Shown here piece after piece: positions 1 through 64,000 of a stretch of DNA of 64,000 nucleotides. Each line of letters starts with the position of its first letter. The first letter of the stretch is position 1. The stretch is from an uncultured bacterium (GTDB taxonomy: Bacteria; Patescibacteriota; Minisyncoccia; Phycocordibacterales; DATDWN01). The position numbers were made by a program, and so were the translations under genes. The stretch is from positions 39,976-103,975 of the forward strand of contig CAIOTC010000020.1 in the NCBI GenBank assembly GCA_903861205.1, in the 5' to 3' direction. The notes under the pieces were generated by a model. That model was not told the origin of the DNA. It did no database searches and saw nothing but the letters and a program-made list of their open reading frames with translations.

Positions 1-19
1 AAATACAAAGATGTTTTAA

Positions 20-823
20 TTGCCAACGAAAATGATTTACCTCCTAAAAAGTAGAGAAAAAAACGGAAATCGCGCCAGAAATATTTTAATACTTTCGGTT
101 TTTGTTTTACTCTCCATTTTTGCTTTTATTTTTCCGAATTTTTCGCGCGGAGTTTTTCAAACGCTCGGCAAACCGGTTTGGCTTATTCGAGATCAGATGG
201 TTGATTGGGCAGATGACGTCAAAGGTTTTTTCAGTTTGAAATCTTCTCTGGTCGCGCAGGTGGAAAATTTGCAATCTCAAGTTGACACGCTTAGTTTGAA
301 AACGGTTGATTATGATACGGTGCTGAAAGAAAATCAGGATTTGAAAGCGGTGCTTGGCAGAAACGTAACCGCGAATCGCGTCATCTCGCGTGTTTTGTCG
401 CGTCCGCCACAGTCGCCATACGACACCTTGGTCATAGATGCCGGTTCTGGCGACGGCATTAAGCCGGGCAACAAAGTTTACATTTCTGACAGCGTTATCG
501 TCGGCAACATCACGAACGTCACTCCACACACATCGCTCGTCGAAATGTTTTCAAGCGGCGACAAAAAAACGGAAGCGCAACAAGATCGCACCGGTACGAG
601 TTACGAGCTTGTCGGAATGGGCGGAGCCAATTTTTCCATCGAGGTTCCGAAAGAAGCCGACATTTTATGGGGCGATGTTTTCAGTTACCCTGGCCTTTTG
701 CAGTCTGTTCTAGGCTCCGTCTATTACATCGACACAAACTCACAAAGCGCTTTCAAAACCATTTTTATCCGTATTTCAGGAAATGTTTTTCAGAGCAAAT
801 GGGTGTTTGTAGATACGAAATAA
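20..823 (+). CDS. mreC: rod shape-determining protein MreC (start TTG at 20 or ATG at 32; may begin just upstream)
   Basis: 267-aa ORF with an N-terminal TM segment, a coiled-coil region, then Gly-rich beta domains (VIDAGSGDGIKPGNKVY...VGNITNV) typical of MreC. Followed by a small membrane protein and a PBP2 gene. Confidence 0.7.
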   Translation: MPTKMIYLLKSREKNGNRARNILILSVFVLLSIFAFIFPNFSRGVFQTLGKPVWLIRDQMVDWADDVKGFFSLKSSLVAQVENLQSQVDTLSLKTVDYDTVLKENQDLKAVLGRNVTANRVISRVLSRPPQSPYDTLVIDAGSGDGIKPGNKVYISDSVIVGNITNVTPHTSLVEMFSSGDKKTEAQQDRTGTSYELVGMGGANFSIEVPKEADILWGDVFSYPGLLQSVLGSVYYIDTNSQSAFKTIFIRISGNVFQSKWVFVDTK

Positions 824-866
824 TATAGACGAAGTAACGAATAAATTACGAATTGCTACGAATAAA

Positions 867-1118
867 ATGCGATACAAAATAAAAATTTGGCAACGGATTT
901 TACTTTTTACGGTGATTTACATATGCGTACTGACATTGCCGTGGTGGCTTTCTGTTGTGGCGCTGGTGGGGCTCTCCATTTTTGTGCCGAATTATATCGA
1001 AGTCCTTTTTTTCGGTTTTCTTTTTGATACAATATATTCACTCAAACACACCGGTTTGATTGTAGCGACAATTTTTTTGATTGCAGTGCTGTTTGTCAAA
1101 TCACGAATTCGAACGTAA
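867..1118 (+). CDS. small polytopic membrane protein, possibly a reduced MreD
   Basis: 83-aa hydrophobic ORF in the MreD position between mreC and the PBP2 gene. Confidence 0.35.
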   Translation: MRYKIKIWQRILLFTVIYICVLTLPWWLSVVALVGLSIFVPNYIEVLFFGFLFDTIYSLKHTGLIVATIFLIAVLFVKSRIRT

Positions 1119-1121
1119 ATT

Positions 1122-1175
1122 CCAAAGGTCTGGCCTTTAATGCCCAATTTCCCAAGGCCAGACCTTAAAATGCAG
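1122..1175. repeat. about 54-nt palindromic repeat element, copy 1 (second copy inside uvrC at 25131-25184)
   Basis: ccaaaggtctggcctttaatgcccaatttcccaaggccagaccttaaaatgcag forms a 13-bp perfect stem. The same sequence recurs at about 88% identity at 25131-25184. Confidence 0.7.
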
Positions 1176-1193
1176 ATGCAAATTCACCACTAG

Positions 1194-1246
1194 CAAATTT
1201 CTTATGAACTGAGACCTTTTTAAGGGCTCAGTTCATAAGAAATTTG
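1194..1246 (+). repeat. 20-bp perfect-stem hairpin immediately upstream of the PBP2 gene
   Basis: caaatttcttatgaactgag / ctcagttcataagaaatttg with a 13-nt loop. It may act as a terminator or processing site between mreD and PBP2. Confidence 0.6.
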
Positions 1247-1258
1247 TGTTATCATACT

Positions 1259-2971
1259 ATGCTCTCCAAACTAAAAAATTTTTTCAAAAGCAAAATCAGA
1301 AAATCCTACGCTCCAATCGATCCGGACGAAATTTTTCTCGACTCGCAAAATTTGCCGGAGTTCAATCGCGATCAGTTCGAGGGTCGGATCGAAAAGCCGA
1401 TTACGCGCCACGTTTTTTCCGTTTTGGCGTTTGTTCTGGTGCTTGTCGGTTTGATTTTTATCGGCAAAGTTTGGGCGTTACAGGTGTTGCACGGAGACAT
1501 AATGAAAACGAAAAGCGATAACAATTCGCTACACAATGTGACCATTTTCGCCGACCGTGGTTTGATCACCGATCGAAACGGCGTGCCGCTTGTTTGGAAT
1601 ACGCTCAACCCGACATCGTCAGAATTTTCTTTGCGACAATATGCCACGTCGACCGGGCTTTCCACGCTTCTCGGCTACGTCAAATATCCAACAAAAGATT
1701 CATCAGGTTTTTATTATCAGGAAAAATTCGTGCCAAAAGACGGCCTTGAAAAAATTTACGATTCAGATTTGTCCGGCGTTGACGGCAGTAAAATCACCGA
1801 GACAGATGTCAAAGGAAACATCACGTCCGAAAGTGTCGTTCATCCTCCGCAAGACGGAAAAAATTTGACGCTTTCTATCGACGCGCGAGTTCAGAAGAAA
1901 TTGTACGACTCGATGCTCGACATTGCTCAGCGTGCCGGTTTCAGGGGCGGAGCCGGAATGATTATGGATGTGCATACTGGCGAGATTATCGCTTCGGCCA
2001 CTTTTCCGGAATTTTCATCGCAAGTTTTGACGGACGGTAGTGACAGCAAACAAATCAATGCGTGGCTTTCCGATAGCAACAAGCCGTTTTTGAATCGCGC
2101 CATCAACGGGCTTTACACGCCGGGTTCGATTGTCAAACCGTTCATCGCCATGGGTGTTTTAGATCAAAAAGTTATTTCTCCAACAACACAAATTCTCTCG
2201 ACAGGTTCCATTTCCGTGCCAAATCCGTACGACAAAACCAAGCCGTCGATTTTCAACGACTGGCGGGCCAACGGTTGGGTTGACTTGGAGCACGCCATCG
2301 CGGTTTCATCCGACGTTTATTTTTATGAAGTCGGCGGGGGATTTGAAAGTCAAAAAGGCATCGGCATAAATAATATCGAAAAGTACACGCGCATGTTTGG
2401 TTTCGGTTCAACCACGGAGATAAATTTTCCCGGCGAGCAGGACGGCGTTATTCCCGATCCGGCCTGGAAAGCCAGCACTTTTAAAGGCGAAATGTGGCGA
2501 GTCGGCGATACATACAACACGACTATCGGCCAGTATGGTTTTCAGGTGACGCCGGTGCAGGCTCTGCGAGCGGTGGCGGCGCTGGCCAACGGCGGAAATC
2601 TTCTTGTCCCGACATTTCTCAAAACAGATTCGAAAAATAATCCACCGAAAATTTCCGGCACGGTCGGTTTGGATCCGTCGTATTTCAAAATCGTCAAAGA
2701 CGGCATGCGTTTGTGCGTGACGGAGGGCACGTGCACGGCCATGAACTTGCCGTTCGTCGATGTAGCCGGCAAGTCCGGTACTGCCCAGCTTGGAGTTTCC
2801 AAGGATTTGGTCAACTCGTGGATTGTCGGTTTTTGGCCGGCGGAAAATCCGCATTACGCTTTTGCCGTGGTCATGGAACGCGCCAGCAAAACGAACCAGT
2901 TTGGCGCGGCGTTGGTGATGCAGAATTTGTTTAATTGGATGGGGATTTATGGAACGGAGTGGCTGAAATAA
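1259..2971 (+). CDS. mrdA: penicillin-binding protein 2 (peptidoglycan D,D-transpeptidase, elongasome); alternative TTG start at 1244
   Basis: Transpeptidase motifs S-I-V-K (SxxK), S-S-D (SxN-like) and K-S-G-T. N-terminal TM anchor. Located after mreCD. Confidence 0.85.
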   Translation: MLSKLKNFFKSKIRKSYAPIDPDEIFLDSQNLPEFNRDQFEGRIEKPITRHVFSVLAFVLVLVGLIFIGKVWALQVLHGDIMKTKSDNNSLHNVTIFADRGLITDRNGVPLVWNTLNPTSSEFSLRQYATSTGLSTLLGYVKYPTKDSSGFYYQEKFVPKDGLEKIYDSDLSGVDGSKITETDVKGNITSESVVHPPQDGKNLTLSIDARVQKKLYDSMLDIAQRAGFRGGAGMIMDVHTGEIIASATFPEFSSQVLTDGSDSKQINAWLSDSNKPFLNRAINGLYTPGSIVKPFIAMGVLDQKVISPTTQILSTGSISVPNPYDKTKPSIFNDWRANGWVDLEHAIAVSSDVYFYEVGGGFESQKGIGINNIEKYTRMFGFGSTTEINFPGEQDGVIPDPAWKASTFKGEMWRVGDTYNTTIGQYGFQVTPVQALRAVAALANGGNLLVPTFLKTDSKNNPPKISGTVGLDPSYFKIVKDGMRLCVTEGTCTAMNLPFVDVAGKSGTAQLGVSKDLVNSWIVGFWPAENPHYAFAVVMERASKTNQFGAALVMQNLFNWMGIYGTEWLK

Positions 2972-3037
2972 AAAAATTTTTAATTTTTGAATTTAGAATT
3001 TTTATTGAATTTTCAATAATTAAATTTTAAAATTTAG

Positions 3038-3061
3038 AAATTCATTAAAAATTCTAAATTC
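3038..3061. repeat. AT-only intergenic repeat aaattcattaaaaattctaaattc (identical copy at 9138-9161)
   Basis: 24-nt identical string inside a pure-AT intergenic block (2972-3098) built from AATTTAGAATTT and TAAAATTT words. Confidence 0.7.
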
Positions 3062-3137
3062 AAAAATTAAAAATTTAATTTGTATAGCTTCTTGTTTTAT
3101 GTTACACTATCCACAATTATTTATATTTACACAATTT

Positions 3138-3599
3138 ATGAACGAAAAGGAATATCTTACGCAGGAGAAGTTTGACGAGTTTAAAAAGGAGCTGGCTAAT
3201 TTGAAAAATGTTCGTCGCAAGGAAGTGGCCGAGAATTTGGAATATTCAAAAGCCCTCGGTGACCTGGCGGAGAATGCTGAATATCATGAAGCGCGAGATA
3301 TGCAGGCAACCATCGAGGACCGCATTGCCAAGCTTGAGGAATTGCTCAAAAACGCCGTCATTGTTTCCGCGCATGATGCGACCGGTACTGTCAACGTCGG
3401 CTCTGTCGTGACGGTGGAAAAAGACAGTAAAACGTTCATTTACACCATTGTCGGTTCCGAGGAATCAGATGTCACCTCAAACAAAATTTCCATTCGTTCA
3501 CCGTTCGGCCAGGCTGTTCTAGGCAAGAAAAAAGGCGAAAAATTCACTTTCAAAGCACCAAACGGCGAGCTTTCGTATGTGGTTAGTGATGTGAAGTAA
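3138..3599 (+). CDS. greA: transcription elongation factor GreA
   Basis: N-terminal coiled coil (YLTQEKFDEFKKELANLK...RRKEVAE) and C-terminal FKBP-like domain. Typical GreA size from the ATG at 3138. Confidence 0.85.
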   Translation: MNEKEYLTQEKFDEFKKELANLKNVRRKEVAENLEYSKALGDLAENAEYHEARDMQATIEDRIAKLEELLKNAVIVSAHDATGTVNVGSVVTVEKDSKTFIYTIVGSEESDVTSNKISIRSPFGQAVLGKKKGEKFTFKAPNGELSYVVSDVK

Positions 3600-3604
3600 T
3601 ATTA

Positions 3605-3722
3605 CAAACTCACTTGCATGTGTCATTTTTGGAGCACGGATAAAAGTCTGCTGACTTTTTCCTCAAGCCTCACGCCAGCCGCGCTCCGGAGTCTCCAAAA
3701 ACGACACATGCAAGTGAGTTTG
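3605..3722. repeat. long inverted repeat with about 29-bp arms and about 58-nt spacer between greA and lysS
   Basis: Arms caaactcacttgcatgtgtcatttttggag and ctccaaaaacgacacatgcaagtgagtttg are reverse-complementary with one mismatch. The spacer contains a terminator-like hairpin aaagtcTGCTgacttttt. Confidence 0.6.
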
Positions 3723-3756
3723 TTTAGTCTTTCAAGTTTGGTATACTATATTTATC

Positions 3757-5214
3757 ATGGCTTCACTAGATGAAATTCGTGATGGGAGAATACAGAAATT
3801 AAATTTGTTAAAAGAAAATGGTGTAAATCCATACCCGGCAAAAGTGTCGCGGGATTTTTCAGTGGAAGAAGTCAAAAAAGATTTTGAAAATTTGGAAAAA
3901 TCCGAAAAGGAATTCAGCGTGGCCGGGCGCGTAATGGCTATACGTGGACAAGGCGCTATACTTTTTGCTGTCATTTTTGATGGTACAGAAAAAATTCAAG
4001 CAATCATAAAAAAAGACGAAATTGACGAAAATGTTTTCTCACTTTTTGTCGATACAGTGGACATTGGAGATTTTATTTCTGTCACTGGTACAGCAATGGT
4101 TTCTAAAACTGGTGAGCAGAGCATTTTGCTTAAAAACTGGACAATGGCTTCCAAGTCGCTTTTGCCTTTGCCGGAAAAATTTCACGGTTTGCAGGATGTG
4201 GACGAAAAATATCGCAAGAGATATTTGGATTTGCTCATGGATACCGAAACGCGCGATTTGATGATAAAGAAAAGCAAATTCTGGGACGTTACTCGCCAAT
4301 TTATGAAAGACGAAGGATTTTTGGAAGTGGAAACACCGACACTCGAAACGACGACTGGCGGAGCCGAAGCAGAGCCGTTCAAAACGCACCACAATGACTA
4401 CGATTTGGATGTATTTTTGCGCATTTCCGTCGGTGAGTTGTGGCAGAAAAGGCTGATGGCCGCTGGTTTTCCGAAAACTTTTGAGATTGGCAGAATTTAT
4501 CGAAACGAGGGTTCATCGCCGGAGCATTTGCAGGAATTCACAAACATGGAATTTTATTGGGGCTACGCTGACTACCGCGATGGCATGGAATTGGTCAAAA
4601 AAATGTACAGAAAAATTGCCCTGGAAGTTTTTGGCAAAACGGAATTCACTACGCGCGGACACACTTTTGATTTGGCCAAGGAATGGGATTTGATTGATTA
4701 CGTTGATGAAATAAAAAAGCAGGTGGGGATTGATGTCACGAAAGCGTCCACGAAAGAAATGGCGGAAAAACTTGATGAGCTTGGTGTAAAATATGATGGC
4801 GAAAACAGCGAGCGACTGACCGACTCGCTTTGGAAATATTGCCGCAAAAACATCTCCGGCCCGGCTTTTCTCGTCAATCATCCTGTGCTGATGGCTCCGC
4901 TCGCCAAATTGAATTCTGACGGAAAAACTGTGCAAGAATTTCAACCAATCATTGCCGGAAGCGAAATGGGCCGGGGGTATTCGGAGCTGAACGATCCAAT
5001 CGACCAAAAAGCACGCTTTGAAGAACAGCAAAAATTGATTGATTCCGGCGACAAGGAAGCCATGATGCCCGACTGGGAATTTGTCGAAATGCTCGAACAC
5101 GGTATACCACCAACCTGCGGTTTCGGTTTCGGTGAACGCTTTTTCGCTTTCCTGGCCGACCGCCCGGCACGCGAGTTGCAGTTATTTCCTTTGATGAGAC
5201 CTAAAGAAAAATAG
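3757..5214 (+). CDS. lysS: lysine--tRNA ligase (class II)
   Basis: 485 aa with an N-terminal OB anticodon-binding domain and class II motifs (FEIGRIYRNEG, ...GFGFGERF). Confidence 0.9.
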   Translation: MASLDEIRDGRIQKLNLLKENGVNPYPAKVSRDFSVEEVKKDFENLEKSEKEFSVAGRVMAIRGQGAILFAVIFDGTEKIQAIIKKDEIDENVFSLFVDTVDIGDFISVTGTAMVSKTGEQSILLKNWTMASKSLLPLPEKFHGLQDVDEKYRKRYLDLLMDTETRDLMIKKSKFWDVTRQFMKDEGFLEVETPTLETTTGGAEAEPFKTHHNDYDLDVFLRISVGELWQKRLMAAGFPKTFEIGRIYRNEGSSPEHLQEFTNMEFYWGYADYRDGMELVKKMYRKIALEVFGKTEFTTRGHTFDLAKEWDLIDYVDEIKKQVGIDVTKASTKEMAEKLDELGVKYDGENSERLTDSLWKYCRKNISGPAFLVNHPVLMAPLAKLNSDGKTVQEFQPIIAGSEMGRGYSELNDPIDQKARFEEQQKLIDSGDKEAMMPDWEFVEMLEHGIPPTCGFGFGERFFAFLADRPARELQLFPLMRPKEK

Positions 5215-5249
5215 AATATAGAATTTGGAATATTGAATATAGATAAAAA

Positions 5250-5275
5250 AGACTCGTTTGCGCGAGTCTTTTTCG
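5250..5275 (+). terminator. rho-independent terminator after lysS
   Basis: agactcg-tttgcg-cgagtct followed by ttttc. Confidence 0.6.
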
Positions 5276-5290
5276 AGATATCCACAGGCA

Positions 5291-5375
5291 AAGTGGCCAA
5301 TTGTGTTTGACGGTGGGAAGGAGTGGTATATAATAGATATTAAGTGGGAAAGAGTGGGAAAAATTTATGTGGAAT
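5291..5375 (+). promoter_or_regulatory. mraZ promoter (extended -10 tgtatataat) with an array of GTGG(G)AA direct repeats at about 10-nt periodicity, a putative MraZ operator
   Basis: GTGG cores at 5293, 5313, 5323, 5344, 5354 and 5369, e.g. ggtgggaagg, agtgggaaag, agtgggaaaa. MraZ is known to bind direct repeats in its own promoter. Confidence 0.55.
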
Positions 5376-5404
5376 TCATGAAGCGCGTTACATAATGAAA
5401 ACAA

Positions 5405-5839
5405 ATGTTGATTGGCGAATACACACATTCAATAGATGAAAAAAACAGAATTTCGCTTCCGGCGAAATTTCGCGCGGAGATGGGCAAGAAGATGGTGGTT
5501 ACTCCGGGATTGGACGGATGTTTGTGGGTCTTCACTTACAAAGAGTGGCAGAAGATTGAGGAAAAGTTGAACCAGTCGTCGCTGGGTCAGGCTGATAATC
5601 GCGGTTTCAATCGTTTTATGTTTGCGGGCGCGACGGAAGCGGAAGTGGACTCGATCGGTCGAATTCTCATTCCAGATTTTCTCCGTGACAGGGCAAATCT
5701 GAAAAACAAAGTGGTGGTCATAGGCGTTTCCAGTCGAGTGGAAATTTGGAATGAGAAGACATGGACTGATTACAAGAAAGGCGTCGAGAAAACGGCCGAC
5801 ACGCTGGCGGAAAAGCTGGGACAGGTAGGAGTGTTGTAA
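5405..5839 (+). CDS. mraZ: transcriptional regulator MraZ
   Basis: 144 aa. Two SpoVT/AbrB-like halves with a DxxxR-type motif (IDEKNRISLPAKFR ...). First gene of the dcw cluster. Confidence 0.9.
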   Translation: MLIGEYTHSIDEKNRISLPAKFRAEMGKKMVVTPGLDGCLWVFTYKEWQKIEEKLNQSSLGQADNRGFNRFMFAGATEAEVDSIGRILIPDFLRDRANLKNKVVVIGVSSRVEIWNEKTWTDYKKGVEKTADTLAEKLGQVGVL

Positions 5840-5957
5840 CAATTTTCAATTAACAATTTCCAATTTTCAATAAATGACACAATTTATCAATTAAACAAGT
5901 GAATTCAATTGGTTTATTGATTCATTGGAAAATTCATTGGAAATTGAAAATTGATAC

Positions 5958-6869
5958 TTGGAAATTATGATTCATAAATCTGTTCTTTTACATGAAGCTA
6001 TAGATGGACTGGATATTCACGAGGGCGACACCTTTGTTGACGGAACGTTGGGGAATGGCGGGCATACGGAGGAGGTTTTGAAACGGTTTGGCGACAGGGT
6101 GACTGTCATCGGAATCGATTTGGACGCGGACGCGCTGGCCAGGTCAAAGGAGCGACTTTCAAAGCAAGGCTGGAACAACGTCAAATACGCCCAGGGCAGT
6201 TTCCGGAACATCGACCAAATTTTAACGACACTTAGTGTTGTAAAGGTAGACAGGATTTTGCTGGATATCGGGTTGTCGTCGAATCAGTTTGAGGAATCGG
6301 GCAGGGGATTTTCATTTCAGAAAGATGAACCACTCGTCATGAATTTCAAAAAAGATTTGACCGAAAATGATTTGACCGCCAAAGAAATTCTGAACACATG
6401 GGACGAGGAAAACATTGTGGCGATACTTCAGGGCTACGGCGAGGAGCAGTTTGCGCCACGAATTGCCAAGGCGATTGTCCGATCCAGACAGCTCAAGTCG
6501 ATTGAAACGACGTTTGAATTGGTCGACATTATCATGTCCGCTACGCCGAAATTCTATCATCATCGTAAAATCCACCCGGCTACCAAGACATTCCAAGCTT
6601 TGCGAGTGACAGTCAACGACGAGATCGGCGCGATTAAAGAAGGGGCGAGAAAAAGTTTTGATATTTTAAATCCGCAAGGCAGATTGGCAATCATTTCATT
6701 TCACAGTTTGGAAGACAGAGTGGTCAAACAATTTTTTAAGCAAATGGAGGATGACGGCGTCGGCAAGCGGGTGAACAAAAAAATCATCACACCAAGCCGA
6801 GAAGAAACTACCGAGAATCCACGATCGAGAAGCGCCAAATTGAGGATAGTTGAAAAACATGCCCGGTAG
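5958..6869 (+). CDS. rsmH: 16S rRNA (cytosine1402-N4)-methyltransferase RsmH
   Basis: 303 aa with SAM-binding DGTLGNGGH and the conserved RsmH core. Follows mraZ. Confidence 0.9.
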   Translation: MEIMIHKSVLLHEAIDGLDIHEGDTFVDGTLGNGGHTEEVLKRFGDRVTVIGIDLDADALARSKERLSKQGWNNVKYAQGSFRNIDQILTTLSVVKVDRILLDIGLSSNQFEESGRGFSFQKDEPLVMNFKKDLTENDLTAKEILNTWDEENIVAILQGYGEEQFAPRIAKAIVRSRQLKSIETTFELVDIIMSATPKFYHHRKIHPATKTFQALRVTVNDEIGAIKEGARKSFDILNPQGRLAIISFHSLEDRVVKQFFKQMEDDGVGKRVNKKIITPSREETTENPRSRSAKLRIVEKHAR

Positions 6870-7032
6870 TAGAAGTCGGCATTGCGCCAAAGGCGCATAA
6901 AAAGATGCCGACTTCACTACAGGGCTATCCCGTAGTGAAAATGGCATTGAATAAATTCAAAATATATAGAAATTATGAATAAGTCGATATTATCAATATT
7001 AATCAAGAAAGTGACAATAAGCTCGTAGAGCG

Positions 7033-7356
7033 ATGCCATTTTCTACTAACGGGATGGTAGAAAAAGTACTACAACTAAATACGGAAAAAAATATTTTTTG
7101 GACACTCGTCGCCATTCTGGCTTTTTGCGCCATGTTTTACATGTATTCGATCAATGTGACCATTCGAAACGTCGTGGCCCGCGAAAATTTGGAAAATAAA
7201 GCGGCCGAACTGACACTTACTATCGGCAACAAAGAATTTCAATACATCAGTTTGCGAAACACAGTCACACTTCCTTTGGCTTACTCGCTCGGTTTCAAAG
7301 ATGTGACGGCGAAAACATACATCACAAAGAAAATTGTCGGTTTTGTGCTAAACTAG
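7033..7356 (+). CDS. cell-division protein FtsL-like (single TM)
   Basis: 107 aa, single TM helix followed by a short periplasmic segment. Sits in the ftsL position between rsmH and ftsI. Confidence 0.4.
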   Translation: MPFSTNGMVEKVLQLNTEKNIFWTLVAILAFCAMFYMYSINVTIRNVVARENLENKAAELTLTIGNKEFQYISLRNTVTLPLAYSLGFKDVTAKTYITKKIVGFVLN

Positions 7357-7360
7357 GTTT

Positions 7361-9067
7361 ATGAAGTTCAACTATCTGACAAGAATACGGATTATTTCAA
7401 TCTGTATTTTTATTTTTGGCTTGGTTCTGATCGGCAAATTGTACACCTTGCAGATCGTGAACGGTGATGTCTACACTCAAAAAGCCGACAGGCAATATGT
7501 TTCGGCCGGCGGGTCGCTTTTTTCGCGCGGCAGTATTTATTTCCAAAACAAAGATGGCACGATAGTTTCGGCCGCTACGCTCAAATCCGGTTTTATTGTT
7601 GCCGTCAATCCGGAAATTTTGAAAGATCCGGAGGAAGCGTATAAAAAAGCAAACGAAATTTTGCCGCTCGATCACGACATATTTATTGCCAAAGCGACAA
7701 AGAAAAACGATCCGTACGAAGAGGTGGCCAAGCATGTTGACGAAACTTTGGGACAGCAAATCGCCGATTTGAAAATTCCTGGTCTCAATGCTTACAAAGA
7801 ACGTTGGCGATTTTATCCGGGCGGAACTACGGCCGCCGCTACCGTCGGCATTCTCGGTTACAAAGGCGACGAATATGCCGGGCGATACGGACTGGAAAGC
7901 CAATACGAGAATATTTTAAAACGGACCGACAGTACCGATATCAATTTTTTCGCTCAAATTTTTTCAAATATAAAAACTACCTCCGGCACCCGTGCGCAAA
8001 GCGAGGGCGACATAGTGACCACAATAGAGCCGACAGTGGAGTCCGCGCTTGAAGCCGTGCTGGCCAGTACGAGCGAAAAGTGGAGCTCGGATTATGCCGG
8101 TGGAATCATTATGAACCCGACAACCGGAGAAATTTACGCTATGGCCGGATACCCGACATTTAATGCCAACGATTTTTCAAATGAAAAAAATGTTTCAATA
8201 TTTTCAAATCCGCTGGTGGAAAATGTTTACGAAATGGGATCGATCATAAAACCGTTGACCATTTCGGCCGGCATTGATTCCGGAGTAATCACGGCCAGCT
8301 CGACTCTGGTGGACCACGGATTCATCATGTCAAACGGCAAGAAAATTTCCGATTTTGACAGCAAAGACCGCGGCACAGTGACCATGCAGGACGTTTTGTC
8401 GCAGTCGCTCAACGTCGGTGTGGCGCATGTCGTTTCTCTCCTCGGCAATAAATTGTTTTCGCAATACATGTTGAATTTTGGTTTGAACGAAAAAACCGGA
8501 ATTGATTTGCCGAATGAAGGAAAAGATTTGGTTAAAAATTTGAACAACAATATCGACATCGATCATTTCACCGCTTCTTTCGGACAGGGAATCGCTCTCA
8601 CGCCGATTAGCACGGTCAGGGCGCTGTCCGCCATTGCCAACGGTGGCGTTTTGGTTGATCCTCACGTGGTCAAACGCGTGAGCTACAAGGCCGGTTTTTC
8701 CACCGATACGCCGGTGGTTCAGGGCGCGCGTGTCATAAAACGCGAAACGGCGGAGGAGGTGACACGCATGATGATCTGGAGTGTCGATCACGTTTTGCAG
8801 GATGGAAAAATGAAAATTGCCAATTTCAGCGTGGCTGCCAAAACTGGCACGGCCCAAATTGCAAATCCGGCCGGAGGGGGATATTATGAAGACAGATTTT
8901 TGCATTCGTTTGTCGGTTTTTTCCCGGCCTACAATCCAAAGTTTTTCATCTTTTTGTACATGGTTTATCCGAAAGGGGCGCAGTACGGCTCGGAAACGTT
9001 GACGGGACCGTTCATGGATTTGACCAAGTTTTTGATAAATTATTATGAGGTAGCACCAGATAGGTAA
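7361..9067 (+). CDS. ftsI: peptidoglycan D,D-transpeptidase FtsI (PBP3-like)
   Basis: Motifs S-I-I-K (SxxK), S-Q-S-L-N (SxN) and K-T-G-T. TM anchor. Part of the dcw cluster. Confidence 0.8.
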   Translation: MKFNYLTRIRIISICIFIFGLVLIGKLYTLQIVNGDVYTQKADRQYVSAGGSLFSRGSIYFQNKDGTIVSAATLKSGFIVAVNPEILKDPEEAYKKANEILPLDHDIFIAKATKKNDPYEEVAKHVDETLGQQIADLKIPGLNAYKERWRFYPGGTTAAATVGILGYKGDEYAGRYGLESQYENILKRTDSTDINFFAQIFSNIKTTSGTRAQSEGDIVTTIEPTVESALEAVLASTSEKWSSDYAGGIIMNPTTGEIYAMAGYPTFNANDFSNEKNVSIFSNPLVENVYEMGSIIKPLTISAGIDSGVITASSTLVDHGFIMSNGKKISDFDSKDRGTVTMQDVLSQSLNVGVAHVVSLLGNKLFSQYMLNFGLNEKTGIDLPNEGKDLVKNLNNNIDIDHFTASFGQGIALTPISTVRALSAIANGGVLVDPHVVKRVSYKAGFSTDTPVVQGARVIKRETAEEVTRMMIWSVDHVLQDGKMKIANFSVAAKTGTAQIANPAGGGYYEDRFLHSFVGFFPAYNPKFFIFLYMVYPKGAQYGSETLTGPFMDLTKFLINYYEVAPDR

Positions 9068-9137
9068 GTAAAATACAATTTTTAATTTAAAATTTATAAT
9101 TTAAAATAAATTTAAAATGACTGAATTTTTAAATTTT

Positions 9138-9161
9138 AAATTCATTAAAAATTCTAAATTC
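9138..9161. repeat. second copy of AT-only repeat aaattcattaaaaattctaaattc
   Basis: Identical 24-mer to 3038-3061. Both copies lie directly downstream of a PBP gene and upstream of the next gene. Confidence 0.7.
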
Positions 9162-9178
9162 TAAATTTTAAATTATTC

Positions 9179-10483
9179 ATGATATTTCTCAAACATATCG
9201 CAAAACAAATTTTCCAATACGAAGCGCGGCTTGTACTGCGCAGGTATCATCCTAAAATCATCGCTATTACCGGCAGTGTTGGAAAAACTTTGACCAAGGA
9301 TACGTTGTATGCCATTTTGTCCAAGAAATTTTTTGTTCGCAAAAGTGAAAAAAGTTTTACGACCGAGCTTGGCGTGCCTCTTTCGGTCATCGGCTGTCCG
9401 TATGGCAGTGGTTCTGTTTTGCAATGGACACAGAATATTTTGATTGGTCTTCGATTGCTTGTTTTCAAATCCAAATATCCGGATTGGCTCATTTTGGAAA
9501 TTGACGGTGACAAGCCCGGCGACTTTTTGAAATTGAGCTCGTGGCTTTCGCCGGATATTTTAGTCGTCACGGCGGTGGGTGGAGTGCCGGCGCATATTGA
9601 GGAATTTGGCAGTGACGTCGAAGCGTTTTTGAACGAGAAAAAAAGTTTGATCGATTCCGTCTCGCGCGATGGAGTGATTATTTTCAATGAAGATGACGAG
9701 GTGACAGATCGACTGGTCAAGGGCGCATCCGCGAGGACAATCTCGTGTGGGACGACTTCGGATTGTGCCGTCAGTTCAAAAGATTTCAAAATATTGTACA
9801 GCAAAACAAAAAACGGCCAAACGGTAAACGGCATGTCTTTTGAAATATTTATTAACGGCAAATCATGTCCGGTAACCATTTTGTCGTATCTCGGAGAGCC
9901 GATTCAGAATGCCGTTTTGCTTTCCGTGGCCGCGGCGAAAGAGCTCGGCGTTTCTCCGGAAGATAGCGTGGCGATCCTCGGCAAATTAAATTTCGCGCCG
10001 GGACGGATGAATCTCGTAACGGGATTGAAGGATACGATTATCATCGATGATTCGTACAATTCCTCGCCGATTGCTATGAAGCAAGCCGTGGCAGTTTTTT
10101 CGCAGATTAAAAATGTCGGCCGAAAAATCGCGGTCATCGGCGACATGTTCGAGCTCGGCAGATTTTCAGCGCAGGAGCATGTTCGCATAGCCCAGGAACT
10201 TCACGGTGTCGCTTCATATGTCATTTGTGTCGGTATTCGCAGTCGCCGAATAGGCGAAGAATTGCTCTCGCTCGGCTTTGACGAGTCGTCGCTTGTTTGC
10301 GTTGACACATCATACGAAGCCGGAAATATTTTGCAAAATATTATTCAAGCGGGAGATTTGATTTTAATAAAAGGCTCGCAAGCTATGCGCATGGAACGCG
10401 TGGTCGAGGAGGTGATGCGCCACCCGGAGGACAAAGCGACCGTTTTGTGCCGTCAAGAAAGCGAATGGTTGGGTAGGGAATAA
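9179..10483 (+). CDS. murF: UDP-N-acetylmuramoyl-tripeptide--D-alanyl-D-alanine ligase MurF
   Basis: Mur ligase P-loop ITGSVGKT, and central and C-terminal Mur ligase domains. Follows ftsI. Confidence 0.85.
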   Translation: MIFLKHIAKQIFQYEARLVLRRYHPKIIAITGSVGKTLTKDTLYAILSKKFFVRKSEKSFTTELGVPLSVIGCPYGSGSVLQWTQNILIGLRLLVFKSKYPDWLILEIDGDKPGDFLKLSSWLSPDILVVTAVGGVPAHIEEFGSDVEAFLNEKKSLIDSVSRDGVIIFNEDDEVTDRLVKGASARTISCGTTSDCAVSSKDFKILYSKTKNGQTVNGMSFEIFINGKSCPVTILSYLGEPIQNAVLLSVAAAKELGVSPEDSVAILGKLNFAPGRMNLVTGLKDTIIIDDSYNSSPIAMKQAVAVFSQIKNVGRKIAVIGDMFELGRFSAQEHVRIAQELHGVASYVICVGIRSRRIGEELLSLGFDESSLVCVDTSYEAGNILQNIIQAGDLILIKGSQAMRMERVVEEVMRHPEDKATVLCRQESEWLGRE

Positions 10484-10492
10484 TTTTTCATA

Positions 10493-10534
10493 AAAAAAGC
10501 CCCGGAGCGGACTCAGGGGCATCGGGCTTTTTTT
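10493..10534 (+). terminator. terminator-like hairpin after murF (aaaaaagccc...gggcttttttt)
   Basis: GC stem flanked by an A-run and a T-run, so it could act bidirectionally. Confidence 0.55.
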
Positions 10535-11101
10535 ACGAACATTTTTGCGAACAAAAACAGAACAAATAACAACTCGCTCAGATCAGGGGGTGGGTTATTC
10601 CGCCCGTCTAGTCAACTTGTGCTTTCGCACCTGCTGGCCAAAATTGCGGGTTTCCCCAACCTCCTGATACTTTCGCATCCGTCGGCCGCATTTTTGTGCG
10701 CCCAAAGATACCCATATTACCATCGACAAGTGGACTTGCCTTCGGCTCCCAGGGTGGGGATTTGACCGTCTAGTCTTTTGTTGGCTCTAAACCAAATGCT
10801 GTTTATCCTTACCGGCATTCCAAGGACGTTTACTTCTGCCAGAATCCCTTTGGATTTGGAGATTAACCCGACAGAAATAATTTTTCGGTTTGGTCAATGA
10901 TACAAGGACTGCTCTTGTTTTGTCCCGCTTTTGACGGCGAAACTTTGAAGGGAATTTCTTCCCACTGATTGCTTAGCTTTAAACTGAGAGCAAGATATCC
11001 ACTCTACGCTCTCCAATCAGTACAGCCTTCCGTATCTGTTCCGGTTCTGGTGGCAAATATACACTTGTCGGATGAAGATGGTGGGAAGATGGAGATGAGA
11101 T

Positions 11102-11129
11102 AAAAAAACAGCACACCACTTGGGTGCGC
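11102..11129 (-). terminator. rho-independent terminator downstream of the metalloprotease gene (minus strand)
   Basis: On the minus strand: gcgcacc-caagt-ggtgtgc followed by tgttttttt. Confidence 0.6.
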
Positions 11130-11145
11130 CGTTATGAAGTCGAAC

Positions 11146-11787
11146 CTAAAACTGTTTCCGATTGAGTGCTTTGTCTTTCGCGATTGCAATAGCCGCCTCA
11201 CTCAGTTTTTCTGATCCCATACATTCCGCATTCATGAGAGAATCATCCTTGATATCAGGAACTCCCAGTAAATGACCAATTTCATGAACCATGACAGAGG
11301 TCTTACTACATTCTCCGGGATCGCCAACAATCCAAACCGTAGGGTTATCACCACCAAGCACACTGCACGCAATCGCAATTTCACTCCTGCATACGTCACG
11401 TTTATCGGCCACGAGGGTAAAAGATGGTACCTTTACTTCTTTTTGCCAGATTTCCGTCGCCCGCATTGCCGCAGGAGCCCATTCTTTCCAAAGCGCAAGA
11501 TTCTTTTTGTCTCGCTTATCTACCATGGAAATTTTGAATTCCTCGGTAGATGTCACCTTTTGTTCTTTTGCGGTTGCTGATGACCCTGTCGAAACAGAAG
11601 TTCGATTAGCAGTCGATCTCCCAAGGAGCGTTCCCATTGCGAAAACTAACAAAGTAAAACTAATGGACCAAAGAATATTGAAAAGGTTTTGGTCAGATAC
11701 GACCTTTTTTGTCTCAACGCCTTCAGTTACACCACCCACCGTGCACGGGTATTCGTAAGTTGCTGCCAAACACTTTTGAACTTGCAT
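11146..11787 (-). CDS. membrane-anchored zinc metalloprotease with HEIGHLLGVPD motif (snapalysin/M7-like metzincin)
   Basis: HExxHxxGxxD zinc-binding signature. N-terminal TM helix. AGGAGG RBS 8 nt upstream of the ATG. Confidence 0.6.
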   Translation of the reverse strand: MQVQKCLAATYEYPCTVGGVTEGVETKKVVSDQNLFNILWSISFTLLVFAMGTLLGRSTANRTSVSTGSSATAKEQKVTSTEEFKISMVDKRDKKNLALWKEWAPAAMRATEIWQKEVKVPSFTLVADKRDVCRSEIAIACSVLGGDNPTVWIVGDPGECSKTSVMVHEIGHLLGVPDIKDDSLMNAECMGSEKLSEAAIAIAKDKALNRKQF

Positions 11788-11837
11788 TGTTTATGCCTCC
11801 TGGCTCAGGATAGCATACTAAATCTGAAAGTCAAGTG

Positions 11838-11909
11838 TGACCCTACGCGGGGTCGAACCGCGCTTCTAGCCTTGAGAAGGCTATGTCCTAGCCGATAGAC
11901 GATAGGGCC
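11838..11909 (-). tRNA. tRNA-Glu (anticodon CUC), CCA not encoded
   Basis: Cloverleaf read by eye: acceptor GGCCCTA/TAGGGTC, anticodon stem TAGCC/GGCTA with loop TTCTCAA, T arm CGCGG-TTCGACC-CCGCG. Confidence 0.8.
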
Positions 11910-12199
11910 GTGAAATAAATATAACATTCCAATGATCTTTTGTCACTTGTTTTTATTTGGTGGGGGAATATAATGTAGGTGTGAGTTGAGTTAGGGTTGT
12001 GTGGTTGAGGTTGAGCGATGATATTCATCCTCCCTCCCACACAAGACCCTTCCGTCATTCACAAGTTCCTTCTGACAGGCCGATCGAAACTAGTATCGAT
12101 CACTCTGTCACTTATGTTTTGGCAAGTTGATATCAATTTGCCCCGTTTCCCACAAAGGCGTCCTTCGGGATGGCCTTTTTTGCTATGAAAAATTTTTTA

Positions 12200-12229
12200 C
12201 AAAAAAAGTGGCACTGATTTCTCAGTGCC
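12200..12229 (-). terminator. rho-independent terminator (minus strand) after the small hydrophobic peptide gene
   Basis: On the minus strand: ggcactga-gaaa-tcagtgcc followed by acttttttt. Confidence 0.55.
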
Positions 12230-12231
12230 GG

Positions 12232-12348
12232 TTAATGCTTGCTTGTTGCAATGCAATATAAAACTGTCACAAGGATCAATGATCCGACAAACTCGCAAGA
12301 AACGAGAATAAATAACTTTGAAAAATATTCACATATTGTTTTGCTCAT
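12232..12348 (-). CDS. 38-aa hydrophobic peptide (MSKTICEYFSKLFILVSCEFVGSLILVTVLYCIATSKH); small membrane peptide, possibly type-I-toxin-like
   Basis: Not in the ORF track because it is under 60 aa. It has its own TTGACT-17 nt-TATAAC promoter (12398-12370), GGAGG 10 nt upstream of the ATG, and the terminator directly after the stop. Confidence 0.3.
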   Translation of the reverse strand: MSKTICEYFSKLFILVSCEFVGSLILVTVLYCIATSKH

Positions 12349-12452
12349 TTCCTTTGAACCTCCGAAATAGTTATACATGAACTGTATGATAAAGTCAAAC
12401 CCTGTTAACATCTTTTGTGGTTTTGCTGTGGCAGATTGTATATAATGTATAC

Positions 12453-15179
12453 ATGGAGCAATTTAAAAGTCCGCAGGAGGAAATAAATTTTTTGCGCGAG
12501 CAGATTACCAGCAAAGAAAAAGTCTTGAGCGAAAAAGATTTCAGCGTGGAAAAAGATACCCTGGTTCACGATCAGATTTCTCGTTACCGCGATGCCAGTC
12601 CGGCCGAAATTTTGCACCAGGATTACGCGCTCACCCCGGAAAACACAAATGAAATTGTTCTGAATCTGACGCCGGAACGCCACGACAAAAAAATAAAAGA
12701 GTTGGTTAAAATAATGGACGAAAAAGGCGTCAAAAATGCGCTGTCTGTTTTGTCGAAGTTCAAAGATCCGCACCTGGAAGACGACTTTCACCGCTTTTTG
12801 GTTCAATATGTCAAGGGTGGCAAGAAGCCGAAAGATTTCGCGCCAAAGGAAGAAAAATTCCGCGGCGTTGACATGGTTTTGTACGAGGTTGTTTTGCCGG
12901 AGGATAATTTTTCCTCACCTGGTGAGGAAAAAAACAAAACACTCAAGGAACTTATTTCCAGCATGGAGCAATTTTTTTCCGGCATGCTTTCGGTCACGAC
13001 TAAAGACGAAAAAGGAAATTACATTTCGCTGGAAATCGCCAATTCAAACGGCAGTGACCAGTTTATTTATTATGTGGCTGTGCCGGCAAAATACAAAGAT
13101 CTTTTCGAAAAGCACATCATTTCCGTTTTTCACAACGCGCGTTTGACGGAGAAAATCGACGACTACAATGTTTTCAACGAGGAGGGTTTTTCCGTCGGTT
13201 CGTGTTTGAAGACGAAAGAAAATCCGATTTATCCGTTCAAAACTTACGAGCAATTTGACCACGATCCGATGAATGTGGTGCTCAACAGCTTTTCCAAAAT
13301 CAAAAAAGACGGTGAGGGTGCCGCGCTTCAGATTATTTTTGCTCCGCGAGGGGATTATTATTACAAACGCTACGAATACGCGGTCAAGCAAATTGAAAAA
13401 GGCGTCAAAACGAAGGAAGCGATAAATCAGCCGGAAACATTTTGGGGTGAAGCGGGTCAGACATTAAAAACTTTGTTTGTTGAGCCCGAGAAAAAGGACA
13501 AGGACAAACCTGTCGACAATGATGCAATAACCAAAATCCGGGCCAAAATGTCGAGCACTATCGTGGCCACCAATATTCGCTTGGTTGTTTCGAGCCAGAA
13601 TCAAACCGACGCCGAAAATATTTTGCATACCATCGAGTCTAGCTTCAACCAATTTTCCGACACTGCTTCAAACGGTTTAGTCTGGAAGCACATTGAAAAG
13701 AGCGCGTTGCAAAAAATGTTCCGCGAATTTTCATTCAGAATGTTTAATGGAGATGAGACGATTCCACTCAATTTGCACGAGCTGACAAGTCTTATTCATT
13801 TCCAAACCAACACACTTTCGCCAACGCCACAGCTCAAACAAACACAGTCTGTCACTGCGCCTGCGCCGGCCGATATGAAAAATAGCGGGACATTTTTGGG
13901 TGTCAACAATTTCCGCAATGTTGAGACAAAAGTTTTCATCGGCGACGAAGATCGTCTGCGGCACATGTACATCATCGGCCAGACCGGTGTTGGAAAAACT
14001 GTTTGTTTGAAAAATATGGTTATCCAGGATATCGAGCGAGGCAACGGCTGTTGTTTTATCGATCCGCACGGCACAGATATTTTGGACGTTTTGGCCAACA
14101 TTCCGCAGGAGCGTTTTCAAGATGTCATTTATTTTGATCCGAGTTACACGGAACGGCCGATGGCGCTCAATATGCTCGAATACGATCTGCGATTTCCGGA
14201 ACAGAAAACTTTTGTGGTCAACGAACTGTTTTCCATTTTCCAAAAATTATACGGCGGGGTTCCGGAGTCGATGGGGCCGATTTTCGAGCAATATTTTCGC
14301 AACGCCACCATGCTGGTTATCGAGGATCCGGAGACCGGTTGTACACTGCTCGACGTTTCGCGCGTCATGGCCAACAAAGCTTATCGCGATTTGAAAATTT
14401 CTCGCTGCAAAAATCCGGTGGTGGTGGAGTTTTGGAAAGAAGTGGCCGAAAAAGCCGGTGGGGAAGCGGCGCTCTCGAACATTGTGCCGTACATCACCAG
14501 CAAGTTCGATGTCTTTTTGGCCAACGACATCATGCGGCCGATTATCGCGCAGGAAAAATCGTCCTTCAATTTCCGCGATATCATGGATAATAAGAAAATT
14601 TTGCTGGTCAACCTTGCTAAAGGCCGGCTCGGCGACATCAACGCAAACTTGATTGGGCTCATTTTGGTCGGAAAGATTTTGATGGCGGCACTCTCGAGAG
14701 TAGATTTGTTGACACCCGGTGTCAATGAGTTGTCCCCATTTTATCTTTACATCGACGAGTTCCAAAACATCACCACTGATTCGATTTCCACTATTTTGTC
14801 GGAGGCGCGCAAATATAAATTGTCGCTGACCGTAGCGCACCAGTTCATTGCCCAGCTCCAGGAAAAAATTCGCGACGCCGTTTTTGGCAATGTCGGCTCG
14901 ATTGTCTCTTTCCGCGTTTCAGCCGAGGACGCCGAATATTTGGAAAAACAATTTTCACCTGTTTTCACAGCCAAGGATATTATGAATATTGATAACTTGA
15001 ATGCGTACGTCAAAATGCTGGTGGATGGCCGGGCCGAAAAAGCATTTAACATCAAAGAACCATTTCCGCCAGCCGGCAATCCGGCTATCGTCGAATCATT
15101 AAAACAACTTTCATATCTGACATATGGTGGCAATCGCGCCGAAATCGAAGCGGGGATTTTGCAGAAGTACAAAAAGTAA
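12453..15179 (+). CDS. P-loop ATPase of the TraG/VirD4 coupling-protein / HerA-FtsK superfamily with a large uncharacterised N-terminal domain
   Basis: Walker A YIIGQTGVGKT, CFIDPHGTD, Walker B LYIDEFQN, arginine finger-like VAHQF. About 470-aa N-terminal domain with no obvious homology. The start is most likely the ATG at 12453, directly after tgtatataat (the track ORF begins at 12417). Confidence 0.55.
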   Translation: MEQFKSPQEEINFLREQITSKEKVLSEKDFSVEKDTLVHDQISRYRDASPAEILHQDYALTPENTNEIVLNLTPERHDKKIKELVKIMDEKGVKNALSVLSKFKDPHLEDDFHRFLVQYVKGGKKPKDFAPKEEKFRGVDMVLYEVVLPEDNFSSPGEEKNKTLKELISSMEQFFSGMLSVTTKDEKGNYISLEIANSNGSDQFIYYVAVPAKYKDLFEKHIISVFHNARLTEKIDDYNVFNEEGFSVGSCLKTKENPIYPFKTYEQFDHDPMNVVLNSFSKIKKDGEGAALQIIFAPRGDYYYKRYEYAVKQIEKGVKTKEAINQPETFWGEAGQTLKTLFVEPEKKDKDKPVDNDAITKIRAKMSSTIVATNIRLVVSSQNQTDAENILHTIESSFNQFSDTASNGLVWKHIEKSALQKMFREFSFRMFNGDETIPLNLHELTSLIHFQTNTLSPTPQLKQTQSVTAPAPADMKNSGTFLGVNNFRNVETKVFIGDEDRLRHMYIIGQTGVGKTVCLKNMVIQDIERGNGCCFIDPHGTDILDVLANIPQERFQDVIYFDPSYTERPMALNMLEYDLRFPEQKTFVVNELFSIFQKLYGGVPESMGPIFEQYFRNATMLVIEDPETGCTLLDVSRVMANKAYRDLKISRCKNPVVVEFWKEVAEKAGGEAALSNIVPYITSKFDVFLANDIMRPIIAQEKSSFNFRDIMDNKKILLVNLAKGRLGDINANLIGLILVGKILMAALSRVDLLTPGVNELSPFYLYIDEFQNITTDSISTILSEARKYKLSLTVAHQFIAQLQEKIRDAVFGNVGSIVSFRVSAEDAEYLEKQFSPVFTAKDIMNIDNLNAYVKMLVDGRAEKAFNIKEPFPPAGNPAIVESLKQLSYLTYGGNRAEIEAGILQKYKK
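14709..14725. repeat. palindromic repeat ttgacacccggtgtcaa (GACACC[C/G]GGTGTC family) inside the ATPase CDS, encoding LTPGV
   Basis: Perfect 17-nt palindrome. A member of a family with at least 8 copies in the window. Confidence 0.75.
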
Positions 15180-15195
15180 AACCCCGCCGACGACC

Positions 15196-15423
15196 TTAGT
15201 CGTTGACGGGGCACACGTGCTCGTTGGCCTCGAACCTCATCTGACGAGACCCAACAAGTCTCCGGAAGTTTTTGAGTTCGGCGAGAAATTCTTTTTCTTT
15301 GCGATCTCTCTCCGCGAACTCTTTTTTCCTCATTGCGCCCAACCTCCCGAGTCGGGACAAGGCATTGTGATCTCCAAGCCGTTGGGCAGTTAAAACGCTC
15401 GGCGGTTTTTCGCGATTTCTCAT
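15196..15423 (-). CDS. small basic Lys/Arg/Glu-rich protein (75 aa), hypothetical
   Basis: On the minus strand gtataat then aggagg 7 nt before the ATG. A hairpin terminator overlaps the stop of the convergent ATPase gene. Confidence 0.4.
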   Translation of the reverse strand: MRNREKPPSVLTAQRLGDHNALSRLGRLGAMRKKEFAERDRKEKEFLAELKNFRRLVGSRQMRFEANEHVCPVND

Positions 15424-15501
15424 ACCAAACCTCCTGATACAATTATACTACCAACCAATATAAAAGTCAAGCTAAACTGTGGATAACTAAACCAATTTTT
15501 G

Positions 15502-15520
15502 GACACCGGGTGTCAACGAA
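15502..15520. repeat. palindromic repeat family copy gacaccgggtgtcaacgaa (intergenic), followed by aggagggct as in the uvrC copy
   Basis: Shares about 31 nt with 24838-24868 (ggacaccgggtgtcaacgaaWaggagggctWa). Confidence 0.75.
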
Positions 15521-15541
15521 TAGGAGGGCTTAGTTGAGCCA

Positions 15542-16000
15542 CTAATTGGTGAGGAGTTCATCGACAACGGATTTGACTGTGTCGCCATCGGTTTGACCTT
15601 TGAATTCTTTCATCAGCGCACCCATGAATTTGCCCGCGCCGGATTTGTCGGTCACTCCAAGTTCCGCTTTTTTGGCCACAGCCACTTTCATAACATCTTC
15701 TCGTGACATCATTTGCGGTAAGTAAGTTTCCAAGATGGCCATTTCGGCTTTTTCACTTTCCGCCAGTTCTGGTCGTCCGCCTTTTGTGAATTGTTCAATC
15801 GAATCTTTGCGTTGTTTAACTTGTCTACGGATGACGGCAATAACCTCGTCATCTTTCAGTTCTTCCGTCGGTGGTCGTTTGGTGGCGACAAGTTCATTTG
15901 TAAACCCGGCCAAAAGTCCGCGCAAAACGGACAATCGTACTTCCTCCCGTGCCCTCATGGCTTCTTTGACTTGATCTCGAATTGTTTGTTGTAGTGACAT
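15542..16000 (-). CDS. GatB/YqeY domain protein
   Basis: 152-aa protein with a conserved YqeY-family fold pattern (LRGLLA...YLPQ...). Confidence 0.75.
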   Translation of the reverse strand: MSLQQTIRDQVKEAMRAREEVRLSVLRGLLAGFTNELVATKRPPTEELKDDEVIAVIRRQVKQRKDSIEQFTKGGRPELAESEKAEMAILETYLPQMMSREDVMKVAVAKKAELGVTDKSGAGKFMGALMKEFKGQTDGDTVKSVVDELLTN

Positions 16001-16001
16001 G

Positions 16002-16316
16002 TTATTTATTTTGTAATTGTCTTTCCAATTTGGCGATTCGCATTTCGTGGTTTTTAAAACTTGTTTTCATGGCATCAACAACCATCACAAGCGGTCCTAA
16101 AATATTTTCAATATTTTTCATTCTGTCATCTATGCTGTCCAATTTTAATTTAACTTCGAACATTGATCTATCCAAACCATCTACTCTTTTTTCCAATACG
16201 TCGAACCTGTTTTCCAAGACATCGAATCTTTTGTCTTGCCCTGCAAATCCTCCTTGAACCATAATAGCCAAGTCATCGATGGTTATTTCTTTTTTTGCGG
16301 AGACTTTCTTTTTCAT
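16002..16316 (-). CDS. hypothetical coiled-coil protein with internal KRFDVLENRFDVLEKRVD repeat
   Basis: 104-aa ORF one nt upstream of yqeY on the same strand. Heptad-like repeats. Confidence 0.45.
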   Translation of the reverse strand: MKKKVSAKKEITIDDLAIMVQGGFAGQDKRFDVLENRFDVLEKRVDGLDRSMFEVKLKLDSIDDRMKNIENILGPLVMVVDAMKTSFKNHEMRIAKLERQLQNK

Positions 16317-16389
16317 AATTTACATTATATCAGAGTGTAAAAAAAGATAGCAAGATGAATTCTTTAATTTTTCCTGTTATAATATAGTT

Positions 16390-17430
16390 ATGGAGATAAT
16401 ACTCTATATTCTTATTGGGCTAGTGGTTGGTGGAACGATCGCATATTTATTGCGGTCGAAGCCAGAAACAAACGACACCGGGCTCAAACTAATTCTCCAG
16501 CAAATCAATGAGCTCAATCGCACGGTGGATGCCAAAATCGGCGAAAGTAGCCGGCATATGAACGAATCGGTGCGGACGCAACTTGGCGAGTCAGCCAATT
16601 TGATTCGTGAAGTGACGAAAGGTTTGACCAAACTCGACGAAACGAATCGTCAGGTGGTTTCTTTTGCCGATCAACTCCAAAATTTGCAGGACATTTTGAA
16701 AAATCCGAAACAGCGCGGAATTTTAGGCGAATATTATCTGGAAACGTTGCTGAAAAATGTTTTGGCGCCGGCGCAATATCAGATGCAATACGCTTTTGCC
16801 AGCGGGGAAATTGTTGACGCGGTTGTTTTTGTCAAAGATAAAATCATTCCGATTGACTCCAAATTTTCGCTTGAAAATTACAACCGTTTGACCGAGGCCA
16901 AAGATCCGACCGAAAAAGATCGGCTGGAAAAACTTTTTGTCAGTGACCTGAAAATCCGCATTACCGAAACGGCCAAATACATTCGGCCAGCCGAGGGGAC
17001 GATGGATTTCGCTTTTATGTTCATTCCACACGAGGCTATTTATTACGATTTACTCATCAACAAAATCGGTGGAATTTCCGACGATACGGAAAATTTGATT
17101 CAACGTGCGGCCGGAAAATACAAAGTCATTATTGTTTCGCCGACTTCATTTCTGGCTTACTTGCAAACGGTTTTGCAAGGACTCAAAGCCATGCAAATCG
17201 AGGAAACGGCCAAGGATATTATCAAACGTGTGGGCGAGCTCGGCGAACATTTGAAAAGGTACGAAACATATCACGGCAAGTTGGGCACTTCGCTCGAAAC
17301 GGTGGTCAATCATTTCAACGCTTCGAGTAAAGAATTCAAAAAAGTGGACAAGGATGTCATGCGAATAACTGGCACGTCGGTGGACATCGAAACGTCGCTG
17401 ATTGAAAAACCGGAAGATAGTAGTCAGTAG
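16390..17430 (+). CDS. rmuC: DNA recombination protein RmuC
   Basis: N-terminal TM helix, long coiled coil and a C-terminal RmuC nuclease-like domain (FMFIPHEAIYYDL...). Confidence 0.75.
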   Translation: MEIILYILIGLVVGGTIAYLLRSKPETNDTGLKLILQQINELNRTVDAKIGESSRHMNESVRTQLGESANLIREVTKGLTKLDETNRQVVSFADQLQNLQDILKNPKQRGILGEYYLETLLKNVLAPAQYQMQYAFASGEIVDAVVFVKDKIIPIDSKFSLENYNRLTEAKDPTEKDRLEKLFVSDLKIRITETAKYIRPAEGTMDFAFMFIPHEAIYYDLLINKIGGISDDTENLIQRAAGKYKVIIVSPTSFLAYLQTVLQGLKAMQIEETAKDIIKRVGELGEHLKRYETYHGKLGTSLETVVNHFNASSKEFKKVDKDVMRITGTSVDIETSLIEKPEDSSQ

Positions 17431-17487
17431 TTAGTAGATAGCATTTAGGAATAAATAGGAAAAATTATTATTAATTATTACAAAAAT

Positions 17488-17766
17488 ATGAAATTTTTTT
17501 GGGAATCAAAACCAGCGGTTGTGGAGCAAGATCAAGAAAAAGTGGCGGAACTCGTGCGCATGGTGCAACAATGGTCAAATGTTGAATCGTTTGCCAGTGA
17601 GCCGGGTTCTTCTCACGGTGGTGATAATACAAATGTTTCAGAATTAGTTGCAAATATTTCTGAACAAGCAAAAACATTGTCATCAGATCAAATCGACGGC
17701 GCATTTAAAATGGCACAATTAAATGATGAGGAAATAGGTAGATTGAAAGAATTGCTTGGTAGGTAG
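17488..17766 (+). CDS. hypothetical protein (92 aa)
   Basis: ORF with ordinary codon usage and no recognisable domain. Confidence 0.35.
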   Translation: MKFFWESKPAVVEQDQEKVAELVRMVQQWSNVESFASEPGSSHGGDNTNVSELVANISEQAKTLSSDQIDGAFKMAQLNDEEIGRLKELLGR

Positions 17767-17789
17767 GCGGGTGTGGATAAGTGATTGCA

Positions 17790-18131
17790 ACAAAAAACAC
17801 TTCATGATAAGTTAATATAGGAAATACGTTCGCGATCAGCACGCTTTGAATTGCCATAACTCGCTCTACCTCGTTTAGCTGCGTAGCCACAAAACTGTTC
17901 CGCAGCTCGGACTAAATGCGATCGATTATCGAGATGTCGGTTGCAGGCAGTTAACCCGTTCAACCAGGAGGTAACCCCCCCGTGAATATTCATTCTCCTC
18001 CGATGAAGGATGGCGGCGACTAGCGTTCCCAGTGCCAAAGGGTAAGTTGCGGGGCGGCCGCGAGTGGCCCCCCGCAACGCAAATTTGTTCATTCGTTTTC
18101 ACACGACGACCCTTCGGGGTTGTTTTTGTTT
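17790..18131 (+). ncRNA. candidate structured noncoding RNA 1 (family unassigned), ending in a rho-independent terminator
   Basis: About 340 nt of GC-richer noncoding sequence with strong internal hairpins, e.g. gttgcgggg-cggccgcgagtggc-ccccgcaac. It ends in gaccc-ttcg-ggggt followed by tgtttttgttt at 18104-18131. No ORF with coding character. Confidence 0.25.
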
Positions 18132-18229
18132 AAAAATTTATTGTGGAAAACTGCTTGCGTAAAAAATTACTACATGATATCTTAATGAAGAAGTTGTTCA
18201 TTTTTGTTGAGGAGGAATTTCTCTTGAAG

Positions 18230-18440
18230 CATTCTTCTCATCAGCGGCGGGCCAGGGATAAGGATATTCTGCCCTAGCTTCCGGCTAGGGCGAGCGATAG
18301 AAGCGAGGGAAAGTCGGCAATGAGCCGAAACCTCAAGACTGACATCGCGTCAAACACCGGCGGTGGGGGCATGGCAAAGCGCGAAACTTGCCCCCACAAA
18401 CCATTTCACAACGCGAGCTACGGCTCGTGTTTTTCTTTTT
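18230..18440 (+). ncRNA. candidate structured noncoding RNA 2 (family unassigned), ending in a terminator just upstream of the uvrB promoter
   Basis: Hairpins ccctagc-ttccg-gctaggg and gtgggggca-...-tgcccccac, and a gagggaaagtcggc motif weakly reminiscent of the RNase P P4 strand. Terminator cgagc-tacg-gctcg followed by tgtttttcttttt at 18411-18440. Confidence 0.25.
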
Positions 18441-18445
18441 CAATC

Positions 18446-18459
18446 TACGCTATAGCGTA
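18446..18459. promoter_or_regulatory. perfect 14-nt palindrome TACGCTATAGCGTA upstream of uvrB; its half-site TAGCGTA recurs overlapping the uvrB ATG
   Basis: Palindrome seen directly. Third half-site at 18499-18505. Candidate operator of a DNA-repair gene. Confidence 0.35.
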
Positions 18460-18505
18460 AATCATAAATTTTTATTTTTCATATTTATGTTGTATTGTGT
18501 AGCGT

Positions 18506-20590
18506 ATGCAATTTAAGATAAAAAAAGATTTTCAACCTGCTGGTGATCAGCCACAGGCGATTGAGAAGCTGGTCAGTGGTGTCAAAAAAGGTCTGAAGCA
18601 CCAGACCCTTTTGGGCGTGACCGGAAGCGGAAAAACTTTCACCGTGGCCAATGTTATCCAGGAAATTCAGAAGCCGACGTTGGTCATTGCCCACAACAAA
18701 ACTTTGGCCGCTCAACTGGCGCAGGAGTATCGCGAATTTTTTCCCGAAAATGCCGTGCACTATTTTGTTTCGTACTACGACTACTATCAGCCGGAAGCTT
18801 ACATGCCTGTTTCGGACACATACATAGAAAAGGAAGCGATGATAAACCAGGAAATTGAACGTTTGCGACACGCCTCGACGCAGGCGCTTCTGACGCGCAA
18901 AGATGTCATTATTGTGGCGTCTGTTTCGTGCATTTACGGCCTCGGTTCGCCGGTGGAGTATGAAAAAGTTAATTTGAAAATTGGCGTAGGCGAGCGAGTT
19001 TCCCGCGCAGAATTCATCCGCAAACTAATCGACATTCATTTCGAACGCACTACGGCGGATTTGTCGCCGGGACAGTTTCGGGCTATCGGCAACATGGTGG
19101 AAATCATGCCAGTGTCGGAAAAGTGCATTTTTAGAATTGAAATCGAAAATAGTAAAATCGAGAAAATTTTAAAAATCGACGCGATAACGAGAACGATTTT
19201 GGAAGAGACACAAGTTTTCTTTTTGTTTCCAGCCAAACATTTTATTTCCACCAAAGAACAAAGCGCGCAGGCTTTCAAAACAATCAAAGCGGAATTGGCC
19301 GGGCAATTGAAAAAATTTGAAAAGGAGGGAAAACTTTTGGAGGCGGAACGTCTCAAGCGACGAACGAGCTACGACTTGGCGCTTATTCGAGAGATTGGAT
19401 ATTGCAACGGAATCGAAAACTATTCGCGGCATTTTTCCGGCAAGTCAGCGGGCGAACCGCCGGACACTTTGTTGTCGTACTTCCCACATAAGGCTGATGG
19501 CTCGGCTGATTTTTTAACTATCATCGACGAGTCGCACGTTTCTGTCCCTCAAATTGGCGCGATGTACAACGGCGACGCGGCGCGCAAGCAAGCTCTGGTG
19601 GACTATGGTTTTCGCTTACCGAGTTGTCGTGATAATAGGCCTTTGAAGTTTGAAGAATTTGAACAGCGAGTTGGTCAGACGATTTACACCAGCGCCACGC
19701 CGAGCGATTACGAACGTGAGCACAGCACACAAGTGGTGGAGCAGGTTATTCGCCCGACCGGGCTTATCGATCCGGTGGTGGAGGTGCGCCCAATAGTGAG
19801 TGGAAAAGTGTCAAGGGTGCCCCTTGCCATGCGAAGCCAAATGGCAAAGGGCACCTTTGACACGAGTGAGAACTATCCCGGCCAGATTGCCGACTTCATT
19901 GTCGAAGCTGAAGAAAATATCAAGGCTGGCGGACGAGTGATTGCCACGACGCTGACCAAAAAAATGGCGGAGGACTTGTCGGAATATTTGAAAGAAAAAG
20001 GGATTAAAGCCGAATATTTGCACAGCGACATCAAAACGATCGAGCGAATCGAGATTTTGACCAACTTACGTAAAGGGCCGGAAAACGGTGGTTTTGATGT
20101 GCTTGTCGGAGTGAACTTGCTCCGCGAAGGTTTGGATTTGCCGGAGGTGACACTCATCGGCATTTTGGACGCGGACAAGGAGGGATTTTTGCGTAGCGAC
20201 ACATCGCTCATTCAAATCATCGGCCGCGCCGCCAGAAATGTAAAAGGCAAAGTGATTTTATACGCCGACAGCGTGACCAAGTCGATGAAATTTGCTATGG
20301 ATGAAACGAATCGCCGCCGAGCAATCCAGATTGCTTACAATACAAAACACGGCATCACTCCGAAAACGATTATTAAAAAAATTCAGGATATCACCGACCA
20401 ACTGCAATCCAAACACCAAAAAACTGTCAAAGAACTTTTAACCTTCGATATTAAAACGGAAAAAAATATCAAGTCGGTTATAAAATACAAAGAAAAACAG
20501 CTGAACTCCGCCGTCAAAATCCTCGACTTCGAAACAGCAGCGCTTTTGCGTGACGAAATTGTGGAGTTGACAAAGTTGGTGGAAAAATAA
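18506..20590 (+). CDS. uvrB: excinuclease ABC subunit B
   Basis: 694 aa with helicase motifs GVTGSGKT and DESH, a beta-hairpin region and the C-terminal UvrB/UvrC interaction motif (...AAL LRDEI...). Confidence 0.95.
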   Translation: MQFKIKKDFQPAGDQPQAIEKLVSGVKKGLKHQTLLGVTGSGKTFTVANVIQEIQKPTLVIAHNKTLAAQLAQEYREFFPENAVHYFVSYYDYYQPEAYMPVSDTYIEKEAMINQEIERLRHASTQALLTRKDVIIVASVSCIYGLGSPVEYEKVNLKIGVGERVSRAEFIRKLIDIHFERTTADLSPGQFRAIGNMVEIMPVSEKCIFRIEIENSKIEKILKIDAITRTILEETQVFFLFPAKHFISTKEQSAQAFKTIKAELAGQLKKFEKEGKLLEAERLKRRTSYDLALIREIGYCNGIENYSRHFSGKSAGEPPDTLLSYFPHKADGSADFLTIIDESHVSVPQIGAMYNGDAARKQALVDYGFRLPSCRDNRPLKFEEFEQRVGQTIYTSATPSDYEREHSTQVVEQVIRPTGLIDPVVEVRPIVSGKVSRVPLAMRSQMAKGTFDTSENYPGQIADFIVEAEENIKAGGRVIATTLTKKMAEDLSEYLKEKGIKAEYLHSDIKTIERIEILTNLRKGPENGGFDVLVGVNLLREGLDLPEVTLIGILDADKEGFLRSDTSLIQIIGRAARNVKGKVILYADSVTKSMKFAMDETNRRRAIQIAYNTKHGITPKTIIKKIQDITDQLQSKHQKTVKELLTFDIKTEKNIKSVIKYKEKQLNSAVKILDFETAALLRDEIVELTKLVEK

Positions 20591-20627
20591 AAGTGCGCAG
20601 CCGTGGCCGCACACTGATAAAAAGCTT

Positions 20628-20993
20628 TTACCATTCTGAGAAATGTTTAGGAATCGGACGATCTCCGACCAATCGTGTCTGTTCTCTAATCAGGCGTTGC
20701 CGGAGAGATTTGATATCAGAAATCAGTTCAAGGCGCGGATCATCTTCTTCGCCTTGGTACAACTCAGAATTGCACATCACATAGTTGACTATGTAACGGA
20801 ATTCTTCCATCGAAATTTCTTTTCCTGCTATTAACAATTTGTTGTAGCAAGGTAAAGTCATCACGGACAACTGGTCATTTCCTTCACCGACAACAAGTGA
20901 CATACAAGTACCTCCGGAGAAAAGACTACATTTATTTGCAAAAATAGTCAATGGTGCTATAATAACTCTGTTACACGTACACCCAATGGGCAA
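20628..20993 (-). CDS. hypothetical protein (121 aa)
   Basis: ORF convergent with uvrB and divergent from uvrA. No recognisable domain. Confidence 0.4.
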   Translation of the reverse strand: MPIGCTCNRVIIAPLTIFANKCSLFSGGTCMSLVVGEGNDQLSVMTLPCYNKLLIAGKEISMEEFRYIVNYVMCNSELYQGEEDDPRLELISDIKSLRQRLIREQTRLVGDRPIPKHFSEW

Positions 20994-21148
20994 TCCATGG
21001 GCGTGTTTCTGTATATTTCTGATGCGTTTCTGTCATTCCCGCGAAGAGCCTGTCCTCGACCTGATCGGGGACGGGAATCCAGACTTAAAATGTAACCTAG
21101 ATTCCAGCCTGCGCGGGAATGACATGAAAAAGTGGGAATGACAAAAAT

Positions 21149-23917
21149 ATGAAAAAAGAACAAAAAATAATCGGCGAAAAAATAATCGTCAAAGGCGCGC
21201 GGACACATAACTTGAAAAACATCACGGTGGAGATGCCGCGTAATAAGATGATTGCTTTCACCGGATTGTCTGGAAGTGGCAAATCGTCGCTGGCTTTTGA
21301 CACTATTTTTGCCGAGGGTCAGCGCCGATACGTGGAGTCGCTTTCGTCGTACGCGCGGCAGTTTTTGCGCCAAATGCAAAAGCCGGACGTGGATGAGATT
21401 GTTGGTCTTTCGCCGGCAATTTCCATTGATCAGAAATCGCGTTCAAACAATCCGCGTTCGACCGTGGCGACCATCACCGAGATCTACGACTACTTGCGCA
21501 TTTTGTATTCGCGCGTCGGACATCCGCACTGTTTGGTTTGCGGTGAGGAAATCAAAAAACTTTCCAACGAGGAAATCAAAAATTTTGTGCTGGAAAAAAT
21601 CGCGGTATACAAGAAGGATATTAAATCTAAGAATTTGTTGACACTTAGTGTCGGGGACGGGAAAATGGCGGTGAAAAAAGAAGATCAAATCAAGCAAGCT
21701 ATTTCTGATGCGAAAAATCGAATGTACATAGAGATTTTTGCGCCGGTGGTGCGAGGACGAAAGGGCGAATACTACCAGTTGCTTTACGATTTGCTCGGCA
21801 AAGGTTACTCGCATGTGCTCGTCGACGGAGTTCGCAAATCTTTGCGCGACAGAATTGAGCTGACAAAAACAAAACGGCACTCAATTGACGTTTTGGTCGA
21901 CAGCATCAGCATGTTGGATTTTGTAAATGATCAAAAAAGCGCCGAGGAAAGGTTGTCGGAAGATTTGGAAAAAGCTCTGCATGAGTCCGATGGTGTCGTT
22001 CGAATCGTTTTTAAAGGTGAGGATTCGTTGACACCCGGTGTCAAAGTCTCCCAGACACCGGGTGTCAACGAATCTGCAGAAAAAGAATTTTTCATGTCCA
22101 ATAAACTTTCGTGTCCAAACGACGGCTATTCATATCCGGAAGTTGAACCTCGGTTGTTTTCTTTCAACTCGCCGTATGGCGCTTGCCCGGAATGCAACGG
22201 TCTCGGTACACGATATTTTTTTAGCAAGGAAGTTTGTCCGGTCTGCCACGGCGCGCGATTGCGACCGGAAGCGCTCCATGTGACTTTGGGTAATAGCCCT
22301 AGGTCTCACCTAGGGCAGAATATTAATGGTCTAAATATTGTGGAACTGACAGCCATGTCAATCAAAGACTGCTACGATTTTTTTGAACATCTCAAATTGA
22401 CCGAGCGCGAAAAAAGTATCTCCAAAGTGGTTTTGCGAGAAATCGAATCGCGTTTGCTTTTCATGCTCAACGTCGGCATCGAATATCTCCAGCTCGATCG
22501 CCGAGCTCATACACTTTCTGGCGGAGAAGCCCAGCGTATTCGCTTGGCGTCACAACTTGGCTCGGGACTCGTCGGCGCGTTGTATGTACTCGACGAACCG
22601 ACCATCGGACTTCATTCCCGCGACAACGCTCGGTTGGTGGAAACTTTGCTCGAGTTGCGCAATCTCGGCAATACTATAATAGTGGTCGAGCACGACGAGG
22701 ACACAATTTTTGCTTCGGATTATTTGGTGGACATCGGACCAAAAGCTGGCGTGCACGGCGGGGAAGTGGTGGTTGCCGGGTATCTTGACGAACTTATCTC
22801 GGCAAAAAAGAACGAGTCTGGATCGCTCACGCTGGATTATTTGCGCGGTGACAAAATTATTGAGTTGCCTGAGTCTCGTCGAGAGTCGCCAAAAGGTGAG
22901 TTACAAATTCGCGGTGGAAAAATTTTCAATATTAAAAATTTGAATGTCGATTTGCCGCTGGGGAAATTTGTGGCGGTGACTGGTGTGTCCGGCTCTGGCA
23001 AGTCGTCTTTTGTTTACGAAATTTTGCACAAAAATTTGCAGGCGCGTTTTGAGCGTAAATATCGCAGCGCCGAAATTTTCAACTGCAAATCTTTCGCCGG
23101 AACCGAATATCTCGGCCGAGCCATTTTGATCGACCAGTCGCCGATTGGCCGAACCCCGCGCAGCAATCCAGCCACTTACACAGGCAGTTGGACGTTTATT
23201 CGCCAACTTTTCGCCGAAACTGCCGAGGCGCGAGCGCGCGGATGGAAAGCCAACAGATTTTCATTTAACGTCAAAGGTGGGCGGTGCGAAGTTTGCGGCG
23301 GCAACGGAGAAATTGAAGTGGAGATGCACTTTTTGCCGACGGTTTACGTGCCGTGCGATGTCTGTCACGGCCGGCGATTTACCAAAGAAACGTTGGAAGT
23401 AAAATACAAGCACAAAAATATTTACGACGTGCTTTCGATGACTGTCGAGGAGGCGCTGAAATTTTTCGAGGACATTCCAGCGGTGGCCGATCGTTTGAGA
23501 ACACTCAATGAAGTTGGCCTCGGATATTTGCAACTTGGCCAGTCAGCTACAACACTTTCGGGCGGTGAAGCCCAACGCGTCAAAATTTCCAGCGAGCTTT
23601 ATCGTCCGCACTTGCAGAAAACGATTTACTTGCTCGACGAGCCGACGATCGGTTTGCATTACGAGGACGTTAAAAAACTGATCGAAATTTTGCAAACCTT
23701 GGTCAATCACGGAAACACGGTGGTGGTTATTGAGCATAACATGGATATTATCAAGTCATGCGATTATGTCATCGACATCGGACCGGAAGGCGGAGATGGT
23801 GGCGGACAACTGGTGGCCAAAGGCACGCCGGAGGAAATAGCGAACACAGAGAAATCCTACACCGGGCAGTATCTCAGGAAAGCACTCAAGCAATACAAAG
23901 CGTACCGCTCGCATTAA
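21149..23917 (+). CDS. uvrA: excinuclease ABC subunit A
   Basis: 922 aa with two ABC modules (GLSGSGKSS / [17 protein letters not shown] twice) and zinc-finger Cys clusters. Confidence 0.95.
22022..22074. repeat. 53-nt perfect palindrome made of two inverted copies of gattcgttgacacccggtgtc inside uvrA (encodes [17 protein letters not shown])
   Basis: gattcgttgacacccggtgtcaaagtctcccagacaccgggtgtcaacgaatc. Same repeat family as 14709, 15502, 24838 and 56373. Confidence 0.8.
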
Positions 23918-24062
23918 TCCTCCTTTTTTAAAGGAGGTGCCCGCAGGGCGGAGGATTTTTTGAATTCAAAATCCCTCGGCCTTTGGCCACTCCCTTTAGG
24001 AAAGGGAGAATTAAATCCAAGACAAAAAGAAAAGGCGCCGGGATCTCCGGCACCTCTGGCGG

Positions 24063-24278
24063 CTAATCGAAATCTAGAGGGTTGATTTTCAGCCCTCGCC
24101 GTCGAGCTTCTCTCATGGTCCTTATGGAAAGAATCGTGAGTAAATCTTCCGGCGACCCCTCCCCGCTAATCTGAAAAATAATTTCTACGCCGGGTTGCGC
24201 GACGTATGTTTCGCCCCATAATCTAAAGTGGGGCATAATATCATTACCTAATTTGACTACATAAATCGTTCCTTGCAT
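24063..24278 (-). CDS. hypothetical small protein (71 aa)
   Basis: GGAGGAA RBS 5 nt upstream of the ATG on the minus strand. Hairpin-rich terminator region downstream. Confidence 0.4.
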   Translation of the reverse strand: MQGTIYVVKLGNDIMPHFRLWGETYVAQPGVEIIFQISGEGSPEDLLTILSIRTMREARRRGLKINPLDFD

Positions 24279-24313
24279 GTGCTTCCTCCGATAATTATGA
24301 TATAATAGATAAA

Positions 24314-25660
24314 ATGAATAGTCAAGCCATCAAAAAGAAAATAGCCAGGTTGCCGGATGCGCCTGGGGTGTATCAATTTTTGCGAGGGAAAAAGATTCTT
24401 TACATCGGTAAAGCGACATCTCTGCGCGATAGGGTGCGGAGCTATTTTGCCGGGGATATTGAAGTCACTCGCGGACCGCTAATTTCTAAAATGCTTGGGC
24501 GATTCGACGATATCAAATTTCAGAAAACTGATTCCGTTTTGGAAGCACTGATTTTGGAAGCGAATCTCATCAAAAAATATCAGCCGGAGGCCAACACAAT
24601 GGAAAAGGACGACAAAAGTTTTAATTTTGTTGTGATTACCGACGAGAATTTCCCGCGTGTTCTCGTTGTCCGCGGCAGGGAATTAGAAACATCGAGTGTC
24701 GGCGGCGAAGCAACGCAGTCACTTGGTGTTGGGAAATTATTGTATTCCTTCGGTCCCTTCACCAACGGCAGACAACTCAAGGAGGCAATGAAAATCGTCC
24801 GCAAACTTTTTCCATACCGCGATAGGTGTCAACCTGTGGACACCGGGTGTCAACGAAAAGGAGGGCTAAAAATAAGGCCATGTTTCAATCGCCAGCTCGG
24901 ATTGTGTCCGGGGGTTTGCACGGGAGAAATTAGCAAAAAAGATTATGCAAAAACGATAAAGAACATCAGGTTATTTTTTGAAGGTAATAAAAAACAAATC
25001 GTTAAAAATTTGGAAAAAGAAATGAAAATTTTGGCCAAAAATCGCGAGTTTGAAAAAGCCGGAAAAATAAAAAATAAAATATTCGCTTTGAATCATATCC
25101 GCGATGTGGCGCTGATTAAAAATGCGGATTCCCAAGGTCTGGCCTTTAATGCCCAATTCCCCAAGGACAGACCTTTGAATGCAGGGTTCAGAATTGAATC
25201 CTACGACGTTGCGCACATGTCAGGGCAAAATGTTGTCGGGGTGATGACGGTGGTGGAAAACGGCGAGACCAAAAAATCAGATTACAGAAAATTTAAAATT
25301 CGAGAAAATCCGGGAGTGAATGACACCAAAGCATTGGCGGAAATTTTGACGAGACGACTCGGGCACATCGAGTGGTCTTTGCCGAATCTGATCGTCGTTG
25401 ATGGGGGAGTGGCACAGAGAAATGTTGCAGAGAAAGTGCTGAAAGAAAACGGCGCGCAAATTCCCGTTGTGTCGGTTGTGAAAGACGATCATCACCGACC
25501 AAAACAAATTCTCGGTGACCCCGGTAGCAGAGCAAAGCTCGCTACGGGGCAGGCCGGCGGTTGGAATGAAATTGAGAGGCAGATTTTATTGGCTAACTCT
25601 GAAGCGCATCGCTTCGCCCTATCTTTTCATAAGCAATTAAGAAGTAAAAATTACCACTGA
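24314..25660 (+). CDS. uvrC: excinuclease ABC subunit C, short form (GIY-YIG plus RNase H-like endonuclease, no C-terminal HhH domain)
   Basis: GIY-YIG motif VYQFLRG...ILYIGKA...R, UvrB-interacting region and endonuclease motif ESYDVAHMSGQNVVGV. 448 aa against about 600 for typical UvrC. Contains two different repeat elements. Confidence 0.8.
   Translation: MNSQAIKKKIARLPDAPGVYQFLRGKKILYIGKATSLRDRVRSYFAGDIEVTRGPLISKMLGRFDDIKFQKTDSVLEALILEANLIKKYQPEANTMEKDDKSFNFVVITDENFPRVLVVRGRELETSSVGGEATQSLGVGKLLYSFGPFTNGRQLKEAMKIVRKLFPYRDRCQPVDTGCQRKGGLKIRPCFNRQLGLCPGVCTGEISKKDYAKTIKNIRLFFEGNKKQIVKNLEKEMKILAKNREFEKAGKIKNKIFALNHIRDVALIKNADSQGLAFNAQFPKDRPLNAGFRIESYDVAHMSGQNVVGVMTVVENGETKKSDYRKFKIRENPGVNDTKALAEILTRRLGHIEWSLPNLIVVDGGVAQRNVAEKVLKENGAQIPVVSVVKDDHHRPKQILGDPGSRAKLATGQAGGWNEIERQILLANSEAHRFALSFHKQLRSKNYH
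24825..24872. repeat. palindromic repeat family copy inside uvrC (ggtgtcaacctgtggacaccgggtgtcaacgaaaaggagggctaaaaa; encodes VDTGCQRKGG)
   Basis: 31-nt match to the intergenic copy at 15501-15531. Confidence 0.75.
25131..25184. repeat. about 54-nt palindromic repeat element, copy 2, in frame inside uvrC (encodes SQGLAFNAQFPKDRPLNA)
   Basis: About 88% identical to the intergenic copy at 1122-1175. Confidence 0.7.
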
Positions 25661-25969
25661 GCAAATTTTGTCGAGCCAACACTTTTCCGGCGCATTGCGG
25701 AATGCGTGAAGACATGAGCAGGAAGAAAATTTTCACCAGAAAATTATTCTGGCGACGGAAAAGTGTTGGATTGTAAGAAATTTGCGACTATGACTTTTCC
25801 ACATTGCTTCAAAATTTTTTTTCTGTATAATGAACCCCGGATGTTCCTTCGATTTCTGCAGAAATCTTCGGGCCCTATTTGGGGCCATCATTTTTTAATT
25901 CGAATCCAATTGTCACGGGTCAGGCAGTTGGATTTTTGTGCACGTGAAATTTAATGTATAATAATATGC

Positions 25970-26950
25970 ATGCAAACGCTTCCAAATAATTTGCGCATCG
26001 GCGTCATTCGCGGCGGACCGTCGGCTGAGTATGATGTGTCACTTAAAAGTGGAGCCAATGTTTTGAAAACACTTTCGGAAACTCACAGGCCGTTGGATAT
26101 TTTCATTTCAAAAGACGGCACATGGCATGTGCAAGGAATTGTGCGAAGCCCTGAAAGAATTTTGCCTCACGTTGATGTCGTTTTTAACGCTTTGCATGGC
26201 GCGTTTGGCGAGGATGGCAAATTGCAAAAAATTTTAGATCATCACGGCGTCAAATACACCGGATCCAACTCGTATTCGTCAGCCATTTGCATGAACAAAG
26301 TTTTAAGCAAAGAAATTTTTATTAAACACGGACTGAAAACTCCACACTACGCGGTTATAAAAAGAAACGACGATATTGCTGAAAAAGTCAGAGAAATTTT
26401 CAAGACATTTGTAATGCCTGTTATCGTCAAACCGGCCGGCTCCGGATCATCAATCGGTGTGTCGGTTGTCAGAACGATTCCGGAAATAATTGATGCTGCG
26501 AGGTCAGCCTTCAAACATGGCACAAGTGTTTTGGTCGAGGAATTTATAAAAGGCAAGGAAGCGACATGCGCTGTAATGGAGGATTGGAGAGGTCAGCCAG
26601 TCTACGCGCTACTGCCGGTGGAAATAAGAATGAAAAATGAGGACAAATTTTTCGATTACGATTCAAAATATTCCGATGGCGCATGCGAGGAAATTTGCCC
26701 GGGGAAATTTTTGAAAGATGAAAAAAATGTGCTGGAAGAATGCGCCAGAAAAGCACACGAATCCTTACAATTGTCACATTATTCCAGATCAGATTTCATT
26801 GTCTCGCCAAACAGGGGAGTTTATATTTTGGAAACGAATTCCTTGCCTGGTTTGACCGATGAATCGCTTTTGCCCAAGTCGCTTTCGGCCGTCGGAATAT
26901 CCACGCGTGACTTTTTGCACCACGTTTTATCTCTTGCGATGAGTGGATAA
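25970..26950 (+). CDS. ddl: D-alanine--D-alanine ligase
   Basis: 326 aa with an ATP-grasp fold and conserved Ddl motifs (...HGAFGEDGKLQ..., ...EINSLPGLT...). Confidence 0.9.
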   Translation: MQTLPNNLRIGVIRGGPSAEYDVSLKSGANVLKTLSETHRPLDIFISKDGTWHVQGIVRSPERILPHVDVVFNALHGAFGEDGKLQKILDHHGVKYTGSNSYSSAICMNKVLSKEIFIKHGLKTPHYAVIKRNDDIAEKVREIFKTFVMPVIVKPAGSGSSIGVSVVRTIPEIIDAARSAFKHGTSVLVEEFIKGKEATCAVMEDWRGQPVYALLPVEIRMKNEDKFFDYDSKYSDGACEEICPGKFLKDEKNVLEECARKAHESLQLSHYSRSDFIVSPNRGVYILETNSLPGLTDESLLPKSLSAVGISTRDFLHHVLSLAMSG

Positions 26951-26975
26951 TTTTGTTATATTTCAGCTTGTGTTT

Positions 26976-27048
26976 GGGCCGTTAGCTCATCTGGTAGAGC
27001 ACTACATTTGCAATGTAGGGGTGGCAGGTTCGAGTCCTGTACGGTCCA
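26976..27048 (+). tRNA. tRNA-Ala (anticodon UGC)
   Basis: Acceptor GGGCCGT/ACGGTCC with a G3:U70 identity pair, D arm GCTCATCTGGTAGAGC, anticodon loop TTTGCAA, T arm GGCAGGTTCGAGTCCTGT. Confidence 0.85.
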
Positions 27049-27074
27049 CTTTTTATAAACTAACAAAAAATATT

Positions 27075-27275
27075 ATGGAAGCAGAAAAATGTTTGTGCAA
27101 GTGCAAAAAAGGCAACAGCACAATGGGCGGGATTTATGGCGTGGCATTTCTGGGCGCGCTGGTTTATTACATCCAACACGCGACGACGTTTTGGATGGGA
27201 GTTTTGGGCGTTCTCAAGGCGGCAGTCTGGCCGGCCATGCTGATCTACAAAGTTTTGTCGCTTTTGAAAATGTAA
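27075..27275 (+). CDS. small membrane protein (66 aa) with a CxCxC N-terminus
   Basis: ORF directly after tRNA-Ala (MEAEKCLCKCKKG...) with two predicted TM helices. The track ORF 26943..27275 spans the tRNA and is rejected. Confidence 0.35.
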   Translation: MEAEKCLCKCKKGNSTMGGIYGVAFLGALVYYIQHATTFWMGVLGVLKAAVWPAMLIYKVLSLLKM

Positions 27276-27374
27276 ATCGATTCATCTTTTCTTAATCCGC
27301 TCATATTATAATGTCCGCGTTGGTCGATTAAGTGGCTTAAATTAACTTAAATTAATTAGATAATAATTAAATTT

Positions 27375-27566
27375 ATGAAAGCAACAATATCACCAGTGGA
27401 CTTGGAAAAGTACCTCAGCGGTATCAGCTATCCAGCCAACAAACAGATGATCATACAGAACGCCAAAGGCAAAGGAGCCAGCGGAGACGTGTTGGGCGCG
27501 TTAAACGGTCTTCCCAACAGGGAGTTCGCCGACAGCGCTGACGTTTCCGATGAACTCGAATCCTGA
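27375..27566 (+). CDS. DUF2795-like small protein
   Basis: 63 aa with the ...YLSGISYPANKQMIIQNAK...VLGALNGLP...F... pattern typical of DUF2795. Confidence 0.5.
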   Translation: MKATISPVDLEKYLSGISYPANKQMIIQNAKGKGASGDVLGALNGLPNREFADSADVSDELES

Positions 27567-27667
27567 TTTTACGGAAAGGAACTAAGCCAAAAAAATATCG
27601 TGAAATAAAACAAGAATCCTCCTCGCGGGGATTTTTGTTTTAAGATTTTGATAGCATAATGACAAAA

Positions 27668-28462
27668 TCAGTAGTATTTTTTTATGTTGGCTTGGTGGCC
27701 GGCGTATGTTGACGAGCAGTGGATCACGCCTTTTTTGTCGTGCAAATAATACAGGCAGGAAGTTTTTTGCGGATTGTAAGCGGCGTCGAGCGCGGCCAGT
27801 CCGGGATTGGCGATCGGCGTCGGCGGCAGTGACGGATACATGTAGGTGTTGTAGAGCGAATCGATTTTCTTGTCCGCCGGTTCCACTGTCGGCCACCAAC
27901 CGTCTTCCTCGGAACCTTTGGCGTATTGCAGAGTGGCGTCCATTTGCAATTTCATGCCGGAAAAAAGTCGATTCCAAATGATTCCGGAAATTAATTTCAT
28001 ATCGCTTTTGCCTGCTGCTTCGCGCTGAATAATGGAGGCGATTTTGACGGCCGTGTCCTCGCTGATGATTTTTGTCGCTTTCGGTTTGGGCACGGTTTTG
28101 ATTTCTTTTTTGTATTCGGAAAGCATCGTCTGGCTGACATCAACCGGACTGTCATCTTTGTTTATCATGTAACTTTTCGGAAAGTAATATCCTTCCATAC
28201 TGACGAGGCCGAGCGCGATGTGAGCGTTTTCAAATTCAACTTTTTCGCTTGGATCCCAGCCAAGTTTGTCGCCCATCAGATCGGCGATTTGTTCTTTGCG
28301 CAAACCTTCCTGAACTTTGACGATTCGCACCGACGGGTTGGCCAGGTTTTCGTAAAAGGAAAGGGAAGCCAGATCGTTCCAGCCGAAACCGTAATAAAAA
28401 ACAAGCGCGCCTAAACTTCCTGCAGCGATAAAAACTAAAATAAAAACGTGTTTCCACTTCAT
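27668..28462 (-). CDS. mltG: endolytic murein transglycosylase MltG (YceG family)
   Basis: N-terminal TM helix and the YceG motifs EGYYFP, ...IIQREA..., LQMDATLQY, NTYMYPSLPPTPIANPG. Confidence 0.8.
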   Translation of the reverse strand: MKWKHVFILVFIAAGSLGALVFYYGFGWNDLASLSFYENLANPSVRIVKVQEGLRKEQIADLMGDKLGWDPSEKVEFENAHIALGLVSMEGYYFPKSYMINKDDSPVDVSQTMLSEYKKEIKTVPKPKATKIISEDTAVKIASIIQREAAGKSDMKLISGIIWNRLFSGMKLQMDATLQYAKGSEEDGWWPTVEPADKKIDSLYNTYMYPSLPPTPIANPGLAALDAAYNPQKTSCLYYLHDKKGVIHCSSTYAGHQANIKKYY

Positions 28463-28528
28463 ATATTTTTATGATAACATACTTGAGAAGAATTTAAAAT
28501 TTAGAATTTAGAATTTAAAATTGAACCC

Positions 28529-28753
28529 ATGAGTATAAAAGATTATTTGATGAAAAAAATGTTAGCGTCGAAATTAAAAGATGTTCCGCAAGTCGAGCAA
28601 GATAAAATGTTTGCCATGATCGAAAAAAATCCGGACCTTTTCCAAAAAATCGCGCTGGAAGTTCAGGAAGAAATGAAACTCGGCAAAGATCAAATGTCCG
28701 CCACCATGTCCGTGGTCAAAAAATACGAGGAGGAGTTGAAGGGGGTGATGTAA
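28529..28753 (+). CDS. hypothetical protein (74 aa)
   Basis: Helical Lys/Glu-rich ORF. Confidence 0.3.
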   Translation: MSIKDYLMKKMLASKLKDVPQVEQDKMFAMIEKNPDLFQKIALEVQEEMKLGKDQMSATMSVVKKYEEELKGVM

Positions 28754-28817
28754 GTGGTCATTTACATTAAATTGATTTTATGCTTGTATATAGTGGGAGT
28801 TATTTGAAAACAAAACT

Positions 28818-29591
28818 ATGACAAAAGCAAAAATTCTCTTGATCCATGGCTGGAACTACGCGAACTACACATCCTCTGGACGTACAGATGCATGGTCCAA
28901 CCGTTCAAAGTTTGTGCTCGCCCTGTCACAACATTTCAATGTCGTGACGATTAATTTGCCTGGATTTTGCGGACAGCCAGATCCGGAAAAGCCTTGGACA
29001 TTGGATGACTACGTCAACTATGCTGGAGAAATTATCGAGAAAGAAGAATCAAGTTACATTTTAGGATATTCTTTTGGTGGGGCGATTGCTCTGCGATGGA
29101 AAAAACAAAATGAAGGAAACGGAGTCAAAGCTATTTTGGTTTCTCCGGCGATTCTTCGCAAATACGAACACTCGGATTTGAGCCTTCCGCAGAAGATTCT
29201 CAAAAAGATTCTTCCCGGTGTGCCCATCTCTTTGCTCCGGGATTTTTACCTGACACAAATAGTCAAAAATCCTTACTATTCAAAGGCAACGAGAGTGATG
29301 CGCGAGACGTATCGTAACATTGTTGCTGTTGATTTGAGGAATGATTTGCAAAGTATTTCCGAACCGTTAACTTTAATTTATGGTGGAAACGATTCGGCTA
29401 CACCTCTGGCCCTAGTCAGGGAGGCTTTAGGTGACTCGGAAGTGCACCATGACCTATATGTCATTTCTGGTGGCGGACATGACATTGCGAATACCCACAC
29501 CGACGAACTAGTCGATCTAATCAAAAAAGTAAAGGAGGATGACGATGAAGCTCAGTCCACAGACATTTCTTCAGATTATCCAGGATGCTAA
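28818..29591 (+). CDS. alpha/beta hydrolase
   Basis: GYSFGG nucleophile-elbow motif, C-terminal His (GGGHD). Confidence 0.6.
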   Translation: MTKAKILLIHGWNYANYTSSGRTDAWSNRSKFVLALSQHFNVVTINLPGFCGQPDPEKPWTLDDYVNYAGEIIEKEESSYILGYSFGGAIALRWKKQNEGNGVKAILVSPAILRKYEHSDLSLPQKILKKILPGVPISLLRDFYLTQIVKNPYYSKATRVMRETYRNIVAVDLRNDLQSISEPLTLIYGGNDSATPLALVREALGDSEVHHDLYVISGGGHDIANTHTDELVDLIKKVKEDDDEAQSTDISSDYPGC

Positions 29592-30918
29592 GTGCGTTGG
29601 GCTACGCAATGTTGAGGATTTTGATATCCTCAACATTGCACACTTGAAACGATTCGAGTCTTTCTCTCCACAAAGTAAAATTCTCTACTTTGCGGTGTAT
29701 GAAGATGATCCCGAAAAATTTGGCTGGTATAACAAACCATTTGACCGGACGCTAAATATACAAAAACTGGGCGTTTACGAGAATTTTGTTTTTGTGGTTG
29801 ACGACAGAATTTCTGACGAACAACTTATCGGCATTCGCTACATTCGCGTGGATAATATCTATCACGCGATAGAGAGAATTTGTCGACATGTTGTTTTGCA
29901 AGTTAATCCACAAGTAATTGGGGTGACTGGCAGTGTCGGAAAAACTACTGGCACAGCACTCATTCAGGGTGTATTGGATAAAAAATTCAGTTGTGGAAGA
30001 ATTTACTCAAAACGTCTGACTCCACTAACTTTATCCTCGTGGCTGGTCAATTTTCTTGAGCCGGAGCACCAAGTCTTGACTTTGGAATACTCGATGTATC
30101 GAAAAAATCACATCGACATTTTGACTGACATATTGAGACCGGATATTAGCGTGTTTATGAACATCAAAAGAGTGCATCTTGGTGTGCAGGGAATAAATAC
30201 GCTGGACGATATTGTGGATGGCAAACGAGCTTTGGTCGACAAATCTCGTGTGGCTTTGCTTAATATCGATGATACTCGCATCTCTCGACTGAAAAGAAAA
30301 GGTGATTTTGGGTTTTCTCTGTCCAATCAGAGAGCGGACGCTTTTGTGTCAATTGCTGGCGATGAAGCAATGCTTGTTTTGAATTACACGAATCAAACCT
30401 TACGATTTGCGCCTTACATAAAAACGAGTTTGTTTTACTACCAGGCCGTTGTCGCCGGACTTCTTGGGGCGTATCTTGGAGTTCCAGCAGATTCAATTGC
30501 CGAGGCTCTGGGAAATTTTAGGCCGGCGGAAAACAGAATCAACTGGCTGGACATTTTCGGCCAACAGGTTTTGTTTGATGGCGATGTCACAACCAGCGGA
30601 CGAATGTCGTCTCTCTCCGAGCACCACTACTCAACCAGTCTGTTGATGATCCATAGTTTTGATTTTGGTGAGGAAAATGTCGACTTGCAAGTCGATGACT
30701 TCAACCAAGTTTTTTCAAAGTTTGACGAAGTTAGGGTTCTGGATACAGAGAAAAATAGAACTGTTGTTTCGAGACATTCTTTTAGAAATATCATTTTTAC
30801 ACAAAAGAATGACTTTCTTTCAGACCTCTCGAAATTTGAGTTCAAAGTTCTTCACTTCGCAATTTATTTTAGGAAACACAAAGATTTAAGTTTTCTAAAT
30901 GAGTTTATAGCCGCTTGA
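29545..30918 (+). CDS. Mur ligase family protein (MurF-like paralogue outside the dcw cluster)
   Basis: P-loop VIGVTGSVGKTT and a Mur ligase central domain. AAGGAGG is 6 nt upstream of the ATG at 29545. Overlaps the preceding gene by 47 nt. Confidence 0.55.
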   Translation: MKLSPQTFLQIIQDAKCVGLRNVEDFDILNIAHLKRFESFSPQSKILYFAVYEDDPEKFGWYNKPFDRTLNIQKLGVYENFVFVVDDRISDEQLIGIRYIRVDNIYHAIERICRHVVLQVNPQVIGVTGSVGKTTGTALIQGVLDKKFSCGRIYSKRLTPLTLSSWLVNFLEPEHQVLTLEYSMYRKNHIDILTDILRPDISVFMNIKRVHLGVQGINTLDDIVDGKRALVDKSRVALLNIDDTRISRLKRKGDFGFSLSNQRADAFVSIAGDEAMLVLNYTNQTLRFAPYIKTSLFYYQAVVAGLLGAYLGVPADSIAEALGNFRPAENRINWLDIFGQQVLFDGDVTTSGRMSSLSEHHYSTSLLMIHSFDFGEENVDLQVDDFNQVFSKFDEVRVLDTEKNRTVVSRHSFRNIIFTQKNDFLSDLSKFEFKVLHFAIYFRKHKDLSFLNEFIAA

Positions 30919-30956
30919 GTAATATCGAGTGGTTATTTTTTATGAAAATAATAACT

Positions 30957-31028
30957 TAAAAAACTTATGCACAAAAATTGTCCAGTCGGTATTGCTTTGA
31001 CTTTCCGCAAAGTTGTATAATTAAAGTG
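30957..31028 (+). promoter_or_regulatory. conserved promoter cassette A: aaaaaacttatgcacaaaaattgt ... tttccgcaaagttgTATAATtaaagt
   Basis: About 80% identical over about 70 nt to cassette B at 36538-36609. Contains the palindromic ACAAAAATTGT and an extended -10. Confidence 0.6.
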
Positions 31029-31063
31029 AAAACATTTACTATTTTTGAACTTAATAAATTTAT

Positions 31064-31666
31064 ATGGAAAACAATCTTGAAAATGTCGGGCAAACAACTC
31101 AAGCCGTTCCGAAAACAAACGGCGCCAAAAAAAGTTTGCTTGTCGCGCTGATTATTATCGTGGTCGCGTTGGCTCTGGCCGGCGGCTGGTATTATTGGAC
31201 GAGCAAAGCCAAGATGGCCAAGTCGACGCAGGTTGCCCTTCAATTGGCCGTGAACACTCCGGCCCGGACGAATATCACGCTTGCTTCTCTGGTGGGGGAG
31301 TCGAAAGTTGTTTTTCCGGATGTCGCGAAGCTTTTGCCCGTTGACCCGAAAAAAATGTCGAAAGAAAATAACGATTTGATTTTGCCGAACGCCGCGCAAA
31401 TCAGCATGAAAAATCTTTCATATGTCGACTCTCAAACAGGATTTTTTATAACATATCAAATCGCCAGCTCATCCGTTAAAGATTTTATGTCGTCGATCTC
31501 GCGTTTCGGCCAGGGAAAATGGCAGGTGACGGGCGGTTACTCTTCCAACTTCGCTGCCGTTCTCGATTTGCAAAACACCGTCTCCGGCGCGCTCGGCCAA
31601 GTCAAATATATTTTGTCCGGAACCGTAGGGCAGGTTGCCGTCAAAACCTTGGATAAAGTGAAATAA
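31064..31666 (+). CDS. membrane-anchored hypothetical protein (200 aa)
   Basis: Single N-terminal TM helix (LLVALIIIVVALALAGGWYYW). Precedes the 776-aa secreted protein. Confidence 0.5.
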   Translation: MENNLENVGQTTQAVPKTNGAKKSLLVALIIIVVALALAGGWYYWTSKAKMAKSTQVALQLAVNTPARTNITLASLVGESKVVFPDVAKLLPVDPKKMSKENNDLILPNAAQISMKNLSYVDSQTGFFITYQIASSSVKDFMSSISRFGQGKWQVTGGYSSNFAAVLDLQNTVSGALGQVKYILSGTVGQVAVKTLDKVK

Positions 31667-31700
31667 TGATATTTTAAGCCGTCTTTTTGCGGTTTTAGTG

Positions 31701-31747
31701 TTGACTTGCGTTGCAAGATGTTTCCATTGTATAATAAAGTCAGGAGG
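31701..31747 (+). promoter_or_regulatory. promoter of the 776-aa secreted protein gene (tttccattgTGTATAATaaagt plus AGGAGG), same TTTCC..TGTATAAT..AAAGT type as cassettes A and B
   Basis: Sequence similarity to 31002-31028 and 36582-36609. Confidence 0.5.
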
Positions 31748-31755
31748 TTTTCGCC

Positions 31756-34086
31756 ATGCAGACGAAGACGGTTTTTCGGTTCTTTGTCATTGCGTTTTTT
31801 GCGTTTGCCGCCTTGCCCTTGTTTGGGCAGGTGGTGTACGAAGAAATTCAGATGCCAGTCAACTCCCTTGTGGGAAGCGTTGGAGTGGATGACTCGAATA
31901 ACTTCTGGATGTCGGGTGTTCAAAGCTTGAATGGTTCCGGATCCGGCAGATTGATTTTCGAGTTGGATCCAACCAAAACCATGGCTTCTTTTCTGGGATT
32001 TGCCGACGGGTACAATTCAAGGAAGCAAGCTGGGGCGACATACGTTTTCTACAATTCTTTTCCGCCCAAAGGGCCTCAAAATTTGTTCGGACAGAATGTG
32101 GATTCTTTGTCGCTTGTAACAACTCCGACCAGCTGGGTGTACGTTGGCCATTACATGGTGAACGTGTACCAAGCGGTTAACGGAGGCGTGAATCTTGTCT
32201 GTTCGGATTACACAATAGACGGAAATCCGAACCAGAAACCCACAGATCTTGTTGCCGGACCGTTCTCGAATACGGACGGGAGTTATTTTCTGTCTGGATT
32301 TGTGAATGCAACTCCGAAACTTTTCCAGCTCGGGGCACAAGGATCCGGCGGGCAATGCGATCTCAAAACCGTTCTGACGAGCGATCACCAGATCATCCAG
32401 GCCTACAGGCTTGGAACGGACATTTTGGTTGAAGAGTTGGCAACACCGACTCCAAACTCGCTCAATCTTCTGACGGAAATCGCGGTTTCCGCCAAAGGCG
32501 GTCCGCTGACCGTTTTGCTCGGACCCGTAGGGGACAACAATCCGCAGATCTTGACCGGCAGGAGCTCTGTTGACCTTTCGGTCGATCAGAAAACCAAAAC
32601 GGCCGTGATCACATATGCCGACAACACTGGCTTACACGCCATGTTGTGGCCTTCAATGCGCGAGTTTTACTCCAGCGCAAACGATCAGTCGGCGACCAAA
32701 CTGGCAACCGAGATTCGGGGGGTGTATTTTAATCCTCCATACATGATTCTCGGTGGCAACCCTGTCAATATAGGATTCCAGAGTAGCAAGGTTATTTTGG
32801 CGAACACCGATACTGGTGCAACATACCCTGTAATTGACAGCTCGACGGTGATTGACGGACTCAATGCCAAACTGTTTCCGTACAGCGTTTTTGCAGTCAC
32901 ATCAACCGGTTTTGTGGATTTTGTTGTGTATAATTCAAATTATCCAACTGATCCACATATACACACCTTTCGAGCCCAGATCCCTGGTGTCTCCCAATTC
33001 CCACCGACGACAGTCAGCAGCTTCACCGCCGACAACCTGTCGGTCACGGAAGGCGACGCTGTCACACTCGCTTGGAACACGACAAATGCCAACTCGGTCT
33101 CGATCGACAACGGCGTCGGCTCGGTTTCTGTTTCGGGGACGGCGCAAGTTGTTGTCAGCGGGACGACCACGTTCACTTTGACGGCTACTGGCTATGGCGG
33201 ATCTGCCACGGCCACGGTGACTGTCACGGCAACGCCGCGCAAACCGGCCATCAGCAAATTCTCTCTTTCCACGGGCGAAGCAACATCAACCGTGGCCCAG
33301 GGCAGCGTGCTGAGTGTGCTCGGAACGAACATGTGTGGACTGGTGACGGACATCACGTACGAAGTCGAGATCATTGCCACCATCCGACCATTGCCGTACT
33401 CAATCGGCGGTTGCCGGATGAGAATCACCGACGCAAGTGGCAACACCAGCTACCTGCCGATGAAATTCGGCATCACCTTCGCCACATCCACTCCGCCGCA
33501 TCAGTCGCAATCCAACGGGCAGATTCCGTGGAGTCAGACTCCCGGTGTTTACCAGTTGGTTGTCGAAAATCGCAATTGGGCCACCGACGCCTACGTGAGC
33601 GAGACGGATCCCGTTTCGATCACTGTGGTTCCGGTCAACCCTTCGCTCAACCGCGCAAATGACGGCACGAGCGATCCGCCGCTTGACATGACCGACGGAT
33701 CCGGCGCATCTGTCACGCCGAAAAATCCCGCCCAGCCCGGCGGAATGTTCCTTGCAAAGGGAACCGGCTTCGGCCAACCGACTGTGCCTCTTCCCGCCGG
33801 TATGGCGCCAGCAGATATTCACCTCTCCGACTGGGACAACATCCAGTCGCCGGCTGAAATCTGGGCGTATGTTTCGGAGGGCGGCAACTGGAACATGCAC
33901 CAACTGCCGATTCAACTCGCGGTCATGGACCCGAGCGACATCGGCACGCAGATTGTTGTGTTCGCCGTTCCGGACGATGTTAATCCGGACGCCGGCCAGC
34001 AAAACGCTTTCATGTTTTTCAAAATGGCAGACGGGACGACAACCCCGATCAAAGGGTTCCCGCTGTCGCCAAAGGTGGTGAAATGA
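31756..34086 (+). CDS. large secreted protein (776 aa), Gly/Thr/Ser-rich beta-domain protein with an Ig-like domain
   Basis: Signal peptide MQTKTVFRFFVIAFFAFAALPLFGQVV. Ig-like segment PTTVSSFTADNLSVTEGDAVTLAWNTTNANSVSID...TATGYGG. Confidence 0.7.
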   Translation: MQTKTVFRFFVIAFFAFAALPLFGQVVYEEIQMPVNSLVGSVGVDDSNNFWMSGVQSLNGSGSGRLIFELDPTKTMASFLGFADGYNSRKQAGATYVFYNSFPPKGPQNLFGQNVDSLSLVTTPTSWVYVGHYMVNVYQAVNGGVNLVCSDYTIDGNPNQKPTDLVAGPFSNTDGSYFLSGFVNATPKLFQLGAQGSGGQCDLKTVLTSDHQIIQAYRLGTDILVEELATPTPNSLNLLTEIAVSAKGGPLTVLLGPVGDNNPQILTGRSSVDLSVDQKTKTAVITYADNTGLHAMLWPSMREFYSSANDQSATKLATEIRGVYFNPPYMILGGNPVNIGFQSSKVILANTDTGATYPVIDSSTVIDGLNAKLFPYSVFAVTSTGFVDFVVYNSNYPTDPHIHTFRAQIPGVSQFPPTTVSSFTADNLSVTEGDAVTLAWNTTNANSVSIDNGVGSVSVSGTAQVVVSGTTTFTLTATGYGGSATATVTVTATPRKPAISKFSLSTGEATSTVAQGSVLSVLGTNMCGLVTDITYEVEIIATIRPLPYSIGGCRMRITDASGNTSYLPMKFGITFATSTPPHQSQSNGQIPWSQTPGVYQLVVENRNWATDAYVSETDPVSITVVPVNPSLNRANDGTSDPPLDMTDGSGASVTPKNPAQPGGMFLAKGTGFGQPTVPLPAGMAPADIHLSDWDNIQSPAEIWAYVSEGGNWNMHQLPIQLAVMDPSDIGTQIVVFAVPDDVNPDAGQQNAFMFFKMADGTTTPIKGFPLSPKVVK

Positions 34087-34156
34087 GCCAGCTACCCTGC
34101 TTCGTTCTCACCAATTGTACTTTCGCCAAGGAGCTTCACTCCCCGGCATTAAGAAA

Positions 34157-34196
34157 CCGGCCACCGCCTCTCACGAGACGCTGGCCGGATTTTTTG
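34157..34196 (+). terminator. rho-independent terminator after the 776-aa protein gene
   Basis: ccggcca...tggccgg followed by attttttg. Confidence 0.6.
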
Positions 34197-34225
34197 TGGA
34201 AAAAATCGGAAGAATTTTTATAAAT

Positions 34226-34885
34226 TTATTTTGAATTTATATATTTAACGAATTCTTTTTCCATTATTTCTATATTACTGCCAAATATTTTTTCAAAATT
34301 TTTGCTGAAATTGTCATAGAAGTAGTTTTTTTCCAAGGTAAATATGAGTTCACGAACTTTTTCAATGGAAAATTCTTTAACTAGAAAACTGACAAACATC
34401 TGAGAAATTTTGTAGGCGTAATAGTTTGAGTTTTCATCCCAACACCTCGGAGTTCCAAGTTTCTTTAAAAATTTTTCCTCAATATATATATATTCATCAG
34501 AAATATTGAATCCAGCGACAAAAGAAGAAAATCCTTCATTTAGCCACTTTGGTATTTTATGTCCACCAGAAAGAATATCTAAGAATACGTGTGAGATTTC
34601 GTGTTTTAATATCGAAAGGAATTCATTTTTTTCGTGAGTGCTTTCTTTTGCCATGCAGTCTGGATGCAAAATATCGATATCACCTGAATAAGATGCATTT
34701 GCAACTTCCCATTCAAGAGTTATTCTTTTTAATTTGTTCTCGAAATCCTTTCTTGATTTATGCACAGTAATGTTTATACTTTCTGGTTTTTTATCAAAAA
34801 ATTTCTCCGCTTCTTGATAAGCAGTAGATGCCATTTTTTCTATTTCATTATAATCTTTACCTTTGTAGACTATATTTATTTTCAT
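34226..34885 (-). CDS. HExxH zinc metallopeptidase (gluzincin-like: HEISH...NEGFSSF), candidate leader peptidase of the adjacent RiPP-like cluster
   Basis: 219 aa with HEISHVF and a downstream NEG glutamate ligand. Very AT-rich. Lies 65 nt downstream of the precursor-peptide gene on the same strand. Confidence 0.6.
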   Translation of the reverse strand: MKINIVYKGKDYNEIEKMASTAYQEAEKFFDKKPESINITVHKSRKDFENKLKRITLEWEVANASYSGDIDILHPDCMAKESTHEKNEFLSILKHEISHVFLDILSGGHKIPKWLNEGFSSFVAGFNISDEYIYIEEKFLKKLGTPRCWDENSNYYAYKISQMFVSFLVKEFSIEKVRELIFTLEKNYFYDNFSKNFEKIFGSNIEIMEKEFVKYINSK

Positions 34886-34902
34886 AAAATTAAATTATCG
34901 CT

Positions 34903-34942
34903 AAAAAATAAGGCGAGAGAGTCTAGCTAGAACCCTCTCGCC
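34903..34942 (-). terminator. terminator/attenuator hairpin between the precursor-peptide gene and the metallopeptidase gene (minus strand)
   Basis: On the minus strand: ggcgagaggg-ttctagctagac-tctctcgcc followed by ttatttttt. Confidence 0.55.
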
Positions 34943-34949
34943 TCGTCGG

Positions 34950-35102
34950 CTACTTGTTGCACTTGTTGTCACATGATTGGCAGTTGACGCACTGGCAACT
35001 GCCGCCGGAAGTGAGTCCGATCGAGTTGACAAGCTCGGCAGACTGCTGAGAGCGGTTGATAACCTCGGCAGAGTTCACAAAAAACTTCTTTGTGTTTTGC
35101 AC
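34950..35102 (-). CDS. RiPP precursor peptide, 50 aa: MQNTKKFFVNSAEVINRSQQSAELVNSIGLTSGG|SCQCVNCQSCDNKCNK (double-Gly leader plus Cys-rich core; SCIFF/ranthipeptide-like)
   Basis: Not in the ORF track because it is under 60 aa. GTG start 8 nt after AAAGGAGGA. Lies 18 nt downstream of the radical-SAM gene stop. A terminator hairpin follows the stop. Five Cys in the last 16 residues after a Gly-Gly. Confidence 0.55.
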   Translation of the reverse strand: MQNTKKFFVNSAEVINRSQQSAELVNSIGLTSGGSCQCVNCQSCDNKCNK

Positions 35103-35120
35103 GGATACTATCCTCCTTTC

Positions 35121-36428
35121 CTATTTAAGGATAACTCCGCTGTTAAAAAGTGTCAATACGACCTCAATAATATCACTGGCGTCTAAACCAGTTTCCTCTG
35201 TAATTTCAGCTGAGGAAAAGGTTCTTTTTTGGACCATAAGACGAACAAGTTGAAAACCATCGTGCGTCAAAAATTGGACACTAGTTCCAACATAGGCGAT
35301 TCCGCCAAAACTTTCCTCTCGCAATCTGGTGAGGGAATTTATTTCAACGCGTTCTTCCAACAAGATTTTTCCAAATTGTTTTTTCCGATTGGGCAACTTC
35401 GCCACTCTTTTTGGGTTGAATATGGGCAAAGACATGTACATATCTTTACCATTATAACTACCGTTTGTTGTTTTTGATGACATACGACAACCACCTTCGC
35501 ATATTGTCGTAGCTGAACAATTTATACACTCTGTCGGAAGCATTGATTCCTCCGACCACGGACTCATATTTGTCCAAATGGCGGAAAAATCTTCTTGAAA
35601 AACGTTACCGAATGATTTGTCGGCATGTATGCATGGCCTGACCATTCCAGTTGAGGAAATGGCGCATGATGTTGTGGCCGCGGAACATATTCTGTTGCCA
35701 AAAAAGGATAAAAAATCATCCTCATCGTTTTCATTAAATAAGCATCTGGCTATGGGTTCCAGCGTGTCGACGCTTATTCTGAAAGTTTGTTCTACCAAAA
35801 GAAGATTTCTCAGCGCAGATTTGCATTCTTCACCACTCAAAACAAAAGGTAAGTTTGACTCATGCGATGGAACCATTGGGGTTGCACAGAAAGTTTTTAC
35901 TCCTAGATTGTTAACAAGTTTGCCTACCTCAAACACTTCACTAAGGTTGAGCTTGGAAACGACCATATTTGTAGCTACCAATATACCCGCTTTAACCAAT
36001 TTTTCTATTCCTTTTAATGTTTGCGGGAATCCACTTTTAGTTCCTGTTATGAAATTGTGCGTTTCTTCTTTCCCGAGTATAGAACATAGAACATGATCAA
36101 GACCTTCATCTTTTAGTTGCTGAGCGGCGTCCGAAGTGACTAAGGACGCGTTGGTGTTTAGCCCAATTTCCATCCCATATTCTTTGGCTTTTCTGAGTGT
36201 CGGAAACAACACACCTGGTCTCAAAAGCGGTTCGCCGCCAGTGAGGGTAATGGCACTAACGCCATATTTTGCCAGAGTATCAATAACTCTCAAAAAATCT
36301 GTGGAGTTCAATTCTTGTTTGTCGCTTTTTGTGTCGTACCTCCAGTAGTTGTAACAATGTCTACATCTAAAATTACAACTCTCGGTCAATTCAAGTTGAA
36401 CATCGACAGGACCGGATAAGCGTTTCAT
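35121..36428 (-). CDS. radical SAM/SPASM-domain peptide-modifying enzyme with a C-terminal PqqD-like (RRE-like) extension
   Basis: CNFRCRHC (Cx3Cx2C), GGEPLL, Cys-rich SPASM region (CSAATTSCAISSTGMVRPC, CINCSATTICEGGC) and a C-terminal tail ...ITEETGLDASDIIEVVLTLFNSGVIL. Confidence 0.85.
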   Translation of the reverse strand: MKRLSGPVDVQLELTESCNFRCRHCYNYWRYDTKSDKQELNSTDFLRVIDTLAKYGVSAITLTGGEPLLRPGVLFPTLRKAKEYGMEIGLNTNASLVTSDAAQQLKDEGLDHVLCSILGKEETHNFITGTKSGFPQTLKGIEKLVKAGILVATNMVVSKLNLSEVFEVGKLVNNLGVKTFCATPMVPSHESNLPFVLSGEECKSALRNLLLVEQTFRISVDTLEPIARCLFNENDEDDFLSFFGNRICSAATTSCAISSTGMVRPCIHADKSFGNVFQEDFSAIWTNMSPWSEESMLPTECINCSATTICEGGCRMSSKTTNGSYNGKDMYMSLPIFNPKRVAKLPNRKKQFGKILLEERVEINSLTRLREESFGGIAYVGTSVQFLTHDGFQLVRLMVQKRTFSSAEITEETGLDASDIIEVVLTLFNSGVILK

Positions 36429-36537
36429 CTCGTCTCCTTTTAAGCCAAATGGCTTGCAGATACCAGTTTTTCAATGTACTTTTTCTAAGACAAGAATACT
36501 GAGTGGTAGATCTTTTGTCAAGCACTAATTTTTTGAA

Positions 36538-36609
36538 GAAAAAACTTATGCACAAAAGTTGTGTGGCGGCTATTGCCACACATTTCCGCAACGTAGTATA
36601 ATTAAAGTT
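36538..36609 (+). promoter_or_regulatory. conserved promoter cassette B: aaaaacttatgcacaaaagttgt ... tttccgcaacgtagTATAATtaaagtt, 7 nt before the ATG
   Basis: About 80% identical to cassette A. The -10 lies 7 nt from the start codon at 36610, implying a leaderless transcript. Confidence 0.6.
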
Positions 36610-38997
36610 ATGGACAGATCATTAAAAGTTTACGCGAAATGTTTTTTTGTTTTTACTTTGCTGTTTGTTGTTTCTTTCGGTTTGTTTGGCCAAGTCGCGC
36701 ATGCTCAGCTTCTCAACCCGCAACCGCCGTCTTGGACTTGGCCACCGTGTTCAACATGGAGTGGAACGAATGGCGGGTCATGCAATTATCCCTATCCTGG
36801 CAGTGGTTGTCAAGGATCCGTCTCCACAGTTTATTGTCCGATTTGTGACAGTTACCAGGGGTACACCAACGATTGTCCTAATCCGGGTGGAAATCTTTGC
36901 AATGACGGATCTGGCGGTGCAAACATATGCCAAAAAGATGGTGGCGGTTGCGGATGCGTCAAAACGTGGTCCGGCAACCAGTGCACTGATCCGGACGACG
37001 CTTGCTACGGCGAAGCCACTTGTTGCAACGGCTCATCTTGCAACAACAATGGCATCTGCGATGCCAACGAAACCACCTCTTCCTGCCCGCAGGGCTGCCA
37101 AGTCGGCCCGCAATTCAGATTTGACGTGAACAACTCACAAACTATAAATTATGGGGGCACCGCCGCTTACCAAATCCACGTCTACAATGATTCCAGCAAA
37201 AATAGTTTGAATTACAACATAACCTATTCCGGTCTGCCTTCATCCGCTTCCATCAGCTGGGGCTGGAGCGGGCAGAGCTACGCTTTGAGTTCGACGGACG
37301 GTGATAATTCCGACACAATCAGTTTGATGACCGTTGGCGGTCCGATCATGCCCGGCACGTACAACCTCACCATTACCGTTACCGGCACAACCAACGGCAT
37401 TTCAGTTCCGCAAACAAAATCTGCCGTTCTCATCGTCAGCCCCGCCAACTTCGCCCAGTGCAACGGTTTGTGGCACAACGCTCCGCTATCCGCCGCCTCG
37501 CCGGTACAGCCGGTCGGTTTGTACACTACTGTCAGTGGAAATCAAAACACCGTCAACTTGGTCTGGACCGGCACGGACAACGCCGTTTACCAACTTGGTT
37601 GCCGATTCTTCGGAGGCTCGTCATGCGCTTGGGACAGCTCAGTTTTCAAAATAGTTCCTAACGCCAACTATTCCGCTCCATTTTGGACAACGACTTCCGC
37701 TCCAAACATTTATCAAGACACCAGTTTCAAAGTGGCTTTTCTCAACTCAGGTGATGGCAAGAGATATTATAATTATATTTATTCGTCTTATGACGGCTTT
37801 TACGTCTGGCTGACACCGGACAATTCCGGCGCCACAGGCTACGGCACGCCAACGAACACCACCGACAGTCAAGGCAAACCGTGGAATTTTCAACGGCTCT
37901 CCGACAACACGGTGCAATACGAATGCGGCGTGCCTCTCACTCCAACCGGTTTCTGGGCCGGAGCCGGCACTTGCGGAACGGGACAAATCAATTTGTCGTG
38001 GAGCGCTTCGTACGGAGCAACAAGCTACACCGTGAAGGACGGAGCCAGGACGGTTTACAGCGGATCGGCTCTTGCCGTTTCCGACACCGGTCTTGTTGCG
38101 GGTTCCAATCACACCTACACGATCACCGCGACAGACGCTTCCGGCACTTCTGCTTCCGGTCCGACAACTCCGGCCACGACGGTCGCGCCAAGCTCATGCA
38201 CTCCGGTTCCGGTGACCACTTTCACCGCCTCGCCGACGTCCGGACCGGCGCCACTTTCCACAACGCTCTCATGGTCGGCCACGAACGGCGCCACTGGTTG
38301 CACGGCATCGTCCAATCCGGTCAACGCCAATTGGAACGGAGCAAAAACTCTGGCGCAATCACCGCAAACCATTTCCGGTTTGGCCGCCGGTTCCTACACA
38401 TTCAGTTTGTATTGCACGAACGCCACAGGTAATTCAACCACTGTTAGTCCCGTTGTCACGGTTGGTCCGGCGCTTCCGACGATCACGTCCTTTGTGGCAA
38501 ATCCACTGACCGGAACTTCGCCGCTATCCACGACTTTGACATGGGCATCATCGGGCGCCACAAGTTGTACCGCAAGCGGAGGATGGAGCGGTTCAAAAGC
38601 CACATCAAATGCAATCGGTGAAGTTGTGAGTGGATTAACTGTTCCAACAACTTTCAATCTGGTTTGCACAAATGCTTCTGGAAATAGTCCCCAATCTCAG
38701 GTTATAGTCACTCCTACAGCACCAAATTACACCCTAACTGTCAGCGTTACGACATCCCAGGGTGGTTATGTCACTGGTGCAGGAATAGATTGTGGTTCAT
38801 CAGGACACCCAACATGCACAGCGACATATCCTCAAGGTACTCCTGTCATTTTGACTCCAACACCTGTCGGCAACTGGAAATTCATCGGCTGGACAGGAGC
38901 GTGTACCGGCTCGGGCGCTTGCTCATTCAATGTGAACAGCAACTTGTCAGTTACCGCGCTATTTGTCCCGCGACCGATTAATTACCAGGAGTTCTAG
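36610..38997 (+). CDS. secreted Cys-rich protein with five tandem Fn3/Ig-like repeats and a C-terminal InlB B-repeat-like domain (795 aa)
   Basis: Signal peptide MDRSLKVYAKCFFVFTLLFVVSFGLFGQVAHA. About 25 Cys in the first 130 mature residues. About 90-aa repeats (..SPTSGPAPLSTTLSWSATNGATGCTAS.. / ..NPLTGTSPLSTTLTWASSGATSCTAS..). C-terminal GYVTGAGIDCG...GNWKFIGWTGACTGSGACSFNV. Start chosen at 36610 rather than the track start 36559. Confidence 0.7.
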   Translation: MDRSLKVYAKCFFVFTLLFVVSFGLFGQVAHAQLLNPQPPSWTWPPCSTWSGTNGGSCNYPYPGSGCQGSVSTVYCPICDSYQGYTNDCPNPGGNLCNDGSGGANICQKDGGGCGCVKTWSGNQCTDPDDACYGEATCCNGSSCNNNGICDANETTSSCPQGCQVGPQFRFDVNNSQTINYGGTAAYQIHVYNDSSKNSLNYNITYSGLPSSASISWGWSGQSYALSSTDGDNSDTISLMTVGGPIMPGTYNLTITVTGTTNGISVPQTKSAVLIVSPANFAQCNGLWHNAPLSAASPVQPVGLYTTVSGNQNTVNLVWTGTDNAVYQLGCRFFGGSSCAWDSSVFKIVPNANYSAPFWTTTSAPNIYQDTSFKVAFLNSGDGKRYYNYIYSSYDGFYVWLTPDNSGATGYGTPTNTTDSQGKPWNFQRLSDNTVQYECGVPLTPTGFWAGAGTCGTGQINLSWSASYGATSYTVKDGARTVYSGSALAVSDTGLVAGSNHTYTITATDASGTSASGPTTPATTVAPSSCTPVPVTTFTASPTSGPAPLSTTLSWSATNGATGCTASSNPVNANWNGAKTLAQSPQTISGLAAGSYTFSLYCTNATGNSTTVSPVVTVGPALPTITSFVANPLTGTSPLSTTLTWASSGATSCTASGGWSGSKATSNAIGEVVSGLTVPTTFNLVCTNASGNSPQSQVIVTPTAPNYTLTVSVTTSQGGYVTGAGIDCGSSGHPTCTATYPQGTPVILTPTPVGNWKFIGWTGACTGSGACSFNVNSNLSVTALFVPRPINYQEF

Positions 38998-39033
38998 GAT
39001 GTAACAGCTGTCTTGGTGGTTACATATTAGTTT

Positions 39034-39068
39034 TAGGCTACCTGTTCAACACTGGTAGCCTATTTTAT
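39034..39068 (+). terminator. rho-independent terminator after the Cys-rich protein gene
   Basis: aggctacc...ggtagcct followed by tattttat. Confidence 0.55.
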
Positions 39069-39195
39069 AAAATATTATTTAATTTGGCTCTCCTTTTTAT
39101 ACTTACATTTTTTACTGATATTCTGATATGGCACAAATGGTTGTCTATGGACTTATTTTTAAATGTAAATCTAACTAACTAGTATCGAATTAAAG

Positions 39196-39726
39196 TTATT
39201 TTGTTGTATCCAAATCTGATTCACGAATGTAATCAATTCTCTGACCATTTATATAGTATGAAGCATTCAATGAATCTTGAATGTAACCATTTGAAAGTGA
39301 AATATAAAAGTATAGATAAGCAATTAAAGATTTATTTCCTTGTTCATCTTGTAAGATTAAATAATTTACCCCTTTAGTTCCACTATCAATAGCAGATAAA
39401 CCATATTGAGCATTATTCAAAGCACCTATAACGGAAAATTTTGTTGAAGTAGAAACTGGTTTATATATAAAACGATTCGGATAATATGTATCAAGACTTT
39501 TATCTGTGACTATTTCTCTCCCTATCGTCTTAAATGTTTTTGTTCCTGCTTGTTGTACACCAATTTGGTAATACATTTGATTATCAAAAACTACTTGAGC
39601 TCCTTCTAAAATTTTAGGAATTGGAATTTGTGTTTCTCTTTCACCCCCGATAATAGTACTTGCAATGAAAAATAATACAAGAATTACTAATATTATACTG
39701 ATATTTTTTTTATTAATTATTTTCAT
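39196..39726 (-). CDS. membrane-anchored hypothetical protein (176 aa), strongly AT-rich
   Basis: N-terminal TM helix ISIILVILVLFFIASTIIGG. Codon usage shifted toward AT relative to its neighbours. Confidence 0.45.
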   Translation of the reverse strand: MKIINKKNISIILVILVLFFIASTIIGGERETQIPIPKILEGAQVVFDNQMYYQIGVQQAGTKTFKTIGREIVTDKSLDTYYPNRFIYKPVSTSTKFSVIGALNNAQYGLSAIDSGTKGVNYLILQDEQGNKSLIAYLYFYISLSNGYIQDSLNASYYINGQRIDYIRESDLDTTK

Positions 39727-39927
39727 CTCCTATATCATACCAGTAAACTTATAAAAATCCAATGTACCGTTGACTTTTTCTAAAAAATGATATAGCTTAT
39801 AATTAGATTCTACACCATAGGTACACACGAAAGTCTACTACCCATGTTGTTTCTGTTCTTTGAAAGAAACAGCGTGGAAAGTGGACTTGGTAGTGTATTG
39901 TATAGGTGAATCTCCAAAAGGAGTGGT

Positions 39928-41997
39928 ATGAAAACCATTCTAAATTTCACGGTAGTTTTTCTGCTTCTGGTTCTGTCCAGTGGCATACTCATCAACAACG
40001 CAAACGCTCAAACGGTTTGTCCGCAAGGAAAGTCCTGCGCTGTGTTCATTTGGGTCAACGGAATTGCAGTAAAAAATTCGGCTGATTGGGATACAACAGT
40101 CAACGACGTTAGAACCAAGTTTTTTAACGCTAATTCCGATATCGACCAAGCTTACATCAAGTTCGATCCTGCCTACAACCAAAGCTTCGGTATGTTAAAG
40201 GACATTTTCGGCCAGTCAATCTTCCAGTGGGACCAGCAGTTCACTGACAGTTTTCTGGCTAACTCTTCGGTCTTGCAAAATAGTTCGGTGAACAATATTT
40301 TGCTGGCATATGCTCTCTGGAACTATTCCTTTGACGCGAAGAGGTTCACAACAGATTTAATCGCGATTGGAGACAAAATTCATTCGTGGCAAAATCTCGG
40401 TTACCGAGTCGTCCTGGTTGGTCACAGTCAGGGTTCGTTTTTAACGAACGAAGCTTACACTGTCAGAATCAGAGAGGCAGTCGCCGACAAAAGCATTGCT
40501 CTGCCAGACGCAAACTTATTGTCAGTTGTAAATATTGCGAGTTCTGCCAATAATGTCGCTGATGGGCGGAACAAATACACCACCCAGTGCAATGACATTA
40601 TCCTGGTTGTTCCAAAAGTACTTCCGGGAAATGTGAACGACCCGACTGCTCCGTGCACTCCATTTTTGATGCCTCCACCCCCCGTCAGTATTTTGGCCGG
40701 AGTCCTTGATGCAATAGCTGCAACAGTGGATATAGCAAAGTTGTGGCACGGATATAACGTACACCAACTTTCGACCTACACGGCCGACAAATCTGCAACA
40801 CAAAAGCAAATCTTCGCGCATTTGGTTGACTCGCTTCCAGATCCGGGTTGTGCAGGTAACGAAAATTGTTATCTCCACGATACATACAGTCCAACCTTGA
40901 ACTACAAGGACAACTGGATTGTGACGAAAAAATCCGGTAACTCGCTTGAACCTTTGCGAGCTTCGGGGTGTTTGACTCTAAGTTCGCTCAGCGGTTTTCC
41001 AACTTTTCTCGACCCGGGGCAAATCACTCTCCGAACTCGCCGAGTTTTTACCGGTTTGTTTTGGGGATCCTTGCGATTTCGAAGTCGAGGAGCGGGAAAG
41101 TCTATCGTCAGTTTCAAAAAAGCGTCGGATGATTCTGTCGCGGCGTCTATTACAGCCGACAGCACTAAAGATTTTGGCGAAAACTGGAGGCAGATGTTCT
41201 TTGGTTGGAAAGACGATAACCTAACGATTTCGTCGTTAGGTCCTCTTCCTGTAAAAACTGCGTTCAATCAAGCAGAGGGTTACTATCTCGAGCTCGATTC
41301 TCAAGGTGACAACACGTTAGAGGTTAAAGATTTGGATGTGTCCAGAGTGAGGAACACGGAATTAAGCGATCCTACTTTGCCACCTCCGGCACCTTCTCCA
41401 CCTACTCCGTCTTCACCCTCACCCCCGCCTTCACCTCCTCCACCACCACCCGTACCTCTCACTGGTTCTTGCTCGCTAAACGGAGGACAAAATCCGGTTA
41501 CAATGCAAGTTAGTGGCACCGCGTATTTCAATGCTTCCTTCTCGGGCGGTACTGGTGCAATTCACTTTTCGTGGACTGGTGCTACTGGAGGTGATGCATC
41601 TAGTGCCTCGCAAGTTTACAACACTTCCGGAACATACACCGCTTCGGTCAAGTTGACCGACTCCGGTTCGCCGCAACAGCAAGTGATAGCAACATGCCCG
41701 CAGGTGACAGTGTCAAATCCCGCTCCACCGCCGCCAGTTGCCTTGTCCTACGTTTGCAGTATTTCACCGCCCACCATCAAATTGGGGTCGAGCGCGTCGT
41801 TTGCAGTTAGTGTTTATGGTGGCTATCCGCCATACACTTTCTACATGCCGGGCGCAGTGTTTTACCGAGCGCCGAACACCCAGATCTCAACCATTCCACC
41901 ACCACTTAGCGTCGGTGTGCAGACCTACTCGGGTTTTGTCCAGGATAGTCAAGGTAAAGTGACATATCCAACCTGCTCCGTCACGGTGACAAATTGA
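39928..41997 (+). CDS. secreted lipase-like alpha/beta hydrolase (GHSQGS) with a Pro-rich linker and a C-terminal beta domain; paralogue A
   Basis: Signal peptide MKTILNFTVVFLLLVLSSGIL. VVLVGHSQGS nucleophile elbow. PPPAPSPPTPSSPSPPPSPPPPPPVP linker. C-terminal domain homologous to that of 48009..50801. Confidence 0.7.
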   Translation: MKTILNFTVVFLLLVLSSGILINNANAQTVCPQGKSCAVFIWVNGIAVKNSADWDTTVNDVRTKFFNANSDIDQAYIKFDPAYNQSFGMLKDIFGQSIFQWDQQFTDSFLANSSVLQNSSVNNILLAYALWNYSFDAKRFTTDLIAIGDKIHSWQNLGYRVVLVGHSQGSFLTNEAYTVRIREAVADKSIALPDANLLSVVNIASSANNVADGRNKYTTQCNDIILVVPKVLPGNVNDPTAPCTPFLMPPPPVSILAGVLDAIAATVDIAKLWHGYNVHQLSTYTADKSATQKQIFAHLVDSLPDPGCAGNENCYLHDTYSPTLNYKDNWIVTKKSGNSLEPLRASGCLTLSSLSGFPTFLDPGQITLRTRRVFTGLFWGSLRFRSRGAGKSIVSFKKASDDSVAASITADSTKDFGENWRQMFFGWKDDNLTISSLGPLPVKTAFNQAEGYYLELDSQGDNTLEVKDLDVSRVRNTELSDPTLPPPAPSPPTPSSPSPPPSPPPPPPVPLTGSCSLNGGQNPVTMQVSGTAYFNASFSGGTGAIHFSWTGATGGDASSASQVYNTSGTYTASVKLTDSGSPQQQVIATCPQVTVSNPAPPPPVALSYVCSISPPTIKLGSSASFAVSVYGGYPPYTFYMPGAVFYRAPNTQISTIPPPLSVGVQTYSGFVQDSQGKVTYPTCSVTVTN

Positions 41998-42026
41998 CGA
42001 CACCTGCTTCGTTTACCAAGTATTTC

Positions 42027-42055
42027 ACCCCTGCGTTTGGCGCGCAGGGGTTTTA
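42027..42055 (+). terminator. rho-independent terminator after paralogue A
   Basis: cccctgcg-tttggcg-cgcagggg followed by ttttaaa. Confidence 0.65.
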
Positions 42056-42106
42056 AATTGTTGATAATTTGCTTTTCACCAAAAAACTTCGTGGTACAAT
42101 TACATC

Positions 42107-45094
42107 ATGAAGTTTTTTCGTCTCGCGATTTTGCCGGCGGTTTTGTTTTCATTTTTCGCTTTTTGCGGCACGGTTTTTGGTGATGTCGTGTATGAACAAC
42201 CGATCATTGGACAGGGGATTAACATCAAAGTTGCCGGCGATTATCACAAAAGTTTTTATATGTATTATGTTGGAGGTATTTCGGAACTTGCCAATCCGCC
42301 TGTCACCTCCGGTTTTATTGTACCTAGAGCATATAACAAAGTCAGAATAAAAAAGATGTTAGGAACATCATGCTCTAATATAACTGCCGGCACCAATCTC
42401 GACAGTTTTAACTACGGCCACGAGGTGGGTGAGGACTACTGCGAGTTTTATATCTATGATGGTGTCGGAAACGCCGGTCAAACTAATTATTTATATTTTT
42501 TTGGCAACGGCCAGGATTTGGTTTTTGATGGCAGTAGCGCCAACGCTGGAGTAACAGTCGACGGATATAATGATCACAGCATTCCGGGCGGTTACGCTTT
42601 CCAATTTTGCGAAAGCGTGTGCGACAGAGATTTTATTCTCGGTCCGGTCACCGATCCGGCAAATTATCCGACCAGAATTTTTGCTTTTGACGTATCAACT
42701 AGCACGAAAACAGCTTCGGTGCACGAATATCTAAATCCGAACGATCTCGGCGCGAAAATAAATTTTAACATCACCGATTCGGCCGGACAATTTTTCACTT
42801 CAAGTGTGACAGCAACCACGACCGGCGAATTTTATTACACCTGGAACTTTCCGGAATTTCCGGAAAACAAAACCGGTTTTGACGATTACACTTTTTACAC
42901 TGACATCGCCACTTCGACGGTCATAAAAAGCAAAAGCGTCAAAATGCATCTCGAAGTACCGATTATCGGCCGACCGGGTTACGGCAATTCAGGCTTCGAT
43001 TCTTCTCAACAGATCGGTAGCTCATTCAATCATTTGATTCAAACACTCGGCACAAATCTTTTCGGAAGTTTAAAGCGCATTGATATACAATCAAGCAATC
43101 CAAGTGCTATTTATTATGGTTCGCAAACTTGGTTTTCTTTGTACGAGTGCGATGATGACGCATACGGAAAATTCTTTTTTGACGGTTCAAATTGTAAATT
43201 TGTAAATCAGTTTATCTCTGACACGATGGGGAAGCTTGATAAAAGTGTTGAGAGTTTTTATCCTGATCTAACCAATCCGGTTATTTTGAATCCGACTAAA
43301 TATTACTATTTTGTCGTGCAAGGGAATAATCAGTTCAATTCTTTGCCTATTTACTACGGAAGCTCGGCGGACAATGTGGACGGCGCCTGCTACCAATATT
43401 CTCTCGGGCAAGAAGCCAAAGTCACTCCCTGCGCTACGGTTGCCGATTTGTATTTCCGTCTGTATGGAATAACCAAAGCACCACCCACACCGACAATTGA
43501 TCCAGTCATCATCATTCCGGGTATTATGGGAAGCGCTTATAAGAACGGCAAACTTATTATTGATCCGATTTTGCATACGTACGACGACCTGATTGATACT
43601 TTGAAAGCGAATGGATACGAAGAAGGCAAAGATCTTTTCACTTTTGCGTACGAATGGCGGAACTCAAACGTTGAAAGCGCCAATTTACTGAAAGATAAAA
43701 TCAGCGAGGTGAAGGAAATTTGCAAATGTTCGAAAGTCGATTTGGTCGCGCACTCGATGGGCGGGTTGGTGGCTCGCGAATATATTCAGTCCGGCCAATA
43801 CAGGCATGATGTTGACCAAGTTATCTTTTTGGGAACGCCACATAAGGGGTCGCCGTCTGATTATTTGAGATGGGAAGCAGGGGAGTTTGAATCAGGCACT
43901 TTTAACATTTTAACAAAGAAATTTTTCCAAGTAGAAGCGTTGGAACATTTCTATACAAGCTTGTTCGATTACATTCAAAAATATCCAATAGCGTCAGTCC
44001 AAAATCTGTTACCGGTTTTTGATTATTTGAAAGATAAAAATACCGGAGTTTTGAGAACATATCCAAACAATTATCCAAAAAATGTTTTTCTGGAAGCGTT
44101 GGATCTCAATACCGGTTTGCAAAAACTTCTGAATTCAGGAGTGAGAATCACAAACATTGTTGGTAATGCTGGAGCAACATCAACAATAGAAAAAATAAGA
44201 GTGACAGCAAGCTCGAGCCCACTTTGGTTGGATGGCAAGCCGGATGGATTTGACGGACAAACGGCTGACAGGGGATTGGAAATGGGTGCCGGAGATGGAA
44301 CGGTCACGATAAATGGCGCAACTTTGGACAGTTTGGTTGCAAATCAGGTAGTATCCGGTGAGCACCAAAAACTTCCAACCATGGCTGAGGCAAAAATTTA
44401 TAATATTCTGACAGGTAAAACGGCTCAAACGACTTTTGATCGCGATCATGGGGTTGATGTGAAGGTTTTGCTTTTGCAACTGCTTTCGCCGGTAGATTTT
44501 GTTATTACGGATCCGAATGGCCGAAGAATTGGCAAAAATTTTGCCACAGGCGAGGAATACAATGAAATCCCCGGAGCGTTTTACTCAGGGTATCAGACAG
44601 CCGAAGAATATATTTCAATTCCAAATCCTTTGGACGGAGATTATAAAATACAGTTGCAGGGAACGGGAAGCGGAAAATACACAGTTGATACAAGTTATGT
44701 GGGCGACACAACTTCCAACACCGCGGAAATTGTAGGCACAACAGTTCCGAATCAAATAAATAATCTTGATTTGACATTGAACAACGTTCACCCAGAATCT
44801 ATTTCTGTTGACCCGGATATAATTAGCGATATAAACAAATGTTTTGATTCGGGATGGATAAAAGATAAAAAAATAAAGGACGCATTGATAAAGGAAGTGC
44901 AATTTATTGTAAAATTTGAGAAAAAATTTGATATAATAAAACAGAAGAAGGTGGAAAAAATTGAAAAGAAAATAGACAAAATATTGGCAAAATTGGTAAA
45001 GATAGAATTGGATGGACTGTTAAAGAAAAAAATCATAAACCAACAAGCTTACAATTTATTAAAAAGCGATCTAGATTGGTTAATTAACAATTAA
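42107..45094 (+). CDS. large secreted PGAP1/LCAT-like alpha/beta hydrolase (HSMGG) with a C-terminal PPC-like domain and a Lys-rich coiled-coil tail (995 aa)
   Basis: Signal peptide ...FCGTVFGDVVYEQ. Motifs PGIMGS, LVAHSMGGLVAREY, GTPHKGSP. C-terminal ITDPNGRRIG...GDYKIQLQG. K-rich tail. Confidence 0.7.
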   Translation: MKFFRLAILPAVLFSFFAFCGTVFGDVVYEQPIIGQGINIKVAGDYHKSFYMYYVGGISELANPPVTSGFIVPRAYNKVRIKKMLGTSCSNITAGTNLDSFNYGHEVGEDYCEFYIYDGVGNAGQTNYLYFFGNGQDLVFDGSSANAGVTVDGYNDHSIPGGYAFQFCESVCDRDFILGPVTDPANYPTRIFAFDVSTSTKTASVHEYLNPNDLGAKINFNITDSAGQFFTSSVTATTTGEFYYTWNFPEFPENKTGFDDYTFYTDIATSTVIKSKSVKMHLEVPIIGRPGYGNSGFDSSQQIGSSFNHLIQTLGTNLFGSLKRIDIQSSNPSAIYYGSQTWFSLYECDDDAYGKFFFDGSNCKFVNQFISDTMGKLDKSVESFYPDLTNPVILNPTKYYYFVVQGNNQFNSLPIYYGSSADNVDGACYQYSLGQEAKVTPCATVADLYFRLYGITKAPPTPTIDPVIIIPGIMGSAYKNGKLIIDPILHTYDDLIDTLKANGYEEGKDLFTFAYEWRNSNVESANLLKDKISEVKEICKCSKVDLVAHSMGGLVAREYIQSGQYRHDVDQVIFLGTPHKGSPSDYLRWEAGEFESGTFNILTKKFFQVEALEHFYTSLFDYIQKYPIASVQNLLPVFDYLKDKNTGVLRTYPNNYPKNVFLEALDLNTGLQKLLNSGVRITNIVGNAGATSTIEKIRVTASSSPLWLDGKPDGFDGQTADRGLEMGAGDGTVTINGATLDSLVANQVVSGEHQKLPTMAEAKIYNILTGKTAQTTFDRDHGVDVKVLLLQLLSPVDFVITDPNGRRIGKNFATGEEYNEIPGAFYSGYQTAEEYISIPNPLDGDYKIQLQGTGSGKYTVDTSYVGDTTSNTAEIVGTTVPNQINNLDLTLNNVHPESISVDPDIISDINKCFDSGWIKDKKIKDALIKEVQFIVKFEKKFDIIKQKKVEKIEKKIDKILAKLVKIELDGLLKKKIINQQAYNLLKSDLDWLINN

Positions 45095-45098
45095 TTTT

Positions 45099-45470
45099 AT
45101 GAATTATTTTATAAAAAATGTTTTATTGCTGGTTGCAGTTTTAATTTTGAGTTATTTGACTGCTCCATATTTCGGCAGTTTATACGACAAATTTTCTCCA
45201 CAATATAACAATTCTTTTTTAGGGACAGGAAAAGATTTGTCAATATTCATCGCCGGTCTCCCTTTTGCCTACGTATTTTTTGTGCCATTTTTGTTTGAAT
45301 TGTTCGGTTTTGGCGCAAAAAATAAGTGGATAATCTGGCTTTTAATTCCAGCTGTATTGTTATGGATTTCTGTTGACCTGTATTATATTTACCTTCCAAT
45401 CATCCTATGCCTCATCGCCCTCCTCCTCGCCAAGCTCATAAATTTTTCATTTAAAAAATTAAGAGTTTAA
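45099..45470 (+). CDS. integral membrane protein (123 aa)
   Basis: Four predicted TM helices. 4 nt downstream of the preceding gene. Confidence 0.5.
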   Translation: MNYFIKNVLLLVAVLILSYLTAPYFGSLYDKFSPQYNNSFLGTGKDLSIFIAGLPFAYVFFVPFLFELFGFGAKNKWIIWLLIPAVLLWISVDLYYIYLPIILCLIALLLAKLINFSFKKLRV

Positions 45471-45508
45471 ATTTTCTGTGTTATACTGAACGGGTAAAAA
45501 ATGTCTAT

Positions 45509-46189
45509 ATGTCTGAATACCACGACAATGTTTTTTTGCAAATTTCATATTTGTTAATAAGACTAACTCTCGGAACACTTGTCCGACTAATTTGGGTCAA
45601 AAGGGTGGAGGGGATTGAGAATGTTCCAAAAACCGGCGCGGTCATCGTGGCTTTTAACCATCAAAGTTTTTTTGATTTTTTGTGTTTTATTTCAATCTCG
45701 CCGAGAAAAATCCATTTTCTGGCGGCTGAAAAATTTTTTACAAATCCGTTTTGGTATCCGCTGGTAAAATTGACTGGGCAAATAAAAGTTGACAGAAAAA
45801 TGCACGGCAAGGAAGATTTGCACGAGACAATTTTGAAGCATTTGGAAAACGGAAAAATGATTGGGATTTTTCCGGAGGGTACGCGTTCTCCGCACGAAAA
45901 AGAGATGTTACAAGCTTTCACTGGTGTAGCAAAATATGCGGTACGCGGCGAAGTCCCTGTACTTCCGGTCGGCATCAAAGGAACGTATGATATAATGGCC
46001 AAACATGACAAACGGCCGAAATTCAAAAAAATTGTTACAATACATATCGGTAAACCGATGCATTTCACTGAATACCATCACTCAAAATTAAACGAGAAAA
46101 CCTTCCGCGTTCTAACCGACAAAATCATGCTGGAAATCGCTGGCCTGTCTGGCAAGAATTATCCAAGTATTGAAAATTTATATAATTAA
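45509..46189 (+). CDS. 1-acyl-sn-glycerol-3-phosphate acyltransferase-like (PlsC family)
   Basis: Acyltransferase motifs NHQSFFD (HX4D) and FPEGTRS. Confidence 0.75.
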   Translation: MSEYHDNVFLQISYLLIRLTLGTLVRLIWVKRVEGIENVPKTGAVIVAFNHQSFFDFLCFISISPRKIHFLAAEKFFTNPFWYPLVKLTGQIKVDRKMHGKEDLHETILKHLENGKMIGIFPEGTRSPHEKEMLQAFTGVAKYAVRGEVPVLPVGIKGTYDIMAKHDKRPKFKKIVTIHIGKPMHFTEYHHSKLNEKTFRVLTDKIMLEIAGLSGKNYPSIENLYN

Positions 46190-46194
46190 AATTT

Positions 46195-46695
46195 ATGCAA
46201 ATAAAATCAACCATAAAAAACAAAGCGGGAAAGGATTTTGATGTTATCTATTACGAAGGATTGGATCCAAATCAAAATCTGGAAGGAAAAATTTTACAGG
46301 CCGTTCACGGGTTTTGTTTTTATGGCGATAAACTGGTTGTGGTATATGCAAAAGATAAAGGGTATTGGACATTACCAGGTGGAGGAATAGAACCCGGTGA
46401 AACTTACGAAGAAGCTACTGTTCGAGAAATACAAGAAGAATCCAATATGAAAGTTTTGCATCAGGAACTTATCGGTTTTCAAGATATTTACGAAGATGGA
46501 AAAATAATTAGACAAACTCGTTCATTTTGTATTGTTGAACCATACGGTGATTTTGTTTCTGATCCAGATGGAGATATAACAGAAATAAAACTAATTGATC
46601 CAAAAGATTACAAACAATACTTTGACTGGGGTGAGGTGGGTGAGAGAATAATAAAGAGAGCGTTGGAGTTGAAAGAAAAATTACTATTAAAATAA
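46195..46695 (+). CDS. NUDIX hydrolase
   Basis: Nudix box GGGIEPGETYEEATVREIQEESN. Confidence 0.7.
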   Translation: MQIKSTIKNKAGKDFDVIYYEGLDPNQNLEGKILQAVHGFCFYGDKLVVVYAKDKGYWTLPGGGIEPGETYEEATVREIQEESNMKVLHQELIGFQDIYEDGKIIRQTRSFCIVEPYGDFVSDPDGDITEIKLIDPKDYKQYFDWGEVGERIIKRALELKEKLLLK

Positions 46696-46706
46696 AACAG
46701 GTTATT

Positions 46707-47852
46707 ATGTCAACTGTTATTTTCAAAGAAAATGGTAAAACACTCAAACAAACTTTTGAGAAAATTTTTAGTGATTTAAATGTTGAGATAAAAGGTAAAA
46801 TTTTTATAAAACCAAATTTTTCAGGCCGGCCACCGCTAATTCCAGGTGAGAATACAAATCCGGAATTTTTGAAAGAACTGGTGGAATTTTTAATTGGAAT
46901 GGGGGCGGAAGAAGTTCTAATTGGGCACGGCGCCCTTTTGGGAACTTTTGATAAACAATTTCCATTCAACCAAATAATTGAAGGGGGTGGTTTTTCTTTT
47001 TTGCAAAAAATACCAAAAGTAAAGTTGATTGATTTGGACAAGGAACCGAAAAATTTGGTCGAATCAAAAAGTTTTAAATTTTTAGTTCCGCAAATTTTGA
47101 AAGGGGTTGATTTTTACATCAATCTGGCGGTATTAAAAATGCACATGGAAACAACTGTTTCGTTGTCGATAAAAAATCAAATGGGGCTCGTGGCACCGGG
47201 GGATAGAATAAACATGCACCACACGAAGTTGGAAGAATCAATAGCTTTGCTTGCCACGCTGATAAAACCGGATTTAAATATAATCGACGGAATAGTTGCG
47301 ATGGAAGGCAATGGTCCACACCATGGCAAGGGTAAAAAATTAAATTTAATTTTTGCCGGTGTTGATATGGTGGAATTAGATTCAGTTGTTTGCAATATAG
47401 TTGGAATTGATTTCAAACAAGTCAAACATATTTGTTTTGCGGAAAGTTTTGGAGTTGGAAAATTTCCAACAGAAGATGAGTTGAAAAAATACAAGGAATT
47501 TAAAGTCAGTAGTTTTTTGCTGGCGTCAAAATTTGAAAAATTCGGCAATATCAACGCTTGGCCAACCACAGCTTGCTCGCGATGTATTACCGCCATAAAC
47601 GAATCCGGCAAACTGATGAAAAAACATCCGATCAAACATTTCAGGATCATAACCAAAATTTTCATCGGTAAAAACAAATATAATGTGGTCATCGGCAAAG
47701 CTGAAGGCTTGAATCTGCCAAAAAATGAAAAAATAATTTGCATCGGTCAATGTACCAAAGAATTCGCCGACAAAAATTGTCTAAAATGTCTGAACAAATG
47801 TCCACCAACCGTAGCGGAAACTTTGGAGTATCTTAAAAAAGAAGTGGACTAA
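46707..47852 (+). CDS. DUF362-like protein with a C-terminal Cys cluster
   Basis: FIKPNFSGRPP...GHGALLG pattern of DUF362. C-terminal CSRC...CIGQC...CLKCLNKCP. Confidence 0.55.
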   Translation: MSTVIFKENGKTLKQTFEKIFSDLNVEIKGKIFIKPNFSGRPPLIPGENTNPEFLKELVEFLIGMGAEEVLIGHGALLGTFDKQFPFNQIIEGGGFSFLQKIPKVKLIDLDKEPKNLVESKSFKFLVPQILKGVDFYINLAVLKMHMETTVSLSIKNQMGLVAPGDRINMHHTKLEESIALLATLIKPDLNIIDGIVAMEGNGPHHGKGKKLNLIFAGVDMVELDSVVCNIVGIDFKQVKHICFAESFGVGKFPTEDELKKYKEFKVSSFLLASKFEKFGNINAWPTTACSRCITAINESGKLMKKHPIKHFRIITKIFIGKNKYNVVIGKAEGLNLPKNEKIICIGQCTKEFADKNCLKCLNKCPPTVAETLEYLKKEVD

Positions 47853-47861
47853 ATATTTTAA

Positions 47862-47925
47862 AATTAAAAGCCCCGCGTCGAGGTATTTCCAGATATGTTT
47901 GGAAATACACAAGACGCGGGGGAAG
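47862..47925. terminator. bidirectional terminator: long GC stem enclosing a second hairpin, between the convergent DUF362 gene and paralogue B
   Basis: gccccgcgtcg ... cgacgcgggg with an inner hairpin tatttccagatatgtttggaaata. The T-run is on the minus-strand side. Confidence 0.6.
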
Positions 47926-48008
47926 TTTGGAACGAGCAAGTGACTCGTTTGAACCACTTGCAAAATAACTATTGGTGGCGTGAGCGGGTGGCATGTGAGC
48001 TATGCTAG

Positions 48009-50801
48009 TTACTTCGTCACCGTGACAGAGCAGGTTGGTTTGAGCACTTGACCACTGCTGTCCTGAACGAAGCCTTGGTAGACTTGCGTGCCAATGTTGC
48101 CGGGTGTGATGGTCGTCAACTGGTTGAACGGCGATGTGGAGTACACCATGCCTGGCAGATTGAAAATGTATGGCGAGTAACCTCCTGATGCGTTTGCTGT
48201 GTATGTTGCACTCGCTCCCAACTTGATCAAGGAAGGAGTGATGTAGCAACTAGTGGCAAATGGAACCGGAGAAGGCGGTGGGGGTGGAGCGGACACTGTC
48301 ACCTGCGGACAATTGACTGTAATTTGTCGCGGAGGTGATGCGGAGTCGGTCATCATGACTGAAGCATTGTAGACACCGGCATAGTTGTAGATCTGCGAAG
48401 CGCTGGAAACATCACCACCGGAAGCGCCTGTCCAGAAAAAGTGAACCGCGCCGATGTTGTTGTAACCGGCTCCATAGTACGCGGTGTTGCCGGCTTGCAG
48501 GGTAATCGGATTGAGTGAACCGTTGACCGCGCACGAACCAGTGAAAGACGGCAGAGGTGGCGGTTGAACAACTGGTGGTGTCGAGTTTGTGGCAGTTGTC
48601 ACCACAAGTTGTGGTCGAAGGGTTGCGTCCGAATACAGCGGACTCCAAAATGTGTTGTGCACATCTGGGCCGTTAACTGTTGGCCGGAGCATAATCCCGT
48701 AGTTTGGAAATGTTCCGTTTTGCCAGCCATTGTATAGAGAGGTGATATCAATTTCATACCACTGACCGTAGACTGGTTGTGGGAGAGTGGTGATATTGAC
48801 CGATGCCGGTTTGGCCGACCACTTCGTTACGCCATTCCAGTCGGAAGTTACTCGGTCGAGAATGATCCCACTGAGAGATCCTCCCTCGACGTACTTGTAT
48901 AGGCGTAGGACTATTTTTGATCCTGGTGCGGAAATGTTGAATTTGATCAGGCAGTAGTAGTAATCGCCCCATCCACCGATACGACATTCCGCATTTTGCA
49001 TACCACCACCATAGTAGTTACTCGACAGCCAAACCACAGTGCTGTTGGCGGAGGTGAGAGTGATTGTTGTCGTGCCGGAAACTCGCGTTGCCACGACATT
49101 GACTGTTCGCGTTTTGGACGCCGACAATCCACCGTTGTCCGTAACAGAATAAGTCAATGTGTAAGTGCCAGCGACAGCAGTGTTGACTGAACCGCTGACC
49201 ACAACTCTGCTCGTGATGTTTCCATCCTCGGCATCAGTCGCGGTGTAACCCGGCTCGACAAATTGTGCGCCGACGTTGAGTGAAAGCGGATTTGCTCCGG
49301 AGAGCGTCAGGGTTGGCACGGTGTTTAGTGGAGGTGGTGACGGAGATGAAGATACATATTTCAAGACCAAACGTGGTCTAAAATTTGCATCAGCATATTC
49401 CGAACTGCGAAAAGTATTGTGCACATCACTGGCAACCGATGTTGGTCGCAATCTGATGCCGTAGTTTGGGTAGCTACCGTTCTGCCAACCGTTGTAGAGG
49501 CTGGTGATGTCGATAGTGTACCACTGACCATCCACCGGTGGCGGAAGCGTGGAGAGATTGACGGCCGACGGTTGATTCAACCATCGGGTACTTTCTGTCC
49601 AACTGCTTGTGACACGGTCGGAGTAAATTCCACTGCGATTTCCTCCCTCTGCGTACTTGTAGAATTGAAGTCCCGCATAGTCTACAATGGAAGGTTGACC
49701 GTATAGGCTGAATTTGAAGAGACAATAGTAATAGTCTCCCCATCCGCCAATACGACACTCGTTGTTGTCCATACCACCGCCGTAATAGATATTGGTAATC
49801 CAAACATCTTCACTGTTGGTGGGACCAAAGGTGGTAACAGTGGCTAGCGAATCCGCCATTTGTGTGAATATTTGCTTTTGCGTGGTGGAATTGTCCAGCA
49901 GGTACGAGTCACTCAATGAGTGGACATCAAAAGCGTGTCTCATTTCTGTAAGGTTTATTCCGCTAAAGATGCCTGTTATGTCAGACTGGGTGATGATCTG
50001 GCCCAGTACAGTTGCAACAACTACACTCCCAGGATCGATGCACGATCTTTTGCTATTGTCGGTAACATTCCAGGGTAACGGATCATCACTTGCGCTAAAT
50101 CCGCTAAACGGAATGTATTTGAGTAGACTGAGATACTCAATGATATCATTACATTGAGTGGTATACCTGTTGTGCCCGTCAGCAACACTGTGAGCTACAC
50201 CGGCAATGTTGATTACTTGGAGCGTGTTTGGCTGGAAGAATGTACTCGTATTTGTGGCGAGCAATGCTTCCCGATATTTGATGTTGTAGGCTTCGTTCAC
50301 GAACAGTGAACCTTGACTGTGACCCACAAGGACAACTCGGTAACCTGCGACCCACTGATTGAAAATTTCATCAGTGACTAACTTGAGGTCAGGGTCACCT
50401 TGCACAACACTTCTGTCGGTGTTCCTAATGAATGTACCGACGAGGTTCAACAGATTCAAGTCCGAGATGGCTTTGTTCGCCAGGTCGTTCAGCTGGCCTT
50501 GAAGCCGATCCAGCTCAATCTGACCTTTTGATTGTTTGAGGTCGTCGCGAAAGCCCTGGCTTTGGTTGTAGACGGGGACGAACTTGACACAGTTCGGGTC
50601 GAGGTTTCGGGATGTTAAGGAAGATTTGAATTTTACTTCATAACCCCTAACATCTTTATTCCATGTCCCCGAATCTGGCACCAAAATCCCGTTAACCCAG
50701 ATAAACGCAGTCTTACCTTGGGGACAAGTCTGCGCCATTAGTATGCCACTGGACAGGACCAGAAGCAGAAAAACTACCGTGAAATTCAGAATGGTTTTCA
50801 T
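48009..50801 (-). CDS. secreted lipase-like alpha/beta hydrolase (GHSQGS) with two tandem about 140-aa beta-domain repeats, an Ig-like domain and the shared C-terminal domain; paralogue B
   Basis: First 21 aa identical to paralogue A. VVLVGHSQGS. Tandem repeats YYGGGM(D/Q)N(N/A)ECRIGGWGDYYYC...GWQNG...NYGI(R/M)LRP. Ig-like GYTATDAEDGNIT...GTYTLTYSVTDNGG. C-terminal ...PTCSVTVTK. Confidence 0.7.
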   Translation of the reverse strand: MKTILNFTVVFLLLVLSSGILMAQTCPQGKTAFIWVNGILVPDSGTWNKDVRGYEVKFKSSLTSRNLDPNCVKFVPVYNQSQGFRDDLKQSKGQIELDRLQGQLNDLANKAISDLNLLNLVGTFIRNTDRSVVQGDPDLKLVTDEIFNQWVAGYRVVLVGHSQGSLFVNEAYNIKYREALLATNTSTFFQPNTLQVINIAGVAHSVADGHNRYTTQCNDIIEYLSLLKYIPFSGFSASDDPLPWNVTDNSKRSCIDPGSVVVATVLGQIITQSDITGIFSGINLTEMRHAFDVHSLSDSYLLDNSTTQKQIFTQMADSLATVTTFGPTNSEDVWITNIYYGGGMDNNECRIGGWGDYYYCLFKFSLYGQPSIVDYAGLQFYKYAEGGNRSGIYSDRVTSSWTESTRWLNQPSAVNLSTLPPPVDGQWYTIDITSLYNGWQNGSYPNYGIRLRPTSVASDVHNTFRSSEYADANFRPRLVLKYVSSSPSPPPLNTVPTLTLSGANPLSLNVGAQFVEPGYTATDAEDGNITSRVVVSGSVNTAVAGTYTLTYSVTDNGGLSASKTRTVNVVATRVSGTTTITLTSANSTVVWLSSNYYGGGMQNAECRIGGWGDYYYCLIKFNISAPGSKIVLRLYKYVEGGSLSGIILDRVTSDWNGVTKWSAKPASVNITTLPQPVYGQWYEIDITSLYNGWQNGTFPNYGIMLRPTVNGPDVHNTFWSPLYSDATLRPQLVVTTATNSTPPVVQPPPLPSFTGSCAVNGSLNPITLQAGNTAYYGAGYNNIGAVHFFWTGASGGDVSSASQIYNYAGVYNASVMMTDSASPPRQITVNCPQVTVSAPPPPPSPVPFATSCYITPSLIKLGASATYTANASGGYSPYIFNLPGMVYSTSPFNQLTTITPGNIGTQVYQGFVQDSSGQVLKPTCSVTVTK

Positions 50802-50982
50802 ACCACCCCTTTTTGAGATTCACCTATGGTAATACACTACCAACTTGATCAATCGTCACCGCTCTTTTATTTCAAAGAACAACAACGATGGACCATATTG
50901 ATGTGACCCATGGTGTAGATCTGATTTAAGACTGTACTATTTTGGAGAGAAAGTCAATGTTGACAATATTGATTTATATATT

Positions 50983-51843
50983 TTAATATTGACCCTGAAC
51001 AATGGGCTGGGTGCAATCTTCCGAACTAAGATAAATCGACGGGCCAGCGAAAGGTAGAGCCAGCCTATTATGTTCCTCGTATATTTTCTTTCTTTCCGGT
51101 GTATTTTTAACCAAATTATGTAAAAACTGTCCATTACCATCAGATGGATTCAGGCCAAATTCTGTATATGTATAACAATTGTCTAAAGCAAATTCTTTCA
51201 GCAATAATTTTACATAATAATCATGATCTCCATTAGTCAATAAGACCTCTTGCGTCACTTTCATTTCTGCTCTCAATATTCGTCGTATTAGATCGTTTCC
51301 CGGATACATAAACACAATCTCTCTCTGCAAATCATCTCTAACACCGTCATGGTCAGAGTCGATGCCGGCGAGTGTCACTTTTCCAGCTTCACCTGGGTCT
51401 GGCGGAAGTGTAACTGAAATGTCGGTTACTGCAAAGCGAACGATTTTGGATGTTTTCACTCCATTGAAATACAAAACAAAAGAAACAGTTTGCGGTTTAG
51501 AGAGCCATTCTGTCGGAGCTACAAGAGTGCCAGAAAAAGTTCCGTCAGCATTTTTTGAAAGTTGAACTTGCTCGGACGGAATTGTTGTTGTATCAATAGT
51601 TTTCAAATAAGCAGATGTGATTGTTGTTGAATTTTCCGGTGTTAGAATGAACGAAAGTGTGACAGGTGTTAGCGGTTGTGCATTTGTTGTTTGAACTAAG
51701 GCGGTTTCCGGAGAGACAACTATTGCTACCGGCGGATTTACGCGCGATTCCCTTTGGTGCAAAATATATGAGAAAACAGCGTAGGAAATGGCAAGGATAA
51801 TTAAGATAGCACCGACAACCAAAACAAATTTCTTAGATTTCAT
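50983..51843 (-). CDS. membrane-anchored extracytoplasmic hypothetical protein (286 aa)
   Basis: N-terminal TM helix KFVLVVGAILIILAISYAVF. No recognisable catalytic motif. Confidence 0.5.
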   Translation of the reverse strand: MKSKKFVLVVGAILIILAISYAVFSYILHQRESRVNPPVAIVVSPETALVQTTNAQPLTPVTLSFILTPENSTTITSAYLKTIDTTTIPSEQVQLSKNADGTFSGTLVAPTEWLSKPQTVSFVLYFNGVKTSKIVRFAVTDISVTLPPDPGEAGKVTLAGIDSDHDGVRDDLQREIVFMYPGNDLIRRILRAEMKVTQEVLLTNGDHDYYVKLLLKEFALDNCYTYTEFGLNPSDGNGQFLHNLVKNTPERKKIYEEHNRLALPFAGPSIYLSSEDCTQPIVQGQY

Positions 51844-51892
51844 ATTATTATAACTATACCATTATATATCAATAAGTGCTACTATATGTTAT

Positions 51893-52843
51893 ATGAAAAC
51901 ACACAAATATCTCCTCGTGGTTTTGTTAATAATCGTTCCAGCGGTTTCCATAGCTTCGATTGACGCCAACTTATCTTTCGGAAGTCGGGGACAAGCTGTC
52001 ACTGATCTGCAAAATTTACTCATTGGCAAAGGATTTTTGAGTGGCCAAGCCAGTGGCGGATTTTATTCGTTGACCAAGAGGGCTGTTGTAACATACCAAT
52101 CATCCTTCGGCTTGCCGGCGACAGGATTTGTCGGGCCGATGACGCGAGAAAAAATAAACAAGGAATTAGTTTCAACACAACTTCCGATTGCTGCGCCGGC
52201 AATACAAACAATACCAGCTCAAACATCACCAACCACAACAATAGTACCCGCTGTTTATTCAACCGGCACAACATTTATACCTACACCGGTTTCCATAAAT
52301 CCGACACCAGATGTTACTCCCACTTATATCACAGAAAACACACCCTTTGGTCCGATAACATATTTATCCACAATTGACTCTGCAGCAAAAGCAAAAATTT
52401 TTGCAGACGTGCAGGCATTGGCTACGGAGGCAGCAAAAAATGGATTGGTGAATTTTGCGCCACTTCCTACTCCAGCACAACCACCAACAGATGCGGAATC
52501 AATGGCTATAATCAACTCTCTCAAAGCAATGCATGATGCGTGTACCGAACAACCCAAATTAGCTTTTCAGGCCGACAGAGGTGTTGGTGCAGCGCAGGTT
52601 GTTTTTCGAGCTTCATACAGCGCCGCCTGCATTGTTGATCCAAACATGACATGGTTATTTTCTGATGGAAATCCTAATGATGCAAAGTCTGGAACACTCG
52701 GAAGTGGATGGGCGTTTGGCAGGTTAAACTCATCTACCGTGTACAATCTAGCCATCTATTCTTTCAGTGGAGTGTACCCCGGAATCACTAGTTTTACATT
52801 TGCGGTAGGAAATACAACTGCAGTAGCTACAATTTATAAATAG
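51893..52843 (+). CDS. secreted protein with an N-terminal peptidoglycan-binding (PG_binding_1-like) domain
   Basis: Signal peptide followed by GQAVTDLQNLLIGKGFL...GFYSLTKRAVVTYQSSFGLPATGFVGPMT. Confidence 0.6.
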   Translation: MKTHKYLLVVLLIIVPAVSIASIDANLSFGSRGQAVTDLQNLLIGKGFLSGQASGGFYSLTKRAVVTYQSSFGLPATGFVGPMTREKINKELVSTQLPIAAPAIQTIPAQTSPTTTIVPAVYSTGTTFIPTPVSINPTPDVTPTYITENTPFGPITYLSTIDSAAKAKIFADVQALATEAAKNGLVNFAPLPTPAQPPTDAESMAIINSLKAMHDACTEQPKLAFQADRGVGAAQVVFRASYSAACIVDPNMTWLFSDGNPNDAKSGTLGSGWAFGRLNSSTVYNLAIYSFSGVYPGITSFTFAVGNTTAVATIYK

Positions 52844-52864
52844 ACAAGTATTTATAATAAATAT

Positions 52865-53566
52865 ATGATAACGATTTTTACCCTAAACTTATGGAGATAT
52901 TATGATTTTGATTTGAGGTTGTCAAACATTGAAAAGGTAATCAAAAATAAAAGTCCTGACATTATTTTCTTGCAAGAGGTTCAAATAGACACTACCTTAT
53001 CTTTTTTTTCACAAGTTGAAATCATAAAAAAATTATTGCCGGAATATGAATATTCAATTCATTCCACAATCTATCCTAAAGAATTTCAAAGAGGAAAAAA
53101 ATTAGAGACACCTGTGCAGCATGGAATGGCGGTTATTTCAAAATATCCAGTCGTAAATTCATTTGAATATTTTTTGAAAAAAGAAAAAGATGAGTCAGAG
53201 CCAAGATCAATTCTTTGTTTTGATTTAAAAATAAAATCAAGAATATATTATTTTGCGAATATTCATTTTACCAACAAGGAAGAATCTGCCAAAAATGAAT
53301 TAGTCGAATTTTTGAATTTTATTCACTCACGCGGAGAAAAAAGAATTATGGCTGGAGACTTTAATATGTTTAACTTACCGAAATATTCCAATTTGTTTAA
53401 TGGCTATAAATTATCATATAATTATAAACCATATATATCGTACACAAAAGATAATGGGTGTTTGGATTATATAATGATACCTGATAATTTTAACTTCACA
53501 CATCTTGAGTTAGTGGAGGAATATCTTTCTGATCATAAGGGTTTATTTGTAAATCTGGATGATTAA
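52865..53566 (+). CDS. endonuclease/exonuclease/phosphatase (EEP) family protein
   Basis: IIFLQEVQ and MAGDFNM motifs, C-terminal SDHKG. Confidence 0.6.
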   Translation: MITIFTLNLWRYYDFDLRLSNIEKVIKNKSPDIIFLQEVQIDTTLSFFSQVEIIKKLLPEYEYSIHSTIYPKEFQRGKKLETPVQHGMAVISKYPVVNSFEYFLKKEKDESEPRSILCFDLKIKSRIYYFANIHFTNKEESAKNELVEFLNFIHSRGEKRIMAGDFNMFNLPKYSNLFNGYKLSYNYKPYISYTKDNGCLDYIMIPDNFNFTHLELVEEYLSDHKGLFVNLDD

Positions 53567-53586
53567 AATCATACTGAATAAATTTT

Positions 53587-54543
53587 ATGAAAATATTTGT
53601 CACTGGAGGAAGTGGATTTATTGGCAGGAGATTGGTTGAGAAATTATCTCAAAACAAAGATGACCAGATTTTTTGTCTAACTAGGGATTTATCAAAAATT
53701 TCTATTTCAACTGCGGAAAATGTTCAATATTTGGAAGGGGATATTACTAAACCGGAAACATATAAAAATTTTCTATATGGATCAGATCGTCTTTATCATT
53801 TAGCCGCGTATGTTGGCTATGGTATTTATGGAAGAGACAAAAAAGAGATGGGGAAAATTAATATTGACGGAACGAAAATCATTTTTGATATTGCGAAACA
53901 ATTTAAAATTCCAAAAATTTTGTATTTAAGTACCGCAATGGTTTATCATCCAATGGGAGAAAAAATTGTTGTTGAAACTGACAATTTTCCAAAAAAACAC
54001 ACAACTCATTACTCCTATACTAAATATCTTAGTTTTTTGGAAGCGCAAAAGTATATTAAAATAGGACTTCCAATAACTGTTATTTTACCTACATCAGTTT
54101 ATGGATATGGCAGCCCGCTTTTTAGTGATTTTGTGAAATTTCTATTAAAATACAAAGTTTTCTTTAAAAGCTTACTCGATAAAAGACTATCTGTTGTTTA
54201 TGTTAACGATGTTGTAGATGCTATTCTATTGGCTGAAAAAGGTGATTATGTCGGAGAATCTTTTATTGTTTCTTCTGAAATAATAACTATCAGAGATTTT
54301 ATAAAACAAGTTGAAATTTATTTTAAAATCGAGGTAAAAATTTATAATTTGCCAATTTTCATATTAAAATTATTTTCTCCAGTGATAGGTTTTATTTCCA
54401 GATTTAAAAAAGGTTTGTATATTAACAAAGAAATATTTAATTTTATAAATGGGAATTTCATTGCTTCAGGAGAAAAAGTAAAAAATAAGTTAGAATGGAA
54501 ACCAAAAACATCTATTTATAATAAATTTGAAGAGATGATCTAA
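53587..54543 (+). CDS. NAD-dependent epimerase/dehydratase family protein
   Basis: Rossmann motif MKIFVTGGSGFIGRRL and a YxxxK-type catalytic region. Confidence 0.75.
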   Translation: MKIFVTGGSGFIGRRLVEKLSQNKDDQIFCLTRDLSKISISTAENVQYLEGDITKPETYKNFLYGSDRLYHLAAYVGYGIYGRDKKEMGKINIDGTKIIFDIAKQFKIPKILYLSTAMVYHPMGEKIVVETDNFPKKHTTHYSYTKYLSFLEAQKYIKIGLPITVILPTSVYGYGSPLFSDFVKFLLKYKVFFKSLLDKRLSVVYVNDVVDAILLAEKGDYVGESFIVSSEIITIRDFIKQVEIYFKIEVKIYNLPIFILKLFSPVIGFISRFKKGLYINKEIFNFINGNFIASGEKVKNKLEWKPKTSIYNKFEEMI

Positions 54544-54597
54544 AATTTGTTCACAATTCCAATATGTTTTTATCATTTGACTTGATATAATGTAGAC

Positions 54598-56181
54598 ATG
54601 CTTAATTTGTTCATGTTATCAAATGTATTTCTTTCGGTCACCTCAATTTTTTTAGCTGTATTTGTATTCTTTAAAAATAGAAGGTCAAAACTAAATTATT
54701 TATGGGCGTTGACAAGTCTTGGTGTTGCCACATGGAGTTTCGGTATTTCCAGAATTGTCATTTCAGAAAGTGTAAAAGAAGCGTGGCTTTGGAATTATTT
54801 TTTGTATATGGGTGCTATTTTCATACCAATTTTTTTCTACCATTTTACACTTGTTTTATTAAAAAAAGAGAAAAGCAAAAAATTCTCTTTGATCGTCGGA
54901 TATTTATTATGTCTAGCCTTTCAAATTCTAAATTACACAAAATATTTTGTTAAAGATGTTCCTCCCAAATTTATGTTTAACCATTGGGTTGAACCAGGGG
55001 AAATATACTATTTCTTTTTTGCTTTTTTTGTTGGTTATTTTTTGTATTCATTAGTTTTATTGTTCAGACATTCTTTAAATCGATCAAATCCGGACAGAAA
55101 TCAAATAAAATACATTTTGATAGGAAGTATTATCGGAGTAAGCGGCGGAATTACAAATTTTTTCCCACAATTTTTTAATATTTACCCATTTGGAAATTAT
55201 TTGATAATACTGTACGTCTTTTTTGTTACTTATTCGATATTGAAATATCAATTATTCAATATTAAATCTCTCGCTACTGAATTATTTACTATCGCTATTT
55301 CACTGGTTCTCTTTACGAGAATATTCTTTGCAGATAATTTAACTGAAAAATTAGTAAATGTAATTGTTCTTGTGGCAGTATTTGTTTTTGGGGTTTTAAT
55401 TGTTCGTTCTGTTATGAGAGAAGTCAAGACCAGAGAAGAAAAGGAAAATCTTGCCAAAGATCTTGAGCGGGCGAATGATCGGTTGAAGGAGTTGGATCAG
55501 ATGAAGTCGGAGTTTTTGTCGTTGGCGACTCACCAAATACGGGCGCCGTTGACCGCTATTCGGGGATATGCGGCCAATGTGATGGATGGTGATTATGGGG
55601 AGATTTCGCCGAAAGTTCGCGGGGCGATCCAGGTCATTGCCACTTCGTGCACCAACTTGGTCGTTATTGTCGACGAGTTTCTGAACATTTCGCGCATCGA
55701 GCAGGGTCGGATGAAATACGACGTGGTGGATTTCGACGCGACCGCTTTGATCCAGGAAATTTTGATCGAGCTCAAACCAACAATCGAAAAAACATCGCTC
55801 ACAATGAATTTGGAACTGTCGGATTATATTTGCATGGCGCACGGTGATGTTGGCAAAATAAAACAGGTTGTGAACAACATCATCGACAACTCCATAAAAT
55901 ATACCAAGCAGGGCGGTATCAATGTTTCGCTGTCGTGCAACGGCCAATATATTACGATAAAAATTTCCGACACCGGCATTGGCATCGCGCCGGAAGACAT
56001 CCCGAAACTTTTCACCAAATTTACCCGAGCCAAGGACGCTTTCCGCACCAACGTCATCGGCACCGGTCTCGGCCTTTACATAGCCAAGCAAATGGTGGAA
56101 GCGCAAGACGGCAAAATTTGGGTCGAATCGGATGGGCTGGGCAAAGGCTCGACATTCTTCATTCAGTTACCGAAAGCTTAA
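54598..56181 (+). CDS. sensor histidine kinase (polytopic N-terminal sensor domain; HisKA plus HATPase_c), orphan
   Basis: About 7 TM helices, H-box ATHQIRAPLTAIRGYA, N, G1 and G2 boxes (..GTGLGLYIAKQMVEAQDGKIWVESDG..). No response regulator adjacent. Confidence 0.8.
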   Translation: MLNLFMLSNVFLSVTSIFLAVFVFFKNRRSKLNYLWALTSLGVATWSFGISRIVISESVKEAWLWNYFLYMGAIFIPIFFYHFTLVLLKKEKSKKFSLIVGYLLCLAFQILNYTKYFVKDVPPKFMFNHWVEPGEIYYFFFAFFVGYFLYSLVLLFRHSLNRSNPDRNQIKYILIGSIIGVSGGITNFFPQFFNIYPFGNYLIILYVFFVTYSILKYQLFNIKSLATELFTIAISLVLFTRIFFADNLTEKLVNVIVLVAVFVFGVLIVRSVMREVKTREEKENLAKDLERANDRLKELDQMKSEFLSLATHQIRAPLTAIRGYAANVMDGDYGEISPKVRGAIQVIATSCTNLVVIVDEFLNISRIEQGRMKYDVVDFDATALIQEILIELKPTIEKTSLTMNLELSDYICMAHGDVGKIKQVVNNIIDNSIKYTKQGGINVSLSCNGQYITIKISDTGIGIAPEDIPKLFTKFTRAKDAFRTNVIGTGLGLYIAKQMVEAQDGKIWVESDGLGKGSTFFIQLPKA

Positions 56182-56262
56182 TAGTCGCTGCACCCTTAAA
56201 TTTCATTCGCCATAGACGGCGAATGATTGAATTTCTTTAAGAAAAATGTATAAATTACTGGT

Positions 56263-56964
56263 ATGACACAGGAACATGCGTGGGATAGGGAATATAGAGA
56301 GTCGAAATTTTTGGTAAAAGAAAATAAGCCACAGGCCGATGTGGTGCGTTTTGTGAAGTGGCTGAAAAAAATTTCAGGACACCCGGTGTCTGGGAATCTT
56401 GACACCGGGTGTCCTGAAGTTCTGGATCTGGGTTCCGGGACTGGTCGCAACAGTTTTTATTTTACACAACTTGGCGCAAAAGTAACCAGTTTTGAAATTT
56501 CTGAAACGGCAATCGCCATAGCTAAAAATTTCGCCCTGGAAGCAGGTCTGAATATTTCGTACCAAAAGCAAAGCATCGGCGAAACGTTTCCGTGCGAGGA
56601 CAATTCGTTTGATGTTGTTTTGGATGTCACTTCTTCAAACTCGCTTTCCGAGGCTGAACGAGAAATTTATTTAATTGAAACACATCGTGTTTTAAAAGAA
56701 GATGGGTACTTTTTCGTCAAAGCGCTGTGCAAAGATGGCGACGATAATGCAAAATATCTTTTGAAAAATAATCCGGGCGCCGAGACAGACACCTACATTT
56801 TGCCGGAAACCGGAATCGTCGAGCGAGTTTGGAGCATGGCAGATTTCGTGGCCACGTACGAAAAATTTTTCACCATTTTGCATCTCGAAAAGAAAACCAG
56901 CTACACCACCATGGGAAACCGCATCTTCAAACGCAACTTTTGGATTTCTTATATGAAGAAGTAG
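56263..56964 (+). CDS. class I SAM-dependent methyltransferase
   Basis: VLDLGSGTGRNS motif I. Carries a palindromic repeat-family pair at 56373-56418. Confidence 0.7.
   Translation: MTQEHAWDREYRESKFLVKENKPQADVVRFVKWLKKISGHPVSGNLDTGCPEVLDLGSGTGRNSFYFTQLGAKVTSFEISETAIAIAKNFALEAGLNISYQKQSIGETFPCEDNSFDVVLDVTSSNSLSEAEREIYLIETHRVLKEDGYFFVKALCKDGDDNAKYLLKNNPGAETDTYILPETGIVERVWSMADFVATYEKFFTILHLEKKTSYTTMGNRIFKRNFWISYMKK
56373..56418. repeat. 46-nt palindrome with 18-nt arms ttcaggacacccggtgtc / gacaccgggtgtcctgaa inside the methyltransferase CDS (encodes SGHPVSGNLDTGCPE)
   Basis: Same GACACC[C/G]GGTGTC core as the copies in uvrA, uvrC and the ATPase gene. Confidence 0.8.
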
Positions 56965-57005
56965 TTTAGTCGACCGAGTATGTATTTTCTAGTATAATAA
57001 AATAT

Positions 57006-57632
57006 ATGTTTGAGAAATTTGAGATAAGTAAAAAAGAAAAAATTACGCAATTATGTAACGAAAGCAAAATTGAAGTAGTAAACGATTGTGCTGATCTAAC
57101 ACAATTTTCATTTAATGAAGTAATGAGTTTTTTTGATACGTTGACTAGTAATAATGATTTTCTTATACATGGAACAAATTCTAATGAAGTATACAGTTGT
57201 CTCGAAACGAGACAGGCACATTGTTTAGTTAAGGAATCTGGCAGAAAAAAGGCTGTATACGCTACTGAAATACCCAGGGTTGCATTATCTATTGCTGTAT
57301 TAAATCGTAGTTATCTGAAGAAAAAATTTGGTAACTACATCTTTGGGCACAGCGGAGACAACTTCAAACTTGTTTTTAAAGTACCCACAGAAATATACGA
57401 TTTATTTGTTGCGCATGATCCAAATCTTTTTACTGATGGATATGTATACATTCTGGATAGAGCAAACTTTGTAAATGCACCTGACGCTGGAAGCGAGTGG
57501 CATTCTGAATCAGACCAGGAACCACTTTTAGCGTGTAAAGTATCTAAAGTTTTAGCTGGGAGTATTTATATTATTTGTGAACCTAACAATACAGTAATAG
57601 AATTTGATTTTAAATCAAAATATGATATTTAA
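57006..57632 (+). CDS. hypothetical protein (208 aa), AT-rich
   Basis: ORF with no recognisable domain. Compositionally distinct from the flanking trpS. Confidence 0.4.
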   Translation: MFEKFEISKKEKITQLCNESKIEVVNDCADLTQFSFNEVMSFFDTLTSNNDFLIHGTNSNEVYSCLETRQAHCLVKESGRKKAVYATEIPRVALSIAVLNRSYLKKKFGNYIFGHSGDNFKLVFKVPTEIYDLFVAHDPNLFTDGYVYILDRANFVNAPDAGSEWHSESDQEPLLACKVSKVLAGSIYIICEPNNTVIEFDFKSKYDI

Positions 57633-57675
57633 TTAGGTAATTCCTAAATTTATTATTTTTTGTTAAACTATAAGC

Positions 57676-58656
57676 ATGAACAAAAAGACACTTTTATCGG
57701 GAGTCAAGCCGACGGGGCGGCCACATATTGGGAATTATTTTGGAGCGATGAAGCAGTTTGTCGATATGCAAAACGACTATTCCTGCCTTTTCATGCTGGC
57801 GGATTATCACGCGCTCAACCTTATTCAAGACAAGACGGAGATGTCGAAACAGATTATGGATTTGACCATCGACTATCTGGCGCTAGGGCTCGATCCACAA
57901 AAAGCCATTATTTTCAAACAGTCAGATGTGCCGGAACACGCCGAACTGGCTTGGATTTTCGACTCCATCACGACCATGCCGTACCTGATGCGCGCTCACG
58001 CCTACAAAGATGCCGAGGCCAAAAACAAAGAAATTTCTGTCGGCACATTTAATTATCCGATGCTCATGGCGGCCGATATTTTGCTGTACGACACCGATGT
58101 GGTGCCGGTGGGGCAGGATCAAAAACAGCATGTCGAGTACGCCCGCGACACGGCCCAGAAATTCAACTTCATTTTTAAAAGTGATGTTTTTAAAATGCCG
58201 GAATCGAAAATTTTGGAAACCGTAGCAACCGTGCCCGGCACTGACGGACAAAAAATGTCAAAAAGCTACAACAACACCATCGAACTTTTTGCCACAGCAG
58301 ATGAAATCAAAAAAGCAGTCATGTCCATCCAGACCGACTCGAAGGGGATTGATGAACCTAAAAATCCGGACGAGGACAATGTCTTCAAATTACACAAACT
58401 TTTCTCGACGCAGGATGAACTTTTGGAACTTCGCTCACGATACGAAAAAGGCGGAATGGGACACAAAGAATCAAAAGAAATTTTGATCGCCAACATCGAA
58501 AAATTCATCGCTCCGCTCCGAGAAAAGCGCGCGCAGATTGCCTCGGACACCGACTACGTTCTAGACATTCTGCGTGAGGGCGGCAAACGCGCCAAACAAA
58601 AAGCTGAGAAAAAAATGGAACAGGTGAGGGAAGCGATTGGTGTGAAGTTGTATTAA
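57676..58656 (+). CDS. trpS: tryptophan--tRNA ligase
   Basis: Class I motifs HIGN (HIGH) and KMSKS. 326 aa. Confidence 0.9.
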   Translation: MNKKTLLSGVKPTGRPHIGNYFGAMKQFVDMQNDYSCLFMLADYHALNLIQDKTEMSKQIMDLTIDYLALGLDPQKAIIFKQSDVPEHAELAWIFDSITTMPYLMRAHAYKDAEAKNKEISVGTFNYPMLMAADILLYDTDVVPVGQDQKQHVEYARDTAQKFNFIFKSDVFKMPESKILETVATVPGTDGQKMSKSYNNTIELFATADEIKKAVMSIQTDSKGIDEPKNPDEDNVFKLHKLFSTQDELLELRSRYEKGGMGHKESKEILIANIEKFIAPLREKRAQIASDTDYVLDILREGGKRAKQKAEKKMEQVREAIGVKLY

Positions 58657-58661
58657 AATAT

Positions 58662-60440
58662 ATGGAGAAAACAGGTAAAAATGTAAAAATCTCACAAATA
58701 ATGAGAAAGTTTTGGGATGGAACAAAGTCGTCCAAGGGTTTGTTTTTCTTTGCGTACGTATCTTTTTTCTTTTCTGTCATTGTCAATATTTTTGTTCCAC
58801 TGTACTACAAAAAATTCTTCGATGTTTTAGGTTCTGCAACCGACAGAACGATTGTATTGACATCACTGGTGCATATCATACTTGTAATACTAGTTTTTCA
58901 TGCATTGAACTGGCTTCTTTGGCGTATAGGCATGTACATGTATAACTTGATGCAGTCCAGAATTATGGCACGATTGAAACAGAATTCGTTTGACTATATG
59001 ATGATGCATTCATACACATTCTTTGCAAATAGTTTTAGCGGAGGTCTAGTCCAAAAAGTTAATCGTTTTAGTCGAGCATTTGAATCTCTGACTGACAGCG
59101 TGGCATTCAATATTATGCCGCTTATAGTTACGATTATTGCGTCTGTGGCCATCACATATTTTATTGCGCCGATAGTTTCTATCATTATGATTGGTTGGAT
59201 TGTTGTATTTTCAACATTCAATTTCACATTTTCCAGATGGAAATTGAAATACGATCTGGCTTCGGCAGAAGCGGATTCAAAAACTTCAGGGTATCTCGCC
59301 GACGCCATCACAAACAATAATGCAATCTCGTTTTTTACCGGTCACAAATATGAATCTGGTGAATTTAAAAATGTTTCCAACGACCAGGCGAAGAAAACAA
59401 GGTTTACGTGGCAACTAGGCGAAGTGGTTGACGCGACTCAGGCATTACTCATTCTCATTGTTGAATTTCTGATATTTTATTACGCAATCAAATATTGGAG
59501 CCGCGGACTTATCACCATAGGTACATTTGTGCTTGCCCAAACATACATTATCGGACTGGCTCAACAGTTGTGGGGCTTGAATAGGGTTATTCGCAGTGTA
59601 TATCAAAGTATTGCCGATTCGAAAGAAATGGTGGAAATACTCGTTAAACCTTACGACATTAAAGATATTCCTTCGGCTCAATATATGCTCGTTTCCAGGG
59701 GGGAGATTGAATTTAAAAATGTGTCATTTAATTTTAACGAAACGCGCCAAGTTTTAAAGAATATCAATATAAAAATTCAGCCCGGAGAAAAAATTGCCAT
59801 TATCGGACCATCTGGAGCTGGCAAAACAACATTCGTTCGACTGATAATGCGACTGTATGACGTTACCGAGGGTTCTATTTGCATAAACGGTCAGGATATT
59901 AAAAACGCAACACAAGATAGCCTGCGTGAACAAATCAGTTTGGTTCCGCAAGATCCGTTATTATTTCATAGGACGCTCATGGAAAATATTAGATACGGAC
60001 GCCGCGATGCAACAGATGGGGAAGTAAAAGAAGCCGCAAGGCTGGCACACTGCGATGAATTTATTGATACTTTGCCACTGAAATACGAGACATTTGTGGG
60101 AGAGAGAGGAATCAAACTGTCGGGAGGTGAACGTCAGCGTGTGGCTATTGCGCGAGCAATCTTGAAAAGAGCACCAATACTTATTCTGGATGAAGCCACA
60201 TCAAGTCTCGACTCCCATTCGGAATCGCTTATTCAGGATGCGCTTGATACGCTCATGCGAGATTGCACAACTATTGTAGTTGCCCATAGACTTTCAACGA
60301 TCAAAAAAATGGATCGCATTATTGGCATGGAGAATGGGCAGATTGTTGAACAAGGAAATCATGAGGAACTCTCAAATAAAGAGGGTGGTTTGTACAAGAA
60401 ATTATGGAATTTGCAGATCAGTGGGTTCATCAAAGAATAA
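58662..60440 (+). CDS. ABC transporter permease/ATP-binding protein (MsbA-like exporter)
   Basis: Six-TM domain, Walker A GPSGAGKTT, signature LSGGERQRVAIARA, Walker B ILILDEATS. Confidence 0.85.
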   Translation: MEKTGKNVKISQIMRKFWDGTKSSKGLFFFAYVSFFFSVIVNIFVPLYYKKFFDVLGSATDRTIVLTSLVHIILVILVFHALNWLLWRIGMYMYNLMQSRIMARLKQNSFDYMMMHSYTFFANSFSGGLVQKVNRFSRAFESLTDSVAFNIMPLIVTIIASVAITYFIAPIVSIIMIGWIVVFSTFNFTFSRWKLKYDLASAEADSKTSGYLADAITNNNAISFFTGHKYESGEFKNVSNDQAKKTRFTWQLGEVVDATQALLILIVEFLIFYYAIKYWSRGLITIGTFVLAQTYIIGLAQQLWGLNRVIRSVYQSIADSKEMVEILVKPYDIKDIPSAQYMLVSRGEIEFKNVSFNFNETRQVLKNINIKIQPGEKIAIIGPSGAGKTTFVRLIMRLYDVTEGSICINGQDIKNATQDSLREQISLVPQDPLLFHRTLMENIRYGRRDATDGEVKEAARLAHCDEFIDTLPLKYETFVGERGIKLSGGERQRVAIARAILKRAPILILDEATSSLDSHSESLIQDALDTLMRDCTTIVVAHRLSTIKKMDRIIGMENGQIVEQGNHEELSNKEGGLYKKLWNLQISGFIKE

Positions 60441-60461
60441 TAATCTGGTATTATTATCCCT

Positions 60462-60806
60462 ATGAACATCAAAATTGTTGAAAATAATATTACAGTTGAC
60501 GAGCTGAAAAAACTGGCGGAGGTTTTTTATGTGAATATGATAAAGGGCGTGGTTGACATTCAGAGAGAAATCATCGCTTTTGGCGGAGAATATCATGTCG
60601 ATGCCAATATGGTTTTGATGGAAAATGGATCGGAGCAGAAAGATGTTTGGGGGTTTAACATAAATTTTGATGAACCAAAAGATTCCTGGGTAGAATATAA
60701 TTCTCTTATAAATATACGACCGGCAGTGGGAAACAGAAAAATGGAAGTACAAGATGAAAATATTCGAAAAAAAATGAAAAAAATTATTAATTCAAAAATA
60801 ATATGA
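60462..60806 (+). CDS. hypothetical protein (114 aa)
   Basis: ORF only. Overlaps the next ORF by 4 nt. Confidence 0.4.
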   Translation: MNIKIVENNITVDELKKLAEVFYVNMIKGVVDIQREIIAFGGEYHVDANMVLMENGSEQKDVWGFNINFDEPKDSWVEYNSLINIRPAVGNRKMEVQDENIRKKMKKIINSKII

Positions 60807-61096
60807 AAACAACACGAACATCTCTTTTTCTCATGGCAAATTTGGGACCGGAAGTCGCCAGAGTTTTATCAGCCAAAGAAAAAAATAAAGCAGATTTGCT
60901 TGGAAGTGCTGTGGATAGAGCAAGAAACATTATTGCAGAATTAAAAAAATTACCTGATACAAAAAATAATACCGAGATCGATATACTTGATGATGTAGTA
61001 AATGATCTTGGAAAAAAAAACAGCATATATGAAATTTCTTCAGAAGAATTTACATCATATTTTTTACCTTTTGCAATGAGACTAACACGAGTTTAA
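60803..61096 (+). CDS. hypothetical protein (97 aa)
   Basis: ORF only. Confidence 0.35.
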   Translation: MKTTRTSLFLMANLGPEVARVLSAKEKNKADLLGSAVDRARNIIAELKKLPDTKNNTEIDILDDVVNDLGKKNSIYEISSEEFTSYFLPFAMRLTRV

Positions 61097-61118
61097 AAAA
61101 TATGGTAGTATAAATCTC

Positions 61119-62516
61119 ATGAAAAGGACTTATATCAAAGATTTGAACGAGTTGACCAGCCAGGAGGTGACGATCAAGGGTTGGGTTAATGTTCGGCGTG
61201 ATCAGGGCAAGATGGTTTTCATGGACATGCGCGACATGACCGGACTGGTGCAGTGTGTTGTTTTGCCGGGTAGCGAGGCGATTGAAACAGCCAAGGAGAT
61301 GCGGACCGAGTGGGTTTTGGCGGTTAGTGGTGTTGTGAACAAACGCCCGGAAAAAAATATCAAAGCCGGAGCGCAGAACGGCGACATTGAGTTGGAAGTC
61401 AAAAATATCGAGGTCCTGAACAAAGCGGAAGTTTTGCCTTTTGATATCTCGACAGACACCAAAGGTGTTGGCGAAGACATGCGGCTGAAATATCGATACT
61501 TGGATTTACGCTCCGACAGAATGCAAAAAAACATCCGCGCTCGCGACAAAATAATTTCTTTTTTCCGCGACTACATGCATCAAAATGATTTTGTGGAAAT
61601 TGAAACGCCAATCATGATGAAGGGCACGCCGGAAGGTTCGCGTGAATATGTGGTGCCATCGCGACTTTATCAGGGTAAGTTTTATGTTTTGCCACAGTCG
61701 CCACAGCAATTTAAACAGCTTTCCATGGTAGCCGGCTTCGAAAAATATTTTCAAATTGCGCGATGTATGCGCGACGAGGATAGCCGTGGAGATCGCCAGC
61801 CGGAATTCACCCAGCTGGATTACGAGATGTCCTTTGTCGAACAGGAAGATGTTTTGGAATATACGGAAAAAATGTTTATTGAGCTTGTCCAAACACTGTA
61901 CCCAAACAAAAAAATCACCACGGTTCCTTTTCCGAGATTTACGTTTGCCGAGACGATGGAAAAGTATGGCATGGACAAGCCGGATTTGCGTCAGGATAAA
62001 AATAATCCAGACGAGCTGGCTTTTGCCTGGATTACCGATTTTCCGATGTTCGAGAAAAAAGATGACGGCACCATCGCCGCGGCACACCACCCATTTTGCT
62101 CTATAAAACCGGAAGACAAAGAAAAATTTATGAAAGGCGAGGATTTATTTAGCATAAGAGCCAATTCATACGATCTGGTGCTCAATGGATTCGAGCTATC
62201 ATCCGGCTCGATCAGAATCCACGATCGCGCCGAACAAAAACAAGTATTCAAACTGCTGAATATTTCGGAGGAGGAACAGCAGAAAAAATTTGGTCATATG
62301 CTCGAGGCTTTCACTTATGGCGCGCCTCCGCACGGCGGATTTGCTCCTGGTATTGATCGTACTGTTATGCTTCTTCAAAATGAACCAAACATTCGAGAAG
62401 TCATTGCGTATCCAAAAACTGGCGAGGGTAAAGACCTAATGATGGGCGCGCCAAGCGAGATTTCAGATACGCAACTGCGTGAACTCGGTTTGACTCTGAA
62501 CATTAAGAAAAAATAA
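61119..62516 (+). CDS. aspS: aspartate--tRNA ligase, short form lacking the GAD insertion domain
   Basis: Class II motifs QSPQQFKQLSMVAGFEKYFQIARCMRDED..RQPEFTQLD (motif 2) and GAPPHGGFAPGIDR (motif 3). 465 aa against about 590 for the bacterial type. Confidence 0.8.
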   Translation: MKRTYIKDLNELTSQEVTIKGWVNVRRDQGKMVFMDMRDMTGLVQCVVLPGSEAIETAKEMRTEWVLAVSGVVNKRPEKNIKAGAQNGDIELEVKNIEVLNKAEVLPFDISTDTKGVGEDMRLKYRYLDLRSDRMQKNIRARDKIISFFRDYMHQNDFVEIETPIMMKGTPEGSREYVVPSRLYQGKFYVLPQSPQQFKQLSMVAGFEKYFQIARCMRDEDSRGDRQPEFTQLDYEMSFVEQEDVLEYTEKMFIELVQTLYPNKKITTVPFPRFTFAETMEKYGMDKPDLRQDKNNPDELAFAWITDFPMFEKKDDGTIAAAHHPFCSIKPEDKEKFMKGEDLFSIRANSYDLVLNGFELSSGSIRIHDRAEQKQVFKLLNISEEEQQKKFGHMLEAFTYGAPPHGGFAPGIDRTVMLLQNEPNIREVIAYPKTGEGKDLMMGAPSEISDTQLRELGLTLNIKKK

Positions 62517-62519
62517 CCC

Positions 62520-62570
62520 TGTGATATAGACCTGAGGTCTAAAGTTTGCAAAGCAAACTTATATCACAGT
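62520..62570 (+). other. 51-nt three-way-junction palindrome (10-bp outer stem enclosing two hairpins) after aspS
   Basis: ctgtgatata [gacc-tga-ggtc] taa [agtttgc-aaa-gcaaact] tatatcacag. Confidence 0.5.
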
Positions 62571-62706
62571 GTAAAAAAAGCCCGCGCATGCCGTCCCAGC
62601 ACGCGCGGGTAAAAGGAGCAAACACGCAACAGACCTTATTAAATAATACTCTTATTTTGTTTTTTTGCAACCGCCTGTGGACAACCGGATCTGATATAAT
62701 AGTGCT

Positions 62707-63453
62707 ATGGATTCCGAGTTTAACGTTAAAACGGGGGTTTTTGAAGGGCCGCTGGACACGCTGCTTTCGCTTATCGAGAAGCGTAAACTTTTCATAAACG
62801 ACATATCGCTGGCCCAGGTGGCTGACGACTATATTTCATACGTCAAAAATTTGGAGAATTTCCCGATCGCCGACAGCGCGCATTTCATTTTGATTGCTTC
62901 GACGCTTGTTTTGATCAAATCGAAATCGCTTTTGCCAAACCTTTCGCTTTCGGAGGAGGAACAACAAAGTATCGAGGATTTGGAAACACGGCTTTCAGAA
63001 TACAAAAAATACAAAGCACTTGCCGTCCATTTGCGTGAGCGATTTGGCATTCACGTATCGTATTTGCGCTTGCCGTCCAAAGAAAAGCAAATCGTTTTTG
63101 CACCGGACAAACAAACTACGCAATCAAGGATTTTTGAAATTATCAAAGAAGTCATTTTAAACATGCCGAAAAAGGAGGTTGTGGCCAAAGCTGTTGTCCA
63201 AAAAGTAATCAGTCTGGAGGAAACGATTGAGAACTTGACCCGACGCATCACATCAAGCCTCAAAATGAGCTTCAAAGATTTTTCCAGTCACGCAGGTGGA
63301 GGAGCCGGAACAAAAGAAAACAAGATTAATGTTATCGTCAGTTTTCTGGCCATGCTAGAACTGGTTAAACAGGGAATTATCCAAGTGCGACAGGACAAAT
63401 ATTTTCAAGACATAGAGATGGAGAATCAATATCTCGGAGTACCAAAATATTAA
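62707..63453 (+). CDS. scpA: segregation and condensation protein A
   Basis: N-terminal FEGPLDTLLSLIEKRKL...ISLAQVADDY kleisin motif. Confidence 0.8.
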   Translation: MDSEFNVKTGVFEGPLDTLLSLIEKRKLFINDISLAQVADDYISYVKNLENFPIADSAHFILIASTLVLIKSKSLLPNLSLSEEEQQSIEDLETRLSEYKKYKALAVHLRERFGIHVSYLRLPSKEKQIVFAPDKQTTQSRIFEIIKEVILNMPKKEVVAKAVVQKVISLEETIENLTRRITSSLKMSFKDFSSHAGGGAGTKENKINVIVSFLAMLELVKQGIIQVRQDKYFQDIEMENQYLGVPKY

Positions 63454-63454
63454 A

Positions 63455-64000
63455 ATGCAAAAATCTAAAACACAAATCGCCAAGGAAATTCATGCCGTAC
63501 TTTTTTATTTGGCCGAACCGGTTTCTTTTTCTTACTTAGCCAAAATTTTGGAAGCGAATGAAAATGAGATCCGCGAATGTGTGGAAAACCTTTCTGAATT
63601 TTTGAAAGACAGTGGAATGTGCCTTGTCGAGCATGACGGCGAAATTGCCTTGACCACGGCGCCGGAAATGGCGGAAATTGTGGAAAAAGTGGTAAAGGAC
63701 GAGCGCGAACGCGACCTTGGTCGGGCCAGCATCGAAACGCTCTCCATCATCGCCTACAAAGGTCCGGTCAGCCGCAAGGAAATCGAGTACATTCGCGGCG
63801 TCAACTGCCAGTTCGCCCTCCGGACGCTCCTTTTGCGCGGACTGGTCGAGAAGAAAAACAAGGAAGGGGACGAGAGATCATTTGTTTACAACATCACCAT
63901 GGACGCGCTCTTGCACCTGGGTATAAAAAACATTTGCGACTTGCCGGAATATGATAATATGAAGAAACAGTTGGAGGTAGTGGAAGAGGAGGAAATTTAT
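63455..64000 (+). CDS. scpB: segregation and condensation protein B (3' end runs off the window)
   Basis: Winged-helix pattern ...LFYLAEPVSFSYLAKIL... and ...IAYKGPVSRKEIEYIRGV.... Starts 2 nt after the scpA stop. No in-frame stop before 64000. Confidence 0.75.
   Translation, partial: MQKSKTQIAKEIHAVLFYLAEPVSFSYLAKILEANENEIRECVENLSEFLKDSGMCLVEHDGEIALTTAPEMAEIVEKVVKDERERDLGRASIETLSIIAYKGPVSRKEIEYIRGVNCQFALRTLLLRGLVEKKNKEGDERSFVYNITMDALLHLGIKNICDLPEYDNMKKQLEVVEEEEIY

Follow-up and report, generated by a model that had tools for sequence, protein, structure and literature searches.

What occupies the 740-base gap that precedes uvrB, a DNA-repair gene, in the genome of an uncultured member of the Patescibacteria (Paceibacteria)? 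The gap (positions 17767-18505) belongs to a 64,000-nucleotide stretch of DNA, referred to here as the window, and was originally predicted, from the sequence alone, to hold two terminator-bounded RNAs, either diverged housekeeping RNAs or novel small RNAs. Our analysis favors, with reasonable though incomplete confidence, two tandem stand-alone structured noncoding RNA (ncRNA) genes that represent two previously undescribed, narrowly distributed Paceibacteria families, for which we infer a DnaA-linked regulatory role. To our knowledge, almost nothing has been learned about regulatory RNAs or transcription control in the Patescibacteria (CPR). These bacteria are uncultured and have tiny genomes with few recognizable regulators.

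Two terminated units and the known RNA families

The gap is organized as two tandem units, U1 (~17818-18133) and U2 (~18188-18441), whose features are listed in Table 1. As predicted, it contains no credible open reading frame (ORF), only short overlapping ones, and it is richer in G+C (0.47-0.56) than the flanking intergenic DNA (0.34-0.40). Gene callers place no gene between the neighboring 92-aa ORF and uvrB in three independent contigs; the 92-aa ORF has no homologue among 5.8 billion proteins and is unusable as an anchor. A 96-aa minus-strand ORF (17802-18092) was rejected as a gene on the basis of stops in every frame of the orthologous region and the lack of a significant tblastx match. 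Protein-level conservation was absent on both strands when the gap was compared with the orthologous region by tblastx.

The two plus-strand rho-independent terminators proposed at 18104-18131 and 18411-18440 were recovered by a terminator scan, the first as 8 pairs (18105-18124) followed by TTTGTTT and the second as 9 pairs (18410-18431) followed by TTTCTTTTT. The number of terminator-like sites in a 2-kb scan, four compared to 2.0 expected, is not significant alone; the U1 and U2 sites stand above chance because they lie at the ends of conserved units and are retained in relatives. Strong local hairpins had been expected in front of each terminator. This part of the prediction stands for U2, which folds better than its shuffled versions (z = -4.2, with none of 200 shuffles as good), and is only marginal for U1 as a whole (z = -1.55). 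The U1 core, including a proposed P1/Shine-Dalgarno (SD)-like helix, folds no better than shuffles (z = 0.2 and -1.0).

Lengths of 250-320 nt would suit highly diverged RNase P RNA, 6S RNA, transfer-messenger RNA (tmRNA) or signal recognition particle (SRP) RNA, and the U2 string GAGGGAAAGUCGGC resembles the 5' strand of the RNase P P4 helix, GAGGAAAGUCCGG. We give this explanation almost no credence. No match to RNaseP_bact_a/b, tmRNA, 6S or Bacteria_small_SRP was obtained in 17600-18650 at E<=10, the Rfam model for SRP RNA, with its domain IV helix and GNAR/GGAA loop motifs, included, and ARAGORN identified two tRNAs and no tmRNA in the window. The predicted and comparative folds are multi-branched, unlike the rod of 6S RNA. 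The P4-like string that had been pointed out, "gagggaaagtcggc", forms the 5' half of a local hairpin that covaries in the U2 orthologue, not a long-range P4 strand, and U2 is too short for RNase P RNA and lacks its other conserved regions. Moreover, the RNAs are missing at the same locus in most close relatives, which would be unexpected for essential RNAs, although copies elsewhere are possible. Searches beyond the housekeeping families were similarly negative: at the gathering score, Rfam 15 reports only two tRNAs in the whole window and no riboswitch, T-box, ribozyme or large ncRNA; under permissive settings (E<=10), 17600-18650 gave chance-level matches only (blv_FSE, SprD, RUF6-5 and similar); and 13 related loci matched no curated family.

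Table 1. Positions of the predicted and comparative features in and beside the gap upstream of uvrB
Feature	Position in window	Strand	Details
DnaA-box motif TGTGGATAA	17772..17780	+	Reverse complement of consensus TTATCCACA, 0 mismatches; 4 nt upstream of the U1 -35 hexamer
Putative U1 promoter	17785..17813	+	-35 TTGCAA (17785-17790), 17-nt spacer, extended -10 TGA-TAAGTT (17808-17813)
U1 RNA, ~315 nt	17818..18133	+	Predicted 5' end; body similar only to L083 1090-1340
U1 conserved core	17935..18005	+	UCGRUUGCARG, AACCC, AGGAGG, 19 nt, CAUUCUCCYCCGAUG
U1 long G+C-rich hairpin	18046..18078	+	Hairpin conserved in L083; two double compensatory changes (U-A to C-G, C-G to U-A)
U1 intrinsic terminator	18105..18133	+	Terminator scan; L083 counterpart at 1312-1337
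DnaA-box-like motif TGTGGAAAA	18142..18150	+	TTTTCCACA, 1 mismatch; 4 nt upstream of the U2 -35 hexamer
Putative U2 promoter	18155..18183	+	-35 TTGCGT, 17-nt spacer, extended -10 TGA-TATCTT
U2 RNA, ~255 nt	18188..18441	+	Predicted 5' end; fold z = -4.2; orthologue in L171
U2 long-range helix P1	18203..18301	+	18203-18209 with 18295-18301; from comparison with L171
U2 hairpin with RNase P P4-like string GAGGGAAAGUCGGC	18305..18334	+	Compensatory changes in L171
U2 long G+C-rich hairpin	18363..18397	+	10 pairs: 9 invariant, 1 one-sided change
U2 intrinsic terminator	18410..18441	+	Terminator scan; stem retained in L171
uvrB -10 box TATTGT	18493..18508	+	-10 box at 18493-18498, 7 nt before ATG (18506); feature boundary, outside the RNAs

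RNA structure in the orthologues

Each unit has one recognizable orthologue, in another Paceibacteria contig: that of U1 is in L083 and that of U2 in L171. Both carry substitutions that preserve structure, in support of the proposal that these are novel RNAs. The comparative covariation called for by the original prediction was found to the extent that all aligned helices are kept, with double changes at three pairs in U1 and six in U2, but it is statistically weak because each family has only two members.

U1 aligns with L083 in collinear blocks (local-alignment z = 7.8). All 33 pairs in the aligned helices are kept in both sequences, with five single-sided changes in addition to the three double ones, and 55 of 500 shuffles equaled the observed values. 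Two of the double changes fall in the long G+C-rich hairpin and one in the terminator stem. A covariance model of the U1 core, R1, scores 88 bits on U1 and 86 on L083 and has no other match in 811 kb.

The U2 orthologue (L171 ~2044-2306) has a column identity of 77%. In this case 44 of 44 pairs in seven helices are kept; slid alignments pair 44-55% of cells, and nine of 500 shuffles equaled the observed values. The long-range helix P1 reads UUUGUUG:CGAUAGA in U2 and UCCACUG:CGGUGGA in L171, a difference of two double and two single changes, and encloses an SD-like helix, GGAGG...UUCUUCUC (18211-18237), and the hairpin GCCCUAGC...GCUAGGGC. In the hairpin that holds the P4-like string, GAGG:CCUC is replaced by GGGG:CCCC and UCGGC:GCCGA by CCGGC:GCCGG. 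L171 also retains the stem of the terminator hairpin, with the U tract supplied by a second hairpin. The corresponding model, R2, recognizes only U2 and L171 in 836 kb. U1 and U2 themselves are not demonstrably homologous beyond their promoter block, because R1 does not detect U2.

Two properties of stand-alone ncRNA genes are seen here. Both units end in a 3' intrinsic terminator that is retained in the orthologues and, judging from two sequences per family, RNA structure appears to be conserved without coding conservation. An alternative is that the transcripts are mRNAs or leader-peptide cassettes for tiny ORFs, MNIHSPPMKDGGD in U1 (13 codons, 17983-18024, within the core region) and MKHSSHQRRARDKDILP in U2 (18224-18277, with a TTG start), each with a strong GGAGG 8-10 nt before the start codon that is sequestered in a helix. 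A perfect SD-like GGAGG with a start codon 4-10 nt on is found in U1, U2, L083, L171 and L028, although SDs are rare in this genome (4 of 48 genes in the window are flagged as having one). U1 and L083 also share HSPPM codons, with one synonymous difference (CCU/CCC). Nevertheless, we consider the peptide explanation improbable: the peptides, of 9-17 aa, are hydrophilic, and neither the U2-L171 nor the L028-L083 comparison shows them to be conserved; a GAUGUCA shared by L028 and L083 is read in different frames; conservation reaches far past the short ORFs, and helices outside them co-vary; and tblastx gave no significant match.

Predicted promoters, DnaA-box motifs and the uvrB transcript

A 45-nt direct repeat, D1 (17772-17816 and 18142-18186, 76% identical), forms a promoter-like block common to U1 and U2. 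Its promoter pattern occurs at only these two sites in the window, and the block in L171 is nearly identical to the window's. Both putative promoters appear weak by consensus; they reach 7 of 12 matches in a consensus scan, below the threshold, so the U1 promoter is proposed from conservation. Each unit would be driven by its own promoter, in which a 17-nt spacer separates a -35 hexamer from an extended -10.

One of the motifs TGTGGATAA and TGTGGAAAA is located 3-5 nt upstream of the -35 in U1, U2, L083, L171, L010 and L018. TGTGGATAA has the same orientation and position upstream of uvrB in L083, L010 and L018, and the U2 box is present as an identical TGTGGAAAACT in L171. This is the spot at which an activator or repressor would touch RNA polymerase, and a DnaA-regulated promoter would be predicted to have a consensus box whose distance from the core promoter is fixed. 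Synthesis of the U1 and U2 RNAs is probably tied to DnaA, and thereby to replication status, because a DnaA-box motif adjoins each -35. Across 64 Patescibacteria loci, the 800 nt that precede uvrB have an ~11-fold excess of perfect DnaA boxes (7 in 50 kb, compared to 9 in 736 kb), and five of the nine occurrences of the composite TGTGGAWAA-N3-5-TTGNNN lie directly upstream of uvrB, on the uvrB strand.

The same enrichment would be expected if the boxes functioned at the level of DNA, in DnaA titration or reactivation, and the transcripts were by-products; in Escherichia coli, the region upstream of uvrB carries the boxes of DARS1 (PMC6015884). We regard this as highly improbable. Each unit has a single box, with no cluster around it at <=2 mismatches, compared to the three or more closely spaced boxes of a DARS- or datA-type element, and the compensatory substitutions in the RNA helices indicate selection on the transcript. 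Interpretation of the gap as oriC or DARS was likewise rejected, with neither a box cluster nor a skew minimum at 16-20 kb in a 2-kb-binned profile. A finer local skew profile dips near 16.3 kb.

The uvrB mRNA is predicted to be leaderless because a -10 box lies 7 nt before its ATG. About half of the genes in the window are built in the same way, with a -10 box just before the ATG. The uvrB ATG has a -10 box 6-7 nt ahead of it in the window and in L083, L085, L003, L004, L010, L018, L028 and L057, and three of these (L085, L003 and L004) keep it with no upstream RNA. The possibility, raised at the outset, that the gap is an untranslated leader of uvrB is therefore not borne out: this conserved box is downstream of the second terminator, which suggests that U1 and U2 are separate transcripts. 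SOS/LexA-type control of uvrB was not seen here.

Alternatively, the units could control uvrB in cis, either as conditional terminators of the riboswitch or attenuator type or as a transcriptional-interference module, in which read-through from upstream occludes the leaderless uvrB promoter or yields an untranslatable mRNA with a long leader. A promoter, a structured leader, a terminator and a gene constitute the classical cis-regulatory layout, and a structured RNA with a terminator is found immediately before uvrB in at least nine Paceibacteria contigs, behind varied upstream genes. In addition, read-through in a largely leaderless genome would leave the uvrB AUG internal and without an SD. 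We consider cis control unlikely, though less so than the other alternatives. A cis-acting leader would be expected before a gene with no promoter of its own, whose transcription runs through the leader, whereas uvrB has its own -10 box in the window and in at least eight relatives, even where there is no upstream RNA. Furthermore, the whole of U2 separates U1 from uvrB, no pairing of the 3' strand of the U1 G+C-rich hairpin with the U1 terminator was seen by eye, and the RNAs that precede uvrB share no homology between lineages. A ligand-sensing riboswitch does not fit because of this lack of homology. Each RNA was also paired in silico with its uvrB 5' end, and the predicted duplexes were no better than those of shuffles.

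Distribution, possible role and known systems

Both orthologues are directly upstream of uvrB, behind a different upstream gene (tgt) than in the window. The upstream neighbor of the uvrB units is rmuC/an ORFan in the window and tgt in L083, L171, L170 and L057. Analogous promoter-RNA-terminator units precede uvrB in L010, L018, L028, L057, L169, L170 and L086. These are not homologous to U1 or U2, and some share the DnaA-box arrangement. A single family of uvrB-upstream RNAs was rejected as a description, the RNAs of L010/L018, L028 and L057 being not detectably related to U1 or U2 in pairwise local alignments.

Both families are narrowly distributed in the sequences searched. Searches of ~0.8 Mb of related loci with R1 and R2 added no members, and neither unit had a blastn or nhmmer match among 80 uvrB loci from GTDB genomes, in most of which a coding gene directly precedes uvrB. 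Among the close UvrB relatives, 8 of 11 have no comparable upstream unit or only an unrelated one. A metagenome scan for the pattern AGGAGGN{14,24}CATTCTCCNCCGAT returned 62 loci, all of them chance matches in unrelated organisms, and two pattern scans of viral contigs returned nothing relevant. There is no sign of a mobile-element origin, since blastn against phages and plasmids gave no match.

Because the leaderless uvrB has its promoter after the second terminator, the RNAs are probably freed as distinct molecules, and action in trans is most likely. Our best guess at their function is that they are DnaA-linked regulatory RNAs, and we hypothesize that, together with uvrB, they belong to a circuit concerned with replication stress or DNA damage. 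The candidate surfaces for contact are two conserved single-stranded blocks, UUGCARG and AACCC, and the anti-SD-like, CU-rich CAUUCUCCUCC, which is predicted to be held in a helix by a GGAGG of the same RNA. By stopping transcription from upstream, the terminators may in addition protect the leaderless uvrB promoter. One point against trans-acting RNAs is their constant adjacency to uvrB, which is more typical of cis-regulatory elements. We further speculate, tentatively and against the odds, that a DnaA-box-controlled ncRNA module is a recurrent, fast-evolving partner of leaderless uvrB across Paceibacteria and couples the replication initiator to nucleotide-excision repair.

The locus yields two new families of structured RNA that comparison supports, a concrete promoter architecture in which 3-5 nt separate a DnaA-box motif from the -35 downstream of it, and evidence for a largely leaderless genome. 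If the DnaA link is true, it would give a minimal cell a simple means of coupling repair or stress RNAs to the state of replication, and would suggest that the DnaA-uvrB connection of the E. coli type is widespread or recurrent. If it is false, U1 and U2 are two more lineage-specific small RNAs.

Several known systems resemble parts of this arrangement. Riboswitches, leader peptides and T-boxes share with it the order of promoter, structured RNA of 250-300 nt, terminator and gene, as well as the conserved position before the same gene; they differ in that uvrB, downstream, is served by a leaderless promoter of its own, the gap contains two complete tandem units, the RNAs at the same place are unrelated across lineages, and no antiterminator pairing was noticed by eye. 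Trans-encoded small RNAs with C/U-rich, anti-SD-like seeds, for example the RsaE/RoxS class, are similarly stand-alone genes with their own promoter (predicted here), an intrinsic terminator, several hairpins, conserved C-rich or CU-rich stretches (here ACCCCCCC and CAUUCUCCUCC) and a narrow phylogenetic distribution. In contrast to that class, with which they have no sequence or structure homology, U1 and U2 have greater length and more branches, a long-range helix closes U2, and the CU-rich stretch pairs with a GGAGG of the same RNA instead of being exposed in a loop, in a host that hardly uses SDs.

Type I toxin mRNAs are found in variable intergenic sites, as in the SOS-linked tisB/istR-1 and in dinQ/agrB. 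Like them, U1 and U2 are predicted to be structured transcripts of ~250-300 nt with a sequestered SD and start codon, occur as tandem copies next to DNA-damage genes, and are patchy among close relatives. A type I toxin-antitoxin locus has a hydrophobic ORF of ~18-60 aa and an antisense RNA, whereas the short ORFs here are shorter, hydrophilic and not conserved, and no gene for an antisense RNA was evident.

In E. coli, the three DnaA boxes of DARS1 are upstream of uvrB (uvrBp3, -567 to -280), and DnaA represses uvrB (PMC6015884). The window resembles this region in having DnaA-box motifs hundreds of bases upstream of uvrB (at -734 and -364) that accompany a far-upstream promoter, predicted in our case, firing toward uvrB. 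The E. coli element is a three-box DNA cluster with LexA boxes in addition, and no structured, terminated RNA has been described there; here, each promoter has one predicted box and leads into a conserved structured RNA that ends in a terminator, and the uvrB mRNA has no leader. If the module is indeed recurrent, it would be a functional analogue of the DnaA-controlled uvrBp3/DARS1 of E. coli that operates via structured RNAs.

A structured, noncoding gap upstream of uvrB

We predict that two tandem units, U1 and U2, in the gap between a 92-amino-acid ORF and uvrB represent two new, narrowly distributed structured noncoding RNA genes, with two sequences per family. The gap itself is as the original prediction described it. 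Its ORFs are all short and overlapping, no gene was called in it on three independent metagenome contigs of identical sequence, and its G+C content is 0.47-0.56, compared to 0.34-0.40 in the neighboring AT-rich spacers. A terminator scan recovered both plus-strand terminators as hairpins with U tracts. The fold of U2 was far better than that of shuffled sequence (z = -4.2), and that of U1 was marginally so (z = -1.55).

The proposal that these regions hold either diverged housekeeping RNAs or novel RNA genes stands only in its second part, which is favored by orthologues with preserved helices. Across the whole 64-kb window, Rfam 15 identified two tRNAs and nothing else. A permissive scan of 17600-18650 (E<=10) gave chance-level matches only, with RNase P, 6S, SRP, tmRNA, riboswitches and ribozymes all absent, and ARAGORN found no tmRNA; together, these searches argue against a diverged RNase P, 6S, SRP or tmRNA gene. 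Neither pattern scans of viral contigs nor blastn against phages and plasmids pointed to an origin in a phage or plasmid.

Coordinates of features in the window and in related uvrB loci (L-numbers)
Feature	Position	Strand	Remark
92-aa ORF	17488-17766	+	directly upstream of U1
U1 45-nt block	17772-17816		directly before U1
U1, predicted RNA	~17818-18133	+	
U1 terminator-like hairpin	18105-18124	+	terminator scan
U2 45-nt block	18142-18186		directly before U2
U2, predicted RNA	~18188-18441	+	
U2 terminator-like hairpin	18410-18431	+	terminator scan
uvrB	18506-20590		downstream border of gap
Example genes with -10 box 6-7 nt before ATG	16390, 24314, 25970, 54598, 57006, 62707		
Two tandem promoter-RNA-terminator units before uvrB	L010 2920-3432; L018 1-505		
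Third RNA upstream of uvrB	L169 ~90-390; L170 ~1975-2245; L086 ~3190-3260		

Two other stretches of the window deserve mention. The 92-amino-acid ORF has no homologue but itself among 5.8 billion proteins and looks leaderless (TATTAC 6 nt before the ATG); with no terminator between them, its transcript could run into U1. At 10484-11145, a 662-nt gap without a long ORF carries minus-strand terminators (11133-11107 and 10514-10497), so another minus-strand transcript or small gene may lie there.

Predicted promoter blocks and orthologues of U1 and U2

The 45-nt blocks preceding the units are 76% identical to each other and have no other copy in the window. The U1 block consists of TGTGGATAA, which matches the DnaA-box consensus TTATCCACA exactly in reverse complement, followed by 4 nt, TTGCAA, a 17-nt spacer and TGA-TAAGTT; the order in U2 is TGTGGAAAA, 4 nt, TTGCGT, a 17-nt spacer and TGA-TATCTT. 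We read the hexamers as putative -35 elements, each with an extended -10. Because just 7 of 12 positions match, a consensus scan does not call these promoters, which are thus deduced from conservation. At 15465-15486 on the minus strand, a third perfect DnaA box (TTATCCACA) is followed after 7 nt by a strong promoter on that strand (TTGACT, 17 nt, TATAAT) that drives a small ORF of ~78 amino acids led by a Shine-Dalgarno (SD) motif (~15432 to 15196). A very similar promoter, TTATCCACAGT...TTGACTTTT, heads the first RNA unit of the tandem pair upstream of uvrB in the related locus L010.

By its UvrB, the host belongs to the Parcubacteria/Paceibacteria group of Patescibacteria; identity is 79% to the nearest GTDB genome and 85% to the nearest of 5.8 billion proteins. 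In most relatives a gene immediately precedes uvrB, and sequence searches with the units in 80 genome loci gave no match. Two orthologues came to light on contigs encoding the UvrB proteins closest to that of the window. In L083 (UvrB 83% identical), the 371-nt gap between tgt and uvrB contains a collinear U1 homologue (local alignment z = 7.8) with the same box and promoter (TGTGGATAACTGTTGCAA, 17 nt, TAAATT), the common blocks UCGAUUGCAAG, AACCC and AGGAGG-19 nt-CAUUCUCCCCCGAUG, and a long G+C-rich hairpin and terminator. All 33 aligned pairs are kept in both; 3 have double changes and 5 a change on one side only. In a shuffle control, which is weak with two sequences, the observed values were matched or exceeded 55 times in 500. 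In L171 (UvrB 81% identical), the 505-nt gap between tgt and uvrB contains a clear U2 orthologue, with 77% column identity over the body. The promoter block here reads TGTGGAAAACTCATTTGCAT, 17 nt, TAAGTT; its spacer and -10, ACTTCATGATAAGTT, are identical to those of U1. All 44 pairs are kept in seven helices, 6 with double changes; slid controls paired 44-55% of cells, and 9 of 500 shuffles reached the observed values. For example, a long-range helix is UUUGUUG:CGAUAGA in U2 compared to UCCACUG:CGGUGGA in L171, and in the hairpin bearing a string once likened to the RNase P P4 strand, GAGG:CCUC becomes GGGG:CCCC and UCGGC:GCCGA becomes CCGGC:GCCGG.

With covariance models built from the two cores, ~0.8 Mb of related loci yielded no sequences beyond the two members of each family, suggesting that the families are narrow or fast-evolving. 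Homology between U1 and U2 is not demonstrable beyond the promoter block. The L171 gap has another structured unit with a terminator at its end, placed after the U2 orthologue and before uvrB (2300-2470); it is unrelated to U1, as the U1 model gives no match.

Neither strand has a conserved reading frame. In U1, U2, L083, L171 and a further locus, L028, GGAGG is followed 4-10 nt on by a start codon opening an ORF of 9-17 codons, and in all cases GGAGG is paired with a CU-rich stretch further downstream. HSPPM codons are common to the U1 and L083 ORFs, the peptides of U2 and L171 bear no relation to each other, and the L028 and L083 ORFs have common nucleotides in different frames. The proposed U1 core fold was no more stable than shuffles. 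Translation of these ORFs is possible; a conserved peptide is unlikely.

The uvrB promoter

In about half of the protein genes in the window, the ATG is preceded at 6-7 nt by a TATAAT-like -10 box, and an SD motif was flagged in only 4 of 48, suggesting that the genome is largely leaderless. For uvrB, the box is TATTGT, 7 nt ahead of the ATG, and this arrangement is conserved in L083, L085, L003, L004, L010, L018, L028 and L057, including in relatives without an upstream RNA. This conservation indicates that uvrB is transcribed from a promoter of its own, located after the U2 terminator, and does not support the suggestion that the gap is an untranslated uvrB leader. Between the U2 terminator and the uvrB promoter lies a perfect 14-nt palindrome, TACGCTATAGCGTA (18446-18459; -60 to -47), which is unique in the window and may serve as an operator for a regulator of uvrB; a half-site, TAGCGTA, is found at 18498-18504, immediately before the ATG.

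Most likely, U1 and U2 would be transcribed from promoters bearing DnaA boxes and released as stand-alone regulatory RNAs at strong terminators, which would shield the leaderless uvrB promoter as well. The main alternative is that the units act in cis, by interference with or attenuation of uvrB. The layout is like that of a riboswitch or attenuator leader, but here uvrB is a leaderless gene that has a promoter of its own. Predicted duplexes between the RNAs and the uvrB 5' end were uninformative.

A recurrent arrangement and its counterparts

In 64 Patescibacteria uvrB loci, the 800 nt preceding uvrB show an ~11-fold enrichment of perfect DnaA boxes (7 in 50 kb compared to 9 in 736 kb). There are nine occurrences of the composite TGTGGAWAA-N3-5-TTGNNN, of which five are directly upstream of uvrB on its strand; L171 provides a sixth. 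Units of promoter, structured RNA and terminator precede uvrB in several further loci. The second unit of L010 and L018 (~300 nt; z = 36 between the two) lies behind TGTGGATAAGTGTTTGACT and has AUCCUCCGAGCC in the loop of a G+C-rich hairpin. A third RNA, common to L169, L170 and L086, has the blocks GGGGCC..CCCCGGAAAGG and AGCAUGUUAGCGAGA and a terminator at its end; in L086, the 82-amino-acid minus-strand ORF annotated in this stretch is probably not a real gene. L028 and L057 have shorter units. None of these units had an Rfam match or detectable kinship to U1 or U2: what recurs before uvrB is an arrangement, not a single RNA family.

In L059 (4798-4995), the same DnaA-box and -35 composite (TGTGGATAACTTTTGAGA) precedes a ~150-nt structured RNA with a terminator and no Rfam match, just upstream of two tRNA genes. 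In L004, a short terminator-ended structured unit upstream of uvrB (5540-5650) is followed by an SD-led ORF of ~69 amino acids (5727-5935; MPDSPTISIDVAVMRYKVSRRKLYYMIKDG...) that looks like a helix-turn-helix protein.

In Escherichia coli, the region upstream of uvrB (uvrBp3, -567 to -280) bears the DnaA boxes of DARS1, and uvrB is repressed by DnaA together with LexA (PMC6015884). The likeness to the window is positional only: here each promoter has one box rather than a cluster, and selection is on RNA helices. U1 and U2 resemble trans-acting sRNAs in gene design and in their CU-rich, anti-SD-like stretches, but are larger and more branched.

Follow-up and report, generated by a model that had tools for sequence, protein, structure and literature searches.

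The window, i.e., the whole 64-kb stretch of patescibacterial DNA analysed here, carries a family of short palindromic repeats (family 1) that occupies intergenic DNA and, more often, the reading frames of conserved genes. Homologues of its UvrA, UvrC and methyltransferase mark the host as a Parcubacteria-like CPR bacterium. We consider it probable, if only just, that family 1 is one of several miniature, non-autonomous, REP/REPIN-like hairpin repeat families which are copied round the genome and survive either 3' of genes or as translated loop insertions. That copies arise from other copies follows from the non-palindromic flanks and spacers they have in common. They sit just 3' of genes or, in frame and free of stop codons, in loops that differ from homologue to homologue, and they would persist only where they do no harm. 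Older copies take the form of decayed, imperfect hairpins, and these make up most of the lineage-specific UvrA, UvrB and UvrC insertions examined here.

The core motif GACACCSGGTGTC has seven exact matches in the window, at positions 14711, 15502, 22030, 22054, 24839, 56378 and 56401, against an expectation of 0.00 and no match in any of 100 dinucleotide-preserving shuffles. The over-representation reported in the initial annotation is therefore real, with seven copies counted rather than the "at least 8" given there. Allowing two mismatches adds one site, at 33537, which is at chance level (0.76 expected). The core is identical in 7/7 copies while the flanks differ between them, and the 19-mer TTCGTTGACACCCGGTGTC occurs four times, with one further TTTGTT variant. 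The unit is a near-perfect palindrome with a short asymmetric flank, (A/T)TTCGTT-GACACC-C-GGTGTC, and its fuller form is an inverted doublet (unit-spacer-unit) which folds to a 21-bp hairpin. These doublets have a nested, palindrome-of-palindrome form, with palindrome centres spaced 23-24 bp apart, approximately two helical turns, and it is the singlets, unlike the doublets, whose flanks are truncated or divergent in this small sample. Counting strong hairpins of any sequence, the window holds nine and its shuffles none. Family 1 copies and their host genes are as follows:

12417-15179, TraG/TrwB-like ATPase gene, host of family 1
14703..14725, unstranded, family 1 singlet GATTTGTTGACACCCGGTGTCAA, in frame in the TraG/TrwB-like ATPase gene, encoding LTPGVN
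15500..15532, unstranded, family 1 singlet with non-palindromic extension TGGACACCGGGTGTCAACGAATAGGAGGGCTTA, intergenic, between convergent genes
21149-23917, uvrA, host of family 1
22022..22074, unstranded, family 1 inverted doublet, in frame in uvrA, with 21-nt perfect arms and an 11-nt spacer
24314-25660, uvrC, host of family 1
24837-24869 (locus 24825..24869), unstranded, family 1 unit with extension, in frame in uvrC, encoding VDTGCQRKGGLK
56263-56964, class I SAM methyltransferase gene, host of family 1
56370..56421, unstranded, family 1 inverted doublet, in frame in the SAM methyltransferase gene directly before motif I, encoding ISGHPVSGNLDTGCPE

All four host genes named in the initial annotation (ATPase, uvrA, uvrC and methyltransferase) are borne out, as is the in-frame position of their copies, so that 4/5 family 1 loci in the 64-kb window lie in frame within ORFs and 1/5 is intergenic. 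The encoded peptides include HPVSGNLDTGCPE, and the core is translated in each of its three registers. In the ATPase gene, the singlet contains a 17-nt perfect palindrome (14709-14725) and occupies a variable loop between SRVD and FYLYIDEFQN, where the window protein exceeds nearly all of 44 homologues by 3 aa. The intergenic copy, at 15502, is found 9 nt downstream of the yqeY stop codon. It agrees with the uvrC copy at 30/31 aligned nucleotides within the 33-nt unit TGGACACCGGGTGTCAACGAAwAGGAGGGCTwA, including the non-palindromic AGGAGGGCT, which upholds the earlier proposal that the unit is longer than the palindrome. A Shine-Dalgarno role for the AGGAGG of this 33-nt variant was considered and rejected, as no usable ORF follows in either copy.

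Three loci had been described as perfect inverted pairs, and this is true of uvrA and the methyltransferase gene, whereas uvrC has one full unit and a half-site, GGTGTCAAC (24825-24833), which lies upstream of the unit and overlaps conserved Arg-Cys codons. The uvrC family 1 locus folds no better than shuffles (z -0.9). Both doublets, by contrast, fold far better than shuffles, with RNA at -42.9 kcal/mol (z -9.5) and DNA at z -9.6 for uvrA, and RNA at -40.9 kcal/mol (z -7.4) and DNA at z -8.2 for the methyltransferase gene. The methyltransferase arms are 21 nt at 95% identity, of which 18 nt are perfect, around a 10-nt spacer, and the doublet matches the reverse-oriented uvrA doublet at 92% identity over 37 aligned positions of core, spacer and core. 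The uvrA doublet falls within a 20-aa segment that is missing from solved (PDB) UvrA structures, in a loop that is hypervariable among 120 CPR homologues and 63 nt longer than the empty site of the relative L026. The methyltransferase loop is likewise variable among 120 homologues.

Aligning UvrA, UvrC and methyltransferase orthologues, a check proposed with the initial annotation, placed the encoded segments in variable loops and showed them to be lineage-specific; TPGV, DTGC or HPVS were found at the family 1 sites in none of the homologues examined. The intragenic copies may be read through, each adding a short disordered loop, a reading that draws on the intact frames and on the good methyltransferase model, in which residues 38-51 are predicted as coil and pLDDT is ~51 at residues 41-50 against 89 overall. 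For UvrA the insert (residues 292-310) has pLDDT <50 in a poor model with an overall pLDDT of 64, which lends weak support. The elements have open frames only a little more often than shuffles do, which falls short of demonstrating coding adaptation.

Family 1 is accompanied by a second repeat family, whose sequence is unrelated to it, and by further hairpins in the excision-repair genes:

1119..1175, unstranded, family 2 hairpin, intergenic copy, AAGGTCTGGCCTT - 16 nt - AAGGCCAGACCTT plus flanks
25128..25184, unstranded, family 2 copy SQGLAFNAQFPKDRPLNA, in frame in uvrC, 91% identical over 57 nt to 1119-1175
19808..19863, unstranded, uvrB quasi-palindrome with 23-nt arms, 2 mismatches and a 10-nt loop, encoding VSRVPLAMRSQMAKGTFD; z -6.4
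22296..22316, unstranded, small perfect uvrA hairpin, GCCCTAGGT ctc ACCTAGGGC; z -3.4
24688..24730, unstranded, decaying uvrC hairpin within insertion SVGGEATQSLGVG
25519..25551, unstranded, imperfect uvrC hairpin, CCCCGGTAGCAGAGC aaa GCTCGCTACGGGG, within insertion PGSRAKLATGQAGG

The intergenic family 2 copy immediately follows the stop of ORF 867-1118 (DNA fold z -4.4), and a TAA within it, read in the uvrC frame, is TTG in the uvrC copy. Most UvrC homologues lack the family 2 segment, two (P0393 and P0411) have a related peptide there, and a related stem, AAGGTCTGACCT...AGGTCAGACCTT, is present in L026 at 382-414. Compared with L008 and L029, the uvrB quasi-palindrome amounts to an insertion of 63 nt, and its peptide QMAKGTFDT recurs as an insert in the UvrC of another genome, P0411. 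The small uvrA hairpin lies within a window-specific 12-aa insertion that L007, L008 and L026 lack, and the decaying uvrC hairpin is common to the window and L032, where its 10-bp stem is perfect. Overall, an inverted repeat is present in 5/6 of the window-specific UvrABC insertion segments examined; three of these five fold clearly better than shuffles (z -5.5, -3.4 and -2.8) and the others weakly so (z -2.4 and -1.5).

Related genomes have perfect palindromes of other sequence in these loops. L007 has four perfect palindromes, every one in uvrA, uvrB or uvrC, and one of them, in uvrA, is a clean insertion of 63 nt when set against the L026 empty site. One L007 unit is found again in the L007 transketolase gene and in L029. 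A 21-nt hairpin, TGTCAAAG-N5-CTTTGACA (peptide MSKxPFD), is found in homologues of UvrA, UvrC and the methyltransferase, always in frame and at several places, and was confirmed at the DNA level in L029, L030 (3 copies) and L031 (2 copies); L030 also has intergenic REPIN-like doublets. A link between family 1 (TTGACAC...GTGTCAA) and TGTCAAAG...CTTTGACA through TTGACA was tried and dropped, as the half-sites are oppositely oriented and TTGACAC is not enriched outside the family copies. Palindromes of identical length (63 nt) and unrelated sequence occupy the same loops in different genomes, and in the uvrA loop no homology could be detected between the window and L007 inserts (z -0.7). At the site of the uvrC family 1 copy, which is missing in the nearest relative L032, that genome has a different, 31-nt perfect palindrome.

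Family 1 copies are not an assembly artefact, as independent assemblies are identical. Exact-protein look-up gave no match for UvrA, and for other window proteins only short ENA contigs of the same population, which are 99.97-100% identical to the window over shared stretches; the intergenic copy is the same in L004-L006, and these contigs revealed no polymorphism against the window, including in presence or absence of family 1. Their 7.3 kb of extra sequence held no further family 1 copies, giving a density of 5 loci in 71 kb for the window plus overlapping ENA contigs. The motif was absent from the related genomes examined. Scans for the 19-mer returned three single, chance-level hits in unrelated taxa among 185,579 GTDB species genomes, 12 singleton hits in unrelated GC-rich or other taxa among JGI metagenomes and no hits among viral contigs, in which the family 2 25-mer also had none; related loci were recovered from none of the three collections (GTDB, JGI, viral).

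As regards the mode of insertion, target-site duplications had been suggested as a check, and no consistent flanking direct repeat was seen at family 1 copies; in L007, 2/4 palindromes are flanked by 4-nt direct repeats (GGAA, ATTC). The net gain in length is below the element size at every site measured, being +9 nt in the ATPase gene for a 17-23-nt unit, approximately +15 nt (5 aa) in comparison with the nearest relative for the uvrC family 1 unit of at least 33 nt, and +33 nt for the 57 nt of family 2 in uvrC. Simple insertion is therefore too simple a description. Pfam scans of the 47 window ORFs identified no transposase, RAYT, recombinase, integrase or ParB, and the gene lists of the relatives' loci contained no transposase, RAYT or recombinase. 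We infer that the hairpin repeats are copied to new sites, a step for which the window itself holds no transposase, and the likeliest routes would be patch copying guided by microhomology, or the action in trans of a single-strand transposase of RAYT or IS200-IS605 type that recognises hairpins and is encoded elsewhere. The arms may be kept perfect partly by template switching.

In its architecture, i.e., a palindromic unit, spaced inverted doublets and decayed singlets, family 1 is closer to REP/REPINs than to the Rickettsia palindromic elements (RPEs) with which it had been compared. As in REP/REPINs, a short palindromic unit forms spaced inverted doublets that fold into one long hairpin, singlets resemble decayed doublets, changes in the arms are compensatory and symmetrical, positions are 3' UTR-like and there are several families per genome (PMC3116915). 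The palindromic unit is over-represented across the 64 kb, and the hairpin-forming doublets are better conserved than the singlets, albeit in a small sample. However, REP/REPINs are extragenic by definition, whereas 4/5 family 1 and 1/2 family 2 loci are in frame within ORFs, and neither a RAYT gene nor a RAYT-flanking cluster was seen in the 47 window ORFs or the relatives' loci.

RPEs are 100-150 bp families of Rickettsiales defined by HMM (PMC1779305). They share with the present repeats the dispersal of palindromes, both intergenic and in frame in conserved genes of a reduced genome, in lineage-specific copies tolerated as extra peptide (PMC1779305); here the combination of intergenic and in-frame lineage-specific copies is found in family 1 (one and four loci, respectively) and in family 2 (one and one). 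The earlier likeness thus stands in that the repeats are dispersed, in frame, lineage-specific and copied, and fails on length, sequence and taxon. The present units are 13-57 nt (inserts to 63 nt), of unrelated sequence and in Patescibacteria, and length and taxon set them apart; in addition, many are nested perfect palindromes and older copies are conserved at the nucleotide level. Family 1 is not a member of an RPE family.

Other small mobile repeats offer partial parallels. Elhai et al. in 2008 reportedly described cyanobacterial hairpin repeats of ~20-30 nt, apparently mobile, nesting in one another and occasionally interrupting conserved genes. In yeasts, the mitochondrial GC clusters and byp elements, which are mobile, palindromic, short and rich in GC, have spread into the coding genes of a small genome, and byp elements are skipped by translational bypassing. 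The present repeats, unlike byp elements, are bacterial rather than organellar and every in-frame copy keeps the frame open and stop-free, which argues for read-through and not bypassing. In-frame MITEs are known in other bacteria (review PMC10969869). Cyanobacterial small dispersed repeats and MITEs differ from our elements in phylum and sequence and are mostly intergenic; furthermore, terminal inverted repeats with a target-site duplication, as in MITEs, were not found here, the whole element being an inverted repeat.

The older uvrC hairpins bear on whether these sequences are under selection. Conservation was measured in one gene pair, uvrC of the window and of L032, which are 75% identical over the gene and 56% at third positions. 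The hairpin at 25519..25551 is identical at 33/33 nucleotides, the top 33-nt stretch of uvrC, and positions 24691-24723 are identical at 30/33 nucleotides and 11/11 third positions. Together, the two hairpins retain 22/22 third positions against the 56% background and are the two best-conserved 33-nt stretches of the gene. Purely selfish, decaying DNA does not predict such conservation of every synonymous site in two older hairpins. The hairpins could instead be functional nucleic-acid elements under selection, for example as mRNA structures that determine how stable the uvr and other transcripts are, how they are processed or where their translation pauses, or as DNA hairpins or sites for host factors, with repetition reflecting a shared recognition need. 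We regard this as rather unlikely, and it is compatible with a mobile origin if the repeats have been domesticated. Besides the uvrC conservation, it would account for the two stem changes of the window in hairpin 24688..24730, both C to T, so that G.U pairing survives in the sense RNA (two substitutions in all), and for mirrored compensatory changes between genomes in uvrC (GACACCGGGTGTC vs GACCCGACGGGTC) and uvrB (AGGGTGCCCCTTG vs AGGGTTCCCCTAG). It also fits the distribution of strong CDS hairpins in ~163 kb of CPR coding DNA, 8/12 of which are in uvrABC (21% of that DNA), and the intergenic copies directly 3' of stop codons, which recall mRNA-stabilising REPs. However, hairpin sequences are unrelated between loci and between genomes, many relatives have empty sites with nothing obvious lost, several copies are visibly in decay, and an Rfam search of the window returned two tRNAs only, leaving the hairpins without a match.

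Replication template switching, i.e., fold-back copying of the neighbouring strand, is a documented one-step maker and keeper of perfect hairpins (PMC8794818, PMC5453318). That the palindromes were made in place by this process, with family 1 convergent or locally amplified, is improbable. The arms do remain complementary past the shared core in sequence peculiar to each locus (GATTCGTT/AACGAATC in uvrA, TTTCAG/CTGAAG in the methyltransferase gene), where the outer GAT TCG of uvrA equals the Asp-Ser codons of the L026 empty site and the outer CTGAAA of the methyltransferase gene equals conserved Leu-Lys codons just upstream. Nested palindromes would likewise fit repeated switching, as would replacement with little net change in length. 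However, local copying would leave one arm ancestral. The L026 empty site lacks both arms of the 63-nt L007 insertion, and the agreement of the two doublets with their local flanks is confined to the outermost 5-6 nt. In each of families 1 and 2, copies at unlinked loci agree over 31-57 nt, spacers and non-palindromic parts among them, which local copying cannot produce, and the same hairpins recur in different genes of different genomes.

Haemophilus and Neisseria uptake sequences prefer poorly conserved protein regions and occur in inverted pairs, and DNA uptake sequences of the DUS/USS type are present at ~1 per 1-2 kb and are common to related species. The two alternatives named in the initial annotation, uptake and binding by an abundant protein, are disfavoured: the 13-17-bp palindrome might be a recognition sequence (an uptake signal in a competent CPR cell or a parS/NBS-like site of an abundant dimeric protein) written into tolerant codons rather than inserted, as the invariant core (7/7) with variable flanks, the replacement of loop sequence with little net change in length and the two-turn spacing of doublet centres would suggest, but this is highly improbable given a density of just 5 loci in 71 kb, the absence from relatives of a motif that real uptake or partition signals share between related species, unrelated hairpin families that behave alike in the same genes, long asymmetric flanks common to copies, and no competence or ParB gene adjoining the family 1 copies in the window. 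Family 1 thus shows neither the high density nor the sharing among relatives of uptake sequences.

Odd insertions in conserved proteins and RNAs are a known trait of CPR bacteria. For those in proteins, the present data point to a specific origin, namely very small hairpin repeats which enter surface loops or replace their sequence and are subsequently translated, and we found no published description of such elements in CPR. It is possible, although we advance this tentatively and at less than even likelihood, that Patescibacteria, at least the Parcubacteria/Paceibacteria group, host new ultra-small hairpin replicators of 21-63 nt that live largely within reading frames, re-occupy the same permissive loops (especially in UvrA/B/C) and are the source of a large share of the lineage-specific protein insertions in the clade; these would then be held constant at the nucleotide level, implying a domesticated DNA or RNA role or templated maintenance. 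The conservation of synonymous sites and the concentration in excision-repair genes suggest either that the repeats have gained a function or that a copy-correction process keeps the hairpins intact. If general, these repeats would account for some of the variation in length among CPR orthologues, the loop "signatures" on which phylogeny or annotation draws may be selfish DNA, and the idea behind REP/REPINs and RPEs would reach a phylum with scarce intergenic space.

The palindromic core GACACCSGGTGTC has seven exact matches in the window (14711, 15502, 22030, 22054, 24839, 56378 and 56401) and none in 100 dinucleotide-preserving shuffles, which bears out the repeat family described in the initial annotation, albeit with seven copies rather than the at least eight it had counted. 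With two mismatches permitted, the count rose by a single site (33537), no more than chance would give. The unit of this family (family 1) is longer than the palindrome, as had also been proposed: there are four occurrences of TTCGTTGACACCCGGTGTC and one of a TTTGTT variant. Perfect inverted pairs, i.e., doublets of two inverted units and a spacer, were found at two loci, uvrA and the methyltransferase gene, and not at the three first claimed. Relative to shuffles, the uvrA doublet reached an RNA folding energy of −42.9 kcal/mol (z −9.5; z −9.6 as DNA) and the methyltransferase doublet −40.9 kcal/mol (z −7.4; z −8.2 as DNA). The uvrC locus combines a full unit with a half-site upstream, which overlaps conserved Arg-Cys codons; this imperfect palindrome folded no better than chance when compared with shuffles.

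Hairpin elements of the window (z, folding against shuffles)
22022-22074, family 1 inverted doublet in uvrA, 21-nt perfect arms, 11-nt spacer
56370-56421, family 1 inverted doublet in the methyltransferase gene, arms of 18 nt perfect and 21 nt at 95%, 10-nt spacer
1119-1175, family 2 intergenic copy, directly after a stop codon
25128-25184, family 2 copy in uvrC, in frame, z −1.5
19808-19863, uvrB insert hairpin, 23-nt arms with 2 mismatches, segment z −5.5
22296-22316, uvrA insert hairpin, z −3.4
24688-24730, uvrC insert hairpin, z −2.8
25519-25551, uvrC insert hairpin, z −2.4

The repeats are not assembly artefacts, since short contigs of several ENA samples are 99.97-100% identical to the window, and those across a family 1 copy (L004-L006, independent contigs from the same population) agree with it at 100%. 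Homologues of UvrA, UvrC and the methyltransferase all came from Parcubacteria/Paceibacteria-type CPR bacteria, with 84% identity for the top UvrA match. The window is ordinary chromosomal DNA, encoding MreC, PBPs, Mur ligases, GreA, aminoacyl-tRNA synthetases, RmuC, UvrB, UvrA, UvrC, Ddl and ScpA. Its UvrA (21149-23917) is without the ~115-residue insertion (DNA-binding) domain, residues 355-357 aligning to 305-422 of solved UvrA, and its UvrC (24314-25660) has only 448 aa and no C-terminal helix-hairpin-helix domain; homologues of similar length suggest that such short proteins are typical of the clade.

All four coding copies of family 1 are lineage-specific in protein alignments. The uvrA doublet lies within a 20-aa segment absent from solved UvrA structures, in a hypervariable loop of 3 to about 50 residues among 120 CPR homologues. 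The methyltransferase doublet falls between the helix at residues 25-37 and the motif-I strand, in a loop of 16 residues compared with 8-9 in most homologues; in the structural model (pLDDT 89) residues 38-51 are coil, with pLDDT ~51 across 41-50. The ATPase palindrome adds three residues to a variable stretch ahead of the Walker-B FYLYIDEFQN, and the uvrC unit sits in a variable Cys-rich linker and is missing from the nearest relative (74% identity). The peptides TPGV, DTGC and HPVS occurred at these sites in none of 120 UvrA, 120 methyltransferase and 120 UvrC homologues, identical proteins of the same organism aside; thus no homologue encoded the same peptide in unrelated codons, the outcome that the initial annotation had named as speaking against insertion.

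Similarity between unlinked loci argues for copying. The intergenic copy, 9 nt past the yqeY stop codon, equals the uvrC copy at 30 of 31 aligned nt in a 33-nt unit (TGGACACCGGGTGTCAACGAAwAGGAGGGCTwA); the match includes 12 non-palindromic bases, as first noted. With one reversed, the doublets of uvrA and the methyltransferase gene share 92% identity across 37 aligned positions of core, spacer and core. A locus of a related genome (L028) carries a related hairpin, CTGTGGACACCCAGTGTCCACGAAAA, with the same flanks as family 1, shortly past the stop codon of BipA. Comparing the window with itself revealed a second element of unrelated sequence (family 2), whose two copies are 91% identical over 57 nt, each forming a hairpin of 13 bp with a loop of 16 nt; TTG in the uvrC frame stands where the intergenic copy has TAA. 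A similar stem is present in the relative L026.

When UvrA, UvrB and UvrC were aligned with three syntenic relatives, five of the six window-specific insertion segments inspected carried an inverted repeat in their DNA, and three of these folded clearly better than shuffles; the sixth (uvrA, 21593-21649) did not fold (z 0.8). In total, the window holds nine strong hairpins and its shuffles none.

Related genomes carry other palindromes which behave in the same way. Four perfect palindromes (arms of 19-25 nt) were found in L007, every one in uvrA, uvrB or uvrC; one is a clean insertion of 63 nt when set against the empty site of L026, where neither arm was found, and one unit recurs in frame in the L007 transketolase gene and partly in L029. 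The uvrA loop holding the window doublet contains a 19-nt-arm palindrome in L029, the corresponding methyltransferase loop a palindrome in L031, and the exact uvrC site of family 1 a 31-nt perfect palindrome in L032, the nearest relative. A 21-nt hairpin, (A/G)TGTCAAAG-N5-CTTTGACA(T/C), encodes MSKxPFD(I/T), a peptide found at three UvrC positions, one methyltransferase position (6 homologues) and in UvrA (2 homologues) among the homologue sets P0001-P0510; its DNA occurs three times in one gene of L030 and in two genes of L031.

Positions of the TGTCAAAG-N5-CTTTGACA hairpin
L029, 13520
L030, 7003, 7036 and 7453
L031, 10281 and 17418

This hairpin is also seen in frame in an asparagine synthase, and across CPR genomes its stem is conserved and its loop variable. 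QMAKGTFDT, the peptide of the window uvrB palindrome, is a UvrC insert in another genome. L030 has two intergenic REPIN-like doublets (2384-2447 and 3279-3348; 25-nt arms, TGTCATTCCCGCGnAnGCGGGAATC and its inverse), so classic extragenic doublets coexist with in-frame ones.

Further repeats were observed in the window. Long AT-rich (0-8% GC) intergenic palindromes at 2974-3076, 5841-5966 and 9069-9175 share motifs, e.g., AAATTCATTAAAAATTCTAAATTC, and an independently assembled contig (L024) ceases to match the window at 3064 and has its end at 9097, two points that fall within the repeats; this suggests a further multi-copy family. An 88-nt inverted duplicate takes in the 5' end and upstream region of each of two large genes, 48009-50801 (−) and 39928-41997 (+), which look like paralogous surface proteins with a common leader. 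A hairpin at 1194-1246 (25-nt arms, 96% complementary, 3-nt loop) adjoins the family 2 element directly upstream of a PBP2-like gene and overlaps its start at 1244; its role might be that of an operator or a terminator, or it might be a further repeat. The perfect 14-nt-arm hairpin at 29606-29639 (GCAATGTTGAGGAT tttgat ATCCTCAACATTGC), just past the stop codon of a hydrolase gene (28818-29591) and within the 5' end of an annotated Mur-ligase ORF, is probably a terminator, which would place the start of that ORF further downstream. An ORF at 26943-27275, overlapping the tRNA gene at 26976-27048, is probably spurious.

Inverted duplicates and tRNA genes of the window
50740-50827 against 39902-39989, 88 nt, 95% identity
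50308-50345 against 40399-40436, inverted duplicate
48016-48038 against 41968-41990, inverted duplicate
11838-11909, − strand, tRNA gene
26976-27048, + strand, tRNA gene

The simplest account is that miniature hairpin repeats would be copied around the genome and then filtered by selection, those surviving being located in intergenic DNA 3' of genes, or in tolerant loops with the frame kept, where they would be translated. An uptake signal or a binding site of an abundant protein, the alternatives initially offered, is unlikely: the TTCGTTGACACCCGGTGTC 19-mer gave chance singletons only in 185,579 species genomes, JGI metagenomes and viral contigs, repeat density is low, and unrelated hairpins act identically. 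Purely local template switching cannot account for the identities of 31-57 nt shared by unlinked loci, nor for the arms that are new in the filled/empty pair.

The likeness to Rickettsia palindromic elements (RPEs) suggested at the outset holds for behaviour, as RPEs likewise survive between genes or, in frame, within tolerant loops (PMC1779305), and fails for membership, RPEs being 100-150 bp Rickettsiales families. The anatomy of unit, doublet and spacer is that of REPINs (PMC3116915), but membership fails here too, REP/REPINs being extragenic and RAYT-associated and four of the five family 1 loci lying in reading frames. The copying mechanism is one that we infer, as neither the 47 ORFs of the window nor the loci of the relatives contained a transposase of any kind, and the sites had no consistent target-site duplication. 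The literature searched yielded RPEs, REPINs, MITE reviews and template-switch papers, and no in-frame hairpin repeats in CPR.

Several properties of the sites, and the distribution and conservation of the hairpins treated below, are not explained by the copying account. Net length gain is always below element length, so 'replacement' fits the sites better than 'insertion'. The uvrA loop has 117 nt in the window (21983-22099), L007 (10826-10942) and L008 (6855-6971) and 54 nt in L026; the uvrB loop has 111 nt in the window (19787-19897) and L007 (8785-8895) and 48 nt in L008 and L029. This exact 63-nt excess, in three and two genomes respectively, might stem from a favoured cassette length or from sequence being replaced in place; despite it, the inserts of the window and of L007 are unrelated in sequence and not alignable. 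The outermost arm bases of both doublets agree with the ancestral flank, a hint of microhomology or template switching (PMC8794818, PMC5453318).

Of 12 strong coding hairpins in ~163 kb of coding DNA from CPR genomes, eight fall in uvrABC, which makes up 21% of it (estimated binomial p ~8e-4, though the loci were picked around these genes).

uvrABC regions with hairpins
window, 18506-25660
L007, 7453-14761
L029, 7930-14001
L030, 3364-7928

The rmuC gene (16390-17430) adjoins the nucleotide-excision-repair genes of the window in which hairpins are concentrated; in E. coli, RmuC limits inversions at short inverted repeats.

The elements are unusual in their very small size, nested palindromes, repeated use of the same loops and nucleotide-level conservation. 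The uvrC genes of the window and L032 share 75% of their positions overall and 56% of third positions; the two hairpin inserts common to both are the two best-conserved 33-nt windows of the gene (33/33 and 30/33), without a difference at any of their 22 third positions. Palindromes of different genomes at the same site differ through mirrored changes. Together, this synonymous-site conservation and the mirrored changes leave room for a hairpin that is functional or actively maintained; this would be compatible with a mobile origin.

Follow-up and report, generated by a model that had tools for sequence, protein, structure and literature searches.

Palindromic repeats carried in frame by the uvrC gene of a Patescibacteria genome

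The uvrC gene of an uncultured bacterium of the Patescibacteria contains two sequence-unrelated repeats in frame, E57 (25128-25184) and a member of the GACACC family (24837-24867), as a first-pass annotation of this DNA had proposed. We followed up both repeats in the window, which is the whole 64,000-nucleotide stretch of DNA that was analysed, and in related genomes and metagenomes. The two segments are repeated beyond chance, have hairpin potential, keep the reading frame and are located in hypervariable loops modelled with low confidence. They are absent from most orthologues, and repeats of this family recur in many housekeeping genes. We consider it probable that the uvrC segments are dispersed palindromic repeats, which resemble REP/REPIN and RPE sequences and are tolerated in surface loops.

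Results

The short UvrC and its hypervariable sites

24314..25660, plus strand, uvrC (short form), host gene; GIY-YIG at residues 18-91, UVR at 228-259, RNase-H-like domain at 293-435
25519..25549, plus strand, decayed palindrome CCCCGGTAGCAGAGC-AAA-GCTCGCTACGGGG at uvrC site 3, encodes PGSRAKLATG

UvrC consists of 448 amino acids, and Pfam detected GIY-YIG, UVR and RNase-H-like domains; an HhH domain is missing. Domain composition and length agree with the earlier description of the gene as a short form without HhH. The same annotation had tied the loss of HhH to insertion tolerance, and this connection did not hold. All 120 closest homologues are 400-505 amino acids long and, as judged from these sequences, the absence of HhH is a clade-wide trait that is unconnected with the insertions.

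When 120 UvrC orthologues were aligned, we found four hypervariable indel sites, and both uvrC elements occupy such sites. Site 1 is located between Cys1 and Cys2 (Cys172, Cys190) of an Fe-S-type 4-Cys motif, inside which extra cysteines or charged loops are added, and the four cysteines are invariant in the 120 orthologues. Site 2 is the linker between the UVR and RNase-H-like domains. Here, residues 265-289 are predicted as coil with AlphaFold pLDDT values below 50. In the shortest orthologous forms, site 1 is reduced to KCEPLSGKPCFN and site 2 to about 9 residues. The palindrome at site 3 is common only to the uvrC of the window and its nearest orthologue (P0002).

Previously, uvrC had been regarded as a gene tolerating repeated small insertions and as a possible hot spot, and our data support this idea. 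In addition to the four indel sites, we found that many indel sites of the orthologues hold lineage-specific perfect palindromes with stems of 14-17 bp. One of these palindrome families has two extra copies elsewhere in L026, and in L052 a single uvrC carries two copies of one family. Among 81 Paceibacteria loci (1.28 Mb), uvrC makes up 8% of the DNA, yet it contains 13 of the 32 genic perfect hairpins (p = 1.9e-6).

The orthologue alignment that had been suggested as a check indicated that the site-2 segment is not conserved. It is missing from most orthologues including P0002, and homologous elements at this site were seen in a few distant orthologues (L001, L026, P0021). The phylogenetic distribution of the carriers is patchy. 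A blastn comparison of both uvrC elements with 1.2 Mb from 80 related species yielded matches only in the same strain and in L001, and the L001 copy is degraded. As homologous elements are present at the same site in L001 and L026, the segment may have been passed on vertically since ancient times instead of having been inserted repeatedly.

Two copies of the E57 element

25128..25184, plus strand, E57, genic copy in uvrC; 19 codons, residues 272-290/291, UVR-RNaseH linker, 12 of 13 stem positions paired
1119..1175, plus strand, E57, intergenic copy; perfect 13-bp stem, 16-nt loop
1194..1246, no strand assigned, perfect hairpin of 20 bp shortly before the likely PBP2 start (ATG 1259), separate from E57

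One of the uvrC elements had been reported to recur in the intergenic region upstream of PBP2, and the copy at 1119-1175 in the mreC/PBP2 region corroborates this observation. The two copies are identical at 52 of 57 positions. Thus, the shared repeat, previously described as a 54-nt element with about 88% identity, is real, but the identity amounts to 91% over 57 nt. The 25-nt core of E57 occurs exactly twice in the window and was matched in none of 100 shuffles. The intergenic copy begins 1 nt past the stop codon of an 83-amino acid ORF, on either side of which mreC and PBP2 were identified by Pfam. The ORF itself gave no Pfam match, and thus its designation as mreD rests only on its position between these two genes.

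In the intergenic copy, the stem AAGGTCTGGCCTT/AAGGCCAGACCTT is perfect over 13 bp and encloses a loop of 16 nt. The 13-bp stem claimed before is therefore correct for this copy, but in the uvrC copy, which has GGACAG in place of GGCCAG, only 12 of 13 positions pair. The uvrC copy comprises exactly 19 codons encoding DSQGLAFNAQFPKDRPLNA(G) (residues 272-291), whose open frame is interrupted by a TAA in the intergenic copy. The 20-bp perfect hairpin at 1194-1246 could also be confirmed and is single-copy in the window.

Two E57 copies were seen within about 71 kb, which includes the 64-kb window and 7.3 kb of sequence added beyond it via look-ups of window proteins; this added sequence contained no further repeat copies. 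The exact-loop pattern CCTTTAATGCCCAATTNNCCAAGG had no matches in GTDB species genomes and JGI metagenomes, and thus the E57-specific loop appears to be rare or lineage-restricted.

The GACACC family and other palindromic inserts

24825..24872, plus strand, GACACC-family element in uvrC; site 1, between the invariant Cys172 and Cys190
15493..15530, no strand assigned, intergenic GACACC single unit; the stop codon of yqeY (minus strand) is 12 nt away
14703..14725, no strand assigned, GACACC single unit in a TraG/VirD4-like ORF; in frame, encodes DLLTPGVN
22022..22074, no strand assigned, GACACC inverted dimer in uvrA; perfect stem of 21 bp around an 11-nt loop, encodes 18 residues
21629..21691, plus strand, window-specific 21-codon insertion in uvrA; holds a degenerate GACAC-TTA-GTGTC unit (21632-21654)
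22295..22330, plus strand, window-specific 12-codon insertion in uvrA; palindrome CCCTAGGT-CTC-ACCTAGGG
56373..56418, no strand assigned, GACACC inverted dimer in a methyltransferase ORF; 18-bp perfect stem
19808..19863, plus strand, third family, imperfect 23-bp hairpin GTGTCAAGGGTGCCCCTTGCCAT...ATGGCAAAGGGCACCTTTGACAC in uvrB; inside a window-specific 21-codon insertion (19805-19867)

The motif GACACCSGGTGTC occurs seven times exactly in the window (uvrC 24839; uvrA 22030 and 22054; TraG/VirD4-like ORF 14711; intergenic 15502; methyltransferase 56378 and 56401), and there is one additional weak match with two mismatches; 0.76 occurrences were expected. The family comprises six loci in the window (two dimers, three single units and one degenerate unit), and the uvrC element (24837-24867) has relatives at five other loci. 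Its core is 97% identical with the intergenic sequence 15500-15530. Upstream of the uvrC core, there is a direct repeat GGTGTCAAC (24826-24834), which overlaps the Cys172 codon.

The uvrA dimer is located in a variable loop and is missing from 58 orthologues. The methyltransferase dimer has the opposite orientation and a different outer stem. Lineage-specific palindromic inserts are present in uvrA and uvrB of the window, and ddl is without any. For the perfect stems of E57 (13 bp), the uvrA dimer (21 bp) and the methyltransferase dimer (18 bp), we obtained z-scores of -5.3 to -8.6. The repeats are not assembly artefacts, as other assemblies obtained independently for this strain (L002, L203-L205) show 100% identity over them.

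Common architecture of the repeats

The two uvrC elements had been called unrelated. This is true for their sequences, but their architecture is common: both families follow one design of paired inverted 13-nt near-palindromes (6-1-6) with a spacer of 10-16 nt, and they occur as dimers or as single units. The 13-nt core reads AAGGTC-N-GRCCTT in E57 and GACACC-S-GGTGTC in the second family. The short units form stem-loops (AAGGT-CNG-RCCTT, GACAC-CSG-GTGTC), and in the E57, uvrA and methyltransferase dimers, two inverted units and the spacer fold into one hairpin; dimer stems measure 13-21 bp. Outer stems differ among copies yet are self-complementary in each of them, which is unexpected under plain copy-and-paste.

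Related hairpins in metagenomes

The AAGGTCTGRCCTT hairpin was detected in at least 120 metagenome contigs. Of its 121 copies, 41 (about one-third) are in frame within long ORFs, and the host genes of this superfamily include ArgRS, SMC, GatB, TopA, Dus, KsgA, GlyRS-like, RNase H, 5'-3' exonuclease and Mg-chelatase-like genes. The core is constant over many lineages and the loops and flanks vary, but the search pattern itself favors copies with a conserved core and a perfect stem, and both features are in part due to this ascertainment. At the R/Y position of the stem, 104 of 106 copies are complementary. Among 100 copies, the hairpin extends into copy-specific flanks by at least 4 bp in 21 and by at least 12 bp in 11. 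Several orthologous ArgRS, SMC and GatB genes have retained perfect stems and their loops have diverged.

The window contains four AAGGTC-type matches and eight of the GACACC type (seven exact). In 1.2 Mb of unbiased related DNA, four core sites were counted, and contigs known to carry one had about one per 32 kb. The AAGGTC hairpin was not found among 2.9 million viral contigs, and we rejected a viral origin on this basis; two viral contigs contain iteron-like arrays of GGACACCCGGTGTCC palindromes. Contig L111, which has inverted copies at both ends, was considered as an autonomous element and rejected, because it encodes ordinary genes and its ends are thus assembly breaks at repeats.

Searches for marks of mobility

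The earlier annotation had suggested that uvrC may be a hot spot for a miniature mobile or recombinogenic element. Dispersed copies and the patchy distribution suggest that the repeats may be mobile, but neither an empty/filled pair nor a transposase was found. The same-strain assemblies were all identical, and no pair of empty and filled sites was seen between close strains. No direct repeat that would mark a target-site duplication is common to the sequences flanking the two E57 copies, and the AATGCRG near the uvrC copy belongs to the repeat unit. In 10 copies inspected to a distance of 8 nt, no consistent GTAG/CGTC tag was seen. Pfam detected no transposase or RAYT among 46 window ORFs, a scan that left out several ORFs of about 60-120 amino acids. 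A tblastn search of 2.1 Mb gave no IS200/RAYT-like match, which is a weak test with IS608 TnpA and E. coli RAYT queries, and there was no sign of a cognate IS whose terminal repeats match.

In Rfam 15, only two tRNAs of the window reached the gathering score, and the sub-threshold matches were miRNA-like, that is, generic hairpins. A terminator/promoter scan around the intergenic E57 gave nothing meaningful and no terminator-like tail. A search of 5.8 billion proteins with the peptides encoded in every open frame of the two elements gave only four candidates; the sole reported match was the methyltransferase of the window, with an E-value limit that made the search insensitive, and no protein with the same E57 loop was detected.

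Discussion

The reading as dispersed palindromic repeats implies the following sequence of events. The core occurs singly or as an inverted pair around a spacer of 10-16 nt, so that the pair can fold into a long hairpin. Copies would spread in low to moderate number through Paceibacteria genomes, presumably by copy-and-paste with a putative single-strand hairpin intermediate. Intergenic copies would persist beside stop codons. Genic copies would persist only where they add a net multiple of three nucleotides, are read in a stop-free frame and lie in a surface loop or interdomain linker that tolerates changes in length; the added peptides may be selectively neutral. UvrC would be hit repeatedly because it offers four such sites, and copies would later decay through point mutation. 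Local hairpin-templated synthesis may add to arm perfection and outward extension.

An explanation that gives local synthesis the leading role, with palindromes made in place by hairpin-templated (template-switch) synthesis or inverted duplication and loops merely tolerant, appears unlikely to us. It has points in its favor. In the site-1 palindrome of L001 (ACATGGTTTACATAGGG/CCCTATGTAAACCATGT), the 3' arm is the conserved K-P-C coding sequence and thus the 5' arm is an inverted copy of host sequence; moreover, the stem extensions into differing flanks and the different outer stems of the uvrA and methyltransferase dimers, each perfectly complementary, would be expected from such a process. 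However, it does not explain why the same 57-nt sequence including the loop is present at two unrelated loci, why the 31-nt identity between 24837-24867 and 15500-15530 reaches past the palindrome, and why one 13-nt core recurs in at least 120 contigs and in many genes. Local synthesis therefore probably contributes to arm perfection and extension, not to the origin of the repeats. Dispersal also has to be weighed against old age. If the uvrC segment were ancient and vertically inherited, the 1119-1175 copy could come from ectopic recombination or gene conversion and there would be no family here. Homologous segments with their 3' flank (TTGGAATGCGGG / TTTGAATGCAGGG / TTGGATTCAGGG) at the same UvrC site in L001 (71%) and L026 (58%), and the finding of only two E57 copies, fit such a history, which we regard as very improbable. 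P0002 and most other orthologues are without the segment, its carriers are spread across the tree, the hairpin of L026 is perfect over about 19-20 bp at a divergence that saturates neutral sites, the perfect stem belongs to the intergenic and not to the genic copy, and elsewhere this core is dispersed among many genes and intergenic sites.

The 13-nt palindromes might alternatively be selected cis-acting sites, for which the coding copies are kept: sites bound in pairs by a dimeric DNA-binding protein (nucleoid, partition or uptake-sequence-like), or hairpins in the mRNA with an effect on stability or translation at domain boundaries. We give this alternative little credence, somewhat less than local synthesis. 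A core that stays constant across many lineages with variable loops and flanks, a 6-1-6 dyad spaced by 2-3 helical turns as is typical of protein operators, covariation of the stem position in 104 of 106 copies, the iteron-like GGACACCCGGTGTCC arrays, the location of genic copies at domain boundaries and the perfect stems of orthologous ArgRS, SMC and GatB genes despite diverged loops would all agree with it. On the other hand, the copies decay (stem mismatch in uvrC, degraded copy in L001), most orthologues are without the repeats, there is neither an Rfam family nor a terminator-like tail, and core conservation and perfect stems partly reflect the search pattern. DNA uptake sequences (DUS/USS) occur genome-wide at about one motif per kb. 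With four core sites in 64 kb and four in 1.2 Mb, the density here is far lower, and the uptake-sequence reading was rejected for this reason.

Among known systems, the dispersed palindromic repeats proposed here can be compared with GTAG/CGTC-tagged REPs (Di Nocera et al., 2013, PMC3733652), which are stem-loops found as singles and head-to-head dimers, with stems of 5-13 bp, loops of 2-20 nt and units of 20-40 bp. They are located mostly just downstream of ORFs but also wholly inside them, where they add about 10-30 residues; they recur in uvrA, uvrB and other repair genes, at times with two inserts per gene, and the authors considered them tolerated in flexible linkers (PMC3733652). Our repeats share the short stem-loop unit, and here uvrA, uvrB and uvrC all bear palindromic inserts. 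They differ in that the terminal GTAG/CGTC tag was not found at the 10 copies, no RAYT/Y1 transposase was seen in what was a weak test, the host phylum is Patescibacteria/CPR, the core AAGGTCWGACCTT is common to many lineages and about one-third of the copies are genic. REPINs (Bertels & Rainey, 2011, PMC3116915) are REP doublets folding into a long hairpin. Two inverted imperfect palindromes with a spacer, arms more conserved than the spacer and singlets beside doublets are reminiscent of them, but REPINs are extragenic, number tens to hundreds of copies and are tied to a single-copy RAYT. Here, the observed copy number is low, many copies are genic (four of six GACACC loci and one of two E57 copies lie within ORFs) and no RAYT was found.

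RPEs (Ogata et al., 2000, 2002, via PMC10969869) are palindromic repeats that lie in frame in unrelated housekeeping genes of the reduced Rickettsia genome, add surface peptides without destroying the protein and have no known dedicated transposase. Both RPEs and our repeats are found in frame in protein-coding genes that are unrelated to each other, at positions compatible with the protein surface. RPEs are about 100-150 bp long, so that the repeats of this study (31-57 nt) are set apart by length from RPE-1 to RPE-10; the phylum is another one, and here the same loop is used repeatedly over many species. MITEs are likewise small, non-coding, dispersed, inverted-repeat-bearing and able to create in-frame fusions, but for our element neither a target-site duplication nor a cognate IS sharing its terminal repeats was found, and it is wholly foldback rather than a unique core between terminal inverted repeats.

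There is a slight chance that the dyad AAGGTC-N-GACCTT (GACACC-S-GGTGTC in this lineage) is the recognition site of a trans-acting protein conserved across Patescibacteria, which could be a new hairpin-specific recombinase or a nucleoid protein. If so, the preference of the hairpins for uvrC, other DNA-transaction genes and aminoacyl-tRNA synthetases would reflect more than tolerance, namely integration targeted to the linkers or selection that favors mRNA/DNA hairpins where domains meet, and they would constitute a phylum-wide protein-decorating hairpin system whose stems are kept perfect by hairpin-templated repair.

CPR genomes, with a size of about 1 Mb, are regarded as highly streamlined. 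The dispersed palindromic repeats would extend to this group the concept of selfish palindromes inside genes, which was known before from Rickettsia (RPEs) and from the REPs of a few phyla. They provide a countable case in which the same linkers are used repeatedly, at four sites of UvrC and at one site each of ArgRS, SMC and GatB, and they echo an earlier unexplained report of REPs in uvr genes. Such inserts inflate and fragment protein alignments, and metagenome assemblies break at the repeats; annotators of CPR genomes should expect palindromic inserts in genes.

Two palindromic elements in uvrC

The window segment belongs to Parcubacteria (Zambryskibacteria-like, Paceibacteria) and the closest UvrC homologues all originate from such MAGs. 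A first-pass annotation had reported two repeat elements within uvrC, one of them shared with an intergenic region, and our analysis confirmed this observation.

24314-25660: uvrC ORF, 448 aa, with GIY-YIG, UVR and RNase-H-like endonuclease domains and no HhH domain
25128-25184: E57, a 57-nt element, uvrC copy
1119-1175: E57, intergenic copy, one base past a stop codon, between an 83-aa ORF (after mreC) and the PBP2 gene
24825-24872: second uvrC element, containing GACACCGGGTGTC, GACACC family

The shared element, previously described as about 54 nt at about 88% identity, measures 57 nt and its two copies agree at 52 of 57 positions. Its 25-nt core occurs exactly twice in the window and was never matched in shuffled sequences. 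The reported 13-bp stem is perfect in the intergenic copy (AAGGTCTGGCCTT/AAGGCCAGACCTT, 16-nt loop; predicted RNA fold -21.7 kcal/mol, z = -5.3), but only 12 of the 13 pairs are formed in the uvrC copy. The latter comprises exactly 19 codons and is open in one of three forward frames, reading CCT TTG where the intergenic copy reads CCT TAA. The second element shares 31 nt at 97% identity with intergenic positions 15500-15530, and the 13-mer GACACCSGGTGTC is present in the window seven times exactly and eight times at up to two mismatches (0.76 expected). Since all these sites are identical in independent assemblies of the same strain, the elements are not assembly artefacts. In one scaffold of the same strain (L203:1-1735), the histidine-kinase/methyltransferase region is linked to a D5-primase-like gene absent from that place in the window; either the scaffold is chimeric or this is a mobile element specific to the strain.

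The two elements had been considered unrelated. This holds for their sequences but not for their architecture, since both families follow a common plan. Each arm is a 6-1-6 near-palindrome (AAGGTC-N-GRCCTT or GACACC-S-GGTGTC), and a full element consists of two units in inverted orientation separated by a spacer of 10-16 nt. The GACACC family occurs as dimers and as single units:

22022-22074: dimer in uvrA, 21-bp perfect stem
56373-56418: dimer in a methyltransferase ORF, 18-bp perfect stem
14703-14725: single unit in a TraG/VirD4-like ORF
15493-15530: single unit, intergenic
24825-24872: single unit in uvrC

The methyltransferase dimer has the opposite orientation to the uvrA dimer, a related spacer and a different outer stem.

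Insertion sites in the UvrC protein

When the 120 best UvrC homologues are aligned, the GACACC element (site 1) falls between cysteines 1 and 2 of an invariant four-Cys motif (C172, C190, C198, C202). Many orthologues carry only KCEPLSGKPCFN here; in others, unrelated inserts reach about 50 residues. E57 (site 2) is located in the IQDVSLIK-FRIESYD linker, for which the shortest orthologues have about nine residues and the window 22; P0002, the sister sequence, has no such element. Two more hypervariable sites were found, one at residues ~125-142 and one at residues 402-415. The second holds a decayed palindrome common only to the window and P0002, its nearest orthologue. In an AlphaFold2 model (53 sequences, mean pLDDT 79.6), predicted coil includes residues 265-289 (pLDDT below 50) and residues 171-190 (pLDDT of about 67-73). 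The comparison of orthologues agrees with the earlier proposal that uvrC tolerates repeated insertions. The short form without HhH domain had been taken as a mark of this tolerance. The domain composition was correct, but all 120 homologues have 400-505 aa without HhH, and the short form thus characterises the whole clade. Taken together, the earlier interpretation is supported with these corrections.

Recurrence of palindromes in uvrC of related species

Neither of the window's two uvrC elements was found in the DNA around uvrC of 80 related species, but many of these species carry perfect palindromes of their own at the same UvrC sites:

L001: 17 bp
L021: 14 and 11 bp
L022: 16 bp
L026: 14 and 13 bp

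Two further copies of the L026 site-1 palindrome lie elsewhere in that locus, and L052 carries two copies of one family within a single uvrC. In 1.28 Mb of related DNA we counted 130 perfect hairpins (stem ≥12 bp, GC ≥30%), 32 of them inside long ORFs. uvrC accounts for 13 of these 32 although it represents 8% of this sequence (binomial p = 1.9e-6), which bears out its suspected role as a hot spot; uvrA, with four of the 32, is not enriched in this sample.

Homologues of E57 including its 3' flank are present at site 2 of L001 (UvrC 71% identical), where the stem is degraded, and of L026 (58% identical), where the stem of ~19-20 bp is perfect, a compensatory change has turned one G-C pair into A-T, and the loop differs. 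Judged from protein sequence, P0021 carries a further homologue; P0005, P0035 and P0109 contain remnants. The carriers are scattered in a neighbour-joining tree. This distribution speaks for turnover, or for re-insertion at a hot spot; an ancient gain followed by many losses appears less likely.

Insertions in uvrA and uvrB and other repeats of the window

Comparison with 48-58 orthologues indicated lineage-specific palindromic inserts in the window's uvrB and uvrA; ddl, checked alongside, has none.

19805-19867: uvrB, window-specific, 21 codons in frame (KVSRVPLAMRSQMAKGTFDTS); imperfect 23-bp hairpin
21629-21691: uvrA, in frame; degenerate GACAC unit with small palindrome GACAC-TTA-GTGTC
22022-22074: uvrA, the GACACC dimer
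22295-22330: uvrA, in frame; small palindrome CCCTAGGT-CTC-ACCTAGGG

All three uvrA insertions are window-specific. The uvrB insert represents a third family (outer motif GTGTCAAGG...CCTTTGACAC), which also occupies UvrC site 2 of L011, L018 and L021 (VSRLNLDT, VSKGAFDT). The uvrA-uvrC spacer (23918-24313) contains more G+C-rich palindromes (ATCCTCCTTTTTTAAAGGAGG...GGCGGAGGAT, CTCCCTTTAGGAAAGGGAG) resembling a 'GEGxGV'-encoding repeat family, which in L011, L018 and L065 is present in frame within UvrC and UvrA.

Several other features were observed in the window. AT-rich long palindromes of a common repeat family (D1/D3) lie at 2974-3076 (31-bp perfect stem) and 9074-9175, both immediately downstream of penicillin-binding-protein genes. 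A 70-nt direct repeat (30958-31027 vs 36539-36608, 79% identity) terminating in GTATAATTAAAGT is located upstream of ORFs 31064-31666 (no Pfam match) and 36559-38997 (one weak C-terminal Flg_new_2 match) and looks like a shared promoter/leader. A perfect 14-bp hairpin (GCAATGTTGAGGAT-tttgat-ATCCTCAACATTGC, 29606-29639), present once in the window, lies where a hydrolase ORF meets the second Mur-ligase ORF. The window's single stretch of markedly raised G+C (0.547 vs about 0.43) contains a 776-aa ORF without Pfam match (31756-34086), and a 930-aa surface protein with Ig-like and CBM96 domains (48009-50801) contains an internal duplication of 762-nt period (repeats D2/D11).

The wider AAGGTC-type family

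The pattern AAGGTCTGRCCTT-N12-18-AAGGYCAGACCTT matched in at least 120 metagenome contigs. Among the matches listed, related loops recur (AAATCCAAATTCCC and AAATACTAATTCCC are similar to TAATGCCCAATTTCCC of the window), one subfamily has elements of about 58-69 nt, 104 of 106 non-redundant copies are complementary at the variable R/Y position of the stem, and 41 of 121 copies lie in frame within long ORFs. Genic copies read as QGLTL...GQTL, RSDL...GQTL or KVRPF. The ten Pfam-checked hosts were ArgRS, Dus, SMC, Mg-chelatase-like ATPase, topoisomerase I, KsgA, GatB, 5'-3' exonuclease, class II aaRS and RNase H, and several species have an element in the same loop of ArgRS, SMC or GatB. An unbiased 1.2-Mb sample contains the exact core in L026 and L070 alone, and in both it lies within uvrC. 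No family member was found in 2.9 million viral contigs. In a metagenome RNase H gene (around L194:11151-11190), an AAGGTC-type element forms a tandemly reiterated coding unit (QGLALRINPQGQTLSQIQSGTLRINPQGQTLSQIQSGTLRINPKGSTL). GGACACCCGGTGTCC palindromes form iteron-like tandem arrays in two unrelated viral contigs (L209:11240-11560, period 72 nt; L208:3870-3955), which suggests that this dyad can act elsewhere as a protein-binding site.

Possible origin of the elements

The best-supported reading takes the elements for dispersed palindromic repeats of REP/REPIN/RPE type. Genic copies would then be the survivors of selection for a stop-free frame, a length divisible by three and a tolerant loop. 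Decay is visible in the uvrC copy of E57, the L001 copy and the site-3 remnant. We found no target-site duplication and no GTAG/CGTC tag. Pfam scanning of 46 window ORFs detected no transposase, and tblastn with IS608 TnpA and E. coli RAYT queries, a weak test, gave no IS200/RAYT-like match in 2.1 Mb.

Plain copy-and-paste is without explanation for outer stems that differ among copies and yet are each perfectly self-complementary, as in the uvrA and methyltransferase dimers. Such stems argue for hairpin-templated (template-switch) synthesis on or beside the elements. So does site 1 of L001 (L001:800-880), where the 3' arm of the 17-bp perfect palindrome is the conserved K-P-C coding sequence and the 5' arm is an inverted copy of these codons, as expected for in-situ inverted duplication. 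The hairpin extends at least 12 bp into unique flanks in 11 of 100 superfamily copies among the matches listed. We consider template switching a contributing process and not the origin of the multi-locus families.

Relation to known repeats

There are clear precedents for this phenomenon. Di Nocera et al. described REP singles and dimers wholly inside ORFs, many of them in uvrA, uvrB, uvrD, recBCD and polA and sometimes two per gene, and proposed that REPs occupy flexible linkers (PMC3733652). RPEs are the classic in-frame palindromes (PMC10969869). The window's elements share the organisation described for REPs and REPINs (singles and head-to-head dimers), and their intergenic copies likewise adjoin stop codons (PMC3733652). 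The literature searched yielded nothing relevant on such elements in CPR/Patescibacteria or on the core sequence; it has no record of these repeats in a CPR lineage, of a 13-nt core found across the phylum, or of a recurrence in UvrC linkers backed by statistics. Since the elements behave as intragenic REPs and RPEs do, but lack the defining GTAG/CGTC tag of REPs, differ from RPEs in size and probably in sequence family, are partly genic unlike the extragenic REPINs and showed no RAYT gene in the sequence searched, we file them as untagged REP-like palindromic repeats that decorate proteins in a CPR lineage.
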